Assembly (NCBI GenBank): GCA_973895155.1
Contig: OZ316891.1
Location: 21,440,413 to 21,504,412 of the forward strand
Length of the DNA stretch: 64,000 bases
DNA from: Marsupella aquatica
Taxonomy: Eukaryota > Plantae > Marchantiophyta
Direction: 5' to 3'
The first letter of the stretch is position 1. Each line of letters opens with the position of its first letter. A program made the translations under genes and the position numbers. Under the pieces are notes generated by a model that was not told the DNA's origin, did no database searches, and saw nothing but the letters and a program-made list of their open reading frames with translations. Shown one piece after another: positions 1-64,000 of this stretch.

Positions 1-25
1 CATCGTGATGTTTATGGTGTGCCAG

Positions 26-938
26 TGTTCCGGTGTTTGTACCTCAACGGTCGAGGAAACCTCTGACTGAGGTCCACGAGTTCACTTTCCATCTGGAGAC
101 TCGTGCAATGGAACGGGCTGATTTTGATCAAAGGGTAAGCTTATATGAAAGTTTGAAAAATCTGCAAATTTGGATGTTCATTTCATTATTCTGTCAATGA
201 GGTTGAACTGGACCCGTGCAAATGTCTCACATTTACCAAAGTTTCATTCCTATCATCACGAATAACGTGCAGGTTGCCGAGAAGCATAATCAATACAAAC
301 GATTTAGGGAAGAGTACGAGGCTGCCAGGAAGGTAATTTGTCGTTCTTACTACAACCTACCAGATTTACTTCTCAGGAATTCGTGTGACATCTATTCTGG
401 CACAGGACCACTGATTTTAGACTGCAAATTGAACTTCGTTTTGGCTGGATTTTATATCACGGGCCAGAAATGAATGTCAACTTTGCACTGTGCAGGCGGA
501 AGAGGACAGAAGTATTAAAGCCATGAGACGGGAAATGGTTCCGCATGCACGTCCCATGCCAGTATTTCAAAGACCATTTGTGCCGCAAAGGTAAAGCCCA
601 GTAAACATGTCAGACTCAGATATTGTTTTCCTCTAAACAAGAAGCTCTATTGCAGGTTCCTATAGGTGTTTGTCATGCAATGTGATGTTTGCTTATTCAC
701 GAAGATTCACGAAGGATTCTGTGAACTGTGAACTCCCTTTATTTCCCCGATGACCATTCTAAGTTATTCTTGCTGTTGGTTTGTGTCCGAATTTGTTTGC
801 AGGTCCACCAAAGAGCTCACCCGGCCTGTGTCCCCTCAATTCAACTTACCACCAACTCGCATGCCGTCATCAGCACGGCGACGTTCCCTGTCGACCTCCA
901 TGGCAAGCATGCGACGAAAAATGGGTCAGATGCGCTGA
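26..938 (+). CDS. TPX2: TPX2 microtubule-associated protein, last four coding exons (26-134, 273-332, 496-590, 803-938); 5' part lies outside the window
   Basis: GT-AG introns splice to VPVFVPQRSRKPLTEVHEFTFHLETRAMERADFDQR|VAEKHNQYKRFREEYEAARK|AEEDRSIKAMRREMVPHARPMPVFQRPFVPQR|STKELTRPVSPQF...MGQMR*. This is the TPX2 C-terminal domain with the terminal GQMR of plant TPX2. Confidence 0.9.
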
Positions 939-2644
939 GCTGACATTTCAGACCTTAACGCTGTCAGTTTCCTGTATTTGAGCTAAAACACCGATTGAGA
1001 TTATTCAATACAGACTCTGAATTGAGACTTCATCCAGTTATCTGTCTAAACTTGCCAGTCACCGGCAAACCTGGCAGGTCGATGATATATTATGCACAAC
1101 AGATAGTGGCGAATGTGTGCGGCGGTTCGCGCCTGTAGACATCCATTGTTGGGCTATTGTGATTTGACGGCCTTCAAGGCGAGTATTGTCTCGTGCTCAT
1201 GCCAATCCGGTGGATCAGGAGCACAGGGGTAAAGTCTCATCAAGGTTACAACTACGTGAATTGCAGAAACGTAGGATGCTCATAATATTGTACACATGAT
1301 CAATGGCTGGCTGGAAGGCCAGTTATGAGTGACTTGAAGAAGGCGGTGCCTTTGGGGGCTTGGGTTGCGACTTTGTAAGTTGTCCGTAATTATCAGTAGG
1401 ACATTTTTTCTGGTAGTGGAGCAGTGCATCAACTCCGAGGAGTGGACTCTGCATCTAAAAGGAGTCCGTCAGAGAAGCTGTTAAAAATCAATTGTGCTGT
1501 TGATGAGGGTGCGACCAGAGCTCAGCTGACCTGTGCGAGTGTAGAATAATTAGCAAGGGAGGAGAATGTAGTCAGATTTTCATGAGTGGGGTGAATTTAT
1601 GCCGCCCTGTTGATTGAGTCCGTATCATTCAACTCATTCACCACTCTTCTGGAATAAAATTTCATTGTATATTGGTCACTTTAGTTCCCCCAGAGCGGGT
1701 TCAAAGAGGGCCCCCTCAGTTATGACGTTCTAATAGAATCGTGACCCTGTATATTTTCCCTTTGGCTTTTGTATCCCCAGTTCTAATCTGCCATGCATGA
1801 AGTCGAATCACGATGTTCCACTGACTTTCCCCTGCTCCTTGGACAGACAACTTTCAAGTCCCCATGCCTCACTAGCTTGACAATCTTCCAATCTGTGTCT
1901 ACGAAGTGCATTCTTGTCACCTGTACAGCGAAGGACTAGGACTAATGATCTGGCCATTGGTGATCTTCCCAATTTCATACCAAGCCTGCAATGTTGCTAT
2001 TTAGTGGCTTCAATAGTCTTAGATTCTGATGTAATGGGGGTTGATATACGGAATGCTGCAGTTTAGTGTCTTCAATCAGTCATAGATCACGATAATTATA
2101 TATGCCGGGGGCATGGCACCTGCTCCACACTGAAAACAAATGACAGAAATGCCAGGCATCTACGCTACTATTCGATGAATAGAAATGGTGTATATTTATT
2201 ACCCCCCAAAATTGAGATTGACTCAGCTCCAACTCGAGGTAAATTATGAGGTGGCGTCTTAATTTGCCACATTCGACTATACTATGGAGATGCTGTAACA
2301 TCTCCACTCCACTCACACGATCCCAACGTGAATTGAATGTTTCCTTCTCAAGGGATCACATAATCAATGAGTGCTGAAGTTTCAAAATACCACAATTGTG
2401 GAGTTCGCTACCTCACCATGCTTCTACTCTTTTACATCTCCATCTCCATGTTTCTGGAGACAGAATAAAAAAGATCTAAAACCCCTTCCTCTTAGACAGG
2501 CTTTTAGATGACATGGACGCATAAGAATGTGGGTAGCTTACTGGTTTTTGTGCCAGCTTAAGTCATAATTTACTTTTCTTTTCGGCTAAATAATTGGGAT
2601 CTATGAATAGAAAGCTCTTTAACATGTGGACAGTGAATGAACCC

Positions 2645-5600
2645 CTACACTTTGTAATCTACCTTCTCCTCCTTGGATTGCAGAGCTCCTGCTTTAGGCT
2701 CATATGTTGGATCACTTGTGGGGAGAGCCAAGTACTTCTTTGGGAAGGGTTCTGGCATCATCTTCAGGACAATGCCCATCATTATTAGAAGAAGACCACT
2801 ACCGTGTTGCCCCGTCAAGGGCTTTGTGAAAAGGATGTACGAGAGCAGCAATGTCAGCGCTTTCCTTGCAGTTGTTACCTGAACAGCAAAATGCTTTTAG
2901 TCAATAAGAGCTACTTGAACTCTCTGTATGCAGCTCTACTTTACGTGATCCTTCTCTTCTTCCACGCAGGCTTCAATTTTGCCTCTTTGAACTGCATTTG
3001 AATTGAATTGAATTCCAGTTTTTGCTAAAGAGTGAATTGAATTATTTTGCATTTATCTCACGATATTCCTACACTAATTTGGACAGGTGAAGGACCGTCC
3101 TCATTTCTACTAAACGACAGGCAGATAATTGAATCTGATCTGCTTGATCTATGGAGAACTTTATGATCTTGCAACTAGGTCCATTGAACTCACAGAAGTG
3201 AACTCTTTTTAAATTTCTAGCAATAAACCTAGTATACGCTTTGGGAAAGGATCACTCACCATGGCTGTGGTTGCTGCACCGAAGAGAGCAATCAAACAGA
3301 GTACCGAGATCTGTCCTATGAATGTTGCCATAGCTTCGAATATGAGCACGAGATAGACGTACATGTTCTGCAACCGAACAAATAAAGGGATGAGCGTCTT
3401 CCTTCTTCCTACATGTGCTACCGTGGCTGTAGTTAAGTACACTCCGGTAAGTACTCTGAAAGTCTTTCATGCGTCAAACCAGTTTCAGGGTGCAATCATA
3501 CAATCAGGAAAACTTTAGTCAATCTTGAACAGTAGAAGTTTGAATGTATTCAGAAGTTCATAAAAGAACTCAGAATGAAGAAGTTTGGCAGACAAACTTT
3601 TGAACATTCGGTCCACGCCGTGAAGAGCTCGCCAGTAAGAACCATGGGTGGGATGAGGAAAGGGAGTCCAACTAAAGTAGAGCAGAATAACATCTCCATC
3701 TGCAAGCACAGTGGAAAACATTTCCGGTCAGAAGCATTGAACAACCAGTTGCATATATCCCATTGATCATTTGAGCTTGGATGTAATATTTTGATGAATG
3801 CCAGAGGCTGAAAGTAACAACGGTCTGACTGGACACCTTGACAAGATGACAAACCGTGCGTATTAAGCACCATCGTGGTGCAAGATATCGAAGAAGGAGA
3901 TTTACAGTCTCCCAGAAGCGATTCGAAGGATTCCTCTTTGCTACTAGCAAGATAGTTTCGCCGAACATCTCAAGGTGATCCAACAAAGCCATCTACCAGA
4001 AAGAGACGACCAACCGAGAAGGAAACGGGTAGACGGATGAATTGAACAGAAAAGATCAGAAATTTACATTCGGAGGCCAGACACATCACTCAAAGCTTTA
4101 CAGCACACAAGAGGCGGCAGAGGGACAGAGAATCAGATCGAGAAAACCTGACCTGTGTTGTAGCAGGGTTCATTTTGAAAATCGCCTCCTGGAGGTTGCC
4201 CAAGAATGCATCGAGCACGAGTGCCCCGCACACCATGACCACCCCAAGGACGCTGAAGTTCGGGGACGTGTTCGCATCGGCTAGCGTGAAAATGACGAGA
4301 CCGATGACCAGCATTATGGCCGAGACGTACTCGTGCAGAGGGTATTTTCGTCGTAGGCCAGGGATGAAGGCTCCCATCACCATTACAGGCAAGACCTGAA
4401 GGATATGCATTGACAGGATTTTTGCCGATGGTCGTCCGACATCAATGACATAAATGAAACGAAAAATATCAAGATCAATAGAAGACAACTGACGCCAAGT
4501 CTACCATAGCCACAATTGGAAACCGTAGAACTCTCTATGTTGACTAGATCACAACTTAGGCCGGTCTCAATCATGGACGTTTAACAACCCTCTGAGCAAA
4601 ACTTTCAACGGAGATTGTGATGGTAATTAACAAGCAATAGAGCAGGAGAGCTACTAAACATAAAATTAAGGTATCCATTCCCAAGGGGAACAAATCTGAG
4701 ACAGAACTAACGAGATTCAACTCCAGGGATGACTAACGCTACCGTCCTAAGCTGCAATGAAATACAGTCCCCATGTTTTGTGTCAGAAGGCAGAGAAGCT
4801 CCTACCTTCGTCGACTTGAACATTATTTGGGCTGGGTAGTTAAGCCACATGAGAGAGCCTTTCGTCAAACCGTGAGAGCCCATCAACACTGCAGATAGCT
4901 TGATATACGTCTTCCATGGATTCTGTATGTGCTTGGGCTTGAAGCCGTATAATGTGATGAGCCCCAAGTAGACAAGTCCCTGAATGAACGTGAAGTACCA
5001 GCCATAGCTACAAAATCCAACCAACCAGAGTGAGCGGTCCGTCAGTTACAGTAGGCGAGCTTGCTATTGATTGCCAACCGACCGTCAGTCGGTAACAATG
5101 TCTCTATCACGAGGTCGATCCAACGAGTGATGTGAATTGCGACATGGATAGCTATTCCAATGTTTCCAGCCATCAGAACTAGCAATAAATCAGACGCCGT
5201 GATAATTGGAAACGAGACGGACGGTCGTTTGAACTATACACAGCGACCGAACTCCTAAGCTCGCTTGCGGTGTCCGTCCTTCGATGCTGTCACGAGGGAA
5301 TCTGTGCAGATGTTTGGTGAATTCGCTCACAGAAGTGTGATATTCTATGTCAAAAGTACAACCGATCCAGGTGTGACAATCTGACTTTACTACGTGCAAC
5401 GGCATCCGGACCATGAGCCAGCGGATATTTGCACCTAATCTGTGGTCGCTTCATATGAATTGTCACTACTCCAGTATTGCGTCATCAATTGAACGGCGGT
5501 TGACGAAATCCATAGACGGTGAGCGTCAATTTCTTAGATGCGTTGCAATTAAGCCTGTGCACTGACAGAAAACTTTCTGTGAACAAGCCGTTAAATTTAC

Positions 5601-6531
5601 GAGAAAAGGCACCGGCACCAACCTGAATCGGAGCCTGTTGTACACGTACTCCTGTTAACCATTAAACGAACGATTGTCAAAAACATGGCCTTCCTTCCAG
5701 CAAGCAAGACTCAGTGATTCATCTCAGTGATTCATCCAATCGAAGACGATGTACACATCATCACACATCATAAATGTTGCCTCCTGCTAATTCTTGTCCT
5801 AAGACCAGAGACAAACGTGAAGCAAAGTTCAATTTTCGGCATCCCAATTGTGGAATTGGATGGTCGACGCAACCAAACGACCTTGAGTTAGTTCTCACTC
5901 GGTACTGTACTGCAGTTCTGGGTGGCGCCGGAGAAAATGCCAACAAAAGAAATTCAAATAAAATTAGGAAGTAAAACTCATAAGAATAGACACGACAGAG
6001 GAGGAGAGTTCTCGTGATGGTCTGAGGAGGGGACTCAATGAACTAACCACTCGGATCCTACGCTATAGGGCAGCCCAAACACACTCACAAAACCACAATT
6101 GTAGAATTGTGTACCATCATTGTGCGCCCTTCGCTTCCTTGTGTCCAACGGTTCAGCTGGTAGATTCATTAAAGAACGATGATTGGCCCATCACTCCTCA
6201 ATAATTTTCATCCTACCGTTTCACTCTATGCCGCAAATTTAATGTGCTCCTATCTACTGCTCTCACGTCCAGGTTCTCACCCCATGAATGACACGTGATG
6301 CGGTTACACGATTTGGCTTCCACAGCAGTACTGCATCTAAAAAAAATCACCACGAGGAAGAGGAGAGGAGAGGAGAGGAGAGGAGACATTCACCTCACAG
6401 ACTCCATTCACCATGTACCCGAAGAAAAATCCTCCACCGCAGATTAGAAGTTGCAACCATCTCGGCTTTGAAGAGAGGTTCAATCCGAGCAACGCAATCC
6501 CATTCTCTTCGGCAGGGCCGCCCATGTTCAA
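2645..6531 (-). CDS. UDP-galactose/UDP-glucose transporter 2/4-like (UAA family, SLC35B3/PAPST2 homolog); coding exons 6531-6394, 5651-5623, 5007-4806, 4395-4153, 3699-3598, 3367-3260, 2878-2645
   Basis: Seven GT-AG bounded exons join in frame. Motifs: [94 protein letters not shown]. Confidence 0.93.
6355..6386. repeat. short (GAGGA)n-type purine microsatellite in transporter intron 1
   Basis: aggaagaggagaggagaggagaggagaggaga. Confidence 0.7.
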
Positions 6532-9500
6532 TACTCAAATATCTCCGCGGAACGTTTGCAAAATAATCAGAGACCAGTCCAACGCGAATTCTTGAAGAGA
6601 ACGGATGGACCCGCGATGACCGTCCGCTACTCTAGCTGGCTGCAGGAGAAGAGGGAGGACGCCCGACTTGTGCCTATCTATCTCAACGTTCCTTCCTCAT
6701 CAACCGAATCTTTCCACCCTCCTAACCGGCGACACCAGACACGGCCCTTTCCACGCAATGCAACTCACCCTCTTCTTCAGCTCCCTCAGATTGCTTCCTC
6801 CTGTTCCCTCAGGACCCTTTTCACCAACCCCCTCACCTGGAAACATATCCCTCTCTGTTTCTAGCTTGCTCCGCAAAGAGCCGCAGAACACGAAAATCAA
6901 CGAAAGAGCACGCAGTACAATTAAGCTCAATCAATCAGTCAGCCATCCAGTCTATCACGAGAAAGTAATCTGCTTCCTCCTCCAGAAGAACAATTCCTGG
7001 ATTCAATCGACTCCAATTGCCGTATCTACCGCTGCGCCTCGTCTTCTTCCTCCTCTGGCACCAACCGACCAAAGTGGACTCCCCGCCCTGCCCCGTCCAC
7101 AGCAGATTTCTTGTTATCAACGTAAATGCCTCACAACTATCGTAAATTGTCCTATAATCTGCACCGCCAATCCCATTGCGAAATTGAAGGGATGTTTCAC
7201 GAAAGCAAAGAAAACCATAACCTCAAAATAATGCCCTCCGCAGCATCATTTTGCCTCTCTCTGTGCTAATCCCCAATGCCCTCTCCTTCTGATGCATTCA
7301 CCGCCTGCCTTTCCGACCCCTCCCTAACGGAGATTGTGCACTAGTGTAGATCACGGAGAGGAGAGGAACCGCGAGCAGAGCAGCGAGCTCTAATATGAAG
7401 TCGCCGTGTGGAAGCAGAAAAGAGCATAGACCTGAAATGCAGATCTTCCGAGCGAAAAAACCAATTCCAGATCAAAGCATTGCTTCACGGAGCGACGAAA
7501 TCCTCCGCGGCATCTCTCATCGGTCAATCCGGGCTATTCCAATACTCCACAGGCCTTCTCCGCCGCGTTCAATGCCTTCGATGCACGCCTGCCTGGAGAC
7601 CTTCTGAGGTTCTGACCCCTCGCTAATAGAATTTGCACGAGCTCAGAGGACTGACTCGAGACCGGAGCAGCAAAGCGAGCTTAAATCGCTGTCGGACTCG
7701 GAATTTTCTAGTGTATACAAATCTAGATCCCGTCGCCAAGTTTGACCTTCCCACGAAAAGCTCAATTTGCTCGACGCAATCACGCAAAACGTTGGATCGC
7801 GCGTTAGAAAATTGCAGATCCGCAACGAGACAACACATGTTTGCTCGACATTAGCAGAAAACAGGCAGACAGACAGACAATCCAGCGATCGTGGGGCCGG
7901 ACCTCCGGGTCGCAGCATGGGACGAGCCGACGAAGGCGACCGTCCTCCGGGGACGGTACGCTACTTACTAACCGTAGTTACGGACAACAATGTCGTACTC
8001 GTCCCGTGTCACCGGCACCACGGCGAACACTCCGGCGCACCACTCCGGCGAACCACCCCGGCGAACGGTTGATGGTCGCGGGCCGAAACCGTTCGAGGAC
8101 CAAAAAATGAAAAAGTGACTCGATCTGGAAATCACACGCTTCGCCGCAATAATCACTAGCGACAATTGATTTAATTCAGGTCCTGGAAAATTAATTTAAA
8201 AATCACTCGGGTCCAATTGGGTCCCGCTCTTAGATGCTGTCAGCCAGTCTGTGTCAAATTCTGTGTGTGTAAAGTGCTTTGTGTCAAGTCTTTTTTGTGT
8301 AAAGGTTTTGGTCTTAATTGTGTAAAGGGGAACTCCAGATGGGGTTTGTTTGTGTGCCTGTTGGTGTCAAATTTTGTATGTAAAGTGCTTTGTGTCAGAT
8401 TTTGTGCATAAAGAACTTTGGTCTTTTCCTTGTAAAGAGCTTTGGTGCAGGGGTGCAGGCCACTTTGGGATGAGGGTTGTCTGTGTGTGAAGGGCTTTGC
8501 TAAGGCCCACTTTGGGATGGAGGTTCGTGCAAAATAGGGTTGTGCAAACCCTACTGTGGTCAACTGATGAAGCTTGAACTCAAAACCTCACTTGTAGCAA
8601 TGAAGATTGCTACCCTGGACTGAGCTTGCTGGGAAATCTAGTTTTGAGCAACCTTGAACTTATGTGTATCTGCACACAATATGTATCTTTTGGAAATGTG
8701 AATACATACACCCCATGTCATCATCTTTTAGGTGCGAAGGGCAGCAAGTGATAACGGGCAGTGCTGAATGGCAGGACCCAATGGACAACAATAAATGGAT
8801 TATGGATATGTAATTAATGTTTGTGGATAGTTAAGTACTTAAACTTCCAGACCCTAAGAATGCAAGAAACACTTCTCCAAAGTATGTGAACACTGATAAA
8901 TCAGAGTCTATCTGTCTTTCTAGATTAGTTGAATGTGCATTGTGGATTGTGGGTTCATGACGTGGTCACTAGAGTGAAGCCATAGATCCTAATTAGCAGT
9001 ATCATTTACTTTTGTTATTCAGACTTTCTATTGAGTTGGGATACGGATGGGGGATATGGGTAAGGGAACCCTTCCTGTCCATATTCAGGCTAGTTTACAT
9101 TAGAATGCTTGGAATTTCCCTAAAATAGGCATTGGAAAATTTATAATTTTGTTTGGTATTGAAAGGAATCCTTTGGTTACATAGAAACATTTTGAAAATC
9201 CTATCAACATGTGGAGGCTCAGAATCCCATTTGAGTGTGAAAGCAGGAAAATGAGGGGGACCAAAACTCACTTGTTTTTGCTTGTAGATAGTTGTCAAAA
9301 CCCACATTCTGGTGACTTTCAGATGGGGGAATCTGCAGGTCCAGGGTGAAGGAATGTTTGGAGGGAATTATCAAAGGTGAATCATGAGCCTCCACATGTA
9401 ATTAAACCAGTGCACACCATCTCCAATTAGCATAGTAGTCATTTACGAGATGGGGGATACAGCAACCTTGCAATTAAATTAGTTTATGAGGCAGGTTAGT

Positions 9501-12500
9501 AATTTTGCCCAGTTTTGGGGATATGACAGTAAAACACAGTAATAAATGAGTATAGTTATGAAAACATAAGTGCTTGAAACTAGACGAGTTGTTCGGCATT
9601 TTAATTCAAGTTTAGGGTGAGTTGCTGGTTGACATCACTATCAACTATAGAAGTGGGTGTTCAATACCTGGGTGAGATTGTGTTTAGGTCTCCCTTAGGT
9701 GATTTTCCCAGAGTCGCCCAAAATTCAGAACATGATAAACTCAGCTTTGGAGGAATAGTGACCAGCTTAGTGCAGGAGATGAGGTAATAAGTCACCACAT
9801 GTTTTGTGGTTAAGCAAACTTCTCGGCAGACTCTAGAGTTACTCATTTTTGGCTTTTGATCTGACTGGTTGCATGTCTATTATTCTCTCCATAACCTAGT
9901 CCCTGTCCTTTGGACGCCAATACTTATAATGTAAACAAACAGGAACTCATTTCATTTCACTCTCACATCATGGTATGTTTCTGCCTGGCTAGAGTCACAG
10001 TCTAGAGTCCTCACTCTAGACCCGAGGACTCTAGACCACAGCTCTTGATTCTATCTCTTGGCCATTAATAAGTTACTAGCCTAATTACCTGTTCCTTGAA
10101 CTCAAATAGATATCAAGAGAAAAAATATTGCACAATAAAACTTGTATGCTATTTTTGTTGATCTTTGCCTCATCCTTGGTTTTTGTCCACCCTCATTTTA
10201 GTTTTGTCTTTATTTGGAATCAATGTAACTTTTGTCCATCCTCATTTTCTAACTCTAGGTATAGTTTCGTTTCGCACTTCTATAATAAGACATTTATTTG
10301 TGTAACTTTAGTGTATCCAAGACATTATGGAACCTGAATTAGTCTTACTACCAGTAATTGGGTGTAATTGTGGACACAAACCAGTCGCCCGTTAGTTCCG
10401 ACACTGACTAACCGGTCGCCTGTCGCGAACTGAAAGTGGAAGTCGTTTACGGACGAAAAGTCGACGAGATATTCCAAAGGAAGTTAAAGATGAGATCTGA
10501 AAAGCCGACAATAGTACTGTGCCAAGACTAGGGTGTCAACTGTCAAGACACGACGACAGGCCTGAGTAACGACATGTAACACCAAATAATGTACAGTACA
10601 GCTCCAAAAACTAATTCGCCAGACATCTCGTTATGAACTGCCCCGGCGGTAAGCATCCGTAAAGGCATTGCTGGAATCTAAAGCAGTTAGCTGCACAAGT
10701 GCCGTCGATAGGAATGATCGACGGATACTAGGTGGACAGTTGAAAGAAGATTCTCTACAGGTTGGCCTCGAAATTATTGGTATGTTGTATTATTGAGCGG
10801 CCCGTTGGCGGTAGCGAAACCGCAACGCCAGGGATCTTTGTCAGACCAGACCTGCAACATCAGCCCCCAGGCTGGGGTAAATTCGAAACTGGTAAAGTAA
10901 GCTTGAATAGTATCTTTTCCCATGATATAACACAAAAAAGCCAAACAAAGTACAATGACGGGAAAACGAAAAGGTGCTGTGTTCAGGGGTTTGGTTGAAG
11001 GACTAGATAAAGACTCTAATATGCAATCCAGCTTTTTCTTTCTGATGGTCTAGTTAGTAGATGCCTTTCCTCCTGGAATACTCCCTAGGGGTTGGATGGA
11101 CCTAAGGTGCCATTGTGCACCTTTTTCATGGCAACTTGTCACTGTTGTAGAAGCTAGCACACTCTTTAAAATCCAGTTGCCAGACTGACTCCCCACAATG
11201 TGTGACTACCAGATCATCTAGTTTAGAAACCACCTCCACTCACGATCACTCACTATTGACAATATTGTTCTTGCTATCCTATGCAGCATTTGTATGTTAA
11301 AGAGCAGTTTTCAGGAGGAATTTTCAAAATAAATCTCGGGTGATTTGTTTTCCAAGGTTCCCATTGAAGGGCAAATAAGTTTCTTGAGTGCGAATTCTGT
11401 TTGCTTTTTTGCAGTTATTTTCAATGACTTGCGATGAGCTGGACACTGAGATGGAACGGTGGAGGGAAGGAAGGGGGAAATATGCTCTCTGAACCTGTAG
11501 AAATACAAAGAAAAAATGATTTATGCATTTCAAATAAATTTCTAGACCTACTACAAGCCCCTGCTGTGCACACACATTAAACCTAGGCTGCTGATATGGT
11601 TCTGGCCTAAACTCAGAGTCAAAACTGCAAAGCATGCTCATCCTGGAATGCTTGATTTATTTGTCTTGTAGTGATCTGAAAGTAAATCAAATATGAGAGC
11701 ATAACTAGACGGATAAAATAATGTAAGTAAAGTGCCTGCCAAGAAAAGCACAGTGACCAATGAAAAGTACAGTCAAATTTATGACACAACTATACTACTA
11801 CATTTGTGCACTTAATTCAATGTGCCTTATGAATGAATCATTTCAATAAAAACCATAAACTTAAGAAAGAAAAACATGAGAGAAACCTAAGACACTATGT
11901 GTTCATGTCATTCAGAATCATTTCTCTCACTCATGAGATTACTTACTTTGTTCTAGTGGTGGAGCCCCTTGGTTTCATCTCTAAGAGATCACAAACTTTA
12001 AAAGTTATAAGGGGCTGCCAAATTAAGTTCAAATAACCCTCGAATACCTAAAATTAAAGGGGTCTAAAAATTAACTAAAAATGTATATGATACAAAGACT
12101 TCCCCTTGATAAGGCACATTGAAATAAAAATACATGACACAAAAATCTGAATAAGTCAAAACTGAAGCAGTTCTAACTATCTGGTTGGGGGCTGAGCTTC
12201 TGACCTACAGTGAGTAGGGCCTGGGGTATGGCATTTAGTGTGATCTGCACTCATCTTGATATTTGATTTCTTGGAGTGAAAACAACAATTAGTGTGAATA
12301 GTGTGATATGGCCATTAGATTTTGTAAGCACTAATTTATGGAAATCCAGAATAATGAGTTTGTACCACAAAAATGATGCTCCATGAACCGACCCATTGAA
12401 CCATGCAACCCCCATAGATTGTGACACTTAATTTTATACATTCCCTAATTGACACCCTTCTTGTTTCCAAAATGTTTCAATAGCAAAGTTTGACCTTCAA

Positions 12501-15436
12501 TATCTCACTTTTATCCACCGGAATATGGACATTTTGTATGTCCCTGGATATCCAATTAAATCTTATAATCTTAGGTTTGAAAGAATGCCTTTGAAAGGTA
12601 TTCCCAATGAGCCTAATATAGTCAAATTTCATGGAGAATTGATAGATCTATAAACTCTCAAATATACTCTCACTTTCATGCCACATTTCACTTGCATGTG
12701 TCATCTATACTAGGAAAGGGTTTTGCTACAGTTCATCCCAGCTACAAAAATCTATCCAAGCCTTTTGGTCCACATGGATGTTCCGGGCTTTAATCTAGTG
12801 CACTAGTTAAAATGTTCCTTATTAGTGTGGATCAATGGTTTGGCATTTTATTAGACAGTGTGGATTGGCGGATGACTACTACCTGAAGGTAGACCTTGAA
12901 GTAGTTTACCAGGGTCAGAGTAAAGGTCCAAAATTTAGTTCTTCAAGATTGACTTGGGGCTAACACACGCACCCTTCTGGCCCCCAAGCGATCCACAGAT
13001 GAGCCAAGATTGGTCTTTCCTGCTCCTACTTGAAACCCTAAAATTAGTGTTTAAAATTGATTTACCATATATTACTAATGTGTTAAAATTCATTCATGAC
13101 AATTAGTGTGGTTCACACTAATTCTTCCATCCATCATTTTGATTCTTAACAAAATTAGTGTTGTTCACAGTAATTTCTCAGGCCAAGATTGTGATTTACA
13201 ACACTTAGATTGGACAGCTTTTATCCATGCTATATTATGTATTTAATGTAGGGGTATTAGTAAATTCTTTTCCTTAGATGGCAATGTTCATAGACTTGCA
13301 TGGAATTTATGAAAATGTTTATCTTGACTAAATTGGTATGGATTTAGAATTTAAAAAGCCTGACTTTCATAAGAAAGTATTTTGGGACCTCTTGTGAGTA
13401 CAATGAAAGGTTTTAACAGATATCACATCTGAGCTTAGTATGGTTCCAAGTCAATATATGTGGGTGGCTTTTTGTAGTTTTAGTAGCCAGGCCAGAGGAA
13501 GGTAAGCCTAGTTGCTTATCACACGTGAACAAAAGCTTGAATAGACCATTGCAACCCAGTTCAATCATCTTGAAACACCAAACCTATCTGTATAGTCACG
13601 CTTCCTTTGAAATGTGCAACTTTGAACCAAGACTTTTCTAGAAACTTTTAGAAGTGTACTAGCTGTACATGCAAATGTGCAACCTCTTTGCATATGTGTT
13701 CAAACCAGATGCCCTCTTTGCCACTGACTGTAGCTCTGAGCGATGCATCATTACTCATGATTTGAGTTTGGCCAATTTACCAAGGTCAAATTTGAGATAA
13801 TTAGAACTTCTGAGGGATCAGTAAAGCTTGCATAAACTTTTGTGTAACTTTAATTGATCAAATAAAATTCTGTGCCCAGTCTCTTTTGTCCTATGTAGGA
13901 TTGACACAAAGATGCATGAGTCATCTCTAGTTAAGGTACTTCACAGATAGGTTTATTACCTGGACTCTTTCTATTTGTGTACTCTTCCTGGCCTTTTGTT
14001 ATAAATCTGGAGTGTGTTATTTCCAAGGAAATCTGGAGTGTGTTATTGGGTTGTGGTTGGTCAATTGACCAAACCTTTATTTTTGGGTATCAAAAGTACT
14101 ACACACTGGGACCTGGTGCTCATGCAGCTCAGGTGACGAACTGGTCTTAATAGAACCCCTTAAACAGAATTCAAAAAATTCTCCAGACTATGCAGTTTCT
14201 TTTAGAAACAAGTTTAGGTTTTTTTACTGTCAGGCTTCCAGTTTGTTGTTGAGTAGCTTATTCCTTTGCAGTTTGGATTGTTGTCTTTTGGGTCTTTGTT
14301 ATCTTCTTATTTCTCATTTGTTTCTCCCTCTTTATTGGGCTTCTTGCCTTTGGGATCCTGTCTCCCACCAGTATGGTGCTTATTGTTATAAATAAAAAGG
14401 CTGATATTGCTTTGAGTGTGAGCGCCCTGGATTTGAATGCAAAATCAGGAGAAAGCTCTCTACGGCAACTTCGAATGAATCATTTCAGTATACGACTGTA
14501 CTCCGAATTCTGTCCTCGAAGCGATTCAGATTCCTGCAATTCTCAACTTTAAAACCCCCACAAGGAATCAGACCAGGCCTTCTGACTTCAATAAACGAAG
14601 TAGCCCGTCCAGTAGAGATGAACTTGCAAATGTCAGTGAGTGAATTATTTTCTTCTGTTCTGCATGATTGAATTCTCGACGAAGCCTACCCAGTTACGGC
14701 ATTCCAAGATGTAGCCATATAGACTTGCAAATGTCAGTCACGCTGACCTGTCTAATGTGCTTGAAGTTTAGACCAAGCCTGCTTACGGCATTCCATTGTT
14801 CCATACTCCATTGCAGCTGACAGTTCCATTCATTGAGACCTCTCAGGGTTCACTGTCTATACCTTTCTAGCCCAGTTTCGATACATTTTGCTGTTGCCTA
14901 GATCCTCCATTTCTTCTTATGAAACTCGGATCCTACTATCTGTTTACCCATGTACAATGTACAGAGTAACTACAGATAAAGCGAATGCACTTTAGTGTTT
15001 GAAAGAGCACATGGACCTTTCGCTAAACAAGAACAAACCTCACAAAGACATTTTGCGTAATCAAGCTCTCATTCACACTCTAAAAGTAAAATGTCAGTCC
15101 TATAAAATTTGATGAACTCCTATTATTTTAGCAGTTGTTCAAGGGGATGCATTCACACTTAATGCGGTACCTTTTGATTGACATTATGTAGTACATGGTT
15201 CGACGTTGAAAGCTATTAGCCATCGGCACAAATGGAGCCTTGCTTGGAATTCAGATCTAGGTACTAAGTACGACAACAGGTCGGAATATTTCCATAATTC
15301 TAGTCACTGCGTATACTGGACATCTCACAATGGATTGGAATTAAAAACTTGAGAAAATATCCGGACAACCAAGAGGAACAGCTCGTCAAGTTCACAGGCA
15401 CCGGAAAGAATATCTTACATACCAACTTGACAGGGC

Positions 15437-15767
15437 GTTGTTGTCAAGGGACAGGTCAAAATAAAGAAAGCACATTGGACACCCTAGCGCACGGTAAACA
15501 GACGAACGAGACAGATAAACAGACGAAAGAGAACGAGACTGTTTCTCAAAAGTTTAATAAATGGTTTTCGCCCCCATCAGAAGGTGAACGCGGGAGGCAT
15601 CAGCGTAAGCCCTTGACAAAATGTTGTTGTGTTTAAGGAACAGGCAAAAATATAGAAGCCTACTCCACACTGATCAGACGAAAGAGAGACGAAAGAGACC
15701 AAGAATTTTTTCCACAAGCTGTTTGTCCCCCATCTAAAGGTAAACGCTGGAGGCGTCAGCGCAAGCC
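15437..15767. repeat. degenerate ~170-bp tandem duplication in non-coding DNA
   Basis: gttgttgt...acagg..aaaata.agaa...cagacgaaagaga...cccccatc..aaggt.aacgc.ggaggc.tcagcg.aagcc occurs twice in tandem. Confidence 0.65.
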
Positions 15768-17138
15768 TAAGGGCGACAAACGATGGTCACCAAACAATCC
15801 CAGAAAATGGCCAGAAATGCCTGAAACCGTTGTTGGAGCCAATCCAGCCAGAGCGCAATGGAAGCAATAAGTACAGAGTGAGCTGCCATTATGTTTGACT
15901 AGGAAAATGAGCTCTAAGCAACAGAAACTTAAATCGAGTAAATGCCTCTGAATCAAGGAAGGTAAGAGCGAGGGAAACATGGGAGCCGTTCACAAGAGAG
16001 AATGCTCGAACACTCAGGAGTCCAACACTTCGACAACCAAAAGCACAGCTCAACGGACCTCAGAACAGTCGAAGTGCAAGAGTGCAGAAACCGCATTACC
16101 TCAGAAATAGTGTAAAAGCGGCACAGACCCTCCAGCTGAAATCCCGTCCCAAGCACAAATCGCTATACTCCAAAGAAGAAGCTCAAGGGTTTCAGCGAAC
16201 AAACATTCACTCGACAGTACAGAAACTTTGCCAACCCAAAACCACAGCTGAATTAGTAATAGACCCCCCTCAGCGCGCTAGCGAATTGCACAATATCGCC
16301 CGACGAGAATCCTCGAGACTGCTTCGAAGGGTCCCCTTCATCCCCATTCTCGAGGACGCACATGCTGATGAAAGCTCAAGAGAGGCTCTCGAGGGGGAAT
16401 TAGACGACTTTGAATTTGAACGACTCCTACATAATTGCAAAGATCGCCCAGCAAGAATGCTCGAGATTGCATCAAAGTCCTCCTTCATCGCTATCGCTTT
16501 CCATTCCATTCCATTTTCTTGAGGACGGTGATGAAAGCTCAAGAGAAGCGATGGAGGGGAATTAAACAACTTTGAACTTAACCGACTCTACAGCCGGGCC
16601 CCCTCGGCAAAGCTCTTTCCTCCTGCCCGCGCCATCTACGGGACATTTCGCACTGACCTAGACTCCTCCACGCTGCCCGCAAGATCGTCGGGTTTGACGG
16701 TCATTCCCAGCCGTTGGATGAGCTTGTTTTCGCGCTGAACATGACTGGATGACGTTTTTCGTCCCGGCTGCCCGATAGTCATCATTACAGTGTACTGTAG
16801 CCCAAACAATATTCTATTCCATTTTACTTTTTCTTGTATTCTTGAGCGTGTAGTAGAGGGAACTTAAAGCCATATGGACCCTTGTCCATGAAGCCCTTAG
16901 GATAAGCCACATCTGCATGGACATGGACTTATGAAAACACAAAGATATGCTTGAATAATTTACTTTTTTATCCAAAAAAATCCCAGTTTGAATTGACGGA
17001 CATGTTGTCGTGTTGTCTGACACATAAACTCGTCACATTCCTGCTCAAAATAGGGCCAAATGTTGCATGTTCGCCTGTGTTCCCTGGCCGGACCCAAACT
17101 TTTCCGAACACCTCCTGGCCTGGTCATGAACTCTCCCG

Positions 17139-17462
17139 TGTGGGGAGAAATCTTCTCCGGAAAAATACTCCAAACATACATGTGCTCAATAGTTACGTGG
17201 TTCGCCTCAAGGTTGGCTACGTCCACGGGAAGACCAAATTTTATTAATGGTTATGTGTCTACTCAAGCATCACCATAGCTCTCATTTCTTCAAGCTCTCA
17301 TCTCTTGCTATATCACTGTGTTCTCTCTTGAGAACTCTTTTGTGTGTTCTCACACCACATAGAAGTTGAAGAGATAAGGACCAATCTCTTCAACTAGGGT
17401 TTACTCTAACCCTAGTTAACATACTAACCATAGTTCAACCCAAGACTGAGTTAACCTCTACA
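17139..17462 (-). repeat. copia 3' LTR (324 bp)
   Basis: tgtggggaga...ttaacctctaca; matches 26866-27173 apart from ~14 substitutions (counted by eye) and a 16-bp indel. Confidence 0.95.
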
Positions 17463-17464
17463 AA

Positions 17465-17473
17465 CTCCCCCTT
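17465..17473 (-). promoter_or_regulatory. copia polypurine tract
   Basis: Minus strand AAGGGGGAG, 2 nt before the 3' LTR. Confidence 0.85.
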
Positions 17474-17656
17474 GACTCACGTCTTGGGAGGGTTCATAAC
17501 ATTGTCTTTTCCTTACAAGTTCATCCACGGGAAGCTCAAGACAGTAGGGCCAAAAGACCCTCCCCCTAATGCAAGGGTTAACTAAAACTAAGCCGTAGCC
17601 GATAAGCCATCGGACGGAGTACTCATATAGAGACATTTTCTTGGTTAACTCTATAT

Positions 17657-19776
17657 TTACAATATTTGTAAATAATTACAATGTCTTGAAAAACTATTGG
17701 AGTCTAATACTTTGGTAAAAGCATCCGTTGGATTAAGCTTTCCATCAATCTTGACAAGCTCAAACTCATCATCCGATAATGCCTGTCGGATGAAATGATA
17801 GCGGACATCAAATGTGCTTTACCCTGCCATCCATCACGTGATTCTTGGCAGTGTAAATTGCACTTTGACTGTCACAATGAAGATATACACACTCTTGTGA
17901 TAAACCCATCTCCGTGATAAGCTTTTTCAATCAAATGGTCTCTGATGCTGCTTCTGCTGCCGCTACATATACTCGGCATCCATAGTAGACTTTGCAACAC
18001 ACTTTTGGAGAGTAGACTTCCAACTAATGCATCCACCAGCAAGTGTAAATACATATCCAGTTGTTGATCTCCTCTTATCCAGATCACCTGCGTAGTCTGC
18101 ATCCACATAACCTTGAAGCACTTTCATATTGTTTGAACTTGCATCAAACAATAAACCCTTCTTAGTGGAACCTCTGATGTAGGGCAAAATCCATTTCACT
18201 GCTTCCCAATGAACTTTTCCTGGATTTGCCATGTATCTGCTTACCTTGCTAACGGCATAAGCTATGTCTGGTCGGGTGCATACCATGAGATACATTAAGC
18301 TACCCACAGCACTTTCATAAGGAACTTTGGACATCAAACTTTTTTCTGTTGCATCCAATGGACAAAATGCTGCAAAAATATTGAAATGCCTTGCCAAAGG
18401 AACATTCACAGCCTTAGCATCTGCCATGTTGAATTTTGAGAGTACCTTCTCCACATATCTTTTCTGCGTCAGCCAAAGTTTGGCTTTGTTAACATCCCTG
18501 ACAATCTCCATGCCTAGGATCCTCTTGGTTGTGCCCAAATCCTTCATCTTAAACTCAGAACTGAGTTGGGCCTTAAGCTTATCAACTTCGCCCCTATCCT
18601 GTGCTGCAATGAGCATGTCATCCACATAAAGTACAAGGATGACAAGCTTAAAACTTGTGTTGTTCACACGCCTGATGTAAACACATGGATCGTACACGTT
18701 TCGCACAAATCCAAGCGATTTCAAAAATTCATCAAAACGCTTGTTCCACTACCTTGGGCTCTGCTTTAACCCATACAAGGAGTTTAGCAACCTGCATACC
18801 AAATTTTTCTTGCCCTTTTGCACAAAACCCTTTGGTTGCCTCATTATATCACCTCATCCAACGATCCATATAAGAATGTTGTGACAACATCCATTTGATC
18901 TAAAACCAGATCAAATAAAACTACAAAAGCACATAGCAAACGTATTGTTGAATACTTTGCTACAGGTGAAAAAACCTCATTGTAGTCTATACCTTTCTAT
19001 TGAGTAAAACCCTTGGCTACCAACCAAGCCTTAAATATCTTCTCAGCATCCTCCGTGGGTCCATATTTCTTCCTATACACCCACTTGCTGTCAACAGCCT
19101 GCTTGTCACTAGGTAGACTTGTGAGTTCCCAAGTCTTGTTATCATGAAGTGATTTCATTTCCATGCGCATCGCCGCCTGCCACTGTTGTTTCTCCATAGA
19201 AGCTAGGACCTCTCGAAATGAGGATGGATCTCCATCTTCTGTCACCAATGCATCAATAGATTCTTCATCCAAATCCACTTGATCAGAAGGAAGCCAAGTT
19301 TCATACCTTTCCCGGGCTTGATGTTTGCGAGTTCTTCTTTGCACTGAAGACTCTGGCTGATCTGATTGTAGTGTGCTTTGTCTTACAGTGGTGTCAAAAT
19401 ATTCTTCATTTGACACATCCTCTCCCCTTAAATCCTCTAGAGGAGGAGATTGCTCGTTGTTAGTAGTAGGGAATTGACCTATCTCCCCCTCCTTCAATGA
19501 TTTGTCTTCATTGAAGGATACATCCCAACTAACAAGTAACTTGCAATCAACTGGATCCCACAATCGATATCCTTTAACATCACGCTGATAACCAAGAAAA
19601 ATGCATTTATGGGCTCTAGGATCTAGCTTAGTCCTATTGTTGCTAGGAACATGTGCATATGCTTCACAGCCAAAAATCTTAAGCTTTGAATAATCAACAG
19701 GTCGATTGTGCCATAGCTCAAAGGGGGTTTTGTAAGTATTTGCCCGACTAGGAGAGAGATTTACTAGATAAGCAGC
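17657..19776 (-). pseudogene. copia pol: integrase C-terminal part, reverse transcriptase, RNase H (stops/frameshifts)
   Basis: AAYLVN...TPFELW, KLDPRAHKCIFLGY, KAWLVAKGFTQ, LYVDDMLI, YLMVCTRPDIAYAVS, GYVDADYAGDLDKRRSTTGY, NPTDAFTK. Confidence 0.93.
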
Positions 19777-19842
19777 AGTGGTGACCCTCCCACCACGTGC
19801 CCATTCAAACTCGTTTCTCAGCCTTGAAACAAGTTGAACCTT
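19777..19842 (-). repeat. truncated 3' LTR remnant of the chromovirus (~66 bp)
   Basis: agtggtg(a/g)ccctcccaccacgtgccc...gaacctt is repeated at 22011-22077. Confidence 0.85.
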
Positions 19843-19983
19843 TAGCAAGTACCAAATAGCTTAAACGTAAGGATAGCAAAGTGGTTGCCCAACAACCACT
19901 AATTCGTGTAGGTTTTAGAACACTCTCAAGAGGCTAAGTGTGGTGAAACCAGGATACAACTTGCTTAGGTAATTGCAATCGCC

Positions 19984-20535
19984 CTACTTCAATAAGGGGG
20001 GCAAACCGCTTCGCTTACGATAGCTTGCAAGGATATTGGGACTGTGTTTTAGATTATCTTCGGGCTCCCATGTGCTTTCCGTTTGGTCGTATCCAGACCA
20101 TTTAACCAAATATTCAAGCATTTGCTTTCCGAGTCGATGCTTGTATCGGTGATCAAGAATAGTCTCCACAACGTACTCCTCCATATCATCAACAAGCAAG
20201 GCATCGGGCCGGAGGACTTGTTGCCGATTTGGGTCCAAATCCTTTACAAATTTCTTGAGTCGGCTCACATGGTAACTTTTTCCCGTTCCTCTTGAATCGG
20301 GCATGTCCAAAACTACAGAGACTGGATTATCCTTGTGGGCCCATCGCAAGATGCGATAGGGTCCTGCGTACCGGGGTGCCAACTTCCGACTTATCTTATT
20401 GTTGTATTGTTCGGGTCTCAATTGCAACCAGACGCTCTCCCCAATTTCAAAGCTCACCTGGCGTCGATGCTTGTCCCCTTGCTCCTTGTATCGACTTTGG
20501 GCAAGGGTCATCCCCTTGGTGGCTGCTTCCACCAC
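19984..20535 (-). pseudogene. gypsy integrase C-terminus (GPY/F) plus chromodomain
   Basis: KLAPRYAGPYRIL; EEYVVETILDHR...EYLVKWSGYDQTESTWEPEDNL (canonical Y/W/Y aromatic cage). Confidence 0.92.
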
Positions 20536-20686
20536 TAGACGCCGCTCTCGAATAAATTCGTTTGCTGCTGGAACCTTGCTTTCCGTTCACCAAGTATCAG
20601 AATTTATGAACCAGGCCGGAGCTCTAGGTTTCCGGCCTGTGGCCAAAAAGAACGGTGAAAATCCTGTCACCGTATGCGTGGTCGAG

Positions 20687-21813
20687 TTATACCAAAACTC
20701 GGCCATAGTTAAGTGCGTTGACCAATATTTTTGGTCCAACACTCACAAAATGGCGTAAATACTCCTCAAGGACCAAATTCAGGCGTTCAGTCTGCCCATC
20801 GGTTTCATGATGGTAAGCGGACCCTCTGGTAAGGTCTATGTCTGATAACCGGAATAAAGTTTTCCAGAAATGACCCGTGAATTTGGAGTCACGATCAGAC
20901 AAGATGTGCAAAGGCAATCCCCAAAGTCTGAAGACGTGATTAAACACCATTGATGCTACTTCCCGTGCCGAAACTGTGTTGCGCATAGGAAGAAAAAATA
21001 CCATCTTAGAAAAATGATCGACGATTGTTAAGATGACATCATAGCTATGGGATGATGGAAGACCTTGGATAAAATCCATGGAGATGGACTCCCAAGGTCC
21101 GGAAGCCACGGGTAAGGGTTGCAAGAGTCCTCCTTTTGCCTTGTAAACCGTTCGGTTTTTCTGGCATGAGTAACAACTTTGCACATGTTGGAGTACTGAA
21201 TTTTTCATGTCTGGCCAATACACGTCGCGGGACATACTTGAATAAGTAGAACGTTGTCCCCCATGCCCACCCCAAGGCGAGTCATGGTACTTTCTCAGAA
21301 CCTCTAATCTGAGTGACTCAGGAATGTAGACGCGTCTTTGTTTGTATCGCCATAAATTGACATTATATTTCTTGTCCAACACCCAAGACACGTTAGCTGG
21401 TCCAAGAAGGTCTTGGTAACTTGGTAACATGGTTGTGCCTGATGAATGTCTCTCCTTTGGTCTCCTTTCTTGAGTCCGCGGTTCCTCCTCTAAAAAAGCT
21501 TCCTTGACTGGTGGGGGCTCAGAATCACCCGCAATGTCCTCACCATCAAGCCCCAGATTGTCCATAATCAAATCATCATCCTGCTCATCATCTGAAAAGT
21601 CAAGATCATGAGCGGCAGGGCTAACTTCCTCTTTTTCAAAGTAGTCAGCCCGTAGATCGCCAAGGCTTGCGACGCTAGCGGGGGTCGTATCAATTGCCTT
21701 ACTCTTATGTCGCTGTCCAGAGATTTCCGACAAAGTAAGAGGGTCAGAATGAAGCCCCCTACTGACGTCCCACTCATTGGAGTGAATGGAGGGGCCTGAG
21801 CCACTTCAGCCAT
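20687..21813 (-). pseudogene. acidic Gag-like N-terminus fused directly to gypsy integrase (HHCC and core), frameshifted
   Basis: YHDSPWGGHGG...YWPDM...CYSCQKNR, GLLQPLP..PWESISMDFIQGLP, SDRDSKFTGHFW, AYHHETDGQTERLN; no protease/RT/RNase H in between. Confidence 0.88.
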
Positions 21814-21996
21814 TGATTTTGGCTTGATACGTCGCTTTCGCCCTTCCCCTTGGCCATCCCAAGATCGATTGCAAATGCTTTCAGTCGCACCACCAAGCCC
21901 AAGCCGTTAAGATAAGGCCCCGCACAAAAAAATACTTATTTTCTTTTGGATTCTGACTTAACTTGACGTTTGGCCCCGGCGTCTATGAAAGCGTAT

Positions 21997-22008
21997 GCTC
22001 TAATACCA
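21997..22008 (-). promoter_or_regulatory. chromovirus primer-binding site (tRNA-iMet type)
   Basis: Minus strand TGGTATTAGAGC, 2 nt after the LTR end ...CCACT. Confidence 0.85.
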
Positions 22009-22010
22009 CA

Positions 22011-23800
22011 AGTGGTGGCCCTCCCACCACGTGCCCGTCCAAACTCGTTTCTCAGCCTTGAAACAAGTCGAACCTTGCACTAACACGGAATGTTGGGGCA
22101 AGTTCTCCCCGACTATACTCCTTGTCGTTAGCGACCCCTCCCATACGAAGCCGCACTTGCCCTCGTCAGCACAACCGTCGCTCAACGGTCTTTGCTATCT
22201 GCACAAGCAACCAACCAACCGGTAAGAACTTGTCTTGATCTCGGAACTCCCAAGACCATTGTCTTGCCTCAAGCTCAACAGTCGTTAGTAAGTAGGTCAG
22301 CGGATAGAGCCTCCCAGGCCCGCATGGCATTGCCATAAGCTGAAACTAAGGTCGACATCACTGTTCGTCCAGAACAGTCTATCTACCGGATGTCGCCCAA
22401 GCTTCCCCACTTTTTACCCGTCAATGGCTGACCGCCCTGCCTCCAGGACATGCCCATGGCCCAAACTCAGTTTTTCACAAACTAGTAGTAACACGCCGGG
22501 ACCATTTAGTTTCTAGATCTTAGCCACCTCTCTGCGAAACCGGGTTCCGCTCAACCTCTCACCATGCATCGGGACCAGATCTCAATGGCAGCCCCCAGAG
22601 TCTACTTGGTTCTACCTCTCCAACATCAGGTCCCCGTGGGAACCAAATGCGGTTTGGTCACTGTTCGACTTCGGATCGGCAAGAGGGACTCCCCCCATTG
22701 CAAGCCTCAAAACCAAAATCATCCAATGCACAATCAGAGAGCACCATGAGGTAGCTTTCTTCATTAGCTTTCCAACGAGCCCAAGAACTCCTCCAACGGA
22801 GATCTGGTCGTCGAGTTATGTTTGTTTCCGCTTCAAAACTCGAAACGACGTATCTTTGTTGATCGCGATCAGCTCGAGCTCAAACTTGAGAGGACCACTC
22901 CCCTCATATATGCTTCTGGGGACCTGCCACCCCCGGACCAGCTTTGGTCCCCTATCTTTGGCCCCCCTACCCGAGGGTCCGTGGGCCCCGCCACTTTGCT
23001 CGAAACGAAGATAATTGAAAACCTTCTGTAACTTGGTCTCGAGCGCAAATTGTGGCATAAGGGGTTAAAAGTTACGGCCCTAACCTCGCTCTGGTCCAGG
23101 CAACCCCCCTGGTCCAGGCAACCCCCTCTTGGTCCATCGATGCACGGTGACTCTAATCGAGTCTAAATCGGCTATAACTTTTGGCCCCTAGGTCTGTTGG
23201 CCAAAAAATATACGGCCCCATGATCGGGCTCATGTGGGGCTTCTCAGGTCCCTATGGTGATCCGTTGGAAAAATAGTTCATTTTTCCGTGATCGGCAACG
23301 GGCCCAAACTACAAGTATGCGGCTTGAGTCGGCCATAACTTTTGGCCCCTGGGTCCGTTGGCCGAGAAATATGCGGCCCCATGATCGGGCTCATGTAGGG
23401 CTTCTCGGGCCCCTATGGTGATCCGTTGGAAAAATAGTTCATTTTTCCATGATCGGCAACGGGCCCAAACTACAAGCATGCGGCTTGAGTCGGCCATAAT
23501 TTTTGGCCCTTGGGTCCGTTGGCCGAGAAATATGCGGCCCCATGATTGGGCTCATGTGGGGCTTCTTGGGCCCCTATGGTGATCCATTGGAAAAATAGTT
23601 TATATTTCCGTGATCGGCAATGGGCCCAATAAAGTTAATTGGAGCGCGCTTTTGTCAAGTCTTGTCCTTGCTCTTACTAGCCTCCTCTTTGTTAGTCGCC
23701 TCCCTAATGGCCATGATGGTAGCAAATCTAAGAGGGGCTCAACGCTGGAGTTAGGCAACGCCGAAGAAATTACGAGTAGGTGAAAGTTATATTCGCGACT
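22011..23800 (-). repeat. chromovirus 5' LTR (~1.79 kb)
   Basis: Bounded by the PBS on one side and the TSD on the other; termini AGT/ACT. Confidence 0.75.
23168..23628. repeat. 161-bp tandem repeat (~2.9 copies) inside the chromovirus LTR
   Basis: Units start at 23168, 23329 and 23490 (tcggc.ataa.ttttggccc...tggaaaaatagtt...gggcccaa). Confidence 0.92.
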
Positions 23801-23805
23801 GCAGC

Positions 23806-25696
23806 TATGTTGACAGCTTCCGTCCAAAAGATTTGTGGCAATTTAGAGTGGCTCAACATGCTCCTTGCTCGCTCCAACAATGTGCGGTTGAGTCGCTCAG
23901 CAACACCATTTTTTTCAGGAGTGTACACAGTTGTGAGATGGTGAGTAATTCCCTTATTTGCACAATATGTGTTGAACTCGCCAGAGGTGTATTCACCACC
24001 ATTATCTGATCATAGATATCTTACATTCTTTGCAGTCTGTGTCTCAACTTGAGCTACCCATTGTTTGAAGATGGAAAACACTTCAAACTTATGGACAATG
24101 AAATAAATCCAAAAAAACCTTGAGTAATCATCGATAAACGATACATAGTATTGTTTGCCTGAATGTGAGGAAACCGGAGTAGGACCCCACAACTTTAGAA
24201 TGATGAATGGCAGTCAAAAATGGAGTTCTTGTTTTCTTGCCGACAATGCAATGATCACAAAAACTCAACTTGCATGCTTGCAATCCTGGTAGGAGATGTT
24301 GCTTGTGCAGGATTTCCAAACTTTTTTCACTCATGTGACCAAGCCGAGCATGTCATAAATTGATTTTCTCTTCCTGAGATGTGACCAAATTGACTTCGGC
24401 AAGAAGAGTGGTGCCTTCCAAGACATAGATATTTCTTTTCCTCTTGCCAATAAAAACTTTATTTGATCCATGCGTGACTGTTAACACCCCATCAGTTGCA
24501 CTCCATTGATAACTCTTCGCATCCAAGTAGCCAAGAGAAATCAAATTCTTACACATTTCTGGAATGTGTCTGACATTTGATAGAGTATAGTACTTGCCAC
24601 CGGGTAGTTGAATCTTTACGGATCCAATCCCTAAAACTTTGCAAGAATGATTATTTCCCATCAAAATAGATCCGTTGATAGGAGTGTAGGATGAGAAAAG
24701 TTTACGCATATAGCACATGTGATACGAGCAAGCAGAATCCAAGATCCATTGACAATCTTCAACTTGGGAAGTGGTACACAATGCAAATTCTTCACTATCC
24801 TCTTCTCGAACAACTACTTGGGCTGAAGAACCGACAACTTCCTTGAATGTGTCTTTGACGAGACAATCCTTCTTCATGTGGCCCACTTTATCACACTTCC
24901 AACACTTTATCTCACGAGTAGACTTGGATGGTGATTTGGATCGAAATCTAGATCTGGATCTAAACCTCCTCCTACCAAAAGATCGGTCGTGGAACCTTCC
25001 TCGCTTCATGGGAAGTGGGTTAAACCTTTTGTTTTCATGAGATGGCTCCCTTGATTTGCCTCTTTCTACCAACAGTGCTGTTGATGATGAGGTTGAGGTA
25101 GGATGAGCTGAAGAAACCAGCTTAGACTGCATGTCATCGGTCAATAGGGCACTCATCACATCATTGTAGGATATAGTTGTCTTATCACGGAATAGAAGAA
25201 CTCGAGACAAAGATTGGTACAAAGGTGGTAGTGAGCTCAAGAGTTGTAAGGCTTTCTTTTCTTCCCTCAAATGCTCCCCCAAATTCTCTAGGTCAACCAC
25301 AAGATCATTGAACTGATCGATATGATCTTGAATCTTGACTCCATCAGCCATTTTGAATTGCATGAGCTTCAGGCTTGCATACATTCGGTTTGACATCTCC
25401 TTCTTGTAGTACTTGTTGCGCAATGCTTGAAACAAGTCCCTCATCGTTTGTGTTGTTTTTTCCTCGAACTGCTTCTTCACATTGTTTTTCAGGTACATGC
25501 CAACAATACTTACCGCTTGATCTTGGAGATCATGCCAATCATCATCTTCCATCTCCTTGGGTTGAGATCTTAGTACCTTGCCTAGGCCCATCGCCCTAAG
25601 TGCATCCCTCATGTTACGTTCCCACATTGTATAGTCCATCTGACCATCAAATTTTTCCATCTCAAACCTTTGACCTCCAATCCTAGTAGTTGTCAT
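23806..25696 (-). pseudogene. copia gag (zinc knuckle), protease, GAG-pre-integrase and integrase N-terminal core
   Basis: MEKFDGQMDYTMW, CWKCDKVGHMKKDC, WILDSACSYHM, WGPTPV...YYVSFIDDYSR, TPEKNGVAERLNRTLLE; stop at 24353-24355 and frameshifts. Confidence 0.93.
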
Positions 25697-26851
25697 CGCT
25701 GGAATGCCAAATGTAGTGTGGAATCATCTTCCGACAAGAATTAAACGTCGAATACTCAGATGTGGGGTGTGAAAATAAGGCCAAAAATGAAAGTTGGTGA
25801 ATTTTGAAACTGATCACTCCTATGTATAGCCCACAAGATAACGCTCCAAATTCTGAAAATGATTTGTCAAATGGACTCTCGAGTGCCAAGAAGTTTTACT
25901 CCGATCGGAGGGGATTAAAAGATGAAATAATTACCCCTCGAGGGAATCTATTATGCCAAAGATTCCACTAGTATACTTTTTCAAAATCAAACGTACCAAT
26001 ACTTGCCTAGCTTCCTCAAGTACGCCTCTCCAAAAGTTGAAGTTGATCCGATTTTATTTGCCGCTTGGAATCTTTGACCTTCGGTAAAAATTTAAGCCTC
26101 TGGAAAATAATCTTTTCGGGAAATTTTGTCCGCCCTTGTACAGCCCCTGTGGGGTACTTCACAGGGGGCACTTCCCCTGCCCGAGCCCTGTCGAGCCCTA
26201 AAATACCTCCTCGAAATTTTCGACCTCCTCGCGCATCCGCGGAAGTCGCGACTACTCACGGCAGAAAGTACCCTTCGGCGGATTCACTCAAATTCCCGTC
26301 TCAGTTTTTGACGAAATACAATTCTAATTTCAGATTCAGAAACTAGACTTCGAGGGCATCAAGATTGATATAAAGAACTTGAAAAATGGTGGAGTAATGA
26401 AGGAGAACAAATTTGGTGAAAGTGACTCATATTAAGTTATCCGCCATAGCCAAAATTTCGAGCTCAAAAAACAAGAATTTAAATTAAGATTGTTTCTTAA
26501 CCGTTTGACAAAATTTAACGATGTTGATATCGAAACGTCTAGAAAGACAAGGCGCTCAAGCGTATCTCAATTTCAAGTCTCGATAGAACAATAAAAAATA
26601 ATGATCTGAGAAATTGACCTTATCTCTTGCCCGATAACGTAAATTGAAAACTGTCACTTACAATTGTTTCCGTTTCTGACCTCAGGCCTTCATTGCTTCA
26701 TTGAAATGAGCTCCTGGTTATGTGCTCCACACTTGTGAGAACATTGAGTCCGATCTTCTTTCAATAGCTCCGCTTCGAAGAGGAAATTATCCGTTGTTCG
26801 CTTTGCTTGAAGCAAGTTCTATGGAGTTCCTAATCGACTGAAAAAATCTGA

Positions 26852-26863
26852 GCTCTGATACCA
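26852..26863 (-). promoter_or_regulatory. copia primer-binding site (tRNA-iMet)
   Basis: Minus strand TGGTATCAGAGC adjacent to the 5' LTR. Confidence 0.92.
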
Positions 26864-26865
26864 AT

Positions 26866-27173
26866 TGTGGGGAGACATCTTCTCCGGAAAAACACTCCAA
26901 ATATACATGTGCTCAATAGTTACGTGGTTCGCCTCAAGGTTGACTATGTCCATGGGAAGACCAAGCTTTATTAATGGTTATGTATCTACTCAAGCATCAC
27001 CATAGCTCTCATGTCTTGCTATATCATTGTGTTCTCTCTTGAAATCTCTCTTGTGTGTTCTCACACCACATAGAAGTTGAAGAGATAAGGACCAATCTCT
27101 TCAACTAGGGTTTACTCTAACCCTAGTTAACATACTAACCATAGTTCAACCCAAGACTGAGTTAACCTCTACA
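26866..27173 (-). repeat. copia 5' LTR (308 bp)
   Basis: tgtggggaga...ttaacctctaca followed by TSD tcccg. Confidence 0.95.
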
Positions 27174-29412
27174 TCCCGAACTCCTCCCAACCCGGTTCTT
27201 GGCTCCTCCGGTTTAGCGAGTTGGGACCCGGTTTGGAGTCAGGGCTAGTCGAGGCCAGGCCCAAGGGTTAGGGTTTGGGGTCGAGTTAGAGGATGAGCAT
27301 TGGGATGGGTTGGGGTGGGGATTTGGATTTGAGGTTGGGTGGTGGCAGTGTCGAGTGGCTACGGCGAGTTAGGGTTTGAATGGCCAGGTCCACCAGGAAG
27401 AGCCCAAGCCAAGGGGGTTGTGGAAGGGCATAAGAGGAAGGCTTTATTTCATTCTGCAAGTGAATATGGCTTGGGTACCTGGACTAAATGGGGAGGAGAA
27501 AGGTAAATTTTGGTTTTGGTTTAAGTTTAATTTCTTTTGATTTGGTGTAAGCTAGTTTTGGGTTTTCTGTGGTTATTTTATAAGTCCCTTAGATAAATTA
27601 CAAAATTGATTAATGGAGGGATATAAAGAATTCTTTGTACGCGCATGCTCGAAGCTTTAGCTTGGCGTGCGATATTTTGTAAAAAACATTGCCTTAATAA
27701 CTTTATATCATTTTTCTATTAAGTAAAATACTTGAGAGGATGGAGATACCCATGTGCGCATGCTTGGAGCTTTGGCTTGGCGTTACAATTTCTTTCAAAA
27801 ATTTAATTGATAGATAAATGGTTGCTAAGTTATACGTATCCTATAACCTAGGTCAAAGTAGTGATATCAACAATTATGAGAGATTGAGAAATTTTTGTAC
27901 GTATTTTTGGAGCTTGGTGTTGAGATATTTCATTCAACATTGATACTATCATCCTCCAACTCGTTCTACTTTGTAAGAGCTGACTGCTACCCATTGCAAT
28001 ATCACCACGCTTGCATTTAGACTCCAAAATTATTGTGTGTTTCTCGAACACATCAAAATCATAATATACTCCTTCATGTTTTGCATCATAGGATCATTAA
28101 TGACATTTGTATTATTTTATCCTCATCAAATTGCAATTCCTATTGACCCATGTTTGCAAGATTTATAATAATAAAAACACATTTACTCATTCAACACAAA
28201 TTTGAACATTCATAAAGTAGCAATATGAACAAATAAAAAATACATTCTACTTCATATAACATGATTTAACATGCCAATGTTGATGTGGTAATTTGAGGGT
28301 ATTTATCTTCCTAATTTATAATTTCTAATCTCTAAGATAAAGACTATTTTGCAAAATAGTTTACAATCGTGAAATGTTTGAACCATTTTCAACTCCAAAA
28401 AGCACAATCATTTTTTCTCTTAATATTTGTGGTCATCATATTGTAGTATTGTACTAAGGACATAAATCAGCATTTAATGTCCAAAACTCGGTATTCAATC
28501 CCATGGAAGAACAAGAAAGGAATGATTTTCTATCGTTTAACACTTATGAATGACTAAGGTCACAAAAAACACAGGTTTGAGCCTTTTACTATGATTGCTC
28601 AGCAAGGCATAGATTTGAATGTTTGCTTAACATTGTAAATGCAATTAATAAAATGGAAACAAATAACAAAACACAATGAAATCTTGAGGTATGATGAGGG
28701 AGTCTGGAAAACACCAAGGTAACTTCTCATCAATACTTCATTTGATGTGATTTGGGTGATATATCCGTAAGAACATTTTTGGAATGGATTACTGTACTAG
28801 GATGATTACTAAAATGCCGTCAACACGTCTCAACTTTTCCTTCCAAAGGTACTCAGAAGAAACTAGTAATCAATCTCTTCGATATCCAGTCGGTACTCTG
28901 AGTCACGAATAATAAACACCATCATGATCAAATTGAAGTCACAGGTAATTGGTGAGTAACAATCTTTGCATCCCATGCACAAGCAATGTCACGCCAAAAA
29001 TTATGCATCAAGAACTCAAGAAGATGGGTTGTCACCACTTAAGGAATCTATTCCCTCATACTTCTGAGATTCAACTTCATACAAGTAATTTTACTTCAAT
29101 GATCTAAACTCTCAATCATTCAGACCAAGGAAGGGAGAAGAATTCCTTTGTATTTGCAAGCTCCATACCATACGAAAACACACGGAAGCTTTGCAAAGGT
29201 GATTATAGTACTGCAGCACATGCCACAGGCACTACTTTATTTTTTCACACTTGAAAATGACACATTCTACTTCATATAGGCTAGCAGGAACCCAAGGAGA
29301 CTGAAATACTGAAAGGACATGCCCTTTCATATCTAAAGGGTCTTGAATAAACTTAATGACGGTCATCCTTGAAAAGTGAATGGACACTGTTGAAAGTGTC
29401 AAAAATGCAGGG

Positions 29413-29996
29413 GACGCTTCAGAAAGCGTCGAGGTTTGAGCGGACGCTTTGCAAAGCGTCGGTGTTTGCGGTAAAACTAATAAACAGTGATTTTAATCTA
29501 ATTTTGACTTCTAAACTAAGAGTCGGAATGAGTTGAAACTTTTCTAGGGTACTCTACTACATATAGTCTATATGCTGGAAAAGTTTCAGACTTTTCTGAG
29601 ACTTCTAAGTGCCTCAAATAAATCGGTAAAAGTGGCGCGGTGTTATAAAAGTACGAAAACTGAAATTTTCTAAGTGTCGGGAACATAGTGGACGCTTCAG
29701 AAAGCGTCCAAAACTACAAAGGACTTTTATGGACGCTTCAGAAAGCGTCGGCTGAATTTCGAGGTTTTGGTCGCAGCGTCCATTTTCTGGGCTCCGGACG
29801 GGACGCTTCAGTGGGCGTCACAGTGTCGAGGTCACCTTCGGGGTAGCAGACGCTTCTGTGGGCGTCGCTCCTCATGTGGATTGCAGAGCGTCGGAGTACA
29901 ACTAGTTGGGTGGTGGACGCTTCAGAAAGCGTCGTGGTCTTTGGGTGGACGCTTCTCAAAGCGTCCAAAAATACAAGGGACGCTTCACAAAGCGTC
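29413..29996. repeat. cluster of nine 18-bp interrupted palindromes GACGCTT-N4-AAGCGTC, probably part of a non-autonomous DNA transposon
   Basis: Copies at 29413, 29443, 29691, 29732, 29802, 29849, 29916, 29948, 29979 (two have degenerate right arms). Confidence 0.85.
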
Positions 29997-32900
29997 GACG
30001 AAGTCGCGGCTATGCAAAAAACAGCAAAACTAAATTAATTTTAACTTTCAAATCACATGTTGGTTTGAGATGAAACTTGCAGGGATGATTCTACTACGCA
30101 ACTACTACCTCTTGAAAAAGTATGAGACTTTTCTGACCATGATAGCTATTTAACTAAAATAGCAGAGATCGGCTGATTGTGATAATTGTATATAGAGTTC
30201 ATTCTTGTTGAAAAAGTGTTTTGGAGGTCGGTTCTTGAATCTTCTAGTCTGCATTGCTTCTCCAATGATGTCCAGTCTTCTTTCTTGGTAGCATGTAAAG
30301 AGCAAGGATTTATATTGGCGATCCTTGTCCAATAGAGGCAATAGCCTCCGATGAAGCATAACATTAGGTAAAGTGTTCGGTTAATCTAAATTGCTACAAA
30401 AGGTAACTAGATTGTACCTTGAATTAGAAAAAGTTTAAAATTTATAAAATTTCCATCATTTCTAACTAATGTACAGCATTACACATATCACAGATAATGA
30501 TATCCAATTTGGGGTCATGTTCCGTGACATTCTAACCCTTGCCCAACCACCGTGTACTCATAGACATTCCATCCAAATTCTCTTGATGTAATATCTCAAA
30601 AATATTTCTCAAGGTATATACATGTTTTGCTTGATTGTACTCACTTGAAATAGACTAAATAAGCTTGAAGCCATTTGTGAATATTGTTTTTGGTAGGCAA
30701 TCCCTTTCTTTGCAATGGTGAGCCACATCAAATTCTCTGGTAATTTGCACTATGATTTATGCTTTGACAAGCCAAAATCATATAATCCAACATATACTTT
30801 GATAGTTATATCATTCTCGTGGTATCATGCGGAGAGACACTATCTCTTATGTACATCGTTATGTCTCTTGCATGTCCGTTAAGTATGTAGTTAGGATCAA
30901 TACTTGAGTTAAATTGTACCTGTTCTTGAACCAAGTTAGGACCATTCTTGAAGTAAACGCGTTTGTTAAAAGAATGTTTGGACTTGGCTTGCTTAGGGTA
31001 TGTCTCTCTTGAATGGTCATTGTCAGTTTTTCTTGAATCGCTATTGAGATAGAACTTTTTGGATAGTGCTTGTCAATTTTATACACGGATTTTAGATTGT
31101 GATTTGTTAGATACTCCCAACAGATCTTGACATCCCATCTATTTTTAGTTTAATTTCAGTACTTTATTTTTTATGTCTTTTATACAAAAAGAACTGTCGA
31201 GTTAGCGACGGGGAGAAGAAGATTGGAGATGTTTTGTTTCTCAATTGTTTGTGGTGGTTTTGAATTCTTTTATCAAAACCATTGCAATTTTTTGACAAAG
31301 ATTGGAACAATGGGTTGAAAGTTAGAAGGTTTTATATTATGTGTACAAGTGTATACACACAAAATTTCCCTGGAAATCCAAATTTTTTTTGGACGTAGCG
31401 TAACCTACTACCATGACTTATTGTTAATCAACTGCTGCAACTTGCTACTGTTGCACCCTCACCTACACTTCAACTCATTTTTTATGTAATCAGTAATTTG
31501 AACTCTCAACTTGATGACAATATTGGGATGCACAAGGTCCTATGCAAGGCTTAGTCCATCGAGGGCTCAGGGCCCATTTACAGCAATTAAAGCAAGAGCG
31601 GAAGAGTGAATCAACTTCCTCCTTTTGGGAGGAGATTTATTTATTTCCCATGGACAAGGCACGAGGCACAAGCAAGAGGAGAGGGCACAAGGTCCTATAG
31701 AGCATGAAAGAAAGAGCTAAAGTCAAATTTTTGTCTATTTGGAGTTCATTTTTCCAGGGCACAAGGCCTAAAGAGCATTTAAGGAATGGAGGGGCATGAG
31801 GCCTATGCAAATCATTAAGAGAGCATCGTGCCCTCGCCTTTGGACCTCTTCTTATTTCTTTCTTTTGCCTCACCTCGGTGCCTCACGTTTTGTTGTACGG
31901 TCTGCATGGGGCATCGTGCCCTTGATTTAAGTTAGAGTTATTTCATTCTTTTTTCAATTTTTGGTTGTGATCCCTCCTCACCATCCACCACACGCATATG
32001 ATCGGATGTCATCCAATCCTCACTTGGCCAATTTTCCTATCAACGTGTGCCTTCTTCATTTTTTGTCGTACTACAAGTTTTAGGGTCCACCTTGAGGCCC
32101 GATATATACACATAAGAGAGTCATGCCAATGCATACACATTGGACACTGATTGGTGCCCCTTATGTGTATAAACAAGGAGCCCGCATATACACTTAAGAA
32201 ATAGATCTTTTTTGCTATTTTTTGTTTAACCATAACATTCTTGCTTTGCATCATTTGCTTTATTTGTGAGTTAATTTTCTAGCCTTGGGGCTTCCACTTA
32301 TTTTTCTTGTTAGTTTATTTCCTTACAGTGCCTTGTATAACTGGAAATGAGAGAAAATATTTTCTTGTTGCTATCATTTTTTTTGGCACCTTGGGTGAGC
32401 ATGCAATATGTCAATAGAGGAGTCAAGTCATAGCAACTCACTGCCACCCAAGTACCATTTGTAAAGTGATCTACAACCATTTGTACCAATTTTATTAGAG
32501 TCTCAATATTTTTTATGGCGTCACCAAACAACAATAGCACCCATACCACCCAACCCGTCTTTTACATTTGGAGGTTATTTCAACACTACCTCAAAGTCTG
32601 TTATCATTTTTTACCATTTACTCTTTTTTCAAGGATTATTTTTTATTTATCGACATATAACATGGATGTCAGCCCTCATCTGGTTGCATTGAGCACTTAA
32701 GTGGACTGTATCCATGATTTATAGAAAGAGCATGTTGACTCTCATGAAATTAACCATGCATGACACTAAGTCATATATTATGATTAAAATAACAATTTAG
32801 TCATTAAAATAATGAATATAACAAACAATTTTGACTATGTTAATATGCTATTGAAGAGCTTCCCCTGATTTATATCTACAAATTAGTATGTTTCTAAAAT

Positions 32901-33849
32901 TAAGCTCTATACGACAAACTATTCAAATATCCCTAAAAGAAAATGAAATGGATAGATCATTAGGGGCTCTATTCAAATCCATGATGATACTAATAAAGAA
33001 TAAAAATAATATATCATAATAAAGAATAAAAATAATGCATTCTCATTTCTCTTGGTCTCGATATGATACAACTAGATAGACTAAAAGTTCATTAGACCCT
33101 ATTGTCTTATGTTTATCAAACAATAATTACTTATATATTTTCATTGTTTCACCACTAATACCATTTTAATCGTATTACAAGGACGTAAAGAGACACTATT
33201 TTGAATTTCTCACACCAGAAAAAGTAGATTTGAAAGTGCATTTTTGATCAAGTCTGTCGACTATTTTTCCCTTCACTGCTTTTGATCAAGTCCCATGGAC
33301 TGCACTCTCTATCTTCCTCTTCGTCTTTAGTGAAGTGCTATCACCACTCCTTTGGCTCATAGGGTCAACTAGACTTTGCAAACTTCTCTTAAAAATCCGT
33401 TTGGGAGGTTCTTTCACAGAAGCACACCAATACGGTTACGGAAAGAACACAACTATGAAAGAAAAATAAATCATAATATACAACAAAATTTGGATAGTCA
33501 TACTGAATCCATATCTTTTGGTGAACAATATAACACATTGTATGAGCAACCCTATCTCCTACCGTCTACTCAACTTATACCTCATTATGATGATTAGTAC
33601 TTCTCACCTCACTACTCCAGATGACTTTCCTCTCTATGTTGCAAGCTAGCACTTCAAATTCATTATAGACTGAGTTTTTCTTGCACTTACCAGGGATTGC
33701 TGTTAAGTACTAAAAACCAAAACACCCAAGCATCCAAGGGCACAACCTGGGCCACCGCTATTTCTATGGCGACGCCGCTAATCCTAACATCTCTAACCTA
33801 GAACATGCAATACATACATGTTTAAAATTCTATTCCTTATAGAGTGCCA

Positions 33850-35470
33850 ATAATATCTTCATCGACGTCTACCAATGACTATTATTTCCTACCATACTCC
33901 TCTGATTGATAACTATTTTCTTCCCCAGAGTGGCCAGACTGAACAAATGCCACCTGGTTCACCCCCTTCTTCATCAGAGTAGTTCTCCTAGAAGTTTGAC
34001 TCAAACATTCTCTTTGCCGAAAAGAGGCCAAAGCCTTTCATGTAGTGATGTACCCCTGGTTGATGACCACAACATTGACTGAAAAGGTTAATACTTCTTG
34101 CAAAATTTCCACTTCCGGGGAAACCGTAGGGGTAGCACTGGGTGGACAAGGGCCCTTTCGCTTCCCAAGACTTAAAACCTCAGTCCTCTTGTTTCTAGTC
34201 TCATAAGCGCTCTCTTGGCTATAGAGGTCCAAATCTGCTTCTTGAGGTTCTCGCTTTCCCCCAATGATTTTTTCAGGCTTATTACTTCCCCTTCAAGGTC
34301 ACAACCTGTTTTGCTTTCTTGGTCTTGGTGGCCAATATTCCTTGCAAGTGGGTAACTTGTTCATTAGCCTACTTCAGAGTGTCTTTGTTCAACGAGATGA
34401 CCTCCTCCAATGCTGCAACCTTGGCATTGGCCTGATCGAAGGCTTCTTTAGTAGTCTATCATAGTAGCAACCCTGTGTGGACACCCATACAAAACTCTCA
34501 TAGTTCAGCCAGGTACACCTCGGGAATGTCATACTCAAAGGCTTCCTCTGGATTATCGACCAACCTTCCAGCCACTCCAATGTATATTTTTTATCGTCCT
34601 CCTAATCTAACGTATCTATGATAATCATAGATGTCGACACTGTAAGTGCTCTTTGGCCCATTCCTTCAATGATTATGATAGCGATTCTTCTCACTTTGGT
34701 TGAGAAGGAAGGCAACACTCTCTCCTCACCCGGTGGAGGTGTGGGACCAGTTATGAGTCCCTTAGCCCTGGTCAGGATGAAGGATCCAATCACAAGAATG
34801 ATTATGTTTGGCTTGAGACTCCGGGGATCCACAACCAAGACCTTCCTTACACCGTATGCCCACCAACCATATGCATGCTCTAGGTGGTCCTTAATGTCCA
34901 TTGCAATGGTAGGTGCTCTCTCATGATAAAAGTAGATTATGGTCGATTGAGGATCCGCTTGTGCACCTTCCCTACGAACCCCTTGTATGTTGGATCCTTG
35001 AGTAAGGTGAGAGGATATTGGTCACCAGCATTGGCTCCCTCATTAACTCGGCTAAGTGATCTAGGGTGAGTAGTTTAGATAGCCCCATGGGATGAAATTT
35101 GAAATCTTGGTTGAAAAGCATCAAGAAGCTGACGACGTCAGCGTGAATGAACAACACGCTGAACAACTGTTAAAAACCGTAACTGAAATTGGGCCTTCAT
35201 TCAACAAAACCGGGCCTTCATTCTTGCCTCTATGTTTCAACTCTTCCCAACCTGGCACTTGATATCTAGTCTCACCAAATCCATAAGCCCGGTGGCTCTA
35301 AACAATTCTCCACTCTCCTCAAGGATTTTGGTGGTGGTCTTCGAGTATGCACTCTTGAAACTCTTGGGTGTCCTATTAGTTCCCTCCCCGCGATGGGCTC
35401 CCACTCCCAGTAAAAACTCTCTACCCCCTATGAACGGACCCTCCTCTAGTACCCCTTGTTATGGTTTTTG
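33850..35470 (-). pseudogene. highly degraded coding remnant, probably a retroelement accessory/coiled-coil ORF
   Basis: Stop-riddled but protein-like minus-strand frame (KEAFDQANAKVAALEEVISLNKDTLK; ILEESGELFRATGLMDLV); no diagnostic motif. Confidence 0.3.
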
Positions 35471-38400
35471 AAACAATAAAAATTTGTCTTCTTATTTAGA
35501 AAAGAACACATTTTAACAATACTTAATATCTTTGATATAATTATAAAGTCCAGATTTGAGGATTTTTATATAGGCTTCATTAGTTACATTTTCTTTGTTC
35601 AAAGATCTTCCCTCTCTTGGATCCAATGGGCAGGGATTTGCCCCATGTGGTTCCTCATAGGGCAGTTCAAAAAACCCACTCTATGTTGAGCATAGACGAC
35701 GATCGCAATGGCAAGCCCATGAACCATCCAACGCACAATAGTCGACACAAGAGATACATGGTTCACCTCCTTGAGGCTATGTCCATGGGAACACACAAGA
35801 GAGCTTTACTGAACTCTAAGCCCGTCGGCTATACCGAGTCTCCACAGTATAAGCTCTCCTTATCTCTCAAGTGGCTCCATAACAATGAGCCTTGGTTCTA
35901 CCTCTCCAAGCACACGTGCCTCTTATGATATAGTGTGCAACTTAGTTGAATGTACCTAACCACATAGTTGTACCTAATCACGTAGTTGTACCAACCCACG
36001 TTGTTGTACCAACCCACATTGTTGTACCAACCATGTCATACCTAACCTAGACGTAAGAGTAAATACCCAACACCCTAAACCCCTTAACATACCCTACCCT
36101 AAACCTCACAACCCCGCCCACAACTCACAACAGCATACCAAAAGGCATAGACATGTGTACCTATTAGATGATGCCATGTGTAGCACTAAGATGATACCGT
36201 GTGGCGGAGATGATTTTATACCCCCTTCCCAAAAACAAATGGGAGCGGAATATCAAGTGCCCTTCCTTATTTGGAAAGTGATATTTGTATAAAAGAGTGG
36301 GTTGCTTAGTTACAAGTCAATTCTAAAAATTATTTCAATATGAATTAAATTGACTCTTGAATCGTTCTCACGTCCGACCCTTTTTACCTAAGAGTGGAGG
36401 CCCAGGACCTTCCGAGTGGTCATGGCTCAGATCTTCTCCTTGATTTCTCTCTCTTTAGCCACGAGTGAGGCAATGTACTCTCGATGAGCCGCCTGATATG
36501 TGCAACCCAAAACTCAGGCCTATCCCTCATCCACTCCTCTTAGGCTCGTTCAGCCTCAAGAGTGCTCCCATAACCTGTCCCCACAACCACAGGCCCGAAG
36601 GGCCCCTCAACAGCCCCTGTACCCTACTTGGTTGACTCTTCTCACAATTCACGTACCCGGGGGGTTGTTGTCCATAATTCTCAACTCCCTTTCATTCTTC
36701 TCAAATTTCAGTAGCACTAAATCAGGAGGAGTGTCTTGGTAGAGAACCCACGCCCAAGAAAGAATGAAGAGTGAGGAATGGTAAGAAAAGCGGAGGGTTT
36801 AAGTAGATTCACAACAAAGTGTCCATTGAGTTGGTCACTCACCTTCCCAAATAAAATTGTCATCTAATATTCTTCTTGCTCATATTCTTCCAAGTGTAAC
36901 GACTATCATGGCTTGGGGTCATGCACCAACTACTCCGATGACAAAGCTAGCAACATATTTTTAGAGCATATCGTCCTTTAAAATATGCCCAACCACTTTT
37001 ATAATTTTTTCTCTGTAATACTCTGTATGTATAGGGAGACGTGTCGGCTTGTCCTCCTTCCTATTGTTTTACAAAACGTCCCGGGCTTAGCGTCCAGTCC
37101 TAGCCTTCCAAAAAGAAAAATGACTTATTCAAAAAAATGCCCAAGGCTTCACGCCCAGCCCTTTGTGCTCCTCGCTCTCATTTCCTCTTGGCTTGTGGTC
37201 CTATGTGTCTTTTTTCAGCTTGCCACCTGATCAAACCCCCCTCGAAGGCGTTCCTCTAGGCGCATTTCATATACCTCCTTTATTTGCTTGATTGCATCCA
37301 CCCTCGCTAGACATATCCTCCTCCCATATGGCCCACACAAATTATGTCCCACAATGAGAACCTCTCCAAAGCTTGATTTTGCCCATACAGTGTGAAATGG
37401 ACTTCTTTCAACTTTGTCAAGATCTTATCATAGTTTGCAATGTAATCAACAACAAACTTTCTACACCCTTTGAATTTTTTGTATCATCCTTCTCCTCCTC
37501 ACTTAGTACCTTGTTCATCCCGCTTATCATAAGTGCCAAGAGGGCCAAGAAGGACCTCACTTGATCAACGGCAGTATGTTCATTATGGAGCTCCTAGACA
37601 CACCAAGGATAGGTGTTTCTTACTCCATCCTAAGTTACGTACGGAGATGAGTACAACGCACACATGATCAAGGAAGAGGAGATAGGAGATGATGGTCATG
37701 GTTGTGGCCAAGATATGCCACATGCAAGGAGACAAGGAGGTGATGTTGCTCCTATTGTGATCACGAATCCTAAGGATGCTAAGAATGCTCAATTGGAGCA
37801 ACAACTAGTTGCTATGGCTTGTTCTTAGGTGAGACCTATTTTTGGTGATGAGGCTTCTACATATTATGGAGCTTCTACATCTTATAGGGCTGATGGAGAC
37901 CTTGCCAGTATGGGATTCATGTGTGACATTGCACATATTGATGCATCAATAGCTTTGACACATGGAGTAGCAAAAACCTTGAGCCCCAAGGAGCACTAGT
38001 GGAGCTAGATCCATAGAAGGGAGATGCACATCGTCAAAACAAAGCTTCCTCAGTCTTTTACCATGTTAGAGACAGTTCCAACTGCCTCTATAAACCCAAC
38101 TCGGAAAAACCCTAGTATGGGCAAATTGATAGAATCACATGATGTTGCAGCAGGGATGACAGACACCTTGTTGAGGGCGGCTACCACCATAGTGCGTGTC
38201 AACACCTTGCAATGGGGCTTCACTCTCCCTTAGAGTTAAATTCACCACTTATGTCCCTTCTTATCGTTGTCCAGGTTCCTAGGACGGGAAAATAGTAGGA
38301 CAGTAAGTCTATTTTTCTTAGACTGACTCCCTTCTTCTCCACTCACACACCCAACTAGGTAGTTTTATTTCCACCGTTGGCAAGCTAGATAACCTTGAAC

Positions 38401-38590
38401 GGTGGTTATCACTCCCTTGCTTCCCCACTAGGAAGCACTCACACAACCTCGCTCCCGATCTCAACACGGCAAGCAACTCCACAAGTTGTGCCCATAGACT
38501 CTCGCTATGATCAGTCTATTTATTAAAATTGGAAATTTCTTTGATCTTTGGACATTTAGGCACCAAAAAATATATATTTGGGCACAAGAA

Positions 38591-38892
38591 TTGTACATTT
38601 GAACAGTCGGAGTTGTACATTTGGGCACCAGATGTTGTACATTTGGGGGATCAAGATTGTACATAGGAGAAAATAAAATATTAATTTGGATTCTAAAAAA
38701 ATATATTTGGGTGATAATAATGTAAAATATGTTGGATAAGAAGTAGAACTTACTTACATTGATTGAATTTGACTAATAGAATATAACTATCTAGTAAAGC
38801 TTCAATATGATCTCTACCCATATAACTAGTAAAGCTTCAATATGATCTCTACCCATAGAACTAGTAAAGCTTCAATATGATCTCTACCCTTA
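38591..38892. repeat. subterminal repeats: TTGTACAT at 22-bp spacing (x4) and a 35-bp tandem repeat (x3)
   Basis: ttgtacat at 38591, 38613, 38635, 38657; ctagtaaagcttcaatatgatctctaccc at 38791, 38826, 38861. Confidence 0.85.
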
Positions 38893-39352
38893 GCTAGCTA
38901 AATTAACCTTCTACTTAGTTACTAATTGAGAATATTTAATATATTAAATTTGAATGATACCTGGCTTACTATCCATTCAGACAAGTAATTTGTTACATTC
39001 TAAGCAACTCGAGTTGAAACTAAGGTTTACTAGTAAGAGACACTCACATCCTATCATGGATATTAAGATTTCATGTAATATATAGTCTGTATTGATATAA
39101 TAATTAATTAAAGCAATTATAAAGGTATCCAAGTCCAATTACCTCCACCTATTCAAACTAGTATCCCAAAATATTATAATAATTAGTTACTTAAATAGAT
39201 ATACTACTTAGTACTAACCAACAGTAAGTACTAAATACATGTCTGATTCCAAACTAATTGACATAGTCTCCCTCACTCTGACATGTCTAATTCCAAACTA
39301 AATGACATAGACTCCCTCACTATGACAGAGTGACTACTAAAAAACATTTGAC

Positions 39353-40345
39353 TTACTCAACAATCCCTTCCATGTAGGTTTTGAGTGTTTTCAAAACATT
39401 CTTGGGAATGGTCAAACCTCTATCAATTATATTTTCTTCTCTAGAGCGTGACTTGAATCCATACATAGCAGAATTAGCAAATTGCCAACATTCAGTGGCA
39501 CTGTCAAACCCAGGATCCACCTCCCAAGTCTTAGTGGTCTGAAAGCAACGTGAATATCGCACATGATCCGGTGCATCATGCTTACCATGTTTAGGCCTCC
39601 ACCATTGCACTTGGAACATAGGTCTGGAGCATACCGTGTACTAGTAGGAGAATTCTCATTGCATTGCAAGTCTCCTGAAGGAACTTCATGGTTTGGGTCC
39701 ACAACACCCAAAGCTCTCACCAACCAGAAATGTTCTTTCCCATTCTTCTTTTCCCATTCATCCTCTGGACGGAGAAATACAAAGTGACCCTCTTGAATGT
39801 CCTGTAGAGGAATCCAACGTGCAAGTTCTCGCTCGTGTCGAGCGCCAACAAATGTTGCAGCTTGATCCTCCATCTCTTCTAGGTACTCATTCTGAAGCTC
39901 TACCATTTGTGGATTCTGTGTACTACTACTAGGCTCCCCAATGGTTCAGAGGTTCCTGTACTGTTAACCTTGTAACCAGTTCCGTGGTTGGTTTTTGGCC
40001 AGAATTCATATGTCAATGCTAACTGTATTTCTGCCTCCCCTTCAATTGTAAGCTCCCCACATAATACTTGCACCACCATCTCCCAATATTTCATCAAAGG
40101 AAACCGCTCACGATATGCTGTAGAGGTCTCATCCTTACAACTCTTCTTCAAAAACTCAATGTAACGATTAAGGAATGGGATGATTTCTTCAACCTTGCCT
40201 TGTACATCCCCAAAGATGGGTTTTGCAAATGATTGACCTTCTGGTAAAACCTTGCAACCGTTGGGGAAGAGCTTCAGACCCATCTAGACTCAGCGCATCA
40301 GATCCATCGCACCATTAAATGTAATTCATCATCTTTGTTCATTGT
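39353..40345 (-). pseudogene. 3' part of a frameshifted element-encoded protein, possibly the C-terminus of a 5'-deleted transposase
   Basis: Three overlapping ORFs (39900-40283, 39427-39906, 39353-39619) read as one protein ending in a beta-barrel-like segment GHFVFLRP...FWLVRA...FQVQWWRP; no DDE core visible. Confidence 0.45.
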
Positions 40346-41403
40346 TCAGGTTTAACTCGAGATCATCTCGAGCTTCAATTGGTCCACTTGTTTCTGGATT
40401 CCTTGGATGCAGTTGAAGCTCGAGATCATCTCGAGCCTATTGATGTTTTCTACATTACTTTGCTTCAAAATTTTATGATCGATCAATTGATTTTGCATTT
40501 GATGTAAGTGGCATAAGGCTCGAGATCGTCTCGAGCCAATATGCATTTCCTGCATGTTACCTAGTCAGATTTCTTCAAGTTGGAAACTCTTATCCTTCAA
40601 AAGTGAACATCATATCCAAAATATCTAAAATTTCCTTCCTCCAGGGACTTCTGTACCCTCCAACTCGTTCTGATCATTGACATCCGAACGGGTTTGTGGG
40701 TATCAAAAGTCAATGGAGAAAGTGGATTTTAATCATTGATTGAATATGATATTCGGATCACTCGTTTGAGATGTTAGGCTCGAGATCGTCTCGAGCTAAA
40801 TATATTCATCACCATCTTCCATTATGTTCATTCGTATCCCTTGGCCAATTTCTTTCAGTTGGAAGGATTCCATGTCGTCTACTTCAATTACTAATATCCT
40901 ATTCAATGTGATCCAAGCTTGCCTTTTGGACCACTTTCTTAGTCCTCCAACTCATTTGTGAAGATGACAAACCACTGAGTTAGAGGGTTTTGAATGTGGT
41001 CGAATAGGTGACATTGGATCATTCTTGAAAATGTTGTTCGTTAAATTTGACTGGTTTATGATATGCAATGGAATAAAACCTCAACTGATATATATGAGGA
41101 TCGAGATCATCTCGAGCCCTTGTCTTTTTCTTTGAAACAGATGATGGCTCGAGATCATCTGATCTCGAGCCTATTGTGGTTCCTAACTATTGTGTTATCT
41201 TTTTAGATTTCTTGGGGTTGAAATCTCTTTTTAAATTCCCTAGATGAAATGTGGCATTGAAACATGTCAGACTACAGTGCATAAAACCGTCAACTCAGCT
41301 GTCCTAAAAATGAAGAAAGATCAAGATCATCTCGAGCCACCTATTTATTTCTTGGTTTTGTGGTACATGTTTCTGACAATTGCTACATTTTTGGCTGTAC
41401 CAG

Positions 41404-44400
41404 GTGCGAAATTGAGATCGCCTAATTTGGTAGTCAAAGATGAACAGGCAATTGAGGTTTCCTGCCCTGGACAAGGTCATTTTGGATTATGTTGGGCCAT
41501 TGAGCTTGCTGAAACTGAAGACATGGAAGGAGCTATTATTTGTGTGAAGACGAGGTCTCCATCAGTCGATCCTCTAGTGTGCAGCCTTCTAGGGTCTGTT
41601 GTTTCTATTGTGACGAGTAACGGTAAGGACATGGTTTTGACGGTGGAGAACCACGAGACAGGGAAATGGGCTCTAATTAGACTTCACGCCAAAAACTACT
41701 CTTGCGATCTTAACATTGAACGTGCAGCCAGGAAACAACTGAGCGTGATATCAATAGGGTTCTTCCCCGAGGGTTTTACTATAAATAATCTGCTAGAAGA
41801 TACTCCTATATCTGGAGCCGACATAATTTTTGGATTCCTTTATTGTCGAAAGTATGGGTTTGATCGTGATGATGCATTCACGACTTCTTTCACGTGGAAG
41901 GTTTTGAGACTAATGTCAAAATCCAAATTGGGGGAGTTTGAATCCATATCCCCTGATTTTGTGCTTGGAGCCGGAGAATTTGACGAGTATGCTTGTAAAA
42001 AGTGGGTGTTGTCTCATCGGAGACAAATAGGTAAATTGAAATCTGTAGCTGCGGGAGACAAGATGTTCGGTTTGGACAAAAAGGAAGCAAAGGTCTCTCA
42101 AAAGAGGAAGAGGGTTGAGAAACCCAAAAGCAAAGCGAAGAAGGCTCCACCTCCAAAAAAGTCCGCGCCGCCCAAGGTAGATCTCATTCCGGCATCTTCC
42201 TTGGGTGTGATTGCACATACCGATGATGATGGCACTCCAGGAGATGCTCCGGGAGAAAAGAGCGTTAAAGAAGGAGCCAAAGTTCTTAAGGAGATTGAGG
42301 AGTATTATACATTTGGCACAAATGAAACTTTTGACATTCCTGTCACTAGTATAGATTTGCCTTCTGCAGTATTGGTATATAGGATGTTCAATAAAGACCA
42401 TGCCATGGAGATCGCAAAATCCATGGTTAGAAACCCTGGAATAGTACCAGCTGTGGCGGATTTAATTCCGTATTCAAGAGAGAGTTCGCAGTTGCTCCAT
42501 TATGAGAATAGTCCTGAGGATCGAAAAGAATTTGAGTGGGGTGTTAAGAATAAGAAGGTACAATTCCTTGCAATTAGTGGACAACACTCGGCAAAGGCAG
42601 CTGTTTGGATCATAGGTTGGGCTAAGAGCGATGCAAAGATGAAGGAGGTTGCGAAGAGTCTGCAATATCGAAAGTCACAAATTCTTTCGGACAAAACTTC
42701 AAGAGCAATACTTGCTCAATACTCACAAAGGGCAAATGCTGTTAATAAGACCATGGAATATGAGTCCTATTTTCTTGATACTATGGTCCATGCCCGTCGA
42801 CAGTTTGACGAGTGTGGCCATCCGGAGAGACCCGTGATTGGGTCCAGTAGACTAACGGATCATCAAAAGTTCCAGGTAAATTCAAACTCAAATCCACTTC
42901 TAGCTCGAGATTATCTCGAGCCTCGAGGTCAAGTTTCTGTATTTGATTTATCTTCATGTATTCGCCCATAAATTTCAACATAGTTCCTTAATTCTACCTC
43001 GAGATCATCTCGAGCTCAGATTTTCTTTGTACTATTTGGATCAGGATTTTATGGCCTTGGCCAAAATAACGACTGGAAAATCCGATCTGAGGAATATGTT
43101 TTGGTTGTTGTTTTTGGAAGAGAACCTCTTCCAAACTTGGAGACAAATGTGCATCGATTGGGTCAAGGGACTTCTTCCGGATGGTCTAGGGGAGTTAGGT
43201 TCAAAAATAAACAGGAAATCCCGGACAACAAAAATGATTATGCCGGCATTGTTTAGATGCTTTGAAGGAGACCTGAGTAGTGACGACATTCTGAAAGTTT
43301 TTACTATCGTTCAACAACATAAGGTTTTATTGAAGAAAGACCCAGCCAACAAATCTGATGTTCAATCAATGAGTGATATGGCTCATACTTTCAAAGTCAT
43401 GACCAAGCTGAGGGCAAAATTTTTGGAGTACTTCATTTTGAAGTATCCGGATCGGTTTGCCAATTCACTCACTTGGTTTGAGCTAACTCAATTTTTGCCT
43501 GCATTTATGGATCGTGGTGAGTTGCCCAAACTTAGACAACTTGCTGGAGAGGTTTGGATTTCCAACCTCCTAAAAAGAAATAGGTCAAAAGACCCATTTC
43601 CGCAAAGTCTCATTGTTAGGCTTGAGCAGATATATTGCAAGGTATTTGGTGGGATGCCTTCAATGGAGGATACTCCTTATCGCACATTTTTTAGCGATAA
43701 TTTGATGAGGACAATGAAGCCTGAGATTGTTGACTCGGTGCAAAGGATGTGCCCACTTTCCATTGTCAATTTTGGTCGTCTTCGACAACGGCAATGGACA
43801 GATGCCGAAATTTTTGTCTTGTTGGAGTATTGTTTGCAGATGGCGAACTCGACGGAGGTCTTGGTAATCTTTTTTGTCCGTCAAGGCCCATTGATAGGCC
43901 AGATTCAGAGTGCCTTTGAAAAGATTTATCGTGAGAAGAAAGTCCACACGAAGCTGGAGTACGGGAGCTACTACCATGATCAGCTGCCCAAGGAGGAGGG
44001 AGATTTTCTCATTGGAGCCCGAGACTCAATCATCTTTGGGGGAATTTGTTGTGAAGAGGAACCAAACTAGTCCCAAATTTTCTTTGATGACTTTTATGCA
44101 TTTTGGAACTACAGTGAGAAGTGGGACACAGACTTCACAATCTTGCCTTTGAAGGCCCAAACTGGAAACAACAAAGACCAATCAAAGGGGAAAGATAAGC
44201 TCGATGAATCCACTGTTGATGTTGAAGTTTTGGAGAAGATGGCCCCATCTTATGAGATGGTCGGTTGGCAGGGTGGCTTTGTAAATCCGAGAGTAAAGCC
44301 TTTGCAAATGACAAAGCGTCTTGTTGATTATTTCTCCTACCCAGGTCACACAGTGTTGGATTTCTTCTTTGGAGGACAGACATTGAAAGCTTGTGTCATT

Positions 44401-44961
44401 CTTGGTCGGGATTGTTTTGTGTATTCGGACACAGCTCAAGAGATGGAATTCACAGAAGCCTTTGCTCAGCTCCTTCATGACAACAAGCAGGTTTTATATG
44501 TGCCACCCAAAGAGCCGTTAGCATCTGAGGAAATTATTGCCAGCCCCCTCGTTCTTATAGAAGAGGCGGCCTTAGACATAGCTCCGGTGGAAGCCAGTGT
44601 TTATGAGGAAGTATTTACAGAGAATTTAGAGCATCGCAAAATGGAGGGCCCAAAAATCACAAGCTACATGGAAGAGGAGGGTGAAATACTGCCTGAATTT
44701 GGAAACGATGCTCGAGATGATCTTGACGTTCCAGGTGTTCCTTCATCGAGTGACCTTGGGGATGCACAACGTGAACAACAGTCTTCAACCTTGGATGTTG
44801 GCTGGGAATCCACCTTGCAGGATGCAATTAGCCAACCAATTCCAAGCCCTCCTCAACTGGATGAGATTTTCTCTACTAAGAAAGCTAGTGGCTGCCATAC
44901 TCCCCCTCAAGACGAGGCAGGTGCATCGTCCTCTCCCTTGGACAAATGTTTTGCGCTTTAG
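41404..44961 (+). pseudogene. ParB/Srx-like domain plus N6/N4 DNA-methyltransferase-fold protein; exons 41404-42875 and 43045-44961; in-frame TAG at 44068-44070; upstream exon(s) unresolved
   Basis: ParB-like: FDIPVTSIDLP..VYRMFNKDHAMEIAKSM...FLAISGQHSAKAA. Phase-0 GT-AG intron 42876-43044. MTase C-half: VKPLQMTKRLVDYFSYPGHTVLDFFFGGQTLKACVILGRDCF, cf. beta-class KP..L...LI...S..GD.VLDPF.GSG....A...GR. Confidence 0.72.
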
Positions 44962-45573
44962 AGAATAAGCTTGTTTTCACAGATTCTTCTACTAGAAGCC
45001 CCATAATTCTCCCTTTTGTTAGGAAACCGGGGACTAAAATTGGTAGAACTGGTTACAAATCACTCAAAGCAAGTGCTACTCATTATGTTTGGACTGATGG
45101 ACCGTCAAAAGGTCAACAAGTCAGTATAGAGCAGTCTGAGAAGATTATTCGATCTAGAAAGTATAGGAAGGATAAGTTCAAATTAGTGCCAGTTTGGTCT
45201 GAGCCAGCTCTTGTTGAGACCCTTCCCGGAGGGATAAATTTGGACATTCAAAACCAACTAGGAGATAACGTTCTAGATGAATTTGGGTCTTTCAGCACGT
45301 GAGGTTGAAACCCAAGTTAGTTTGAACAGTCCTAAAATTCAGCCGTCTAAATTATTATGTCTACCTTCACAGAAATAGGCGGGCCCTTACCAGTTGTGGA
45401 GTGCGTCAACAATAATCTCCAAAGATATCCTGAGATTTCTTCAACTACTGACCTTCAACCAACAATAGATATGACGTTGACTGTTGTTCATTCACTTGTG
45501 ATGCTCGAGATCATCTCGAGCATTTCTCTATTTTATCTCCCACAATTCTAACATTGGTGTTCCTTCTTTGCAG

Positions 45574-46632
45574 GACCCTTGCCTCCACTTCACGGTCCGA
45601 TCAGACGGAAGCTATTGATTCTTGACCTCAACAAAATGTGTTGGGATTCTGTCAAAACGCCAAGTTCCAGATCGCGCCGTAGTACGACAAGTGTCAAGGG
45701 TGTCCACTGGGGGAGACTTGGAGGGTTTAAATTTTTGTATGTTGAGCAATCCCATCTTCACGAGTTCTTAATCGCAGCTTTTTTGTTATTTGATGTTGCC
45801 ATTTGGATTTGTGCAAGGAAACCCAGGACGGATGAAATGATTCATTTGATCTTCAGTCAAGATGAGCGAGAGCAATTCAAGTTTATTCTCACACAAGAAG
45901 ATACATTCGATACTGGAATCTAGAGGCCTGACATTACCGATGGGAAGGCAAATATTCATTTGAAGGATTTGAGGGTGGTTTGGAAATGTTATGGTGGATT
46001 ATACGACGAAACTAATACATCTCCTTCTTGATGACACTCCAATGAAGGCATTTGCAAATCCAGAGAATTGTGGGTTATTTCCTTCCTCATTTTTGCATCA
46101 CTCCACGGATGATACATTCTTTCCAGAAATACTATGGCCTCTGCTCAGGAAATTGTATCATGCCTTCAATCTTTAGCACTACCTTTTTATCAATCATCCA
46201 AAGTGATCTATGATAAATGTTTTAGCGGACAGAGATCAACAGGCTGCCATTTATGCGTTGTTGACGGAGCGGTGGGGTAGTATGGTATGGGTTCATTCGG
46301 TTATCCATACAGTCTTGGATGTCACAACGGACGAAATTCCTTGGGATATCAAGAATGAAGTGCAACAATTACCACCAATGGAGGAATTGATGGAGGAGGC
46401 GATCAACGACCTTGCAAAGACGTTAATTGGATATCAGTACACAGGACCCTACAGAGACAATCATCATGGATTTGTTTTGGAAGTCTTGAGGTGTAGGGAC
46501 CTCACCACGAAGTTCTGGAATATGAAGCATCTCGATTTTTGCAATCACGATATGAAATATGACCCGTCAGGGTCTAGATTTACTTGCTCAAATGAATTTT
46601 GCAGGGTGGAGGAGCATGAGATTTGGGTCTAG
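45574..46632 (+). pseudogene. FCP1/SCP/NIF-family HAD phosphatase domain plus Cys/His-rich tail (stops and a frameshift)
   Basis: RKLLILDLN, LHEFL...FDVAIW, KDLRVVW...YDETNT, LLDDTPMKAFANPEN; acceptor ctttgcag ends at 45573. Confidence 0.78.
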
Positions 46633-49600
46633 ATTATCTCGACCCTACACTGAACAGTTACAATGTGAGTTGTAGATATACATATTCTTACTAAAAAAAA
46701 AAGTGAAGCTATGCATACTATCCATATGAGTCTAGATGCTGTTGATCCTCTTTTACTTGTAGATATGTTCTCAGAAAAAGGTTATTTGGGTCTCGACCAT
46801 ATACAAAGGGAATAGCTAGAGATATAGATTCAACAACGGGTCAAAATTATGTGGACCCTACATTTGGGTCAAGATAATCTCGACATAGATTTTTACATAG
46901 TAATTGATATACATTCAACAACCGGTCAAAACCATCTAGAGCCTGCATTGGGACAGACGTGGTCTCGACCCTGTAAAAATAGGTTTTTTACTTTTATAAT
47001 ACATCACCGGTTTACCTTCCGTAACTTGGTTATCACGGGTCATTTGAATTATTATATTGTCTTATTATATTTTTTCATTGTTTATATTATATATAATAAG
47101 AACATTTTATTGTCTTTTAATTAATAAGTATTAATAATTGATAACTGAATTATTTAATTAATAATTTGGGCATTAGAATTGTAATTTTAGACCTCAAAAA
47201 GTGTATATTTGGCAACTAAAATGTATGCTTTTGGGGAACAAGTTATAGAACTTTTGGGGGTAAAATAAGAAATTTTAAGGTCAATTTCTGAACTAGAGAA
47301 ATTCCAGTTTTAATGAATAGGGTGATTATGGTCAGTATACCCAGAGTTTCCTCCGCTTCCTTCACCGAGAGCTTCAAGTTTGTCACCTCCTATCGCAACA
47401 AGGCAAGTGATTGAGACTGAGCTCACTCCCAGGCTTCAAGCTTCACCCCTCTAGTGTCGAATCATAACAACGTCGGCATACACACTCACTGGATTCACAT
47501 ACTCACTAGACAGTGCTTCAAAACTGAGGCTTCAACACAAGTATTTACTACAAGGCATAGTACAAGTTCAGATCCCAACACCTTCCTTGACTCTCCTTGC
47601 CGCCTACCTAGTGGACTAGCTCACTATCTACCCTCTCAAGTACCTCAAACCAATGCTGCTGCCCTCTGAAAATGAGAACCTCAGCCTCCAAGTTTTCAGC
47701 TTTACAAGAGAGGGTAGGAATGAACAAGTGAGGAGGCAGCCCCCTGCTTCTCCTCTTATTCTCTCACACAGCACCCCAGGCCTCCAAGCCAAAGCCAACC
47801 CAAACCAAACCAGGCCCAGGGTGCTAACTCCAGTTAGTAGTCATTGGAAAAAGTTAACCCAAGTGTAACTAGATGATTGCTAACTTAACCCGGGTTAAGT
47901 TTCTACTTTAACCGCAGGTCACTCAATTACCATAACTCCGACTCTGGTTGTCACACAGGAAACGGCAGTAGTAGAATCTCCTTGTGACGTGAGTAGCCAG
48001 GGTACCCCTTGGTAACTCTTACAACCACCAGAATTTACACATTCCTTAAACCATTTTATATTTTTATATATATGAGCCACGAAAACCCCATGGCACGGGG
48101 AACAAGCAGTGTCACAGCAGCATACAGAATGTATACAGAATGCCAGAATTTACACATTATATTTAAAACAACATACTCACGAAAGAAAGCTCTAGCTCGG
48201 CCCACAAATGAATATTGGAACGCCCCTGAGTTATGGGTTATCATTGAGTCTTGGGTTATGCCACTGAGTCTCGGCTATCACAGGAATACAGATCGGCCCT
48301 TGTTCAATTTGGAGACCTTATCCAGAGAGTACTTATGTGTGAATGGGTGATAACCAGCAAAATATCAGTATCTCAAGTTGTTGGTATACCGCAATACTAA
48401 CGCCTAACTATCTAACCAGCAACACTGAAATACTGGCTAGTTATTTTATTTGTATCCCCTAAGTGTTGGGCTTCATAATAGCCCCACTACTTAACACAAC
48501 GGCTACTTTAAGGGCACATAAAAAAACTTCTCATAGTCCATTCAAATTCAGAACCACCGCTAAGTCATCCCGGGAGTTGGGTCTACCTGGTGGGGTTCTC
48601 CCCTAGCCTCCCTGGTCCCTCACCCGACTTTGAACTGGCCTCAAAGTCCTCCTAAAGGCCTAGAAATGATTGCAGCTGTACCAAGTTCAATTAGAGTTGG
48701 TGTGGACTCTTTAAACAAAGAGCTTGGATAGCTCCCTTGGTAGCCCATTCAAACTCCTTAGCAAGACACAGGTTGCAAGTTCAAAACCAGTCGCCAACTC
48801 CTCTCTCGCCATCAACATTTTGTAGCACCAAGCTGCTGCGCTATGCTACACTATGTTGCATAAGGCAGCACAAAGCAACTTGCCGCAGTGCAAAGCATCG
48901 CGATGCTACTTCCCCATTTTCTTCTTTGCTCTCCTTTTTTTCTTCTTCAACAACGGTCTTCCTCTGTAGCAAGGTGATAAAGAGATAAATGACTATTTAC
49001 TCCTTAACAACTCGATTTCATTCCCGTTAGGAGATAAGATCAAAAAGACCTAATTAACACAATTTGAGAAGTTTACACCAACATTCTTAGGTTGGAGAGA
49101 TTTGTAATGATCTCTTAACATAAGTGTTTAACCACAAACTCAAGTGGGTAATCCTTAGGATTCACGGTGCAAAAATAAACACTAGAATTAACAAAGATTG
49201 AAACTAGAGAGAGTAGGTAGGAGGTTTCAAAGCGCAAGGAAATTGAATTTCGACCATCACCACTCCTTCAATAAGGATTATGGCTTAATTTAAGATTTGG
49301 AAATCGATATTATATATGCTTTTTGATTTCTCATAGCAACTCTTTCTCCATCTCTTGAATTTAGAAGACAACATTATAAATCAACCAGGGACACCTTTCT
49401 GATCTTGCTTAAGACGATACTAGGATACTCGAATTGATTTACTTCTTCTACTATCCTTAAGATTGCTTGTTTGAGTTTCATGCAATTTCAGTTTCTCTTT
49501 GGTGAATCTTCTATATGAATTGGTCACAGACCTTGCTGATCTTCCAATATCATCATAGGCACACGCTATTATTCATTGAATATTGCACAACAACTCAAAG

Positions 49601-50248
49601 GTTGATAATCCTGAAACTTCTCTTTACTTAACCATGGTAAAAAGAAGGAAAGGAAAGACATAAATTTCTCCAAAATCAAAATGGAGAAATCAAATGCATC
49701 TCTCTCTCTTTCCAGGGTTGATTTCGGGCTCTCCTCCTTTTGTACTAAAAGTGAAGATTATGAAAAGACATGCCTTTTCAAAATCCAAGTCTAAAGAAAT
49801 ATGTAAATAAAAGTAAACTATCCTAGTAAAAAATGGAGTAGAGTCTCCAATGGATACATCAACAAAATACTGGAGTCTACTTACTCATATACTAGTTTAC
49901 ATAGCCATTTCTAGGTCTAAACTAATGTGGCTCTCACTCTCTAAATATAACTCTATTATGGTCCCAACTTTTGGGAAGGAACCTTCTCAGGGCTAGCCAC
50001 AGCAAAGGGCTCTGGTTGAAAGAAAACTCCCTACTGTCCAATGGTAAAAGGAAGGGACGGGTCAATGTCCAGGTTCTCCTAATGAGCACTTGGATCATGA
50101 GAATACGAGTAAGAATGGGAGTGGAGGTGTATACTTGGGGTGGGAAAACTAGGAGGGTTAAGGGGTGATGAGGGGCCAGTGGAGAACGCTCCTTCATGAG
50201 GACTAGGAGAGAAAGACCTAGAGGCAAAGGTAGGAATCTCAACATCAT

Positions 50249-51796
50249 CTAATAGCTCCTCGTAGTCAAGTCACACAGCTCCCTTAAGTCCTTACAGGTC
50301 TTTGAGAGGCCTGTAAATGCATCATCTACCTTGGCACTCACATCTACCACTAAATGATTAATCTTTGAGAAGAGGATGGGTGTGGTGTTCTTGGCCAAAT
50401 ACTCATCATAGATATGTGCCTTAAGAACATCCACAGAAGCTATCTTAATTAAAGGCTTAATTAGATCCAAAGATTGAGTGATACTGAGTTGGAGAGTATG
50501 CTCAAGTTCATTCTTCTTCTTACTCCTTTCCAACTGCTATTTGAGCTCGGATATCTTCTTTCTGAGGAACTCATTCTCCTCTCCCATCTTTTTCTTATCT
50601 GTGGCATCACTCATAGTGGAGATCTTCTCAAGGATTTGCCCTGATTTCACTCATAGCTTCTGAGCAATATCAGTAATGGCCTTCTCCATCACAAAGGTCT
50701 TCCTCTTCACCTTCTGAAATGCGTTTGAGATGATCCAAAAGTCATCAAGGGTGTCTTAGGAGGCATGTCCGGGTGCATCCGGAAAGTGAGTTGGGTCAAC
50801 AAAGGCCTGGTCAAAAAAGTCTGGGTCAAGATTTCGGGCAGAAGACCAGGTCTTTTGGGGATTCAACTCTACTGGTTCCTCATCCTCATTGTCGTCAGAG
50901 GTGGCCTGAGTGATATCTGGATCTACTTCTCCATACTTTATGAAGTTAAACTTGGCTACCAGTATCTTCTTCTCTTCTGTGAACAAGACTCCTTCAAAAC
51001 TATACAGATGTACCAGGTAGCAGGAGAGAGGAGTAGGGCCTTTATTGGAAAGATTATGTATTAGCTTCCTCATTAGATCAAAGATGAGCTTGGCCCAATT
51101 GATCTTCCTTTCCCCCTTGTAAGCAGCAACAATGGTAGAGCCAACTCCAACAATAACTCTTCTTGGCTTCTCAGGATACAGCAATGGTACCAATAAGTTG
51201 AAGACTCGTTTCAGATCAGGGTCCACACACCTGGAAACATTGAATTCATCCTTACTGCTGATAGCTCCTTTGAAGTAAGGAAGAATCAGATTAACAACTC
51301 TTCCTACTAGACCTTCTCCTTCATCCTCTAGGACAAAGGCTGCTGCAACCATCATCTGCATCCATCGTTCAGGTCGGCCTTGAGAGGTATGTTTAAACTC
51401 AGTTGGGCACTCCTTTGATCGTATCTCTCTGATCATGTCCTCACTTTGATAACTCCAGGGAAACTCCATCAGAGACTCACAGCCCCTTCTGAGCAAAGAC
51501 TCTCTCAGTTTGACCTTCTCAGCTTCACTGCCCGGAATAGCTGGCTTCAGGATTTTCATGGCAACAGGGACCTCCTTCCTCTTTGATCGTCTCACAAGGG
51601 CTTTAACCGGCGTGGGTGTAGGGGATGTTGAGGTTGAATGTCCCTTGGAAACCCGTGAAGTGAACATTCTGGCTTGACCCGCCTTTTGATCCATAGAGTT
51701 GATGCAAGTAAGAGATTGGATTCTGCCCAATGGTATGCCTCCTCTGCAGCGAGCTCTATAGTTGTGCGACCTCAAACAATTCAATCTCTTCAGCAT
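50249..51796 (-). pseudogene. LTR-retrotransposon accessory ORF (unknown function) plus downstream coiled-coil remnant
   Basis: 346-aa ORF with GCESLMEFPW...PERW...CVDPDLKRVFNLLVPLLYPEKP...INWAKLI...TPLSCYLVHLY, resembling extra ORFs of non-seed-plant gypsy elements (recalled similarity); LTR-like sequence at ~47332-48023. Confidence 0.5.
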
Positions 51797-52619
51797 CGTA
51801 AGATGATAGAGATGTCTGGGTTGACCTGACCATAACTTTTCTGATCAGGTGACAACCTAATCTTCACAAATTGATCAAGATTCCTTCAATCACGGTGCAT
51901 GTCCATCAAACGTTGGTGGACATCACTCTCAATCCGGCCTTCAGTAGCGGCATCCGGATCGACCTGGTTGCCCTTCTCACAATCGACTCGTCCATGATCA
52001 GGATCTCAAACTCCTGCCTTCACTCCCAGCATAGGAGTAGATATTCCCCTCACAACGATTTAGTCAGTACCCTCATATAGAGGCTCTCATCGTGCAATGG
52101 AAGATTGGTCCTATAATCCGGACCCAAGATCCTCTACCAAAAGGGTAGAGCCTCCTCACTCTATTGCTTATATAGCCTAATGCGCTCGGGAACTCAAAAA
52201 CCTACTAAGTTCAGCTTCGAGAGGTGTGAGAACCCGGATCGACTCTCCTTCCTTATATCCGGATTCTACTGTAGCTCGGCCTGTGTTTGACTTATGGTTT
52301 TAAAACTTTGGTACAACTGATGTACAATACAGTCGAGTTTCAAGATATTCTATCTCGTTGATGGCTTCAGTGCAAAGTTTCGGGTCGATCCTCCAACTTT
52401 CATATCAGTCCAGGTCGACCTCAGATGGGCTTGAAAGTTGTATAACACTTCAAAGTAGTCTTTAGGTCTCTCTTCAGCCTCATTTGATGTCTCAAACTTA
52501 AAAATTTTAAAATTTATGGTTAGTTAACCCTTCTCTCATAAATATCCTCATCTCACATCCTCCATAGCTCAGTCTTTCAGCAGCATCACTAGAAGAATCC
52601 GAGGTGAACTGAGACCGCA

Positions 52620-52940
52620 ATATATGACTCATTTTGGCTCATGTGACTTCATTGTGACTCAACGTGACTTGACCCACGCTGTGACCCTTGGAGTTGCAAA
52701 AGTTGAGACCAAAAAATGGAAGTCACTATTGATACTGGGCTTTGCAACTTGCTTGATACCCATTTGTGACTGATCTGTGACTTTATTGTGGAGTCTAGCC
52801 TTGTTTCGACGTGACTGCAATATGACTTCAGCGAGTCACATCGTAAGTCACATACATGACTTACCCGCATTCAACAACGACTAGCGTGTGACTATTTAGT
52901 GTCACAGGAGAGACCAATGGAGACCCTGGCCCGCGTCACA
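52620..52940. repeat. CACTA subterminal GTGACT/AGTCAC motif array (putative TnpA sites)
   Basis: atatgact, atgtgact, ttgtgact, acgtgact, ctgtgact, gagtcaca, aagtcaca, gtgtcaca and others. Confidence 0.85.
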
Positions 52941-53441
52941 CAACAGAACCATTTGGGACTCTATATACTCATGTTTATAACTAATAAGGTTCACATGCAA
53001 GTTATAACCATGACTAATGAACACAGAGGGACAGTTCATAAGAAGAGAGAGCACTCGACATTACAATACATAGAAACCTGATGTTCTAACTTTAGAAATA
53101 TAACACATTGAATACAAGAAATGAACATAGCATGAATGACATCCACATGAAACAAAGCATCATATAAGCAGATCCTACATAAAACATTCATAAGAATTAA
53201 ACACAATCACAATCTTGCTAAAAAATGAAGATCATTTGAATTCCAATGGAATAGTTTACAATGTGATCAATGTAATTTAGACAAAACAGGAACTCATAAT
53301 TGATGACTGTAGGATGAGATAACTGAAAGCACATGCATGATACTATGAATCTCCAAGAGGACATGATTCTTGTACTGTTTCTTGACATCTAAAATCTACA
53401 TAACATGACTCACACTACAAACAAATAATGGCATGACATTG

Positions 53442-56400
53442 TTATGGATCCTCTATGAACTTGCTTGGCCATAATACCAAAGAACCTGCAGCATCTCCAA
53501 GTGTCTTTTGAGGAGGATCATCATTTGTGTTTGGAATGGGAAGGACAGCTTTAGGTTTCACTAGTAATGTGACTAACACTACTGAATAACCTGGGGGAAT
53601 CCTCTTGCCATGGAACGTTGTGGAACCAACCTGCACTCTGGCAAATCCTACTCGTGTTCCACTCTCATCAACAGCTAACAAGCCACTTTGTCCCTCAGCA
53701 TTAGGTGCTTTCCCCACTTCCACCTTAGATCTTTCTGCCAGCACTGTTCTTGGAGGTTTGTATGAAACCTTTGACGTGGCTCTGCTCCCACCAGCAGACT
53801 TGCTTCGTGTGCGCATGCTTCCTCTCTTCACAGTAGTGAAGCTAGGCTCAGTAGGTTCCTCTGTTAGGACTGTCACAGTAGCAGGTTCATCACCTGGGAG
53901 TGTCATACCAACTAACTCTTTGGTTGGATTTATCTCAACAAGAGGCACACCTGTCATTGAGAATGATACATTCTGCAAATCATTTATCTCTGCAATGGAG
54001 TCAAGATCTACATAGCATGAATCTGGCTCAATGGTATCATTGTCATGCTTGCTGATATCCTCATTTGCCCCAACATTGATATCATCCACTCCCTTGCCAA
54101 TGTCATCCTCATCCAAACATGGTTGACTGCCCTCTGTCAAACAAGTTGCTTGTACAGACTGCAACTTTGTTGCCTCTAAATTACAGCGAGTATTTGCCAG
54201 GTTCTCATACTTCTTCTCTGTAGCACCTGTCTTATTCTCTATGGACACAACAACCACAATATATGTTACTGAAAATAACACATTCAACAAACAATGTCAA
54301 TTCAAACTATACATTTAATAATCATATCCCACACAGTTGTAAAGGCCTTACCTTCAAGCCTACATGTCGTTGGCATGCCAGAAGAGTGCATCGACTTTGC
54401 CACCTCAAGTGGTGATGGTGGAACTCCTGCAGAATTGGAATCAATTTTATCTCTCACCGACACAACAGCTTCCATTAATGTCTTGAAGTTCACATGGAAC
54501 AAGTCAGTCAATGAATTCAAACGTTCATTGATCTCTGGAAGACATGTTTCGACAGCCTTCAAACGACCACTTATCTCTGTAAGTGAAGATCCACCTCCCT
54601 ACATGACACAGGGGTATAGGTTCAATCACTCCATATGAAATGTTGGGCAATATATGCACAATCAATGTTATATACAGTGTACACCTGAAATTCAACGCAG
54701 GTCATTCAATTACCAATCAGAACTCATATAACTTACATGCTTGGAGGATTCAGATGCACCCTCTTGAGCCCGGGTGTTCACAATTTCAGCCCTCAACTCT
54801 TCTTTTGAAGGGCTTTGCCCCAATTGGGCTTTCTGCACATGCATGGCAAACACAAGTTATCGATCAATATTCAGGGAACGTACACTAAAAAACAAAGTTT
54901 ACATGTAGGGACAGTACACTAAAAAATAGTACATAGTGTAGCATAAATTACATAGCTAGGCCATTCATTCTTACCAAACGTTTAGCTGTCGGTGCAGTGC
55001 CGGTCCTTCCTGTCAGATTAGGGTTCTGAACACTCAACCTGGCCTCGGTCATCTGTGAACTCTTCTTTTTTGAAGCATCTGTTACAAAATAAGCTACTAA
55101 CCTTGCCCACACTTTATCATCACAACTGGCTGGTGGAGGCATATCTGGCTTCTCCCCACCTTCCTTCCAAGCCTTATGCATTCTCCACCTCTCTTGCTTG
55201 ATAATTTTACCTGCTGTACTCTCTAGGCAACCTATGTCCACGCCATCATCACTGCCCACATAATTCCATTTGGCAGCAACATTTTCACATACAGTCTTCC
55301 AATCTTTTGGATGCTGTTTTTTAAAATTAATAACACTCACATCTAACCAACGCAATACTTCAGCTTTCAAATCAGCATGCCATCGGTTCTTGCGAGGACA
55401 CTCAGCATCCACCCATTGTCTCTCATTCAACTTTACGTTCCCTTTCTTTGTCACCTCCCCTCGTGCACTGCTCTCGGTAGTACTGGGCGTTGTATTGGCC
55501 ACCCCTTCATTCACCCTACCTGGGGTTCTGAAGCCACCTGGGAAAATACAATGCCATTCATGCTTGAGAACTACATATAGCAGAATGGATGACGGCAACA
55601 TTCAATGCTTCACTTCAAGAAAAATTCTTCAAACATACATACCTGTAGCTCTGCCTGTAGATGCCTGTGCAGGGACTGCACTCTGAAATTGTTGCGACCC
55701 TGGACCACCTGTCCAGCCTAGTACAGGGGCCGGATGATGTCACTTTCTAGGTATGTGTGTGCAAACATATGTACTGAAAACTAAGTACAAACTGTAGGAA
55801 AACAACTGAACATTCACCGACATACCTGTCCCCCTTCCGTGCTGCATCTGCATAGGGGCATTAGTGAATACTTGAGTCGATGGTTCGACTGTCCAACCTG
55901 CACACATACATTTTCTATCATTATACATGTGCAGAGTCCCCCCCACGTGAATGGACTCCACATATAATGAGTTCTTCCATTGCTGACAAGATCAGACATT
56001 ACCTGCTCCTCTTCCAGCGTTTGTAGGTACTGAATTTTGATATCCCTGCCAATTACCTTCACCACCTTCCCAACCTTGTTCATTCCACGACCCACCACCA
56101 TCCTCCCAACCTGGTTCAACCCATGTCTGTCCTTGTGGACATTGGAACTGATCATTACTAGCATTTGCCCAATCAGGTTGGGCAGAATCTGCATGCAATG
56201 GCAGGTGGACAGAATTTCATGTTGTCTGAATCCAATACATCCCAAACAATGTCAAAAATTGATATGCAGTCTGAAATTCAGGAGTGCCATGCCTTCACAA
56301 AGAACTGGCATATAGATATATACTCACATCCCCACGGTTGAGGTGGACGTCCATACCCACGAGATTGTGGGTTTGGACCTGCTCTGCCTCTACCACGGGC

Positions 56401-57149
56401 ATAACCTAGAGCTTGCCCCCTGCCATAGTATTGGGCACCAGCCTGGGATCTACCACTACTACCACCTCGCCAACCTTGATCAGAGGTCAGCCCCCCCTGC
56501 TGGTATGGTGCATGCACAGGCTTCGAAGGCAAAACAGAACTGGCAGGACGCTGCATCACATCACCAACTACAATGTCAGGAACTAAGCAAGGTACATATG
56601 TGTAGTACTGAACATATGAAACCTCTAAACAAGAGTTTTTAACTCAAAACCTTGTTGGGAAAACTACTTACATGTTTCTTTTGGGGCTGCTCTGCAATGT
56701 ATTCATCTTCATAACCCCCATCCTCATCCATTTCCTCTGGAAAATACTCATCATCTGCATCTTCTTGTCTAGTGTCTGCACCCACCTGTGCAGCATCAAT
56801 GTCATCTCCACATTCTGCCATTGTAGGTACGACCTTCTTGCTCAACCTGTCACTCCGACGCACAGGCCCAGAGATAGTGCTGGTCACCCTTCTTGCGTAC
56901 TCCTTTTGTTTCTTTGAAAATGCTGTGGCTCTGCGACATTCCAATATGAGAATACAGTCACAATTTCAGTGCCACATTGAACTATTCATGTCACACAAAC
57001 TCAGCGGAGGGGTGTAGTTGAGAATCGTTCCCTTACAATTCAGCCACATCCTTTTCCAGATCCAGTTCTGCGATTTTGGCTTTCACGTATGCTCGTTGTT
57101 CCATAGCTTTCCTTTCATACTCACACATCTCTGTGTCACTCTGTTCCAT
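53442..57149 (-). CDS. TnpA-like (Ptta/En-Spm and TNP1-like domains) multi-exon gene; exon boundaries only partly resolved
   Basis: MEQSDTEMCEYERK...; RGRGRAG-rich linker; PPPASCDDKVWARLVAYF...SSQMTEAR...TGRTG; C-terminal FHGKRIPPGYSVVLV...LPIP...TLGDAAGSLVLWP. Confidence 0.78.
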
Positions 57150-57305
57150 CCTACTGGACCACAAAAACATGTCATCTATGGTCACCCCGTATAACACAAT
57201 GCAACCACAATCACCAGGCATCCATCCATACATCTGTGTTGCTTCAGAATTACTTTATTACACATCCTTCCCCTCACTAATGTCTATGCAAACAATTCAC
57301 ATTAC

Positions 57306-60300
57306 TCATGGCACAGGCACACTGTTGGCATCTGCATCTCTGAATTCGCCTCCTTCAGCAAATGCATCTACCCTTGTCACAGGAATGAAGTCCCCGCTAT
57401 CATGAACTACAGGCACTTGGTCTGAACGCCGACGATCAAAGGCACTATGAGAGTGTAAATGAAACTCAAGGTTTGATCCTTCCATCCGGCGTTGCCTGGC
57501 CTGTTTATGACACACTACACGCCAACCTGGGGAGTCTTCCACATCCAGGAAGAAAGCTTGCTCCACCTGACTAGGAAACACAAATGGCTCAGACCATTCG
57601 GGCAATTTCCCTCTGAAATTGGCCAGCAAGAAACCGTCGTTGTCTCTCTTCATGGTAGCCCTGTTACCAAGCCAATCCTGCCGCACCCATGAACCTTTCA
57701 TAAGAATCACAGGACTGGACACCGCCCCATAGTCCAGAGCCCATATGTCAACTAATTCTCCCACATATCCCATCTCCATCCAGGCCCTGTCGTGATTGTG
57801 GCTCTGTTGCTCAAATACAGTGATGAGCCCGCAGTCATTCGTCACCCTGTAGGCACTGTCACCATCCTTCACTCGGAAGTGATTCCCATATGCTCTCATC
57901 CGTTTGTAAGTCTTCACTTTCAGGCTAGGGGCATTAGACAGTAGGTAAACATCTGCATCCATGTCTGGGTGGGTCTCGTGATGCTCTCTAATTGCCACTC
58001 TGATCCACTCCATGAAACCTGGAAAAGTTGTTCCTGCAGTGGGATGGGCCGCCTTCAATGACTCATACTCCCTGAACGAACAACCACACAGCATTAGCTT
58101 GGGTAAACATGAACAGGCTGAAGGAGAAAACCACACGAACACAACATTTAAGCTCATGAACTGGATTATAGCACATGTATGCACTCACTGTATCCAGGGT
58201 TCCATCACCACAGTGTTGTGCAATACAAAGTCATGTGCCAAGTCTCTCATAGATATGGTCAGGTTCTTTGTGGTTGCAGCCCCTTCCAGTACTTCACCTA
58301 CCACCCCTTCCTCCTCATCAGAATTCCACACCCTGGTCTTCACATGCTCATATTGTGCTATGTATTCGGTCAGAAATCCCAGAGTCTCATCCTTGATGTA
58401 ACCTTTAGCCATGCTTGCTTCAGGTTTGTAATATGTTCTCACGTGACCTTTGAGTAGCTTCATGTACCGTTCCAAAGGGTACAACCAACGAGCACTCACA
58501 GGCCCAAATTGGTGTAGCTCTTCCACAACATGGACAAGTAGGTGGGTCATGACATCAAAAAATGCGGGAGGAAAATAAATCTCCAGGTCACACAGCACCT
58601 GAGCGACATCTTCTGTCAGTTGTGGGAAGTGTGTTTCATCCCAAACCTTCACACAAATACGACGAAACACATCACTGAGTCGCATGATCACAGTACGAAC
58701 AGGCTTCTGCAACAGGCCCCTCAGGCATAAAGGCAACACCTGTTGCATCAACATATGGTAGTCATGGCTTTTCATACTACCAAGCTTTCTAGTCATGATA
58801 TGCTTCTTGAAAGCACTGCCATAGTTTGAAGGAACCTTCAAAGAACTCAACCTCTGCACAAATAGTTCCCACTCTGTGTCTGTCAGAACATAGGGCGCTT
58901 GGTACTTCAAGAGCACATCAGCTCTGTGGGCATGTGGCCTCAACCAAAGATGGGGTTTCATTCCCCTCTGTTCAAGATCCAATCTCACTGAACCAGTGTC
59001 TTTCTCTCCACACAAGAATCTGAGTAGACTCTCACAAATATTCTTTTCAATGTGCATAACATCAATGTTATGTTTGCTTGGCTCAAACTCCTGCATCGTT
59101 GCAATGCAAAAGCGTCAGGAAATGCCTCAAGTTTAGTCTCTCTCTTCGAAATGAATGCACATGCTCTGAACCAAAACATGTATCCCAATTAGCATCAACT
59201 CCAAGAGGCTTACCCTCCAGTACTTGAGCTCCAAGTCCAATATGCTCAGTCTTTTTACACCATATCGCTTTATTGGATCACTCACTCCATCTTCCCTGCC
59301 CCCTCGTTTGATATAGTCATCCCTCAGTGCTCCCCACTGCCTGATCTCCTCTTTGGTCACTCGTGCCGGGGGTCCACGTTGCTCAATCTCATTGCCAAAG
59401 TGTGCAATCAGTGCCTGTCTTTCTCTGTAAGGGTGATCTGTCTTCAGAAAACGACGATGGCCCATGTATATCACTTTCTGCAGGGCTCTGGAGTACTCAC
59501 TGGTGACATTGCGCCCACAGATAGTACAAGCACAATATCCTTTTGTTGTTTGGCCTGATATCATCCCATGGGCTGGGTAGTCAGCTATAGTCAGAATGAC
59601 AATGGCTCTAAGGATGAATGGGTTTAACCTCCCAAGCCTCTGTAGGACATCATATGTGAGAACTCCTTCCTCCCAAAGCTTTCTCAATTCCTCCACTAGG
59701 GGAGCCAGAAACACATCTATGTTGGCAGATACAGCACTGTCTGGCCCTGGTATCAGTAGGACCATCAGAACAAAAAATCGCTTTGTAGTCATCCAAGGAG
59801 GAAGGTTATAATTCAAAATAGTTACAGGCCAGCATGAAAATTTGTTGTTCTTGTCTCCAAATGGGTTTACCCCATCCAATGACAGCCCAAGTCTGACATT
59901 CCTCGGCTCAGCAGCAAATTCGGGATACATCTCATCTATGAGTTTCCATTGCCTTGAATCTGCAGCATGTCGTTGTAGCCCATCATCACTTTTCTTGTCA
60001 GTTGCCCAAGTCATCATCTCCGAGATGGCACGGCTTCTGAACATCCGCTGAAGTCTGGGAATGAGTGGAAAATGACGAAGTACCTTGGCGGGAACCATAG
60101 ACTTTCCTGAGTTCCGATACCTGTGCTTCCCACACTTAGGGCATGTCAACGATTCTTTATACTCCTTTCTGAAAAGAACATGCCCATCAGGACAGGCATG
60201 GATCGAATCATAGTTCAATCCAAGATTAGATATGCATCTTTTTGCCTCGTACATGTTCTTGGGCAAAATATTACCATCTGGTAGCACAGTTGTTCGCAAG

Positions 60301-61037
60301 AATGCCAACAACTCAGAAACCAAAACGTTGGGGACATTGTGGTTGCCGCAAATGTTCAGGAACATGATGACAAATCCCAGTTTAGAACATTTGCTACCGG
60401 GGTACAAAGACTTCCTGCCTTCCTGTATTTGCAAGGGAGAGCCAAACATCCCATCATGCCCAGGGGTTTCCTGCCCTATCTCAAACTCATCAAGAGGCTC
60501 TTCGACAGGGGGCACACTTGCATCTGCAGCCGTATCCTCTTCATTGTCCAGCCCATCATGAAATGCATCCAAGTCTTGGAAGATGTCTCTCACCATCTCT
60601 TCCACATGAATTCCTTCGTCACGTGGTGCTGCCTGAGCACCATCCCGTTGGAGAGCTGACAACCCACAGAGACCAGCTACAACATTTTCAAATGCACCAG
60701 GCAGAACCTCACTTGCCCGTCTTGCAGCATTGGCAGCATCAAATTCTAACCTCCACTCCTCGTCGGAAGAATCTTCCTCTGCAGGATCATTCCAAACTCG
60801 ATGTCGTGGATCTCTTCCATGAACCGCGATATGCCGCCAAACCTCATTCAGACCCCTGGTACGGGATCCTTGGCAGATTGCACAAGGACATCTCATCCTA
60901 CTGGCTCCTGAAAGTCTGGTTCGTAACCTTTCACGCTGCCAAAGCTTATTATCATGGCGTGATATCCTTGTGGGATGATGCAAAGGCAGTGCCTGTGCCC
61001 TGGGCTGGGTCTGGGGAGGGTGGTGACCAGGGTGCAT
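57306..61037 (-). CDS. TnpD/Tnp2 CACTA transposase (exons ~61037-59214, 59090-58189, 58071-57306)
   Basis: CPCAIC; IHACPDGHVLFRKEY...CPKCGKHRY; LRHFPLIPRLQRMF; RNVRLGLSLDGVNPF; YNLPPW; IADYPA; HNIDVMHIEKN; MKSHDYH; PPAFFDVMTHLLVH; PFVFPSQVEQAFF; in-phase GT-AG introns and no stops. Confidence 0.93.
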
Positions 61038-61470
61038 TGTAACAGGCTGGGAGCTCTGCAGTCATGGACAGCAGTGAACAAGGATGCCTAATGGTGGTAT
61101 TTGTGTTCCATATATCCCTGACTGTATCTGCCAAAAGAGTTAACATAACGTGTACTAAATTCTCACAAACCCTAAACCACCCCAAAAGAAAAAAACAGGT
61201 TCGCAAGTAGTGTACCTATTGTCAAGTGAATGACACAAAATTTCTAAATGTTGGAGGGTGTCACCACCTCCTCCGCTGTCCTCAAATGTACCGCCTCTGC
61301 ATGTACGTTTACAGTGACACCCCCAGGCAGCAGGAAACAACAATCCGCCAACAGTAAAATAAGCCCAACTGCCACCAACCATAACAAGGTACATTAGTTC
61401 AAAGATCACATTTATTTCAATGATCTGATTTATACAAAAAAACTTGTGTCCAAACTGATGCTACTACTCC

Positions 61471-62343
61471 TCACTCTGATTCAGAATCGCTAATGACCCA
61501 TTCCTCACTTGTTGTCTCATAGTCCTCTCTGTAAGGATCCTGACCCTTCCGTGGCCAGGCCTCAAAAAGATCATAGTCCATTGGGTTTTGACGCTTCCCA
61601 GCTGCTACTGATTCCACAAGCCAAGCATATGAAACCACAAACACATTATGGGACATGACATAAAAGCGAATGTCTCCCTTCCCAAACTTGCGGCAGGCTT
61701 TGGGATATGACTTAGTAATGACATGAGTGGTGTCCTCTGTTATATTCTCCTCCACTGTCCCACCTAGGTCAAGCACTGTGGACTTGTACACTTTGCACTT
61801 AACCTCTCCAATTCCCGCCTCCACAAATACCATGCTCAGCCCTTTCAGAATGGGGGTTGGTTGCTTCGTCTCCTCAGCCAACATACTCTTCAGCCTTGTA
61901 GAGCTCTGTCCTTTGTTGAGTACAGGTCCATATTGGAGATCAGCAAGCCGTGCCTTTGCTTCCCAGACTTCTTGTTCAGCCCAAGCTGATGCAGTAGCTT
62001 CTTCATCCTCCCACAACTCATATTGCTCAGTATCCTGTACAATCTTATGTGCTATGGAATCTGTGATCCAAGAGGCCTCAACTACTTTTAGGCCTTGCTT
62101 AGTAATTGCAGAATTCATGTAGGACCATGACCACTTCTTTATCACTGATAGCCATGTCCCTGCAACAACATGTGTAGTCTCTGGAGTGATGTCCTGAACT
62201 ACAGTGCCATGGAGCTCAGAGAATCGTTTCTGTACAGTTGGCCAATGCACTTTGGTCAACCCATGCTGGCCATGGACCAAAATCGCTCTGACCCCTGTAA
62301 ACACTGCTGGGTGGTCACACTTTCTACGTTTACCAGGCTCCAT
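61471..62343 (-). CDS. tandem BRCT protein (two Pol-lambda/PolX-type BRCT repeats), CACTA cargo
   Basis: VFTGVRAIL...GTVVQDITPETTHVVA...VVEASWITDSI and ILKGLSMVFVEAGI...LGGTVEENITEDTTHVIT...KFGK...VVSYAWLVESVAAGK; single open exon. Confidence 0.82.
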   Translation of the reverse strand: MEPGKRRKCDHPAVFTGVRAILVHGQHGLTKVHWPTVQKRFSELHGTVVQDITPETTHVVAGTWLSVIKKWSWSYMNSAITKQGLKVVEASWITDSIAHKIVQDTEQYELWEDEEATASAWAEQEVWEAKARLADLQYGPVLNKGQSSTRLKSMLAEETKQPTPILKGLSMVFVEAGIGEVKCKVYKSTVLDLGGTVEENITEDTTHVITKSYPKACRKFGKGDIRFYVMSHNVFVVSYAWLVESVAAGKRQNPMDYDLFEAWPRKGQDPYREDYETTSEEWVISDSESE

Positions 62344-62935
62344 GTACACACACCCTACGTGATGACAGTGAATTTTGGAAGAATGGGTTCACCTGACAAT
62401 ACAAGGACAACAAAATTCCTGCTTTTTGAGTTGATCTGGCCCACTGGTGCTCAGGTCCGATTTTGATAGGTACAAGGGATATGTGAACAATACGTACTAG
62501 GCACCTGCACGGATGCAGGACATTGTTTGAATATATACTACAAAATCCATATCCGTGGTGAAATGAAGTGCAACCAACTTGTCATGGCACATACATATTT
62601 TGTTGTAAAGGAGGATACATTCAATGACAAACTTATAGGGCAATTTGATTAATTGCATGCCTGATAATTTATACGCTTACAACTTAGAAGTCCTGTTTTA
62701 ATTTAGCAGTGTGATGAAAGTGTTTATGAAAATGACCACTCAGCCTAAATACTTCCAAGAAGGCTTGTAAGGATAAGTTTGTATAGGCATGTACCCAGCC
62801 ACTGACGCCAGAGCACAAGATAAGTGCTGCCTATATAAACTCGCCTACCCAACTCCTTTTCAAAATTGGAATCTCTGCAATCTCAAAAAATAGTACATCC
62901 ACATCAGGTGCACTGTGCATGTACAATGTTCAGCT

Positions 62936-63616
62936 TCACAGCCAAGATATGTGATCTCTCACAGGAGTGCGCGAGGTAGGATCAATGGCATGGCGATGAC
63001 AATAAAATATCCATCGATCAACACCATGTGCAGAGTGATCATAGATTTCTCTGTCACAAGCATAACCCTCTGCTTGATGATCTTTCAGGCAATGATAGTG
63101 CCACATAGTGGGACACCTAGCACAGTGGACTATGTCAGTCCAGTAGTCATCATCATGCTCACCACATGCCTTGCACCTATGAAGTGGGCAAGCTGTGGCA
63201 TGAGCAGGCAAACACTCAAAACAGAAAAATCTCACACAAAAACGGTCTGGACATTTCCTAACATTTGCTGCAGCATCAACAGAGCCCTCATAGGACCCCA
63301 ACTTCCCACACTGTGCACACTTAGCCTGCTTCTCCAAACAATCAGTGCACATCCAGTCTCCCTGGTGTGTTGACGGGAGGCCCACCCCTGGACAGTTGTT
63401 TTCTGCAGCAAGGTCAGACTCCGGGTTGAGGTGGAAATGCCTCATGCAAGGGCCCTCACAAATGACCAGGCCCCCACCATCGTCACAAATGGCACAACAA
63501 TGAGCTGCCTTCTGGAAAATCTGACTTGCAGAGAAGTTAGTAGCATCTGCCCCAAGTACACCTGTGTTTCTCACCTCTGTCACACGCTTTTTGGCTTGAA
63601 TTTTAGGCCGTGCCAT
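62936..63616 (-). CDS. stand-alone EDM2/NSD-type multi-PHD finger cassette, CACTA cargo
   Basis: CAICDDGG.LVICEGPCMRHFH...CTDC....KCAQCGKLGS...CPLHRCKAC...CARCPTMWHYHCL...IFYCHRHAIDPTSRTPVRDHISW. Confidence 0.85.
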   Translation of the reverse strand: MARPKIQAKKRVTEVRNTGVLGADATNFSASQIFQKAAHCCAICDDGGGLVICEGPCMRHFHLNPESDLAAENNCPGVGLPSTHQGDWMCTDCLEKQAKCAQCGKLGSYEGSVDAAANVRKCPDRFCVRFFCFECLPAHATACPLHRCKACGEHDDDYWTDIVHCARCPTMWHYHCLKDHQAEGYACDREIYDHSAHGVDRWIFYCHRHAIDPTSRTPVRDHISWL

Positions 63617-63627
63617 GCCTGCGCATG

Positions 63628-63771
63628 AGATAGACTCTACAATTTAGCAGACTGCACAGAAAGTAATATATATTTAGCATTTAAGGTACAAAGGCATTTA
63701 GATAGACTCTACAATTTAGCAGACTGCACAGAAAGTAAAATATATTTAGCATTTAAGGTACAAAGGCATTT
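63628..63771. repeat. 72-bp tandem duplication in the putative intron upstream of the PHD ORF
   Basis: agatagactctacaatttagcagactgcacagaaagtaa.atatatttagcatttaaggtacaaaggcattt x2. Confidence 0.9.
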
Positions 63772-64000
63772 GCTACTGCAATGAATTGGAATGGCCACAC
63801 AAGGATGCAGAGCACACATACTTTTGGTATGTTGAGCCCACACACAAAACTGATCCCCTAATACAATTTCTCCACCAACACCTCAATTTTAATTGTGGCT
63901 ATGATTCACCAAAGGAGATCTGCAACAACATTTCATGCATTTGAATCACATACAATAGTCGTGACATGTAAAACAGGCATTCTTCGAAGAGGATTGGTAT

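Follow-up and report, generated by a model that had tools for sequence, protein, structure and literature searches.

The window, that is the whole 64,000-nucleotide stretch of Marsupella aquatica DNA that was analysed, contains a broken copy, 8.8 kb in size, of a DNA transposon of the DUF7869 type, and the 55 kb outside this copy hold copia, gypsy and CACTA elements. The transposon is multi-copy, with read depth over it at least 20 times that of a neighbouring unique stretch, a figure that is a depth and not a copy number. Its transposase gene and an accessory gene lie head to head on opposite strands (Table 1). The initial annotation described an element with terminal inverted repeats, and a pair of ends of this sort can be aligned, but the similarity is weak, extending the alignment gives no improvement over shuffles, and the flanks, when inspected, had no clean target-site duplication, the best match being 3 of 4. 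The Sola superfamily is defined by a Sola-type DDE transposase and a 4-bp target-site duplication; the transposase here is DUF7869, and the flanks match at best at 3 of 4 positions. The ends carry a short repeat of their own, and that of the left end is unlike the palindromes discussed below.

The DDE core and the N-terminus of the transposase have been deleted in the present copy, and there is no trace of the core upstream of the remnant. PF25273 (DUF7869) matches proteins P0005 and P0100, and the full transposase P0100 has in addition a long N-terminal region with a match to Transposase_23. Those homologues that have names are liverwort proteins, Riccia and Calypogeia being among the sources. 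Relatives of the element locus numbered one in metagenome contigs (L001), and none in viral contigs or in prokaryote genomes.

Table 1. Features of the transposon copy, with positions in the window
Feature	Position	Strand	Remarks
TIR-like left end, weak	38507..38540	+	34 nt at 82% against 47297-47329 (reverse complement); E 0.002
DUF7869 DDE transposase, C-terminal remnant	39356..40247	-	residues 946-1230 of 1230; frameshifted; tblastn 58-71% to P0100
Palindrome 1	40356..40372		exact
Palindrome 2	40419..40435		exact; inverted repeat with palindrome 1
Palindrome 3	40519..40535		spacer TCG
Palindrome 4	40779..40795		spacer TCG
Palindrome 5	41100..41116		1 mismatch
Palindrome 6	41148..41168		4-nt insertion in centre
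Palindrome 7	41320..41336		2 mismatches; upstream of start of protein homology
Accessory gene exon A	41397..42875	+	weak PH-like N-terminal domain, linker, predicted ParB/Srx fold at about 42260-42820
GT-AG intron, 169 nt	42876..43044	+	holds palindromes 8 and 9; junction covered without a break in homologues P0027 and P0115
Palindrome 8	42904..42920		in 169-nt intron; other copies have G at 42913
Palindrome 9	42998..43014		in 169-nt intron; G at 43007 in part of the copies
Accessory gene exon B	43045..45298	+	helical region, predicted beta-class amino-methyltransferase fold at about 43666-44487, acidic tail
Palindrome 10	44711..44727		2 mismatches; the sole fully coding site, in acidic tail
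Non-coding gap, intron or intergenic	45299-45573		holds palindrome 11
Palindrome 11	45504..45520		exact; in non-coding gap
NIF/FCP1-like HAD phosphatase-fold region, broken	45574..46632	+	PF03031 E 1.4e-4; P0081
Palindrome 12	46627..46643		outer pair G/C instead of C/G
Palindrome 13	46868..46884		outer pair G/C; within 85-bp duplication
TIR-like right end, weak	47297..47329	-	pairs with 38507-38540

Scanning the window for CTCGAGATNATCTCGAG with up to 3 mismatches allowed gave 13 matches, 12 of them within 40356-46884. Five of these 12 are exact, three have 1 mismatch, two have 2 and two have 3, and there is a 13th element site at 41148, a variant of the motif with a 4-nt insertion. The chance expectation is a mean of 0.17 with a maximum of 1, and none of 100 shuffles reached 13, so that the palindromes reported in the initial annotation are real. 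They had been thought confined to the element, which is so at up to 2 mismatches, there being none in the other 55 kb, but at 3 mismatches there is one match outside, at 22862. The layout needs revision from 17 to 19 bp, with the consensus G-CTCGAGA-N3-TCTCGAG-C (7+3+7), as an outer G precedes and an outer C follows the motif in 10 of 12 sites each. The centre had been read as T-N-A, but its three nucleotides form a spacer of free sequence: in other copies G makes up 94-100% of depth at 42913 in each of 4 runs, and is frequent at 43007 as well (13-78% of depth). At both 3' sites (46627 and 46868) the outer pair is swapped on both arms, G/C for C/G, and as other copies have G at 46871 the second of these is symmetric there. 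The flanks are for the most part unrelated, as had been stated, with only 1 of 264 pairwise comparisons at 9/12 identity or better, but the sites at 40356 and 40419 together form a 26-nt inverted repeat and that at 46868 sits in an 85-bp direct duplication.

We considered and rejected an assembly or linker artefact, as the sites, with variants, are present in contigs of 4 runs from 3 studies, and also an origin from micro-MITEs, as there is no target-site duplication around site pairs. In viral contigs the motif scan gave 50 stretches, each with one site, and no cluster. A second palindrome cluster is found in the window at 29413-29996, with no ParB-like gene seen nearby.

The sites are mainly non-coding, as first described: that at 44711 alone lies fully in coding sequence, leaving 12 of 13 that do not (binomial p 3.6e-5, using exon intervals of our own). 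Two are indeed within the intron of the accessory gene, but for that at 45504, which had also been placed in an intron, we can say that it lies in non-coding DNA before the phosphatase region, either an intron or an intergenic gap. Seven of the 13 are between the two head-to-head genes. Such clustering in a divergent-promoter region would suit a host transcription factor or chromatin protein as the reader, the element having merely accumulated sites. A dyad of 14-16 bases is however long for a host factor, and there is no site near the host gene or in the other elements of the window, and we think that a host reader is hardly to be expected.

The distance from site to nearest element end ranges from 0.47 to 4.4 kb. 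This bears on the proposal that the sites are for the transposase or its splice product, as in the case of TnpA of Spm and the AtMu1 transposase, with the ParB-fold gene unconnected. Transposases and TnpA do recognise cognate motifs in clusters and switch on the elements they come from (10.64898/2026.08.24.746577), P0100 with its long N-terminal region and Transposase_23 match would be a suitable protein, and the cluster at 29413-29996 with no ParB-like gene seen nearby also points that way. However TnpA binds termini, and here every site is at least 460 bp from an end, 10 of the 13 being more than 1.8 kb from either; furthermore the left end has a different repeat, and the motif is also inside the intron of the accessory gene, across subfamilies. 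We therefore consider a transposase reader unlikely.

With regard to the accessory protein, it had been described as a ParB-like methyltransferase, and the predicted structures agree, the element encoding a ParB/Srx-fold domain and a beta-class amino-methyltransferase fold. For the predicted ParB/Srx-fold domain, the best 7 VIA rows in structure comparison are all of the ParB/Srx superfamily (Z 5.3-7.4), the best being PadC (Z 7.4, rmsd 3.3, 97 aligned), and Foldseek matches ParB 6sdk (E 0.01, prob 0.95), each match being weak by itself, with a Foldseek E of 0.01 and Z under 8. Pfam gave DndB alone, at E 0.052 and in 1 of 15 sequences, sequence searches of Pfam, NCBIfam and PDB did not name a ParB domain, and tblastn of P0115 against phages gave no match. 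Bacterial ParB proteins have the CTP-binding motif GxxRxxA; here SGQHS is invariant in 15 of 15 rows, with Ser in place of the GxxR arginine. A conserved helix-turn-helix-like pattern can be seen by eye across the intron junction, and the helices that follow the ParB-fold domain may make up a helix-turn-helix of ParB type. The profile comparison with SopB (prob 0.4) has no power in this regard, because not even the ParB domain aligned. There was no Pfam match to a ParA ATPase among the scanned ORFs of the element, part of which is deleted in the present copy.

The methyltransferase fold matches CcrM (Z 17.7, rmsd 3.4, 219 aligned) and PvuII (Z 15.7), with a Foldseek E of 1.8e-8 and PF01555 at E 6.6e-7 over its C-terminal part. 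The order is permuted, the catalytic region preceding the SAM-binding region, and the stop at 44068-44070 in exon B is absent from other copies. An active N4-cytosine or N6-adenine methyltransferase could mark TCGA in the arms, and 4mC would block 5mC and deamination and hence account for survival of the arm CpGs. The full beta-class fold is in keeping with this, as are a conserved Asp/Asn at the end of the presumed catalytic strand and DFFSGG, a candidate for the SAM-binding FxGxG motif I that is present in 19 of 28 captures and is one residue shorter than in M.RsrI. Bacterial N4C enzymes for TCGA are known (PMC8885841), and liverworts use 4mC. However, in the presumed catalytic loop, which was assigned as motif IV, (D/S/N)PP(Y/F/W), from its position, PP follows the Asp in 0 of 26 captures (DFSR in 10, DFAR in 3, DFTR in 3, and others), whereas SPPY is required for activity of the rotifer enzyme and Marchantia DN4MT1 has TSPPY. 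A 4-bp target also leaves the fixed 7+3+7 layout unexplained. Activity as a methyltransferase thus seems to us quite improbable, and the fold may instead serve to bind DNA or SAM without catalysis. Orthology with DN4MT1 was rejected on the same difference, TSPPY against no PP. The phosphatase-fold region has DLN where DxD is usual, and in a Riccia gene model this fold is fused to the methyltransferase fold.

The sites differ in conservation between arms and spacer. CpG is kept in 20 of 24 slots in the arms and 2 of 12 in the spacer (Fisher p 2e-4), with slots anchored on non-CpG bases only, for a test that presumes a CpG once in every spacer (it is seen at 4 sites only) and for sites that are not independent. 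It had been suggested that the element is protected at these sites, but the CpG of the spacer has decayed in 10 of 12, which speaks against protection from methylation, and depletion of CpG is no less around the sites than in other parts. Once the sites are masked, the region between the genes has a CpG o/e of 0.40, close to the 0.37 of the transposase remnant, and there is thus no footprint of broad demethylation. Contigs of diverged subfamilies align to the window only over palindromes of 20-21 nt, upstream of exon A and within the intron, alignment of the non-coding DNA around the motif being lost; in the intron their loose alignment ends are at 42996, 43015 and 43035, and the joints in these contigs have short sides and are flagged as unreliable. 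Listed variant positions in the intron number 2 of 28 in the arms (each at 8% of depth or less) and 13 of 135 in the rest, variants being by count no rarer in the arms.

Protein P0003, which is 49% identical in the ParB domain and belongs to the same supported clade, continues by read-through into this intron, and its peptide there fits two palindromes (shuffle frequency 5e-6). There is a third motif-compatible stretch in its linker, and 116 other proteins (34,897 residues) gave 1 match. This is back-translated peptide and not DNA, and on that evidence the motif apparently recurs in a relative at 49% protein identity. L001, at 44% identity and with the same intron, does not have such a palindrome. 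Taken together, the 7-bp arms appear to be under selection and the 3-bp spacer free. Retention of the arms, decay of the spacer and recurrence in subfamilies are what one would expect of a site that is maintained because a DNA-binding protein reads it as a dimer.

A different explanation would do without a protein reader, the palindromes forming hairpins in RNA or in single-stranded DNA, perhaps as a splicing aid across the intron, or being a self-propagating fold-back sequence. Adjacent pairs do form long stems (z -3.5 to -6.8), but any palindrome present twice will trivially do so. Also in favour are the position of sites 8 and 9 on either side of the intron interior, the inverted flanks shared by 40356 and 40419, and the swap of the outer pair on both arms at the two 3' sites; against this 7 sites are between genes, site pairs lack target-site duplications, and it is the sequence of the arms, beyond their symmetry, that is kept across subfamilies, apparently at 49% protein identity. 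We regard this explanation as very improbable.

The reading to which we incline, with some confidence but by no means firmly, is that the palindromes are binding sites of the element's own accessory protein. The reader would be this protein and not the transposase, its predicted ParB-fold half would dock as a dimer on the palindromes, and docking may help to maintain transcription or mobility of the element, with no methylation involved. The outcome of binding is the least certain step, and VANC-like activation of the two head-to-head genes is put forward tentatively, by analogy. Rather more doubtful is a fuller version, in which land-plant transposons would have domesticated a ParB-methyltransferase fusion of phage type, now devoid of the usual catalytic motifs; it would be a sequence-specific self-recognition clamp that loads on a private 19-bp dyad repeated through the element, and with the FCP1-like phosphatase fold would switch on or assemble its own transposon. 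Self-recognition was also the proposal of the initial annotation, and keeps its basis in a motif that is confined to the element in the window, lies mostly outside coding sequence and is retained by diverged subfamilies. The terms “parS-like” and “mark” were overstated, because the CTP motif (Ser in all 15 rows) and catalytic motif (no PP in 26 of 26 captures) are altered family-wide and the spacer, in a 7+3+7 spacing, has decayed; “protect” goes with them. To call it an undescribed system also went too far, as the same proposal has been published for Plavaka PAG3 and for Sola1-1_Ec32.

The literature searched, mostly without subscription papers, held no report of the accessory family or the motif in land plants and no experimental test of the algal self-binding proposal. 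The candidate system is a variant, and probably the first from a land plant, of the self-binding idea proposed for algal transposons. It offers a precisely defined candidate site whose conserved arms and free spacer act as an internal control, there are natural motif-positive and motif-negative relatives, and the host group includes a laboratory model, so that self-binding can be put to a direct test in a land plant. If true, transposons would have, in addition to VANC and TnpA, a route to self-recognition that derives from bacteria. If the clamp version is true, then liverworts would have VANC-independent anti-silencing, and this would be the first plant parS-like site defined by arm-versus-spacer conservation.

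Comparison with known systems is best started from bacteria and phages. As in phage fusions of ParB-N with N6_N4_Mtase, a ParB fold is paired with a methylase, the same pairing being seen among viral structure matches; however the phage fusions, MpDN4MT1 and bdelloid N4CMT have the beta-class fold with SPPY, TSPPY or DPPY, which the accessory family does not. Likeness to bacterial ParB/parS and Noc/NBS lies in a ParB/Srx fold followed by helices, and in clustered dyads with 7-bp arms. Bacterial parS is a 16-bp dyad (7+2+7); the spacer here is of 3 bp and not 2, and other differences are Ser for the GxxR arginine, the absence of a ParA match, and a methyltransferase fold where bacterial ParB has its C-terminal dimerisation domain.

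In the case of VANC and the VANDAL elements of Arabidopsis, the available text describes, as here, an accessory protein and a family-specific motif that is enriched in introns, intergenic and terminal non-coding DNA (PMC5735166). The VANC motifs are however of 8-9 bp, not described there as palindromic, and spread as tandem repeats (PMC5735166), whereas here there is one local direct duplication only. VANDALs are Mutator-like, with binding and demethylation proven in that account (PMC5735166), and ours is a DUF7869 element with candidate sites.

PAG3 of the red-algal Plavaka elements (EnSpm/CACTA) of Bostrychia is, in the accessible part of its description, a ParB-like protein, and inverted-repeat units are read as parS-like self-binding sites (10.1101/2025.02.11.637652). 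A ParB-like accessory protein and inverted repeats in one element are thus common to both. As far as that description goes, PAG3 is fused to a 2OG oxygenase and the methylase is separate (PAG2), the repeats are tandem arrays beside the gene and the transposase is EnSpm/CACTA, whereas here the methyltransferase fold is in the ParB-fold gene, the sites are dispersed singly with unrelated flanks, introns included, and the transposase is DUF7869.

For Sola1-1_Ec32 of Ectocarpus the portion of the account available gives an opposite-strand gene with ParB-like and N4/N6 methyltransferase parts, proposed to bind and modify its own transposon (PMC12477816). The likeness, again by description, is close: a DDE DNA transposon with a ParB-like and amino-methyltransferase gene on the strand opposite the transposase. 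Our element differs in being from a land plant, and in its altered catalytic loop, PH-like N-terminus and FCP1-like phosphatase fold. Where that portion of the Sola1-1_Ec32 account names no binding site (“palindrom” has 0 matches; PMC12477816), the liverwort element has its palindromes.

A pattern scan for CTCGAGATNATCTCGAG at up to three mismatches gave 13 matches in the 64 kb, compared with an average of 0.17 and a maximum of 1 after shuffling. Twelve of them fall within 40356-46884, which bears out the clustering in the element claimed in the initial annotation; its statement that there are none elsewhere needs amending for one three-mismatch match at 22862. There is an additional palindrome with a 4-nt insertion at 41148. 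A scan anchored on the non-CpG bases recovered the element's 12 sites again, plus a single unrelated match beyond its limits, so no population of decayed copies has been overlooked. The full motif is G-CTCGAGA-N3-TCTCGAG-C, with the outer G and the outer C each present in 10 of the 12 sites. The flanks had been described as unrelated, and generally are, the exceptions being 40356 and 40419, which form an inverted-repeat pair, and the 3' end of the element, where a direct duplication of 85 bp affects palindrome flanks. The mainly non-coding placement also stands: of the 13 sites only one lies fully in coding sequence, as against 64% of the element (p 3.6e-5, using our own exon intervals). Site 41320 is inside an open frame yet upstream of the start of homology, and site 46627 extends over the terminal codons of the last ORF.

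The window has a second private palindrome cluster, GACGCT-N6-AGCGTC, of which seven copies are perfect and others decayed, all within 600 bp; the arm CpGs are retained and no coding partner was seen nearby. None of the palindromes lies in the CACTA/EnSpm-type element, which is strongly CpG-depleted and carries a Transposase_24 ORF with accessory twin-BRCT and PHD-finger ORFs.

Positions of features in the element and elsewhere in the window
Feature	Position	Strand	Basis or remark
Left TIR-like end	38507-38540
Right TIR-like end	47297-47329
Accessory gene exon A	41397-42875	+	protein homology
Accessory gene intron, 169 nt	between exon A and exon B	+
Accessory gene exon B	43045-45298	+	protein homology
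FCP1/NIF-like region	after 275-nt gap 3' of exon B	+
Copia-like element	17139-27173		paired LTRs 9.7 kb apart; nested chromodomain gypsy-like fragment (both named by eye from translations)
Three 161-nt tandem repeats in copia-like element	23168-23650
GACGCT-N6-AGCGTC cluster	29383-29996
362-aa ORF	50756-51844	-	within another high-depth repeat; no Pfam match
CACTA/EnSpm-type element	53400-63650

The TIR-like ends agree at 82% of 34 nt, a weak match; a longer TIR alignment was no better than chance (score 80, shuffled maximum 88), and the element flanks showed no clean target-site duplication. In one run, X3, a contig joins 38277 to 47544 across 22 other letters, and this is perhaps the empty site in a repeat that received the element. 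The short repeat TGTACATTTG occurs at 38592-38645 by the left end, with one variant in the same orientation at 47202 by the right end, and these may be sites for the transposase, separate from the palindrome. The minus-strand gene is the final 285 residues of a 1230-aa DUF7869 DDE transposase (58-71% identity to a Calypogeia fissa protein), and the catalytic core is absent from this copy; the available text of PMC4455052 and PMC5751038 did not help in classifying it. For the accessory gene, the natural proteins P0027 and P0115 are continuous across the junction of exons A and B. Because many homologous ORFs terminate shortly past exon B, the second gap may lie between genes, despite a Riccia gene model in which the methyltransferase and NIF parts are fused. 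Named homologues are all from Calypogeia or Riccia, which points to a liverwort as the host. Contigs of four runs, from three organisms, cover the entire element with many variants, and the stop at 44068-44070 is confined to the window copy.

In those other copies a G at spacer position 42913 is present in 94-100% of depth in all four runs, and one at 43007 in 13-78% in three. A contig with 83% exon A identity has 20-nt matches at two upstream palindromes, across short-sided joints of a kind flagged as unreliable; the record and its two joints all have a depth of 79.3. Other contigs, with joints of the same flagged kind, have a palindrome 10 nt past the 5' part of the intron or 17 nt ahead of the 3' part, and loose contig ends have the same palindrome amid different intron sequence; we infer that two such ends are one contig. 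Judged from these alignments, the palindrome is retained by diverged subfamilies where the remaining sequence ceases to align. P0003, a homologous protein in a supported clade with the window protein (49% identity over the ParB domain), has an intron read-through peptide that on back-translation is compatible with two palindromes, their spacers being CCN and YGG; its linker is compatible with a third. Shuffling its 33-residue tail gave two matches at a frequency of 5e-6, and 116 other proteins (34,897 residues) gave one compatible match. Counter-evidence comes from L001, a related metagenome contig of a distant clade (44% identity), which has the same intron without such a palindrome; a lone 12-bp perfect palindrome of different sequence at its positions 784-795, in that intron, may be chance. 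A simple count also tells against conservation: intron variant positions are no less frequent in the arms (2/28, minor) than elsewhere (13/135).

At the window sites CG is kept in 20 of 24 arm slots and 2 of 12 spacers (Fisher p 2e-4, assuming a CpG ancestor in every spacer and independent sites), and C-to-T or G-to-A changes starting from TCG or CGA would yield every one of the 12 spacers. The spacer CpGs have decayed, and CpG depletion between the two genes (0.40) matches that in the transposase remnant (0.37), which argues that the sites are not shielded from methylation. The suggested protection of the element is therefore not borne out, and selection on the arms would account better for the pattern.

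The C-terminal half of the exon A model (mean pLDDT 73) resembles the ParB/Srx superfamily: VIA placed PadC, pNOB8 ParB, KorB, SerK, SbnI, sulfiredoxin and Atu1540 in its first seven rows (Z 7.4-5.3). Foldseek ranked ParB and Noc first (E 0.01-0.06), and phage ParB proteins first in its viral library. All of these scores are individually modest. CTP use by ParB requires an arginine in the nucleotide-binding motif, which here is SGQHS, without arginine, in 15 of 15 alignment rows. The claim that a ParB-like protein is encoded is borne out as regards the predicted fold. The N-terminal domain (41400-42040) is confidently modelled with only weak PH-like matches (Z up to 5), among them the M18BP1 SANTA domain (Z 4.6). 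Helices spanning the exon junction resemble by eye the ParB HTH pattern; the profile test was powerless, and the HTH reader is putative. Exon B is modelled as a beta-class amino-methyltransferase fold (CcrM Z 17.7; Foldseek E 1.8e-8), but the presumed motif IV loop is DFSR or similar, with PP in none of 26 captures. SPPY is necessary in a rotifer enzyme and TSPPY is present in Marchantia DN4MT1, according to the available text of PMC8885841 and 10.1101/2021.02.12.428880 respectively. Given the altered loop, the marking that had been proposed is improbable.

The feature is real, and the palindromes are plausibly self-recognition sites of the element. Fixed 7-bp arms, a free spacer and placement in promoter, intron and 3' DNA rather than at the element's ends fit recognition by a dimeric DNA-binding protein encoded by the element; that the palindromes function as hairpins is slightly less probable than methyl marking, and binding by a host factor least probable of all. 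The main rival, although itself unlikely, is reading by a TnpA-like product or by the transposase itself. Proteins of this sort occupy motif clusters and switch on the elements that encode them, but at termini (available text of 10.64898/2026.08.24.746577). On balance we favour the predicted ParB-fold accessory protein as the likeliest reader.

With regard to known systems, feature tests rejected membership of ParABS (among other features, on SGQHS), of active beta-class methyltransferases (on the missing PP) and of VANC/VANDAL. A literature search found no land-plant report of such a transposon family or palindrome. The initial annotation had rated it the best candidate for an undescribed system, which is an overstatement. 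In the sources as available, a gene for ParB-like and N4/N6 methyltransferase domains lies opposite the transposase of Ectocarpus Sola1-1_Ec32, and its product is proposed to bind and modify its own transposon (PMC12477816), and in Bostrychia tandem inverted-repeat arrays adjoin the ParB-like PAG3 gene, with the parS analogy drawn (10.1101/2025.02.11.637652). Iyer et al. list phages and chlorophytes as carriers of ParB-linked methylases (PMC4738411, available text), and the motifs bound by VANC proteins are 8-9 bp long and lie in introns and further non-coding regions (PMC5735166, likewise). The proposal of transposon self-binding by ParB-type genes thus already exists, and the element would add a variant, which may work like VANC with a ParB-like geometry.

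Follow-up and report, generated by a model that had tools for sequence, protein, structure and literature searches.

A decayed accessory gene of a probable Sola1-like transposon in Marsupella aquatica, which couples a likely ParB-type domain with a DNA methyltransferase fold whose catalytic motifs are replaced

Why would a transposon in Marsupella aquatica carry a gene that appears to join a ParB-like domain to a prokaryote-type DNA methyltransferase, and would the product of such a gene methylate DNA? The window examined here, a stretch of 64,000 nt (GCA_973895155.1 OZ316891.1:21440413-21504412), contains a gene of this kind. The original prediction, made from the sequence, treated it as a horizontally acquired module of phage or bacterial architecture, domesticated by a transposable element, and a possible route for 4mC/6mA machinery into plants. 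We lean moderately towards another reading: the window holds a broken copy of an accessory gene belonging to a multicopy DNA transposon of plants, and the gene's product, judged by sequence features, would be a non-catalytic binder of the transposon's own palindromes.

The element occupies 8.85 kb of the window (38495-47339). The inverted-repeat score between its ends was reached by 1 of 5000 random window pairs, and summed contig depth fell 3- to 8-fold directly beyond the right inverted repeat (runs X1-X3). When contigs from four public runs were aligned on 37500-48500, the numbers of variant contigs aligned to the element region were 912, 1759, 1838, and 188 per run (contig depth is not equivalent to copy number). 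The element is a member of a multicopy repeat family; together with the inverted repeats and the 4-bp duplication, the contigs uphold the predicted carriage on a DNA transposon. One X3 contig bridges 38277 to 47544; it is inexact as an empty site and hints that the flanks of the element are one host repeat. Terminal inverted repeats with a 4-bp target duplication are features of Sola1 transposons, though not unique to them; we would place the element in this superfamily, and it reads best as a dead, non-autonomous copy of a probably Sola1-like transposon. Over the whole aligned stretch, differences from X1 in which the window has A/T and the run has G/C numbered 143 + 132, as compared to 76 + 53 for the reverse transitions, an A/T excess that would be expected under decay by methylated-cytosine deamination. 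The CpG ratio was 0.56 in the element and 0.53 in the whole window; since depletion is equal in both, it carries no particular information on the palindromes described below. Short tandem arrays lie within the left end of the element (3 x 35 bases, 38788-38892; 2 x 44 bases, 39237-39324).

Table 1. Features of the element and its genes, in window coordinates.
Feature	Coordinates	Strand	Basis or remark
Target site duplication, left copy (CCCA)	38491..38494		Boundary picked jointly with inverted-repeat alignment, partly circular
Left imperfect terminal inverted repeat	38495..38545	+	Local score 41 vs right end
Fragmented gene remnant, likely 3' part of transposase	39353..40330	-	ORF pieces
Six of twelve palindromes, clustered between both divergent genes	40356..41336		Pattern search
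Exon: N-terminal region without assigned identity, Lys-rich linker, likely ParB-like domain	41404..42875	+	
Lys-rich linker KRKRVEKPKSKAKK	42102-42143	+	Translation
Likely ParB-like domain	about 42255-42860	+	SGQHSA at 42576-42593
Phase-0 GT-AG intron, 169 nt	42876..43044	+	Junction agrees with P0024 and P0093
All-helical middle region	43045..43674	+	Family-conserved, no named fold
Beta-class amino-methyltransferase fold	43675..44490	+	Profile and structure matches
Acidic linker, poorly conserved	44491..44942	+	Ends in copy-specific frameshift
Conserved C-terminal domain, same protein	44946..45298	+	P0002 355-469, 51% identity; also P0003, P0010, P0093
Broken FCP1/NIF (HAD phosphatase)-like region	45574..46185	+	Stop at 45921, frameshift at 46020
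Open frame, 141 codons, without assigned identity	46207..46632	+	ORF call
Right imperfect terminal inverted repeat	47289..47339	-	Alignment with left end
Target site duplication, right copy (CCCA)	47340..47343		Same 4 bp as left

The remainder of the window holds other repeats and open frames. A likely LTR pair (17139-17462 and 26866-27173, 93-97% identical) surrounds ORFs resembling Copia gag-pol; nested among these, at about 19984-22076, are ORFs for a Gypsy-like integrase and chromodomain (translations of both judged by eye). A tandem array of 3 x 161 bases lies at 23168-23650. A second dispersed family of near-palindromic repeats (29394-30136, core GGACGCTTCAGAAAGCGTC) resembles the subterminal repeats of another DNA transposon. 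On the minus strand, a 362-codon open frame without a Pfam match lies outside the element at 50756-51844, and a CACTA/EnSpm element occupies 54948-61061 (Transposase_21, E 2e-70; DUF4218, DUF4216, and Transposase_24-like ORFs). Directly upstream of the CACTA transposase and on the same strand, ORFs at 61471-63643 carry two BRCT domains and NSD-like PHD fingers; they are possibly chromatin-related cargo of that element.

The main gene was predicted from three ORFs, beginning at 41244, 42943, and 44143, as a single gene joined by an intron and interrupted by one in-frame TAG, and this structure stands. The first ORF spans 41244-42971 (ISGQHS at 42573-42590). A Calypogeia fissa gene model, P0024, is spliced at the same point, its residues 1-153 matching 42423-42875 and residues 153-307 matching 43042-43521, and P0093, a natural homolog on an ENA contig, is one intronless 1009-aa ORF spanning both exons; these two proteins confirm the intron and the fusion. 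The predicted Lys-rich linker is likewise present. Diverged copies align from about 41400 only, beside an AG at 41402-3, and the gene may start elsewhere than at the ATG at 41244. The TAG at 44068-70 is TGG in other copies (at full depth in X1-X3, and also in X5), and contigs of all four runs have one additional base after 44942, beyond which the reading frame (44946-45299) matches the C-termini of four homologs. The protein thus continues past 44961, where the original prediction had ended it. The TAG, the frameshift, and a motif I that reads DFFFGG (44359) in place of the DFFSGG of other copies are lesions specific to the window copy, which cannot yield a full-length product.

Further coding regions accompany the main gene. 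Other copies depart from the window copy at 39622, 40079, and 40249, inside the minus-strand remnant, from which we infer that the remnant is likely what is left of a transposase gene, its 3' part, with the core lost in the window copy; Pfam, PHROG, and NCBIfam searches of it gave no match and an Atlas search gave unnamed clusters only. On the other side, the FCP1/NIF-like region matched the NIF profile barely above the cut-off (E 1.4e-4). FCP1/NIF HAD phosphatases carry the motif DxDx(T/V); the window copy reads LLILDLNK and does not present that motif in an intact frame. No in-frame splice joining the main gene to this region was found in the window copy. In a Riccia gene model, P0079, an FCP1/NIF-like domain is fused to a methyltransferase-like domain.

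Twelve near-identical 17-bp palindromes lie inside the element (consensus CTCGAGATnRTCTCGAG). Across the window the pattern gave 28 matches, counting both strands, at 14 sites, where chance predicts a mean of 0.56 matches; the two sites outside the element carry two mismatches. Apart from the cluster between the divergent genes, two palindromes lie in the intron (42904 and 42998), one in the acidic linker (44711), and two downstream of the 141-codon frame (46627 and 46868). They are clear candidates for the binding site of the element's own accessory protein.

Relatives of the gene were collected with phmmer using exon 2 (E up to 0.001), which gave 88 representatives; one of these, P0084, was spurious, matching through low complexity, and was excluded from the tree and from alignment A3, which also omits P0056. 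Among 11 representatives looked up by name were two from Calypogeia fissa and four from Riccia sorocarpa, and we assume that "plant" is a suitable label for the whole family. A word-index protein search returned one match to the methyltransferase region and two to the ParB region at near length, but none to the ParB region among longer proteins; locus scans of metagenome contigs and viral contigs found nothing, and tblastn of P0093 against phages gave no match.

The C-terminal half of the argument is the firmer one. On the window's own ORF, Pfam N6_N4_Mtase (PF01555) scored 29.9 bits against a cut-off of 26.7, covering motifs X-I, and the family profile matched M.RsrI with E 6e-10. An AlphaFold model of P0093, built with a 92-row alignment, was confident over about residues 225-760; in a Foldseek search of this model M.RsrI, M.PvuII, and CcrM ranked first. 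VIA-align of residues 464-737 gave Z 17.5 for CcrM (221 residues, rmsd 3.7), 16.0 for M.RsrI, 15.6 for M.PvuII, and 15.2 for rotifer N4CMT, as compared to 5.1 or less for non-relatives. Model, Pfam, and profile agree on a permuted Rossmann fold in which the catalytic part precedes the SAM-binding part. The predicted beta-class amino-methyltransferase fold is solid, and the prokaryotic affinity that had been claimed for it is supported.

Motif IV bears on whether this fold is a working enzyme. The original prediction had noticed that DPPY/SPPY appeared replaced (PLSIVNFG, with N at 43768, where the window copy continues as NFGR), and the replacement proved to extend to the family: none of 32 rows has PPY, and in place of the canonical [DSN]PP[YFW] the consensus is D-F-x-R (F-[SATG]-R after D), with D in 28 rows, E in two, N in one, and Q in one, followed by F in 27/32. 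By contrast, [DS]PPY is found in 24/26 phage enzymes. Placement of the motif is subject to some error. The register, a strand ending at D496 of P0093, was taken from the starts of structure ranges, for which we used what we take to be the residue numbers of motif IV in solved structures, and from the spacing to motif III, which is 24 residues in the family and 22 in 17/21 phage enzymes scored. Profile alignment alone gave no significant match for the motif III-IV segment, leaving the register to structure and spacing; against the chosen register, a whole-domain profile alignment put DPPY on an upstream EP[FY] with low confidence.

With the catalytic motif gone from the family, the product is likely a non-catalytic binder, but several features bear on the opposite reading, that it does work as an amino-methyltransferase, through a non-canonical D-F-x-R site, and places 4mC or 6mA on the element's own CTCGAG/TCGA palindromes, so shielding the element from host 5mC silencing. 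The fold is complete and modelled with high confidence. Residues of the SAM site are kept (the lysine of NPxxKP in 35/37 rows, D in 31/37, F in 36/39, and GG in 32/37 and 33/36), and the arginine following the motif-IV aspartate is kept in 25/33; a conserved SAM site and a motif-IV aspartate and arginine would be expected in an active variant too. In the window copy the SAM motifs stand at 44284 (motif X, NPRVKP) and 44359 (motif I). The palindromes hold TCGA, which the available text of PMC8885841 gives as a sequence targeted by bacterial N4C enzymes that stand near rotifer N4CMT, and the part of PMC12477816 at hand proposes self-modification for the same architecture in Ectocarpus. Against activity, beside the missing PPY, stand a shortened motif and the fate of comparable domains: NPxxKP/DFFSGG of the family are conserved with respect to HPTxKP ... 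DxFxGSG but one residue shorter, in motif I, than M.RsrI and the phage enzymes, and methyltransferase domains with disrupted motifs, such as those of METTL14 and DIRS1 retrotransposons, are regarded as inactive in the accessible portion of PMC4738411. We consider an active enzyme unlikely, and retain the non-catalytic binder as the preferred reading.

The N-terminal domain is likely of ParB type, on weaker support than the methyltransferase fold. The predicted core motif ISGQHS is present, but the ParB/Srx identity is weak: the region had no match in Pfam, PHROG, NCBIfam, or PDB sequence searches, so that of the two domains predicted to be recoverable by profile and structure searches only the Rossmann methyltransferase had a library match. 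An hmmsearch with a phage ParB profile gave a best E of 0.55. A single-sequence model of the region was of low confidence (mean pLDDT 42) and had no meaningful fold match, and the full P0093 model, poorly modelled in this region, had no ParB chain among the 50 matches listed; both outcomes are compatible with a ParB fold. It is therefore conceivable, though in our judgement doubtful, that the N-terminal domain is no ParB/Srx homolog, or that the protein is unrelated to the palindromes, which are scattered across the element, a pattern that internal sites for a transposase may also show, and may instead be transposase-binding sites. Three observations speak for a ParB-type domain against this alternative. 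In hhalign, a 5-row family profile scored 24.7 against 39 phage ParB domains (probability 11.8%), exceeding all 100 column shuffles (maximum 20.8) and aligning GQHS on GHxR; the top viral structure match of the whole P0093 model, over 692 columns, was a 494-aa phage protein named ParB/Sulfiredoxin; and a precedent in algae is published. Language-model features of the region also scored 0.96 and 0.94 to two clusters in which 31% and 79% of members, respectively, bear DUF3723 (PF12520), which the accessible text of PMC13486527 names as an auxiliary gene in Starship transposons of fungi; this likeness is a lead only, without alignment, E-value, or Pfam match.

A likely ParB-type domain in this protein would also lack a central residue. 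As the original prediction had observed in the window copy, the GxxR arginine is serine, and GQHS is found in 5/5 family sequences, as compared to GxxR in 36/39 phage ParB domains; the family does not have the Box II arginine of the ParB/Srx fold, mutation of which abolishes nucleotide/NTP binding in ParB-fold proteins (PMC12704722, in the part available). Because PPY is absent from all 32 rows and GQHS is present in all five sequences, the loss of catalytic motifs, as read from these alignments, is family-wide and not decay.

The nearest published counterpart is Sola1-1_Ec32 of Ectocarpus, for which the available text of PMC12477816 describes a ParB-like and N4C/N6A methyltransferase accessory protein opposite the transposase and a 4-bp duplication. 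As far as that text goes, the two elements share the order of the two domains, a scale of about 1100 aa, the opposite-strand gene, imperfect inverted repeats, and the 4-bp duplication. They differ in lineage (a land plant here), in length (8.85 kb vs 21.5 kb), in terminal bases, and in the extra helical, C-terminal, and FCP1-like regions, and they are likened by architecture, not by sequence alignment. The methyltransferase fold, the element, and the divergent layout match the algal arrangement, while the ParB and transposase identities are weak; the catalytic motifs of our family are replaced, and the portion of the source at hand does not give the motif state of the Ectocarpus protein. Sola1 is listed for Physcomitrella in the accessible part of PMC9033089. 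In Bostrychia, according to the available text of bioRxiv 2025.02.11.637652, Plavaka accessory genes include PAG2 (PF01555 + SET) and PAG3 (ParB-like + 2OG oxygenase), inverted-repeat arrays adjoin the ParB-like gene and are proposed as binding sites, and VANDAL is named as the only shown self-modifying case. On that description, transposon-borne PF01555 and ParB-like domains and inverted-repeat arrays are shared with M. aquatica, whereas Bostrychia splits the domains between two genes, each paired with a different partner, and carries them on EnSpm/Plavaka elements. The Replitron paper mentions neither ParB nor methyltransferase, and we found no report of a land-plant version of the ParB-methyltransferase transposon gene in literature outside subscription journals and Repbase reports.

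The origin of the gene is a separate matter. Phage fusions of ParB_N and N6_N4_Mtase, such as QHJ75445.1 of Wolbachia phage WO, share the domain order and the beta-class fold, and a ParB domain is also found on 95/112 phage methyltransferase ORFs (a set seeded with such a fusion). They differ in having kept GxxR and DPPY, in their length of about 410 aa, and in being without the 200-aa helical insert. The called-for phylogeny with phage ParB-methyltransferases was made from 81 columns around motifs X-I-II; once near-duplicates had been removed, it held 22 rows of the family and 13 of phages. The family formed one side of a 100/100 branch, a long-branched group of its own without a phage sister group; the tree being unrooted and its rows without algal or Marchantia sequences, no donor is inferred. 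Direct phage-to-plant transfer is unsupported, given that algal transposons share the architecture and the tree has no phage sister. Pandoravirus and Megaviridae N4C/N6A methyltransferases were among the structural matches (BFVD), and genes of this kind may have had giant viruses as an intermediate.

MpDN4MT1a/b of Marchantia and bdelloid N4CMT share with the window protein a bacterial-type beta-class amino-methyltransferase fold in a eukaryote. Those enzymes are active, host-fixed, and carry (T)SPPY without a ParB domain; the window protein is transposon-borne and without PPY, and it has neither the (T)SPPY motif nor the host-fixed, low-copy setting of a 4mC writer. MpDN4MT1 carries TSPPY (bioRxiv 2021.02.12.428880, in the part seen) and is described without extra domains in the accessible text of PMC8885841, and the proposed route for 4mC/6mA machinery into plants is not supported. 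That the gene was acquired horizontally, is kin to the 4mC writer of Marchantia, and has been domesticated by the host is very improbable: relatives are annotated as genes in Calypogeia and Riccia, but several of those models are partial, the window copy is broken by a stop and a frameshift absent from other copies, and it is multicopy and still lies between inverted repeats.

The mechanism we propose for the preferred reading, a non-catalytic binder of the element's own palindromes, is as follows. Intact copies would encode a nuclear protein with a likely ParB-type domain and a PPY-less beta-class DNA methyltransferase fold. This accessory protein would recognize its own element by binding the 17-bp palindromes, would act without methyl transfer, and, once bound, would keep the element active, either by anti-silencing or by helping with transposition. 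A comparable role has been proposed for accessory genes of algae and demonstrated for VANDAL elements.

The ParB-methyltransferase transposon architecture is already published from algae; added here are a land-plant variant, the replacement of both motifs, and a bounded element. The window gene leaves the origin of 4mC in Marchantia unexplained. Self-recognising, self-modifying transposon accessory proteins are rare, and a bounded element with 12 candidate palindromes offers a direct way to test the self-binding hypothesis already in print. A plant-type lineage kept the fold while both catalytic motifs changed. A bolder possibility, which we rate as improbable, is that early-diverging land plants harbor a transposon family with its own parS/ParB-like self-recognition, in which the accessory protein loads on the 17-bp palindromes and its D-F-x-R methyltransferase site writes or reads an amino-methyl mark there, countering host 5mC silencing. 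If the parS/ParB-like reading is true, plants would have, next to VANDAL/VANC, another sequence-specific system against silencing, the second of its kind and one built from phage parts.
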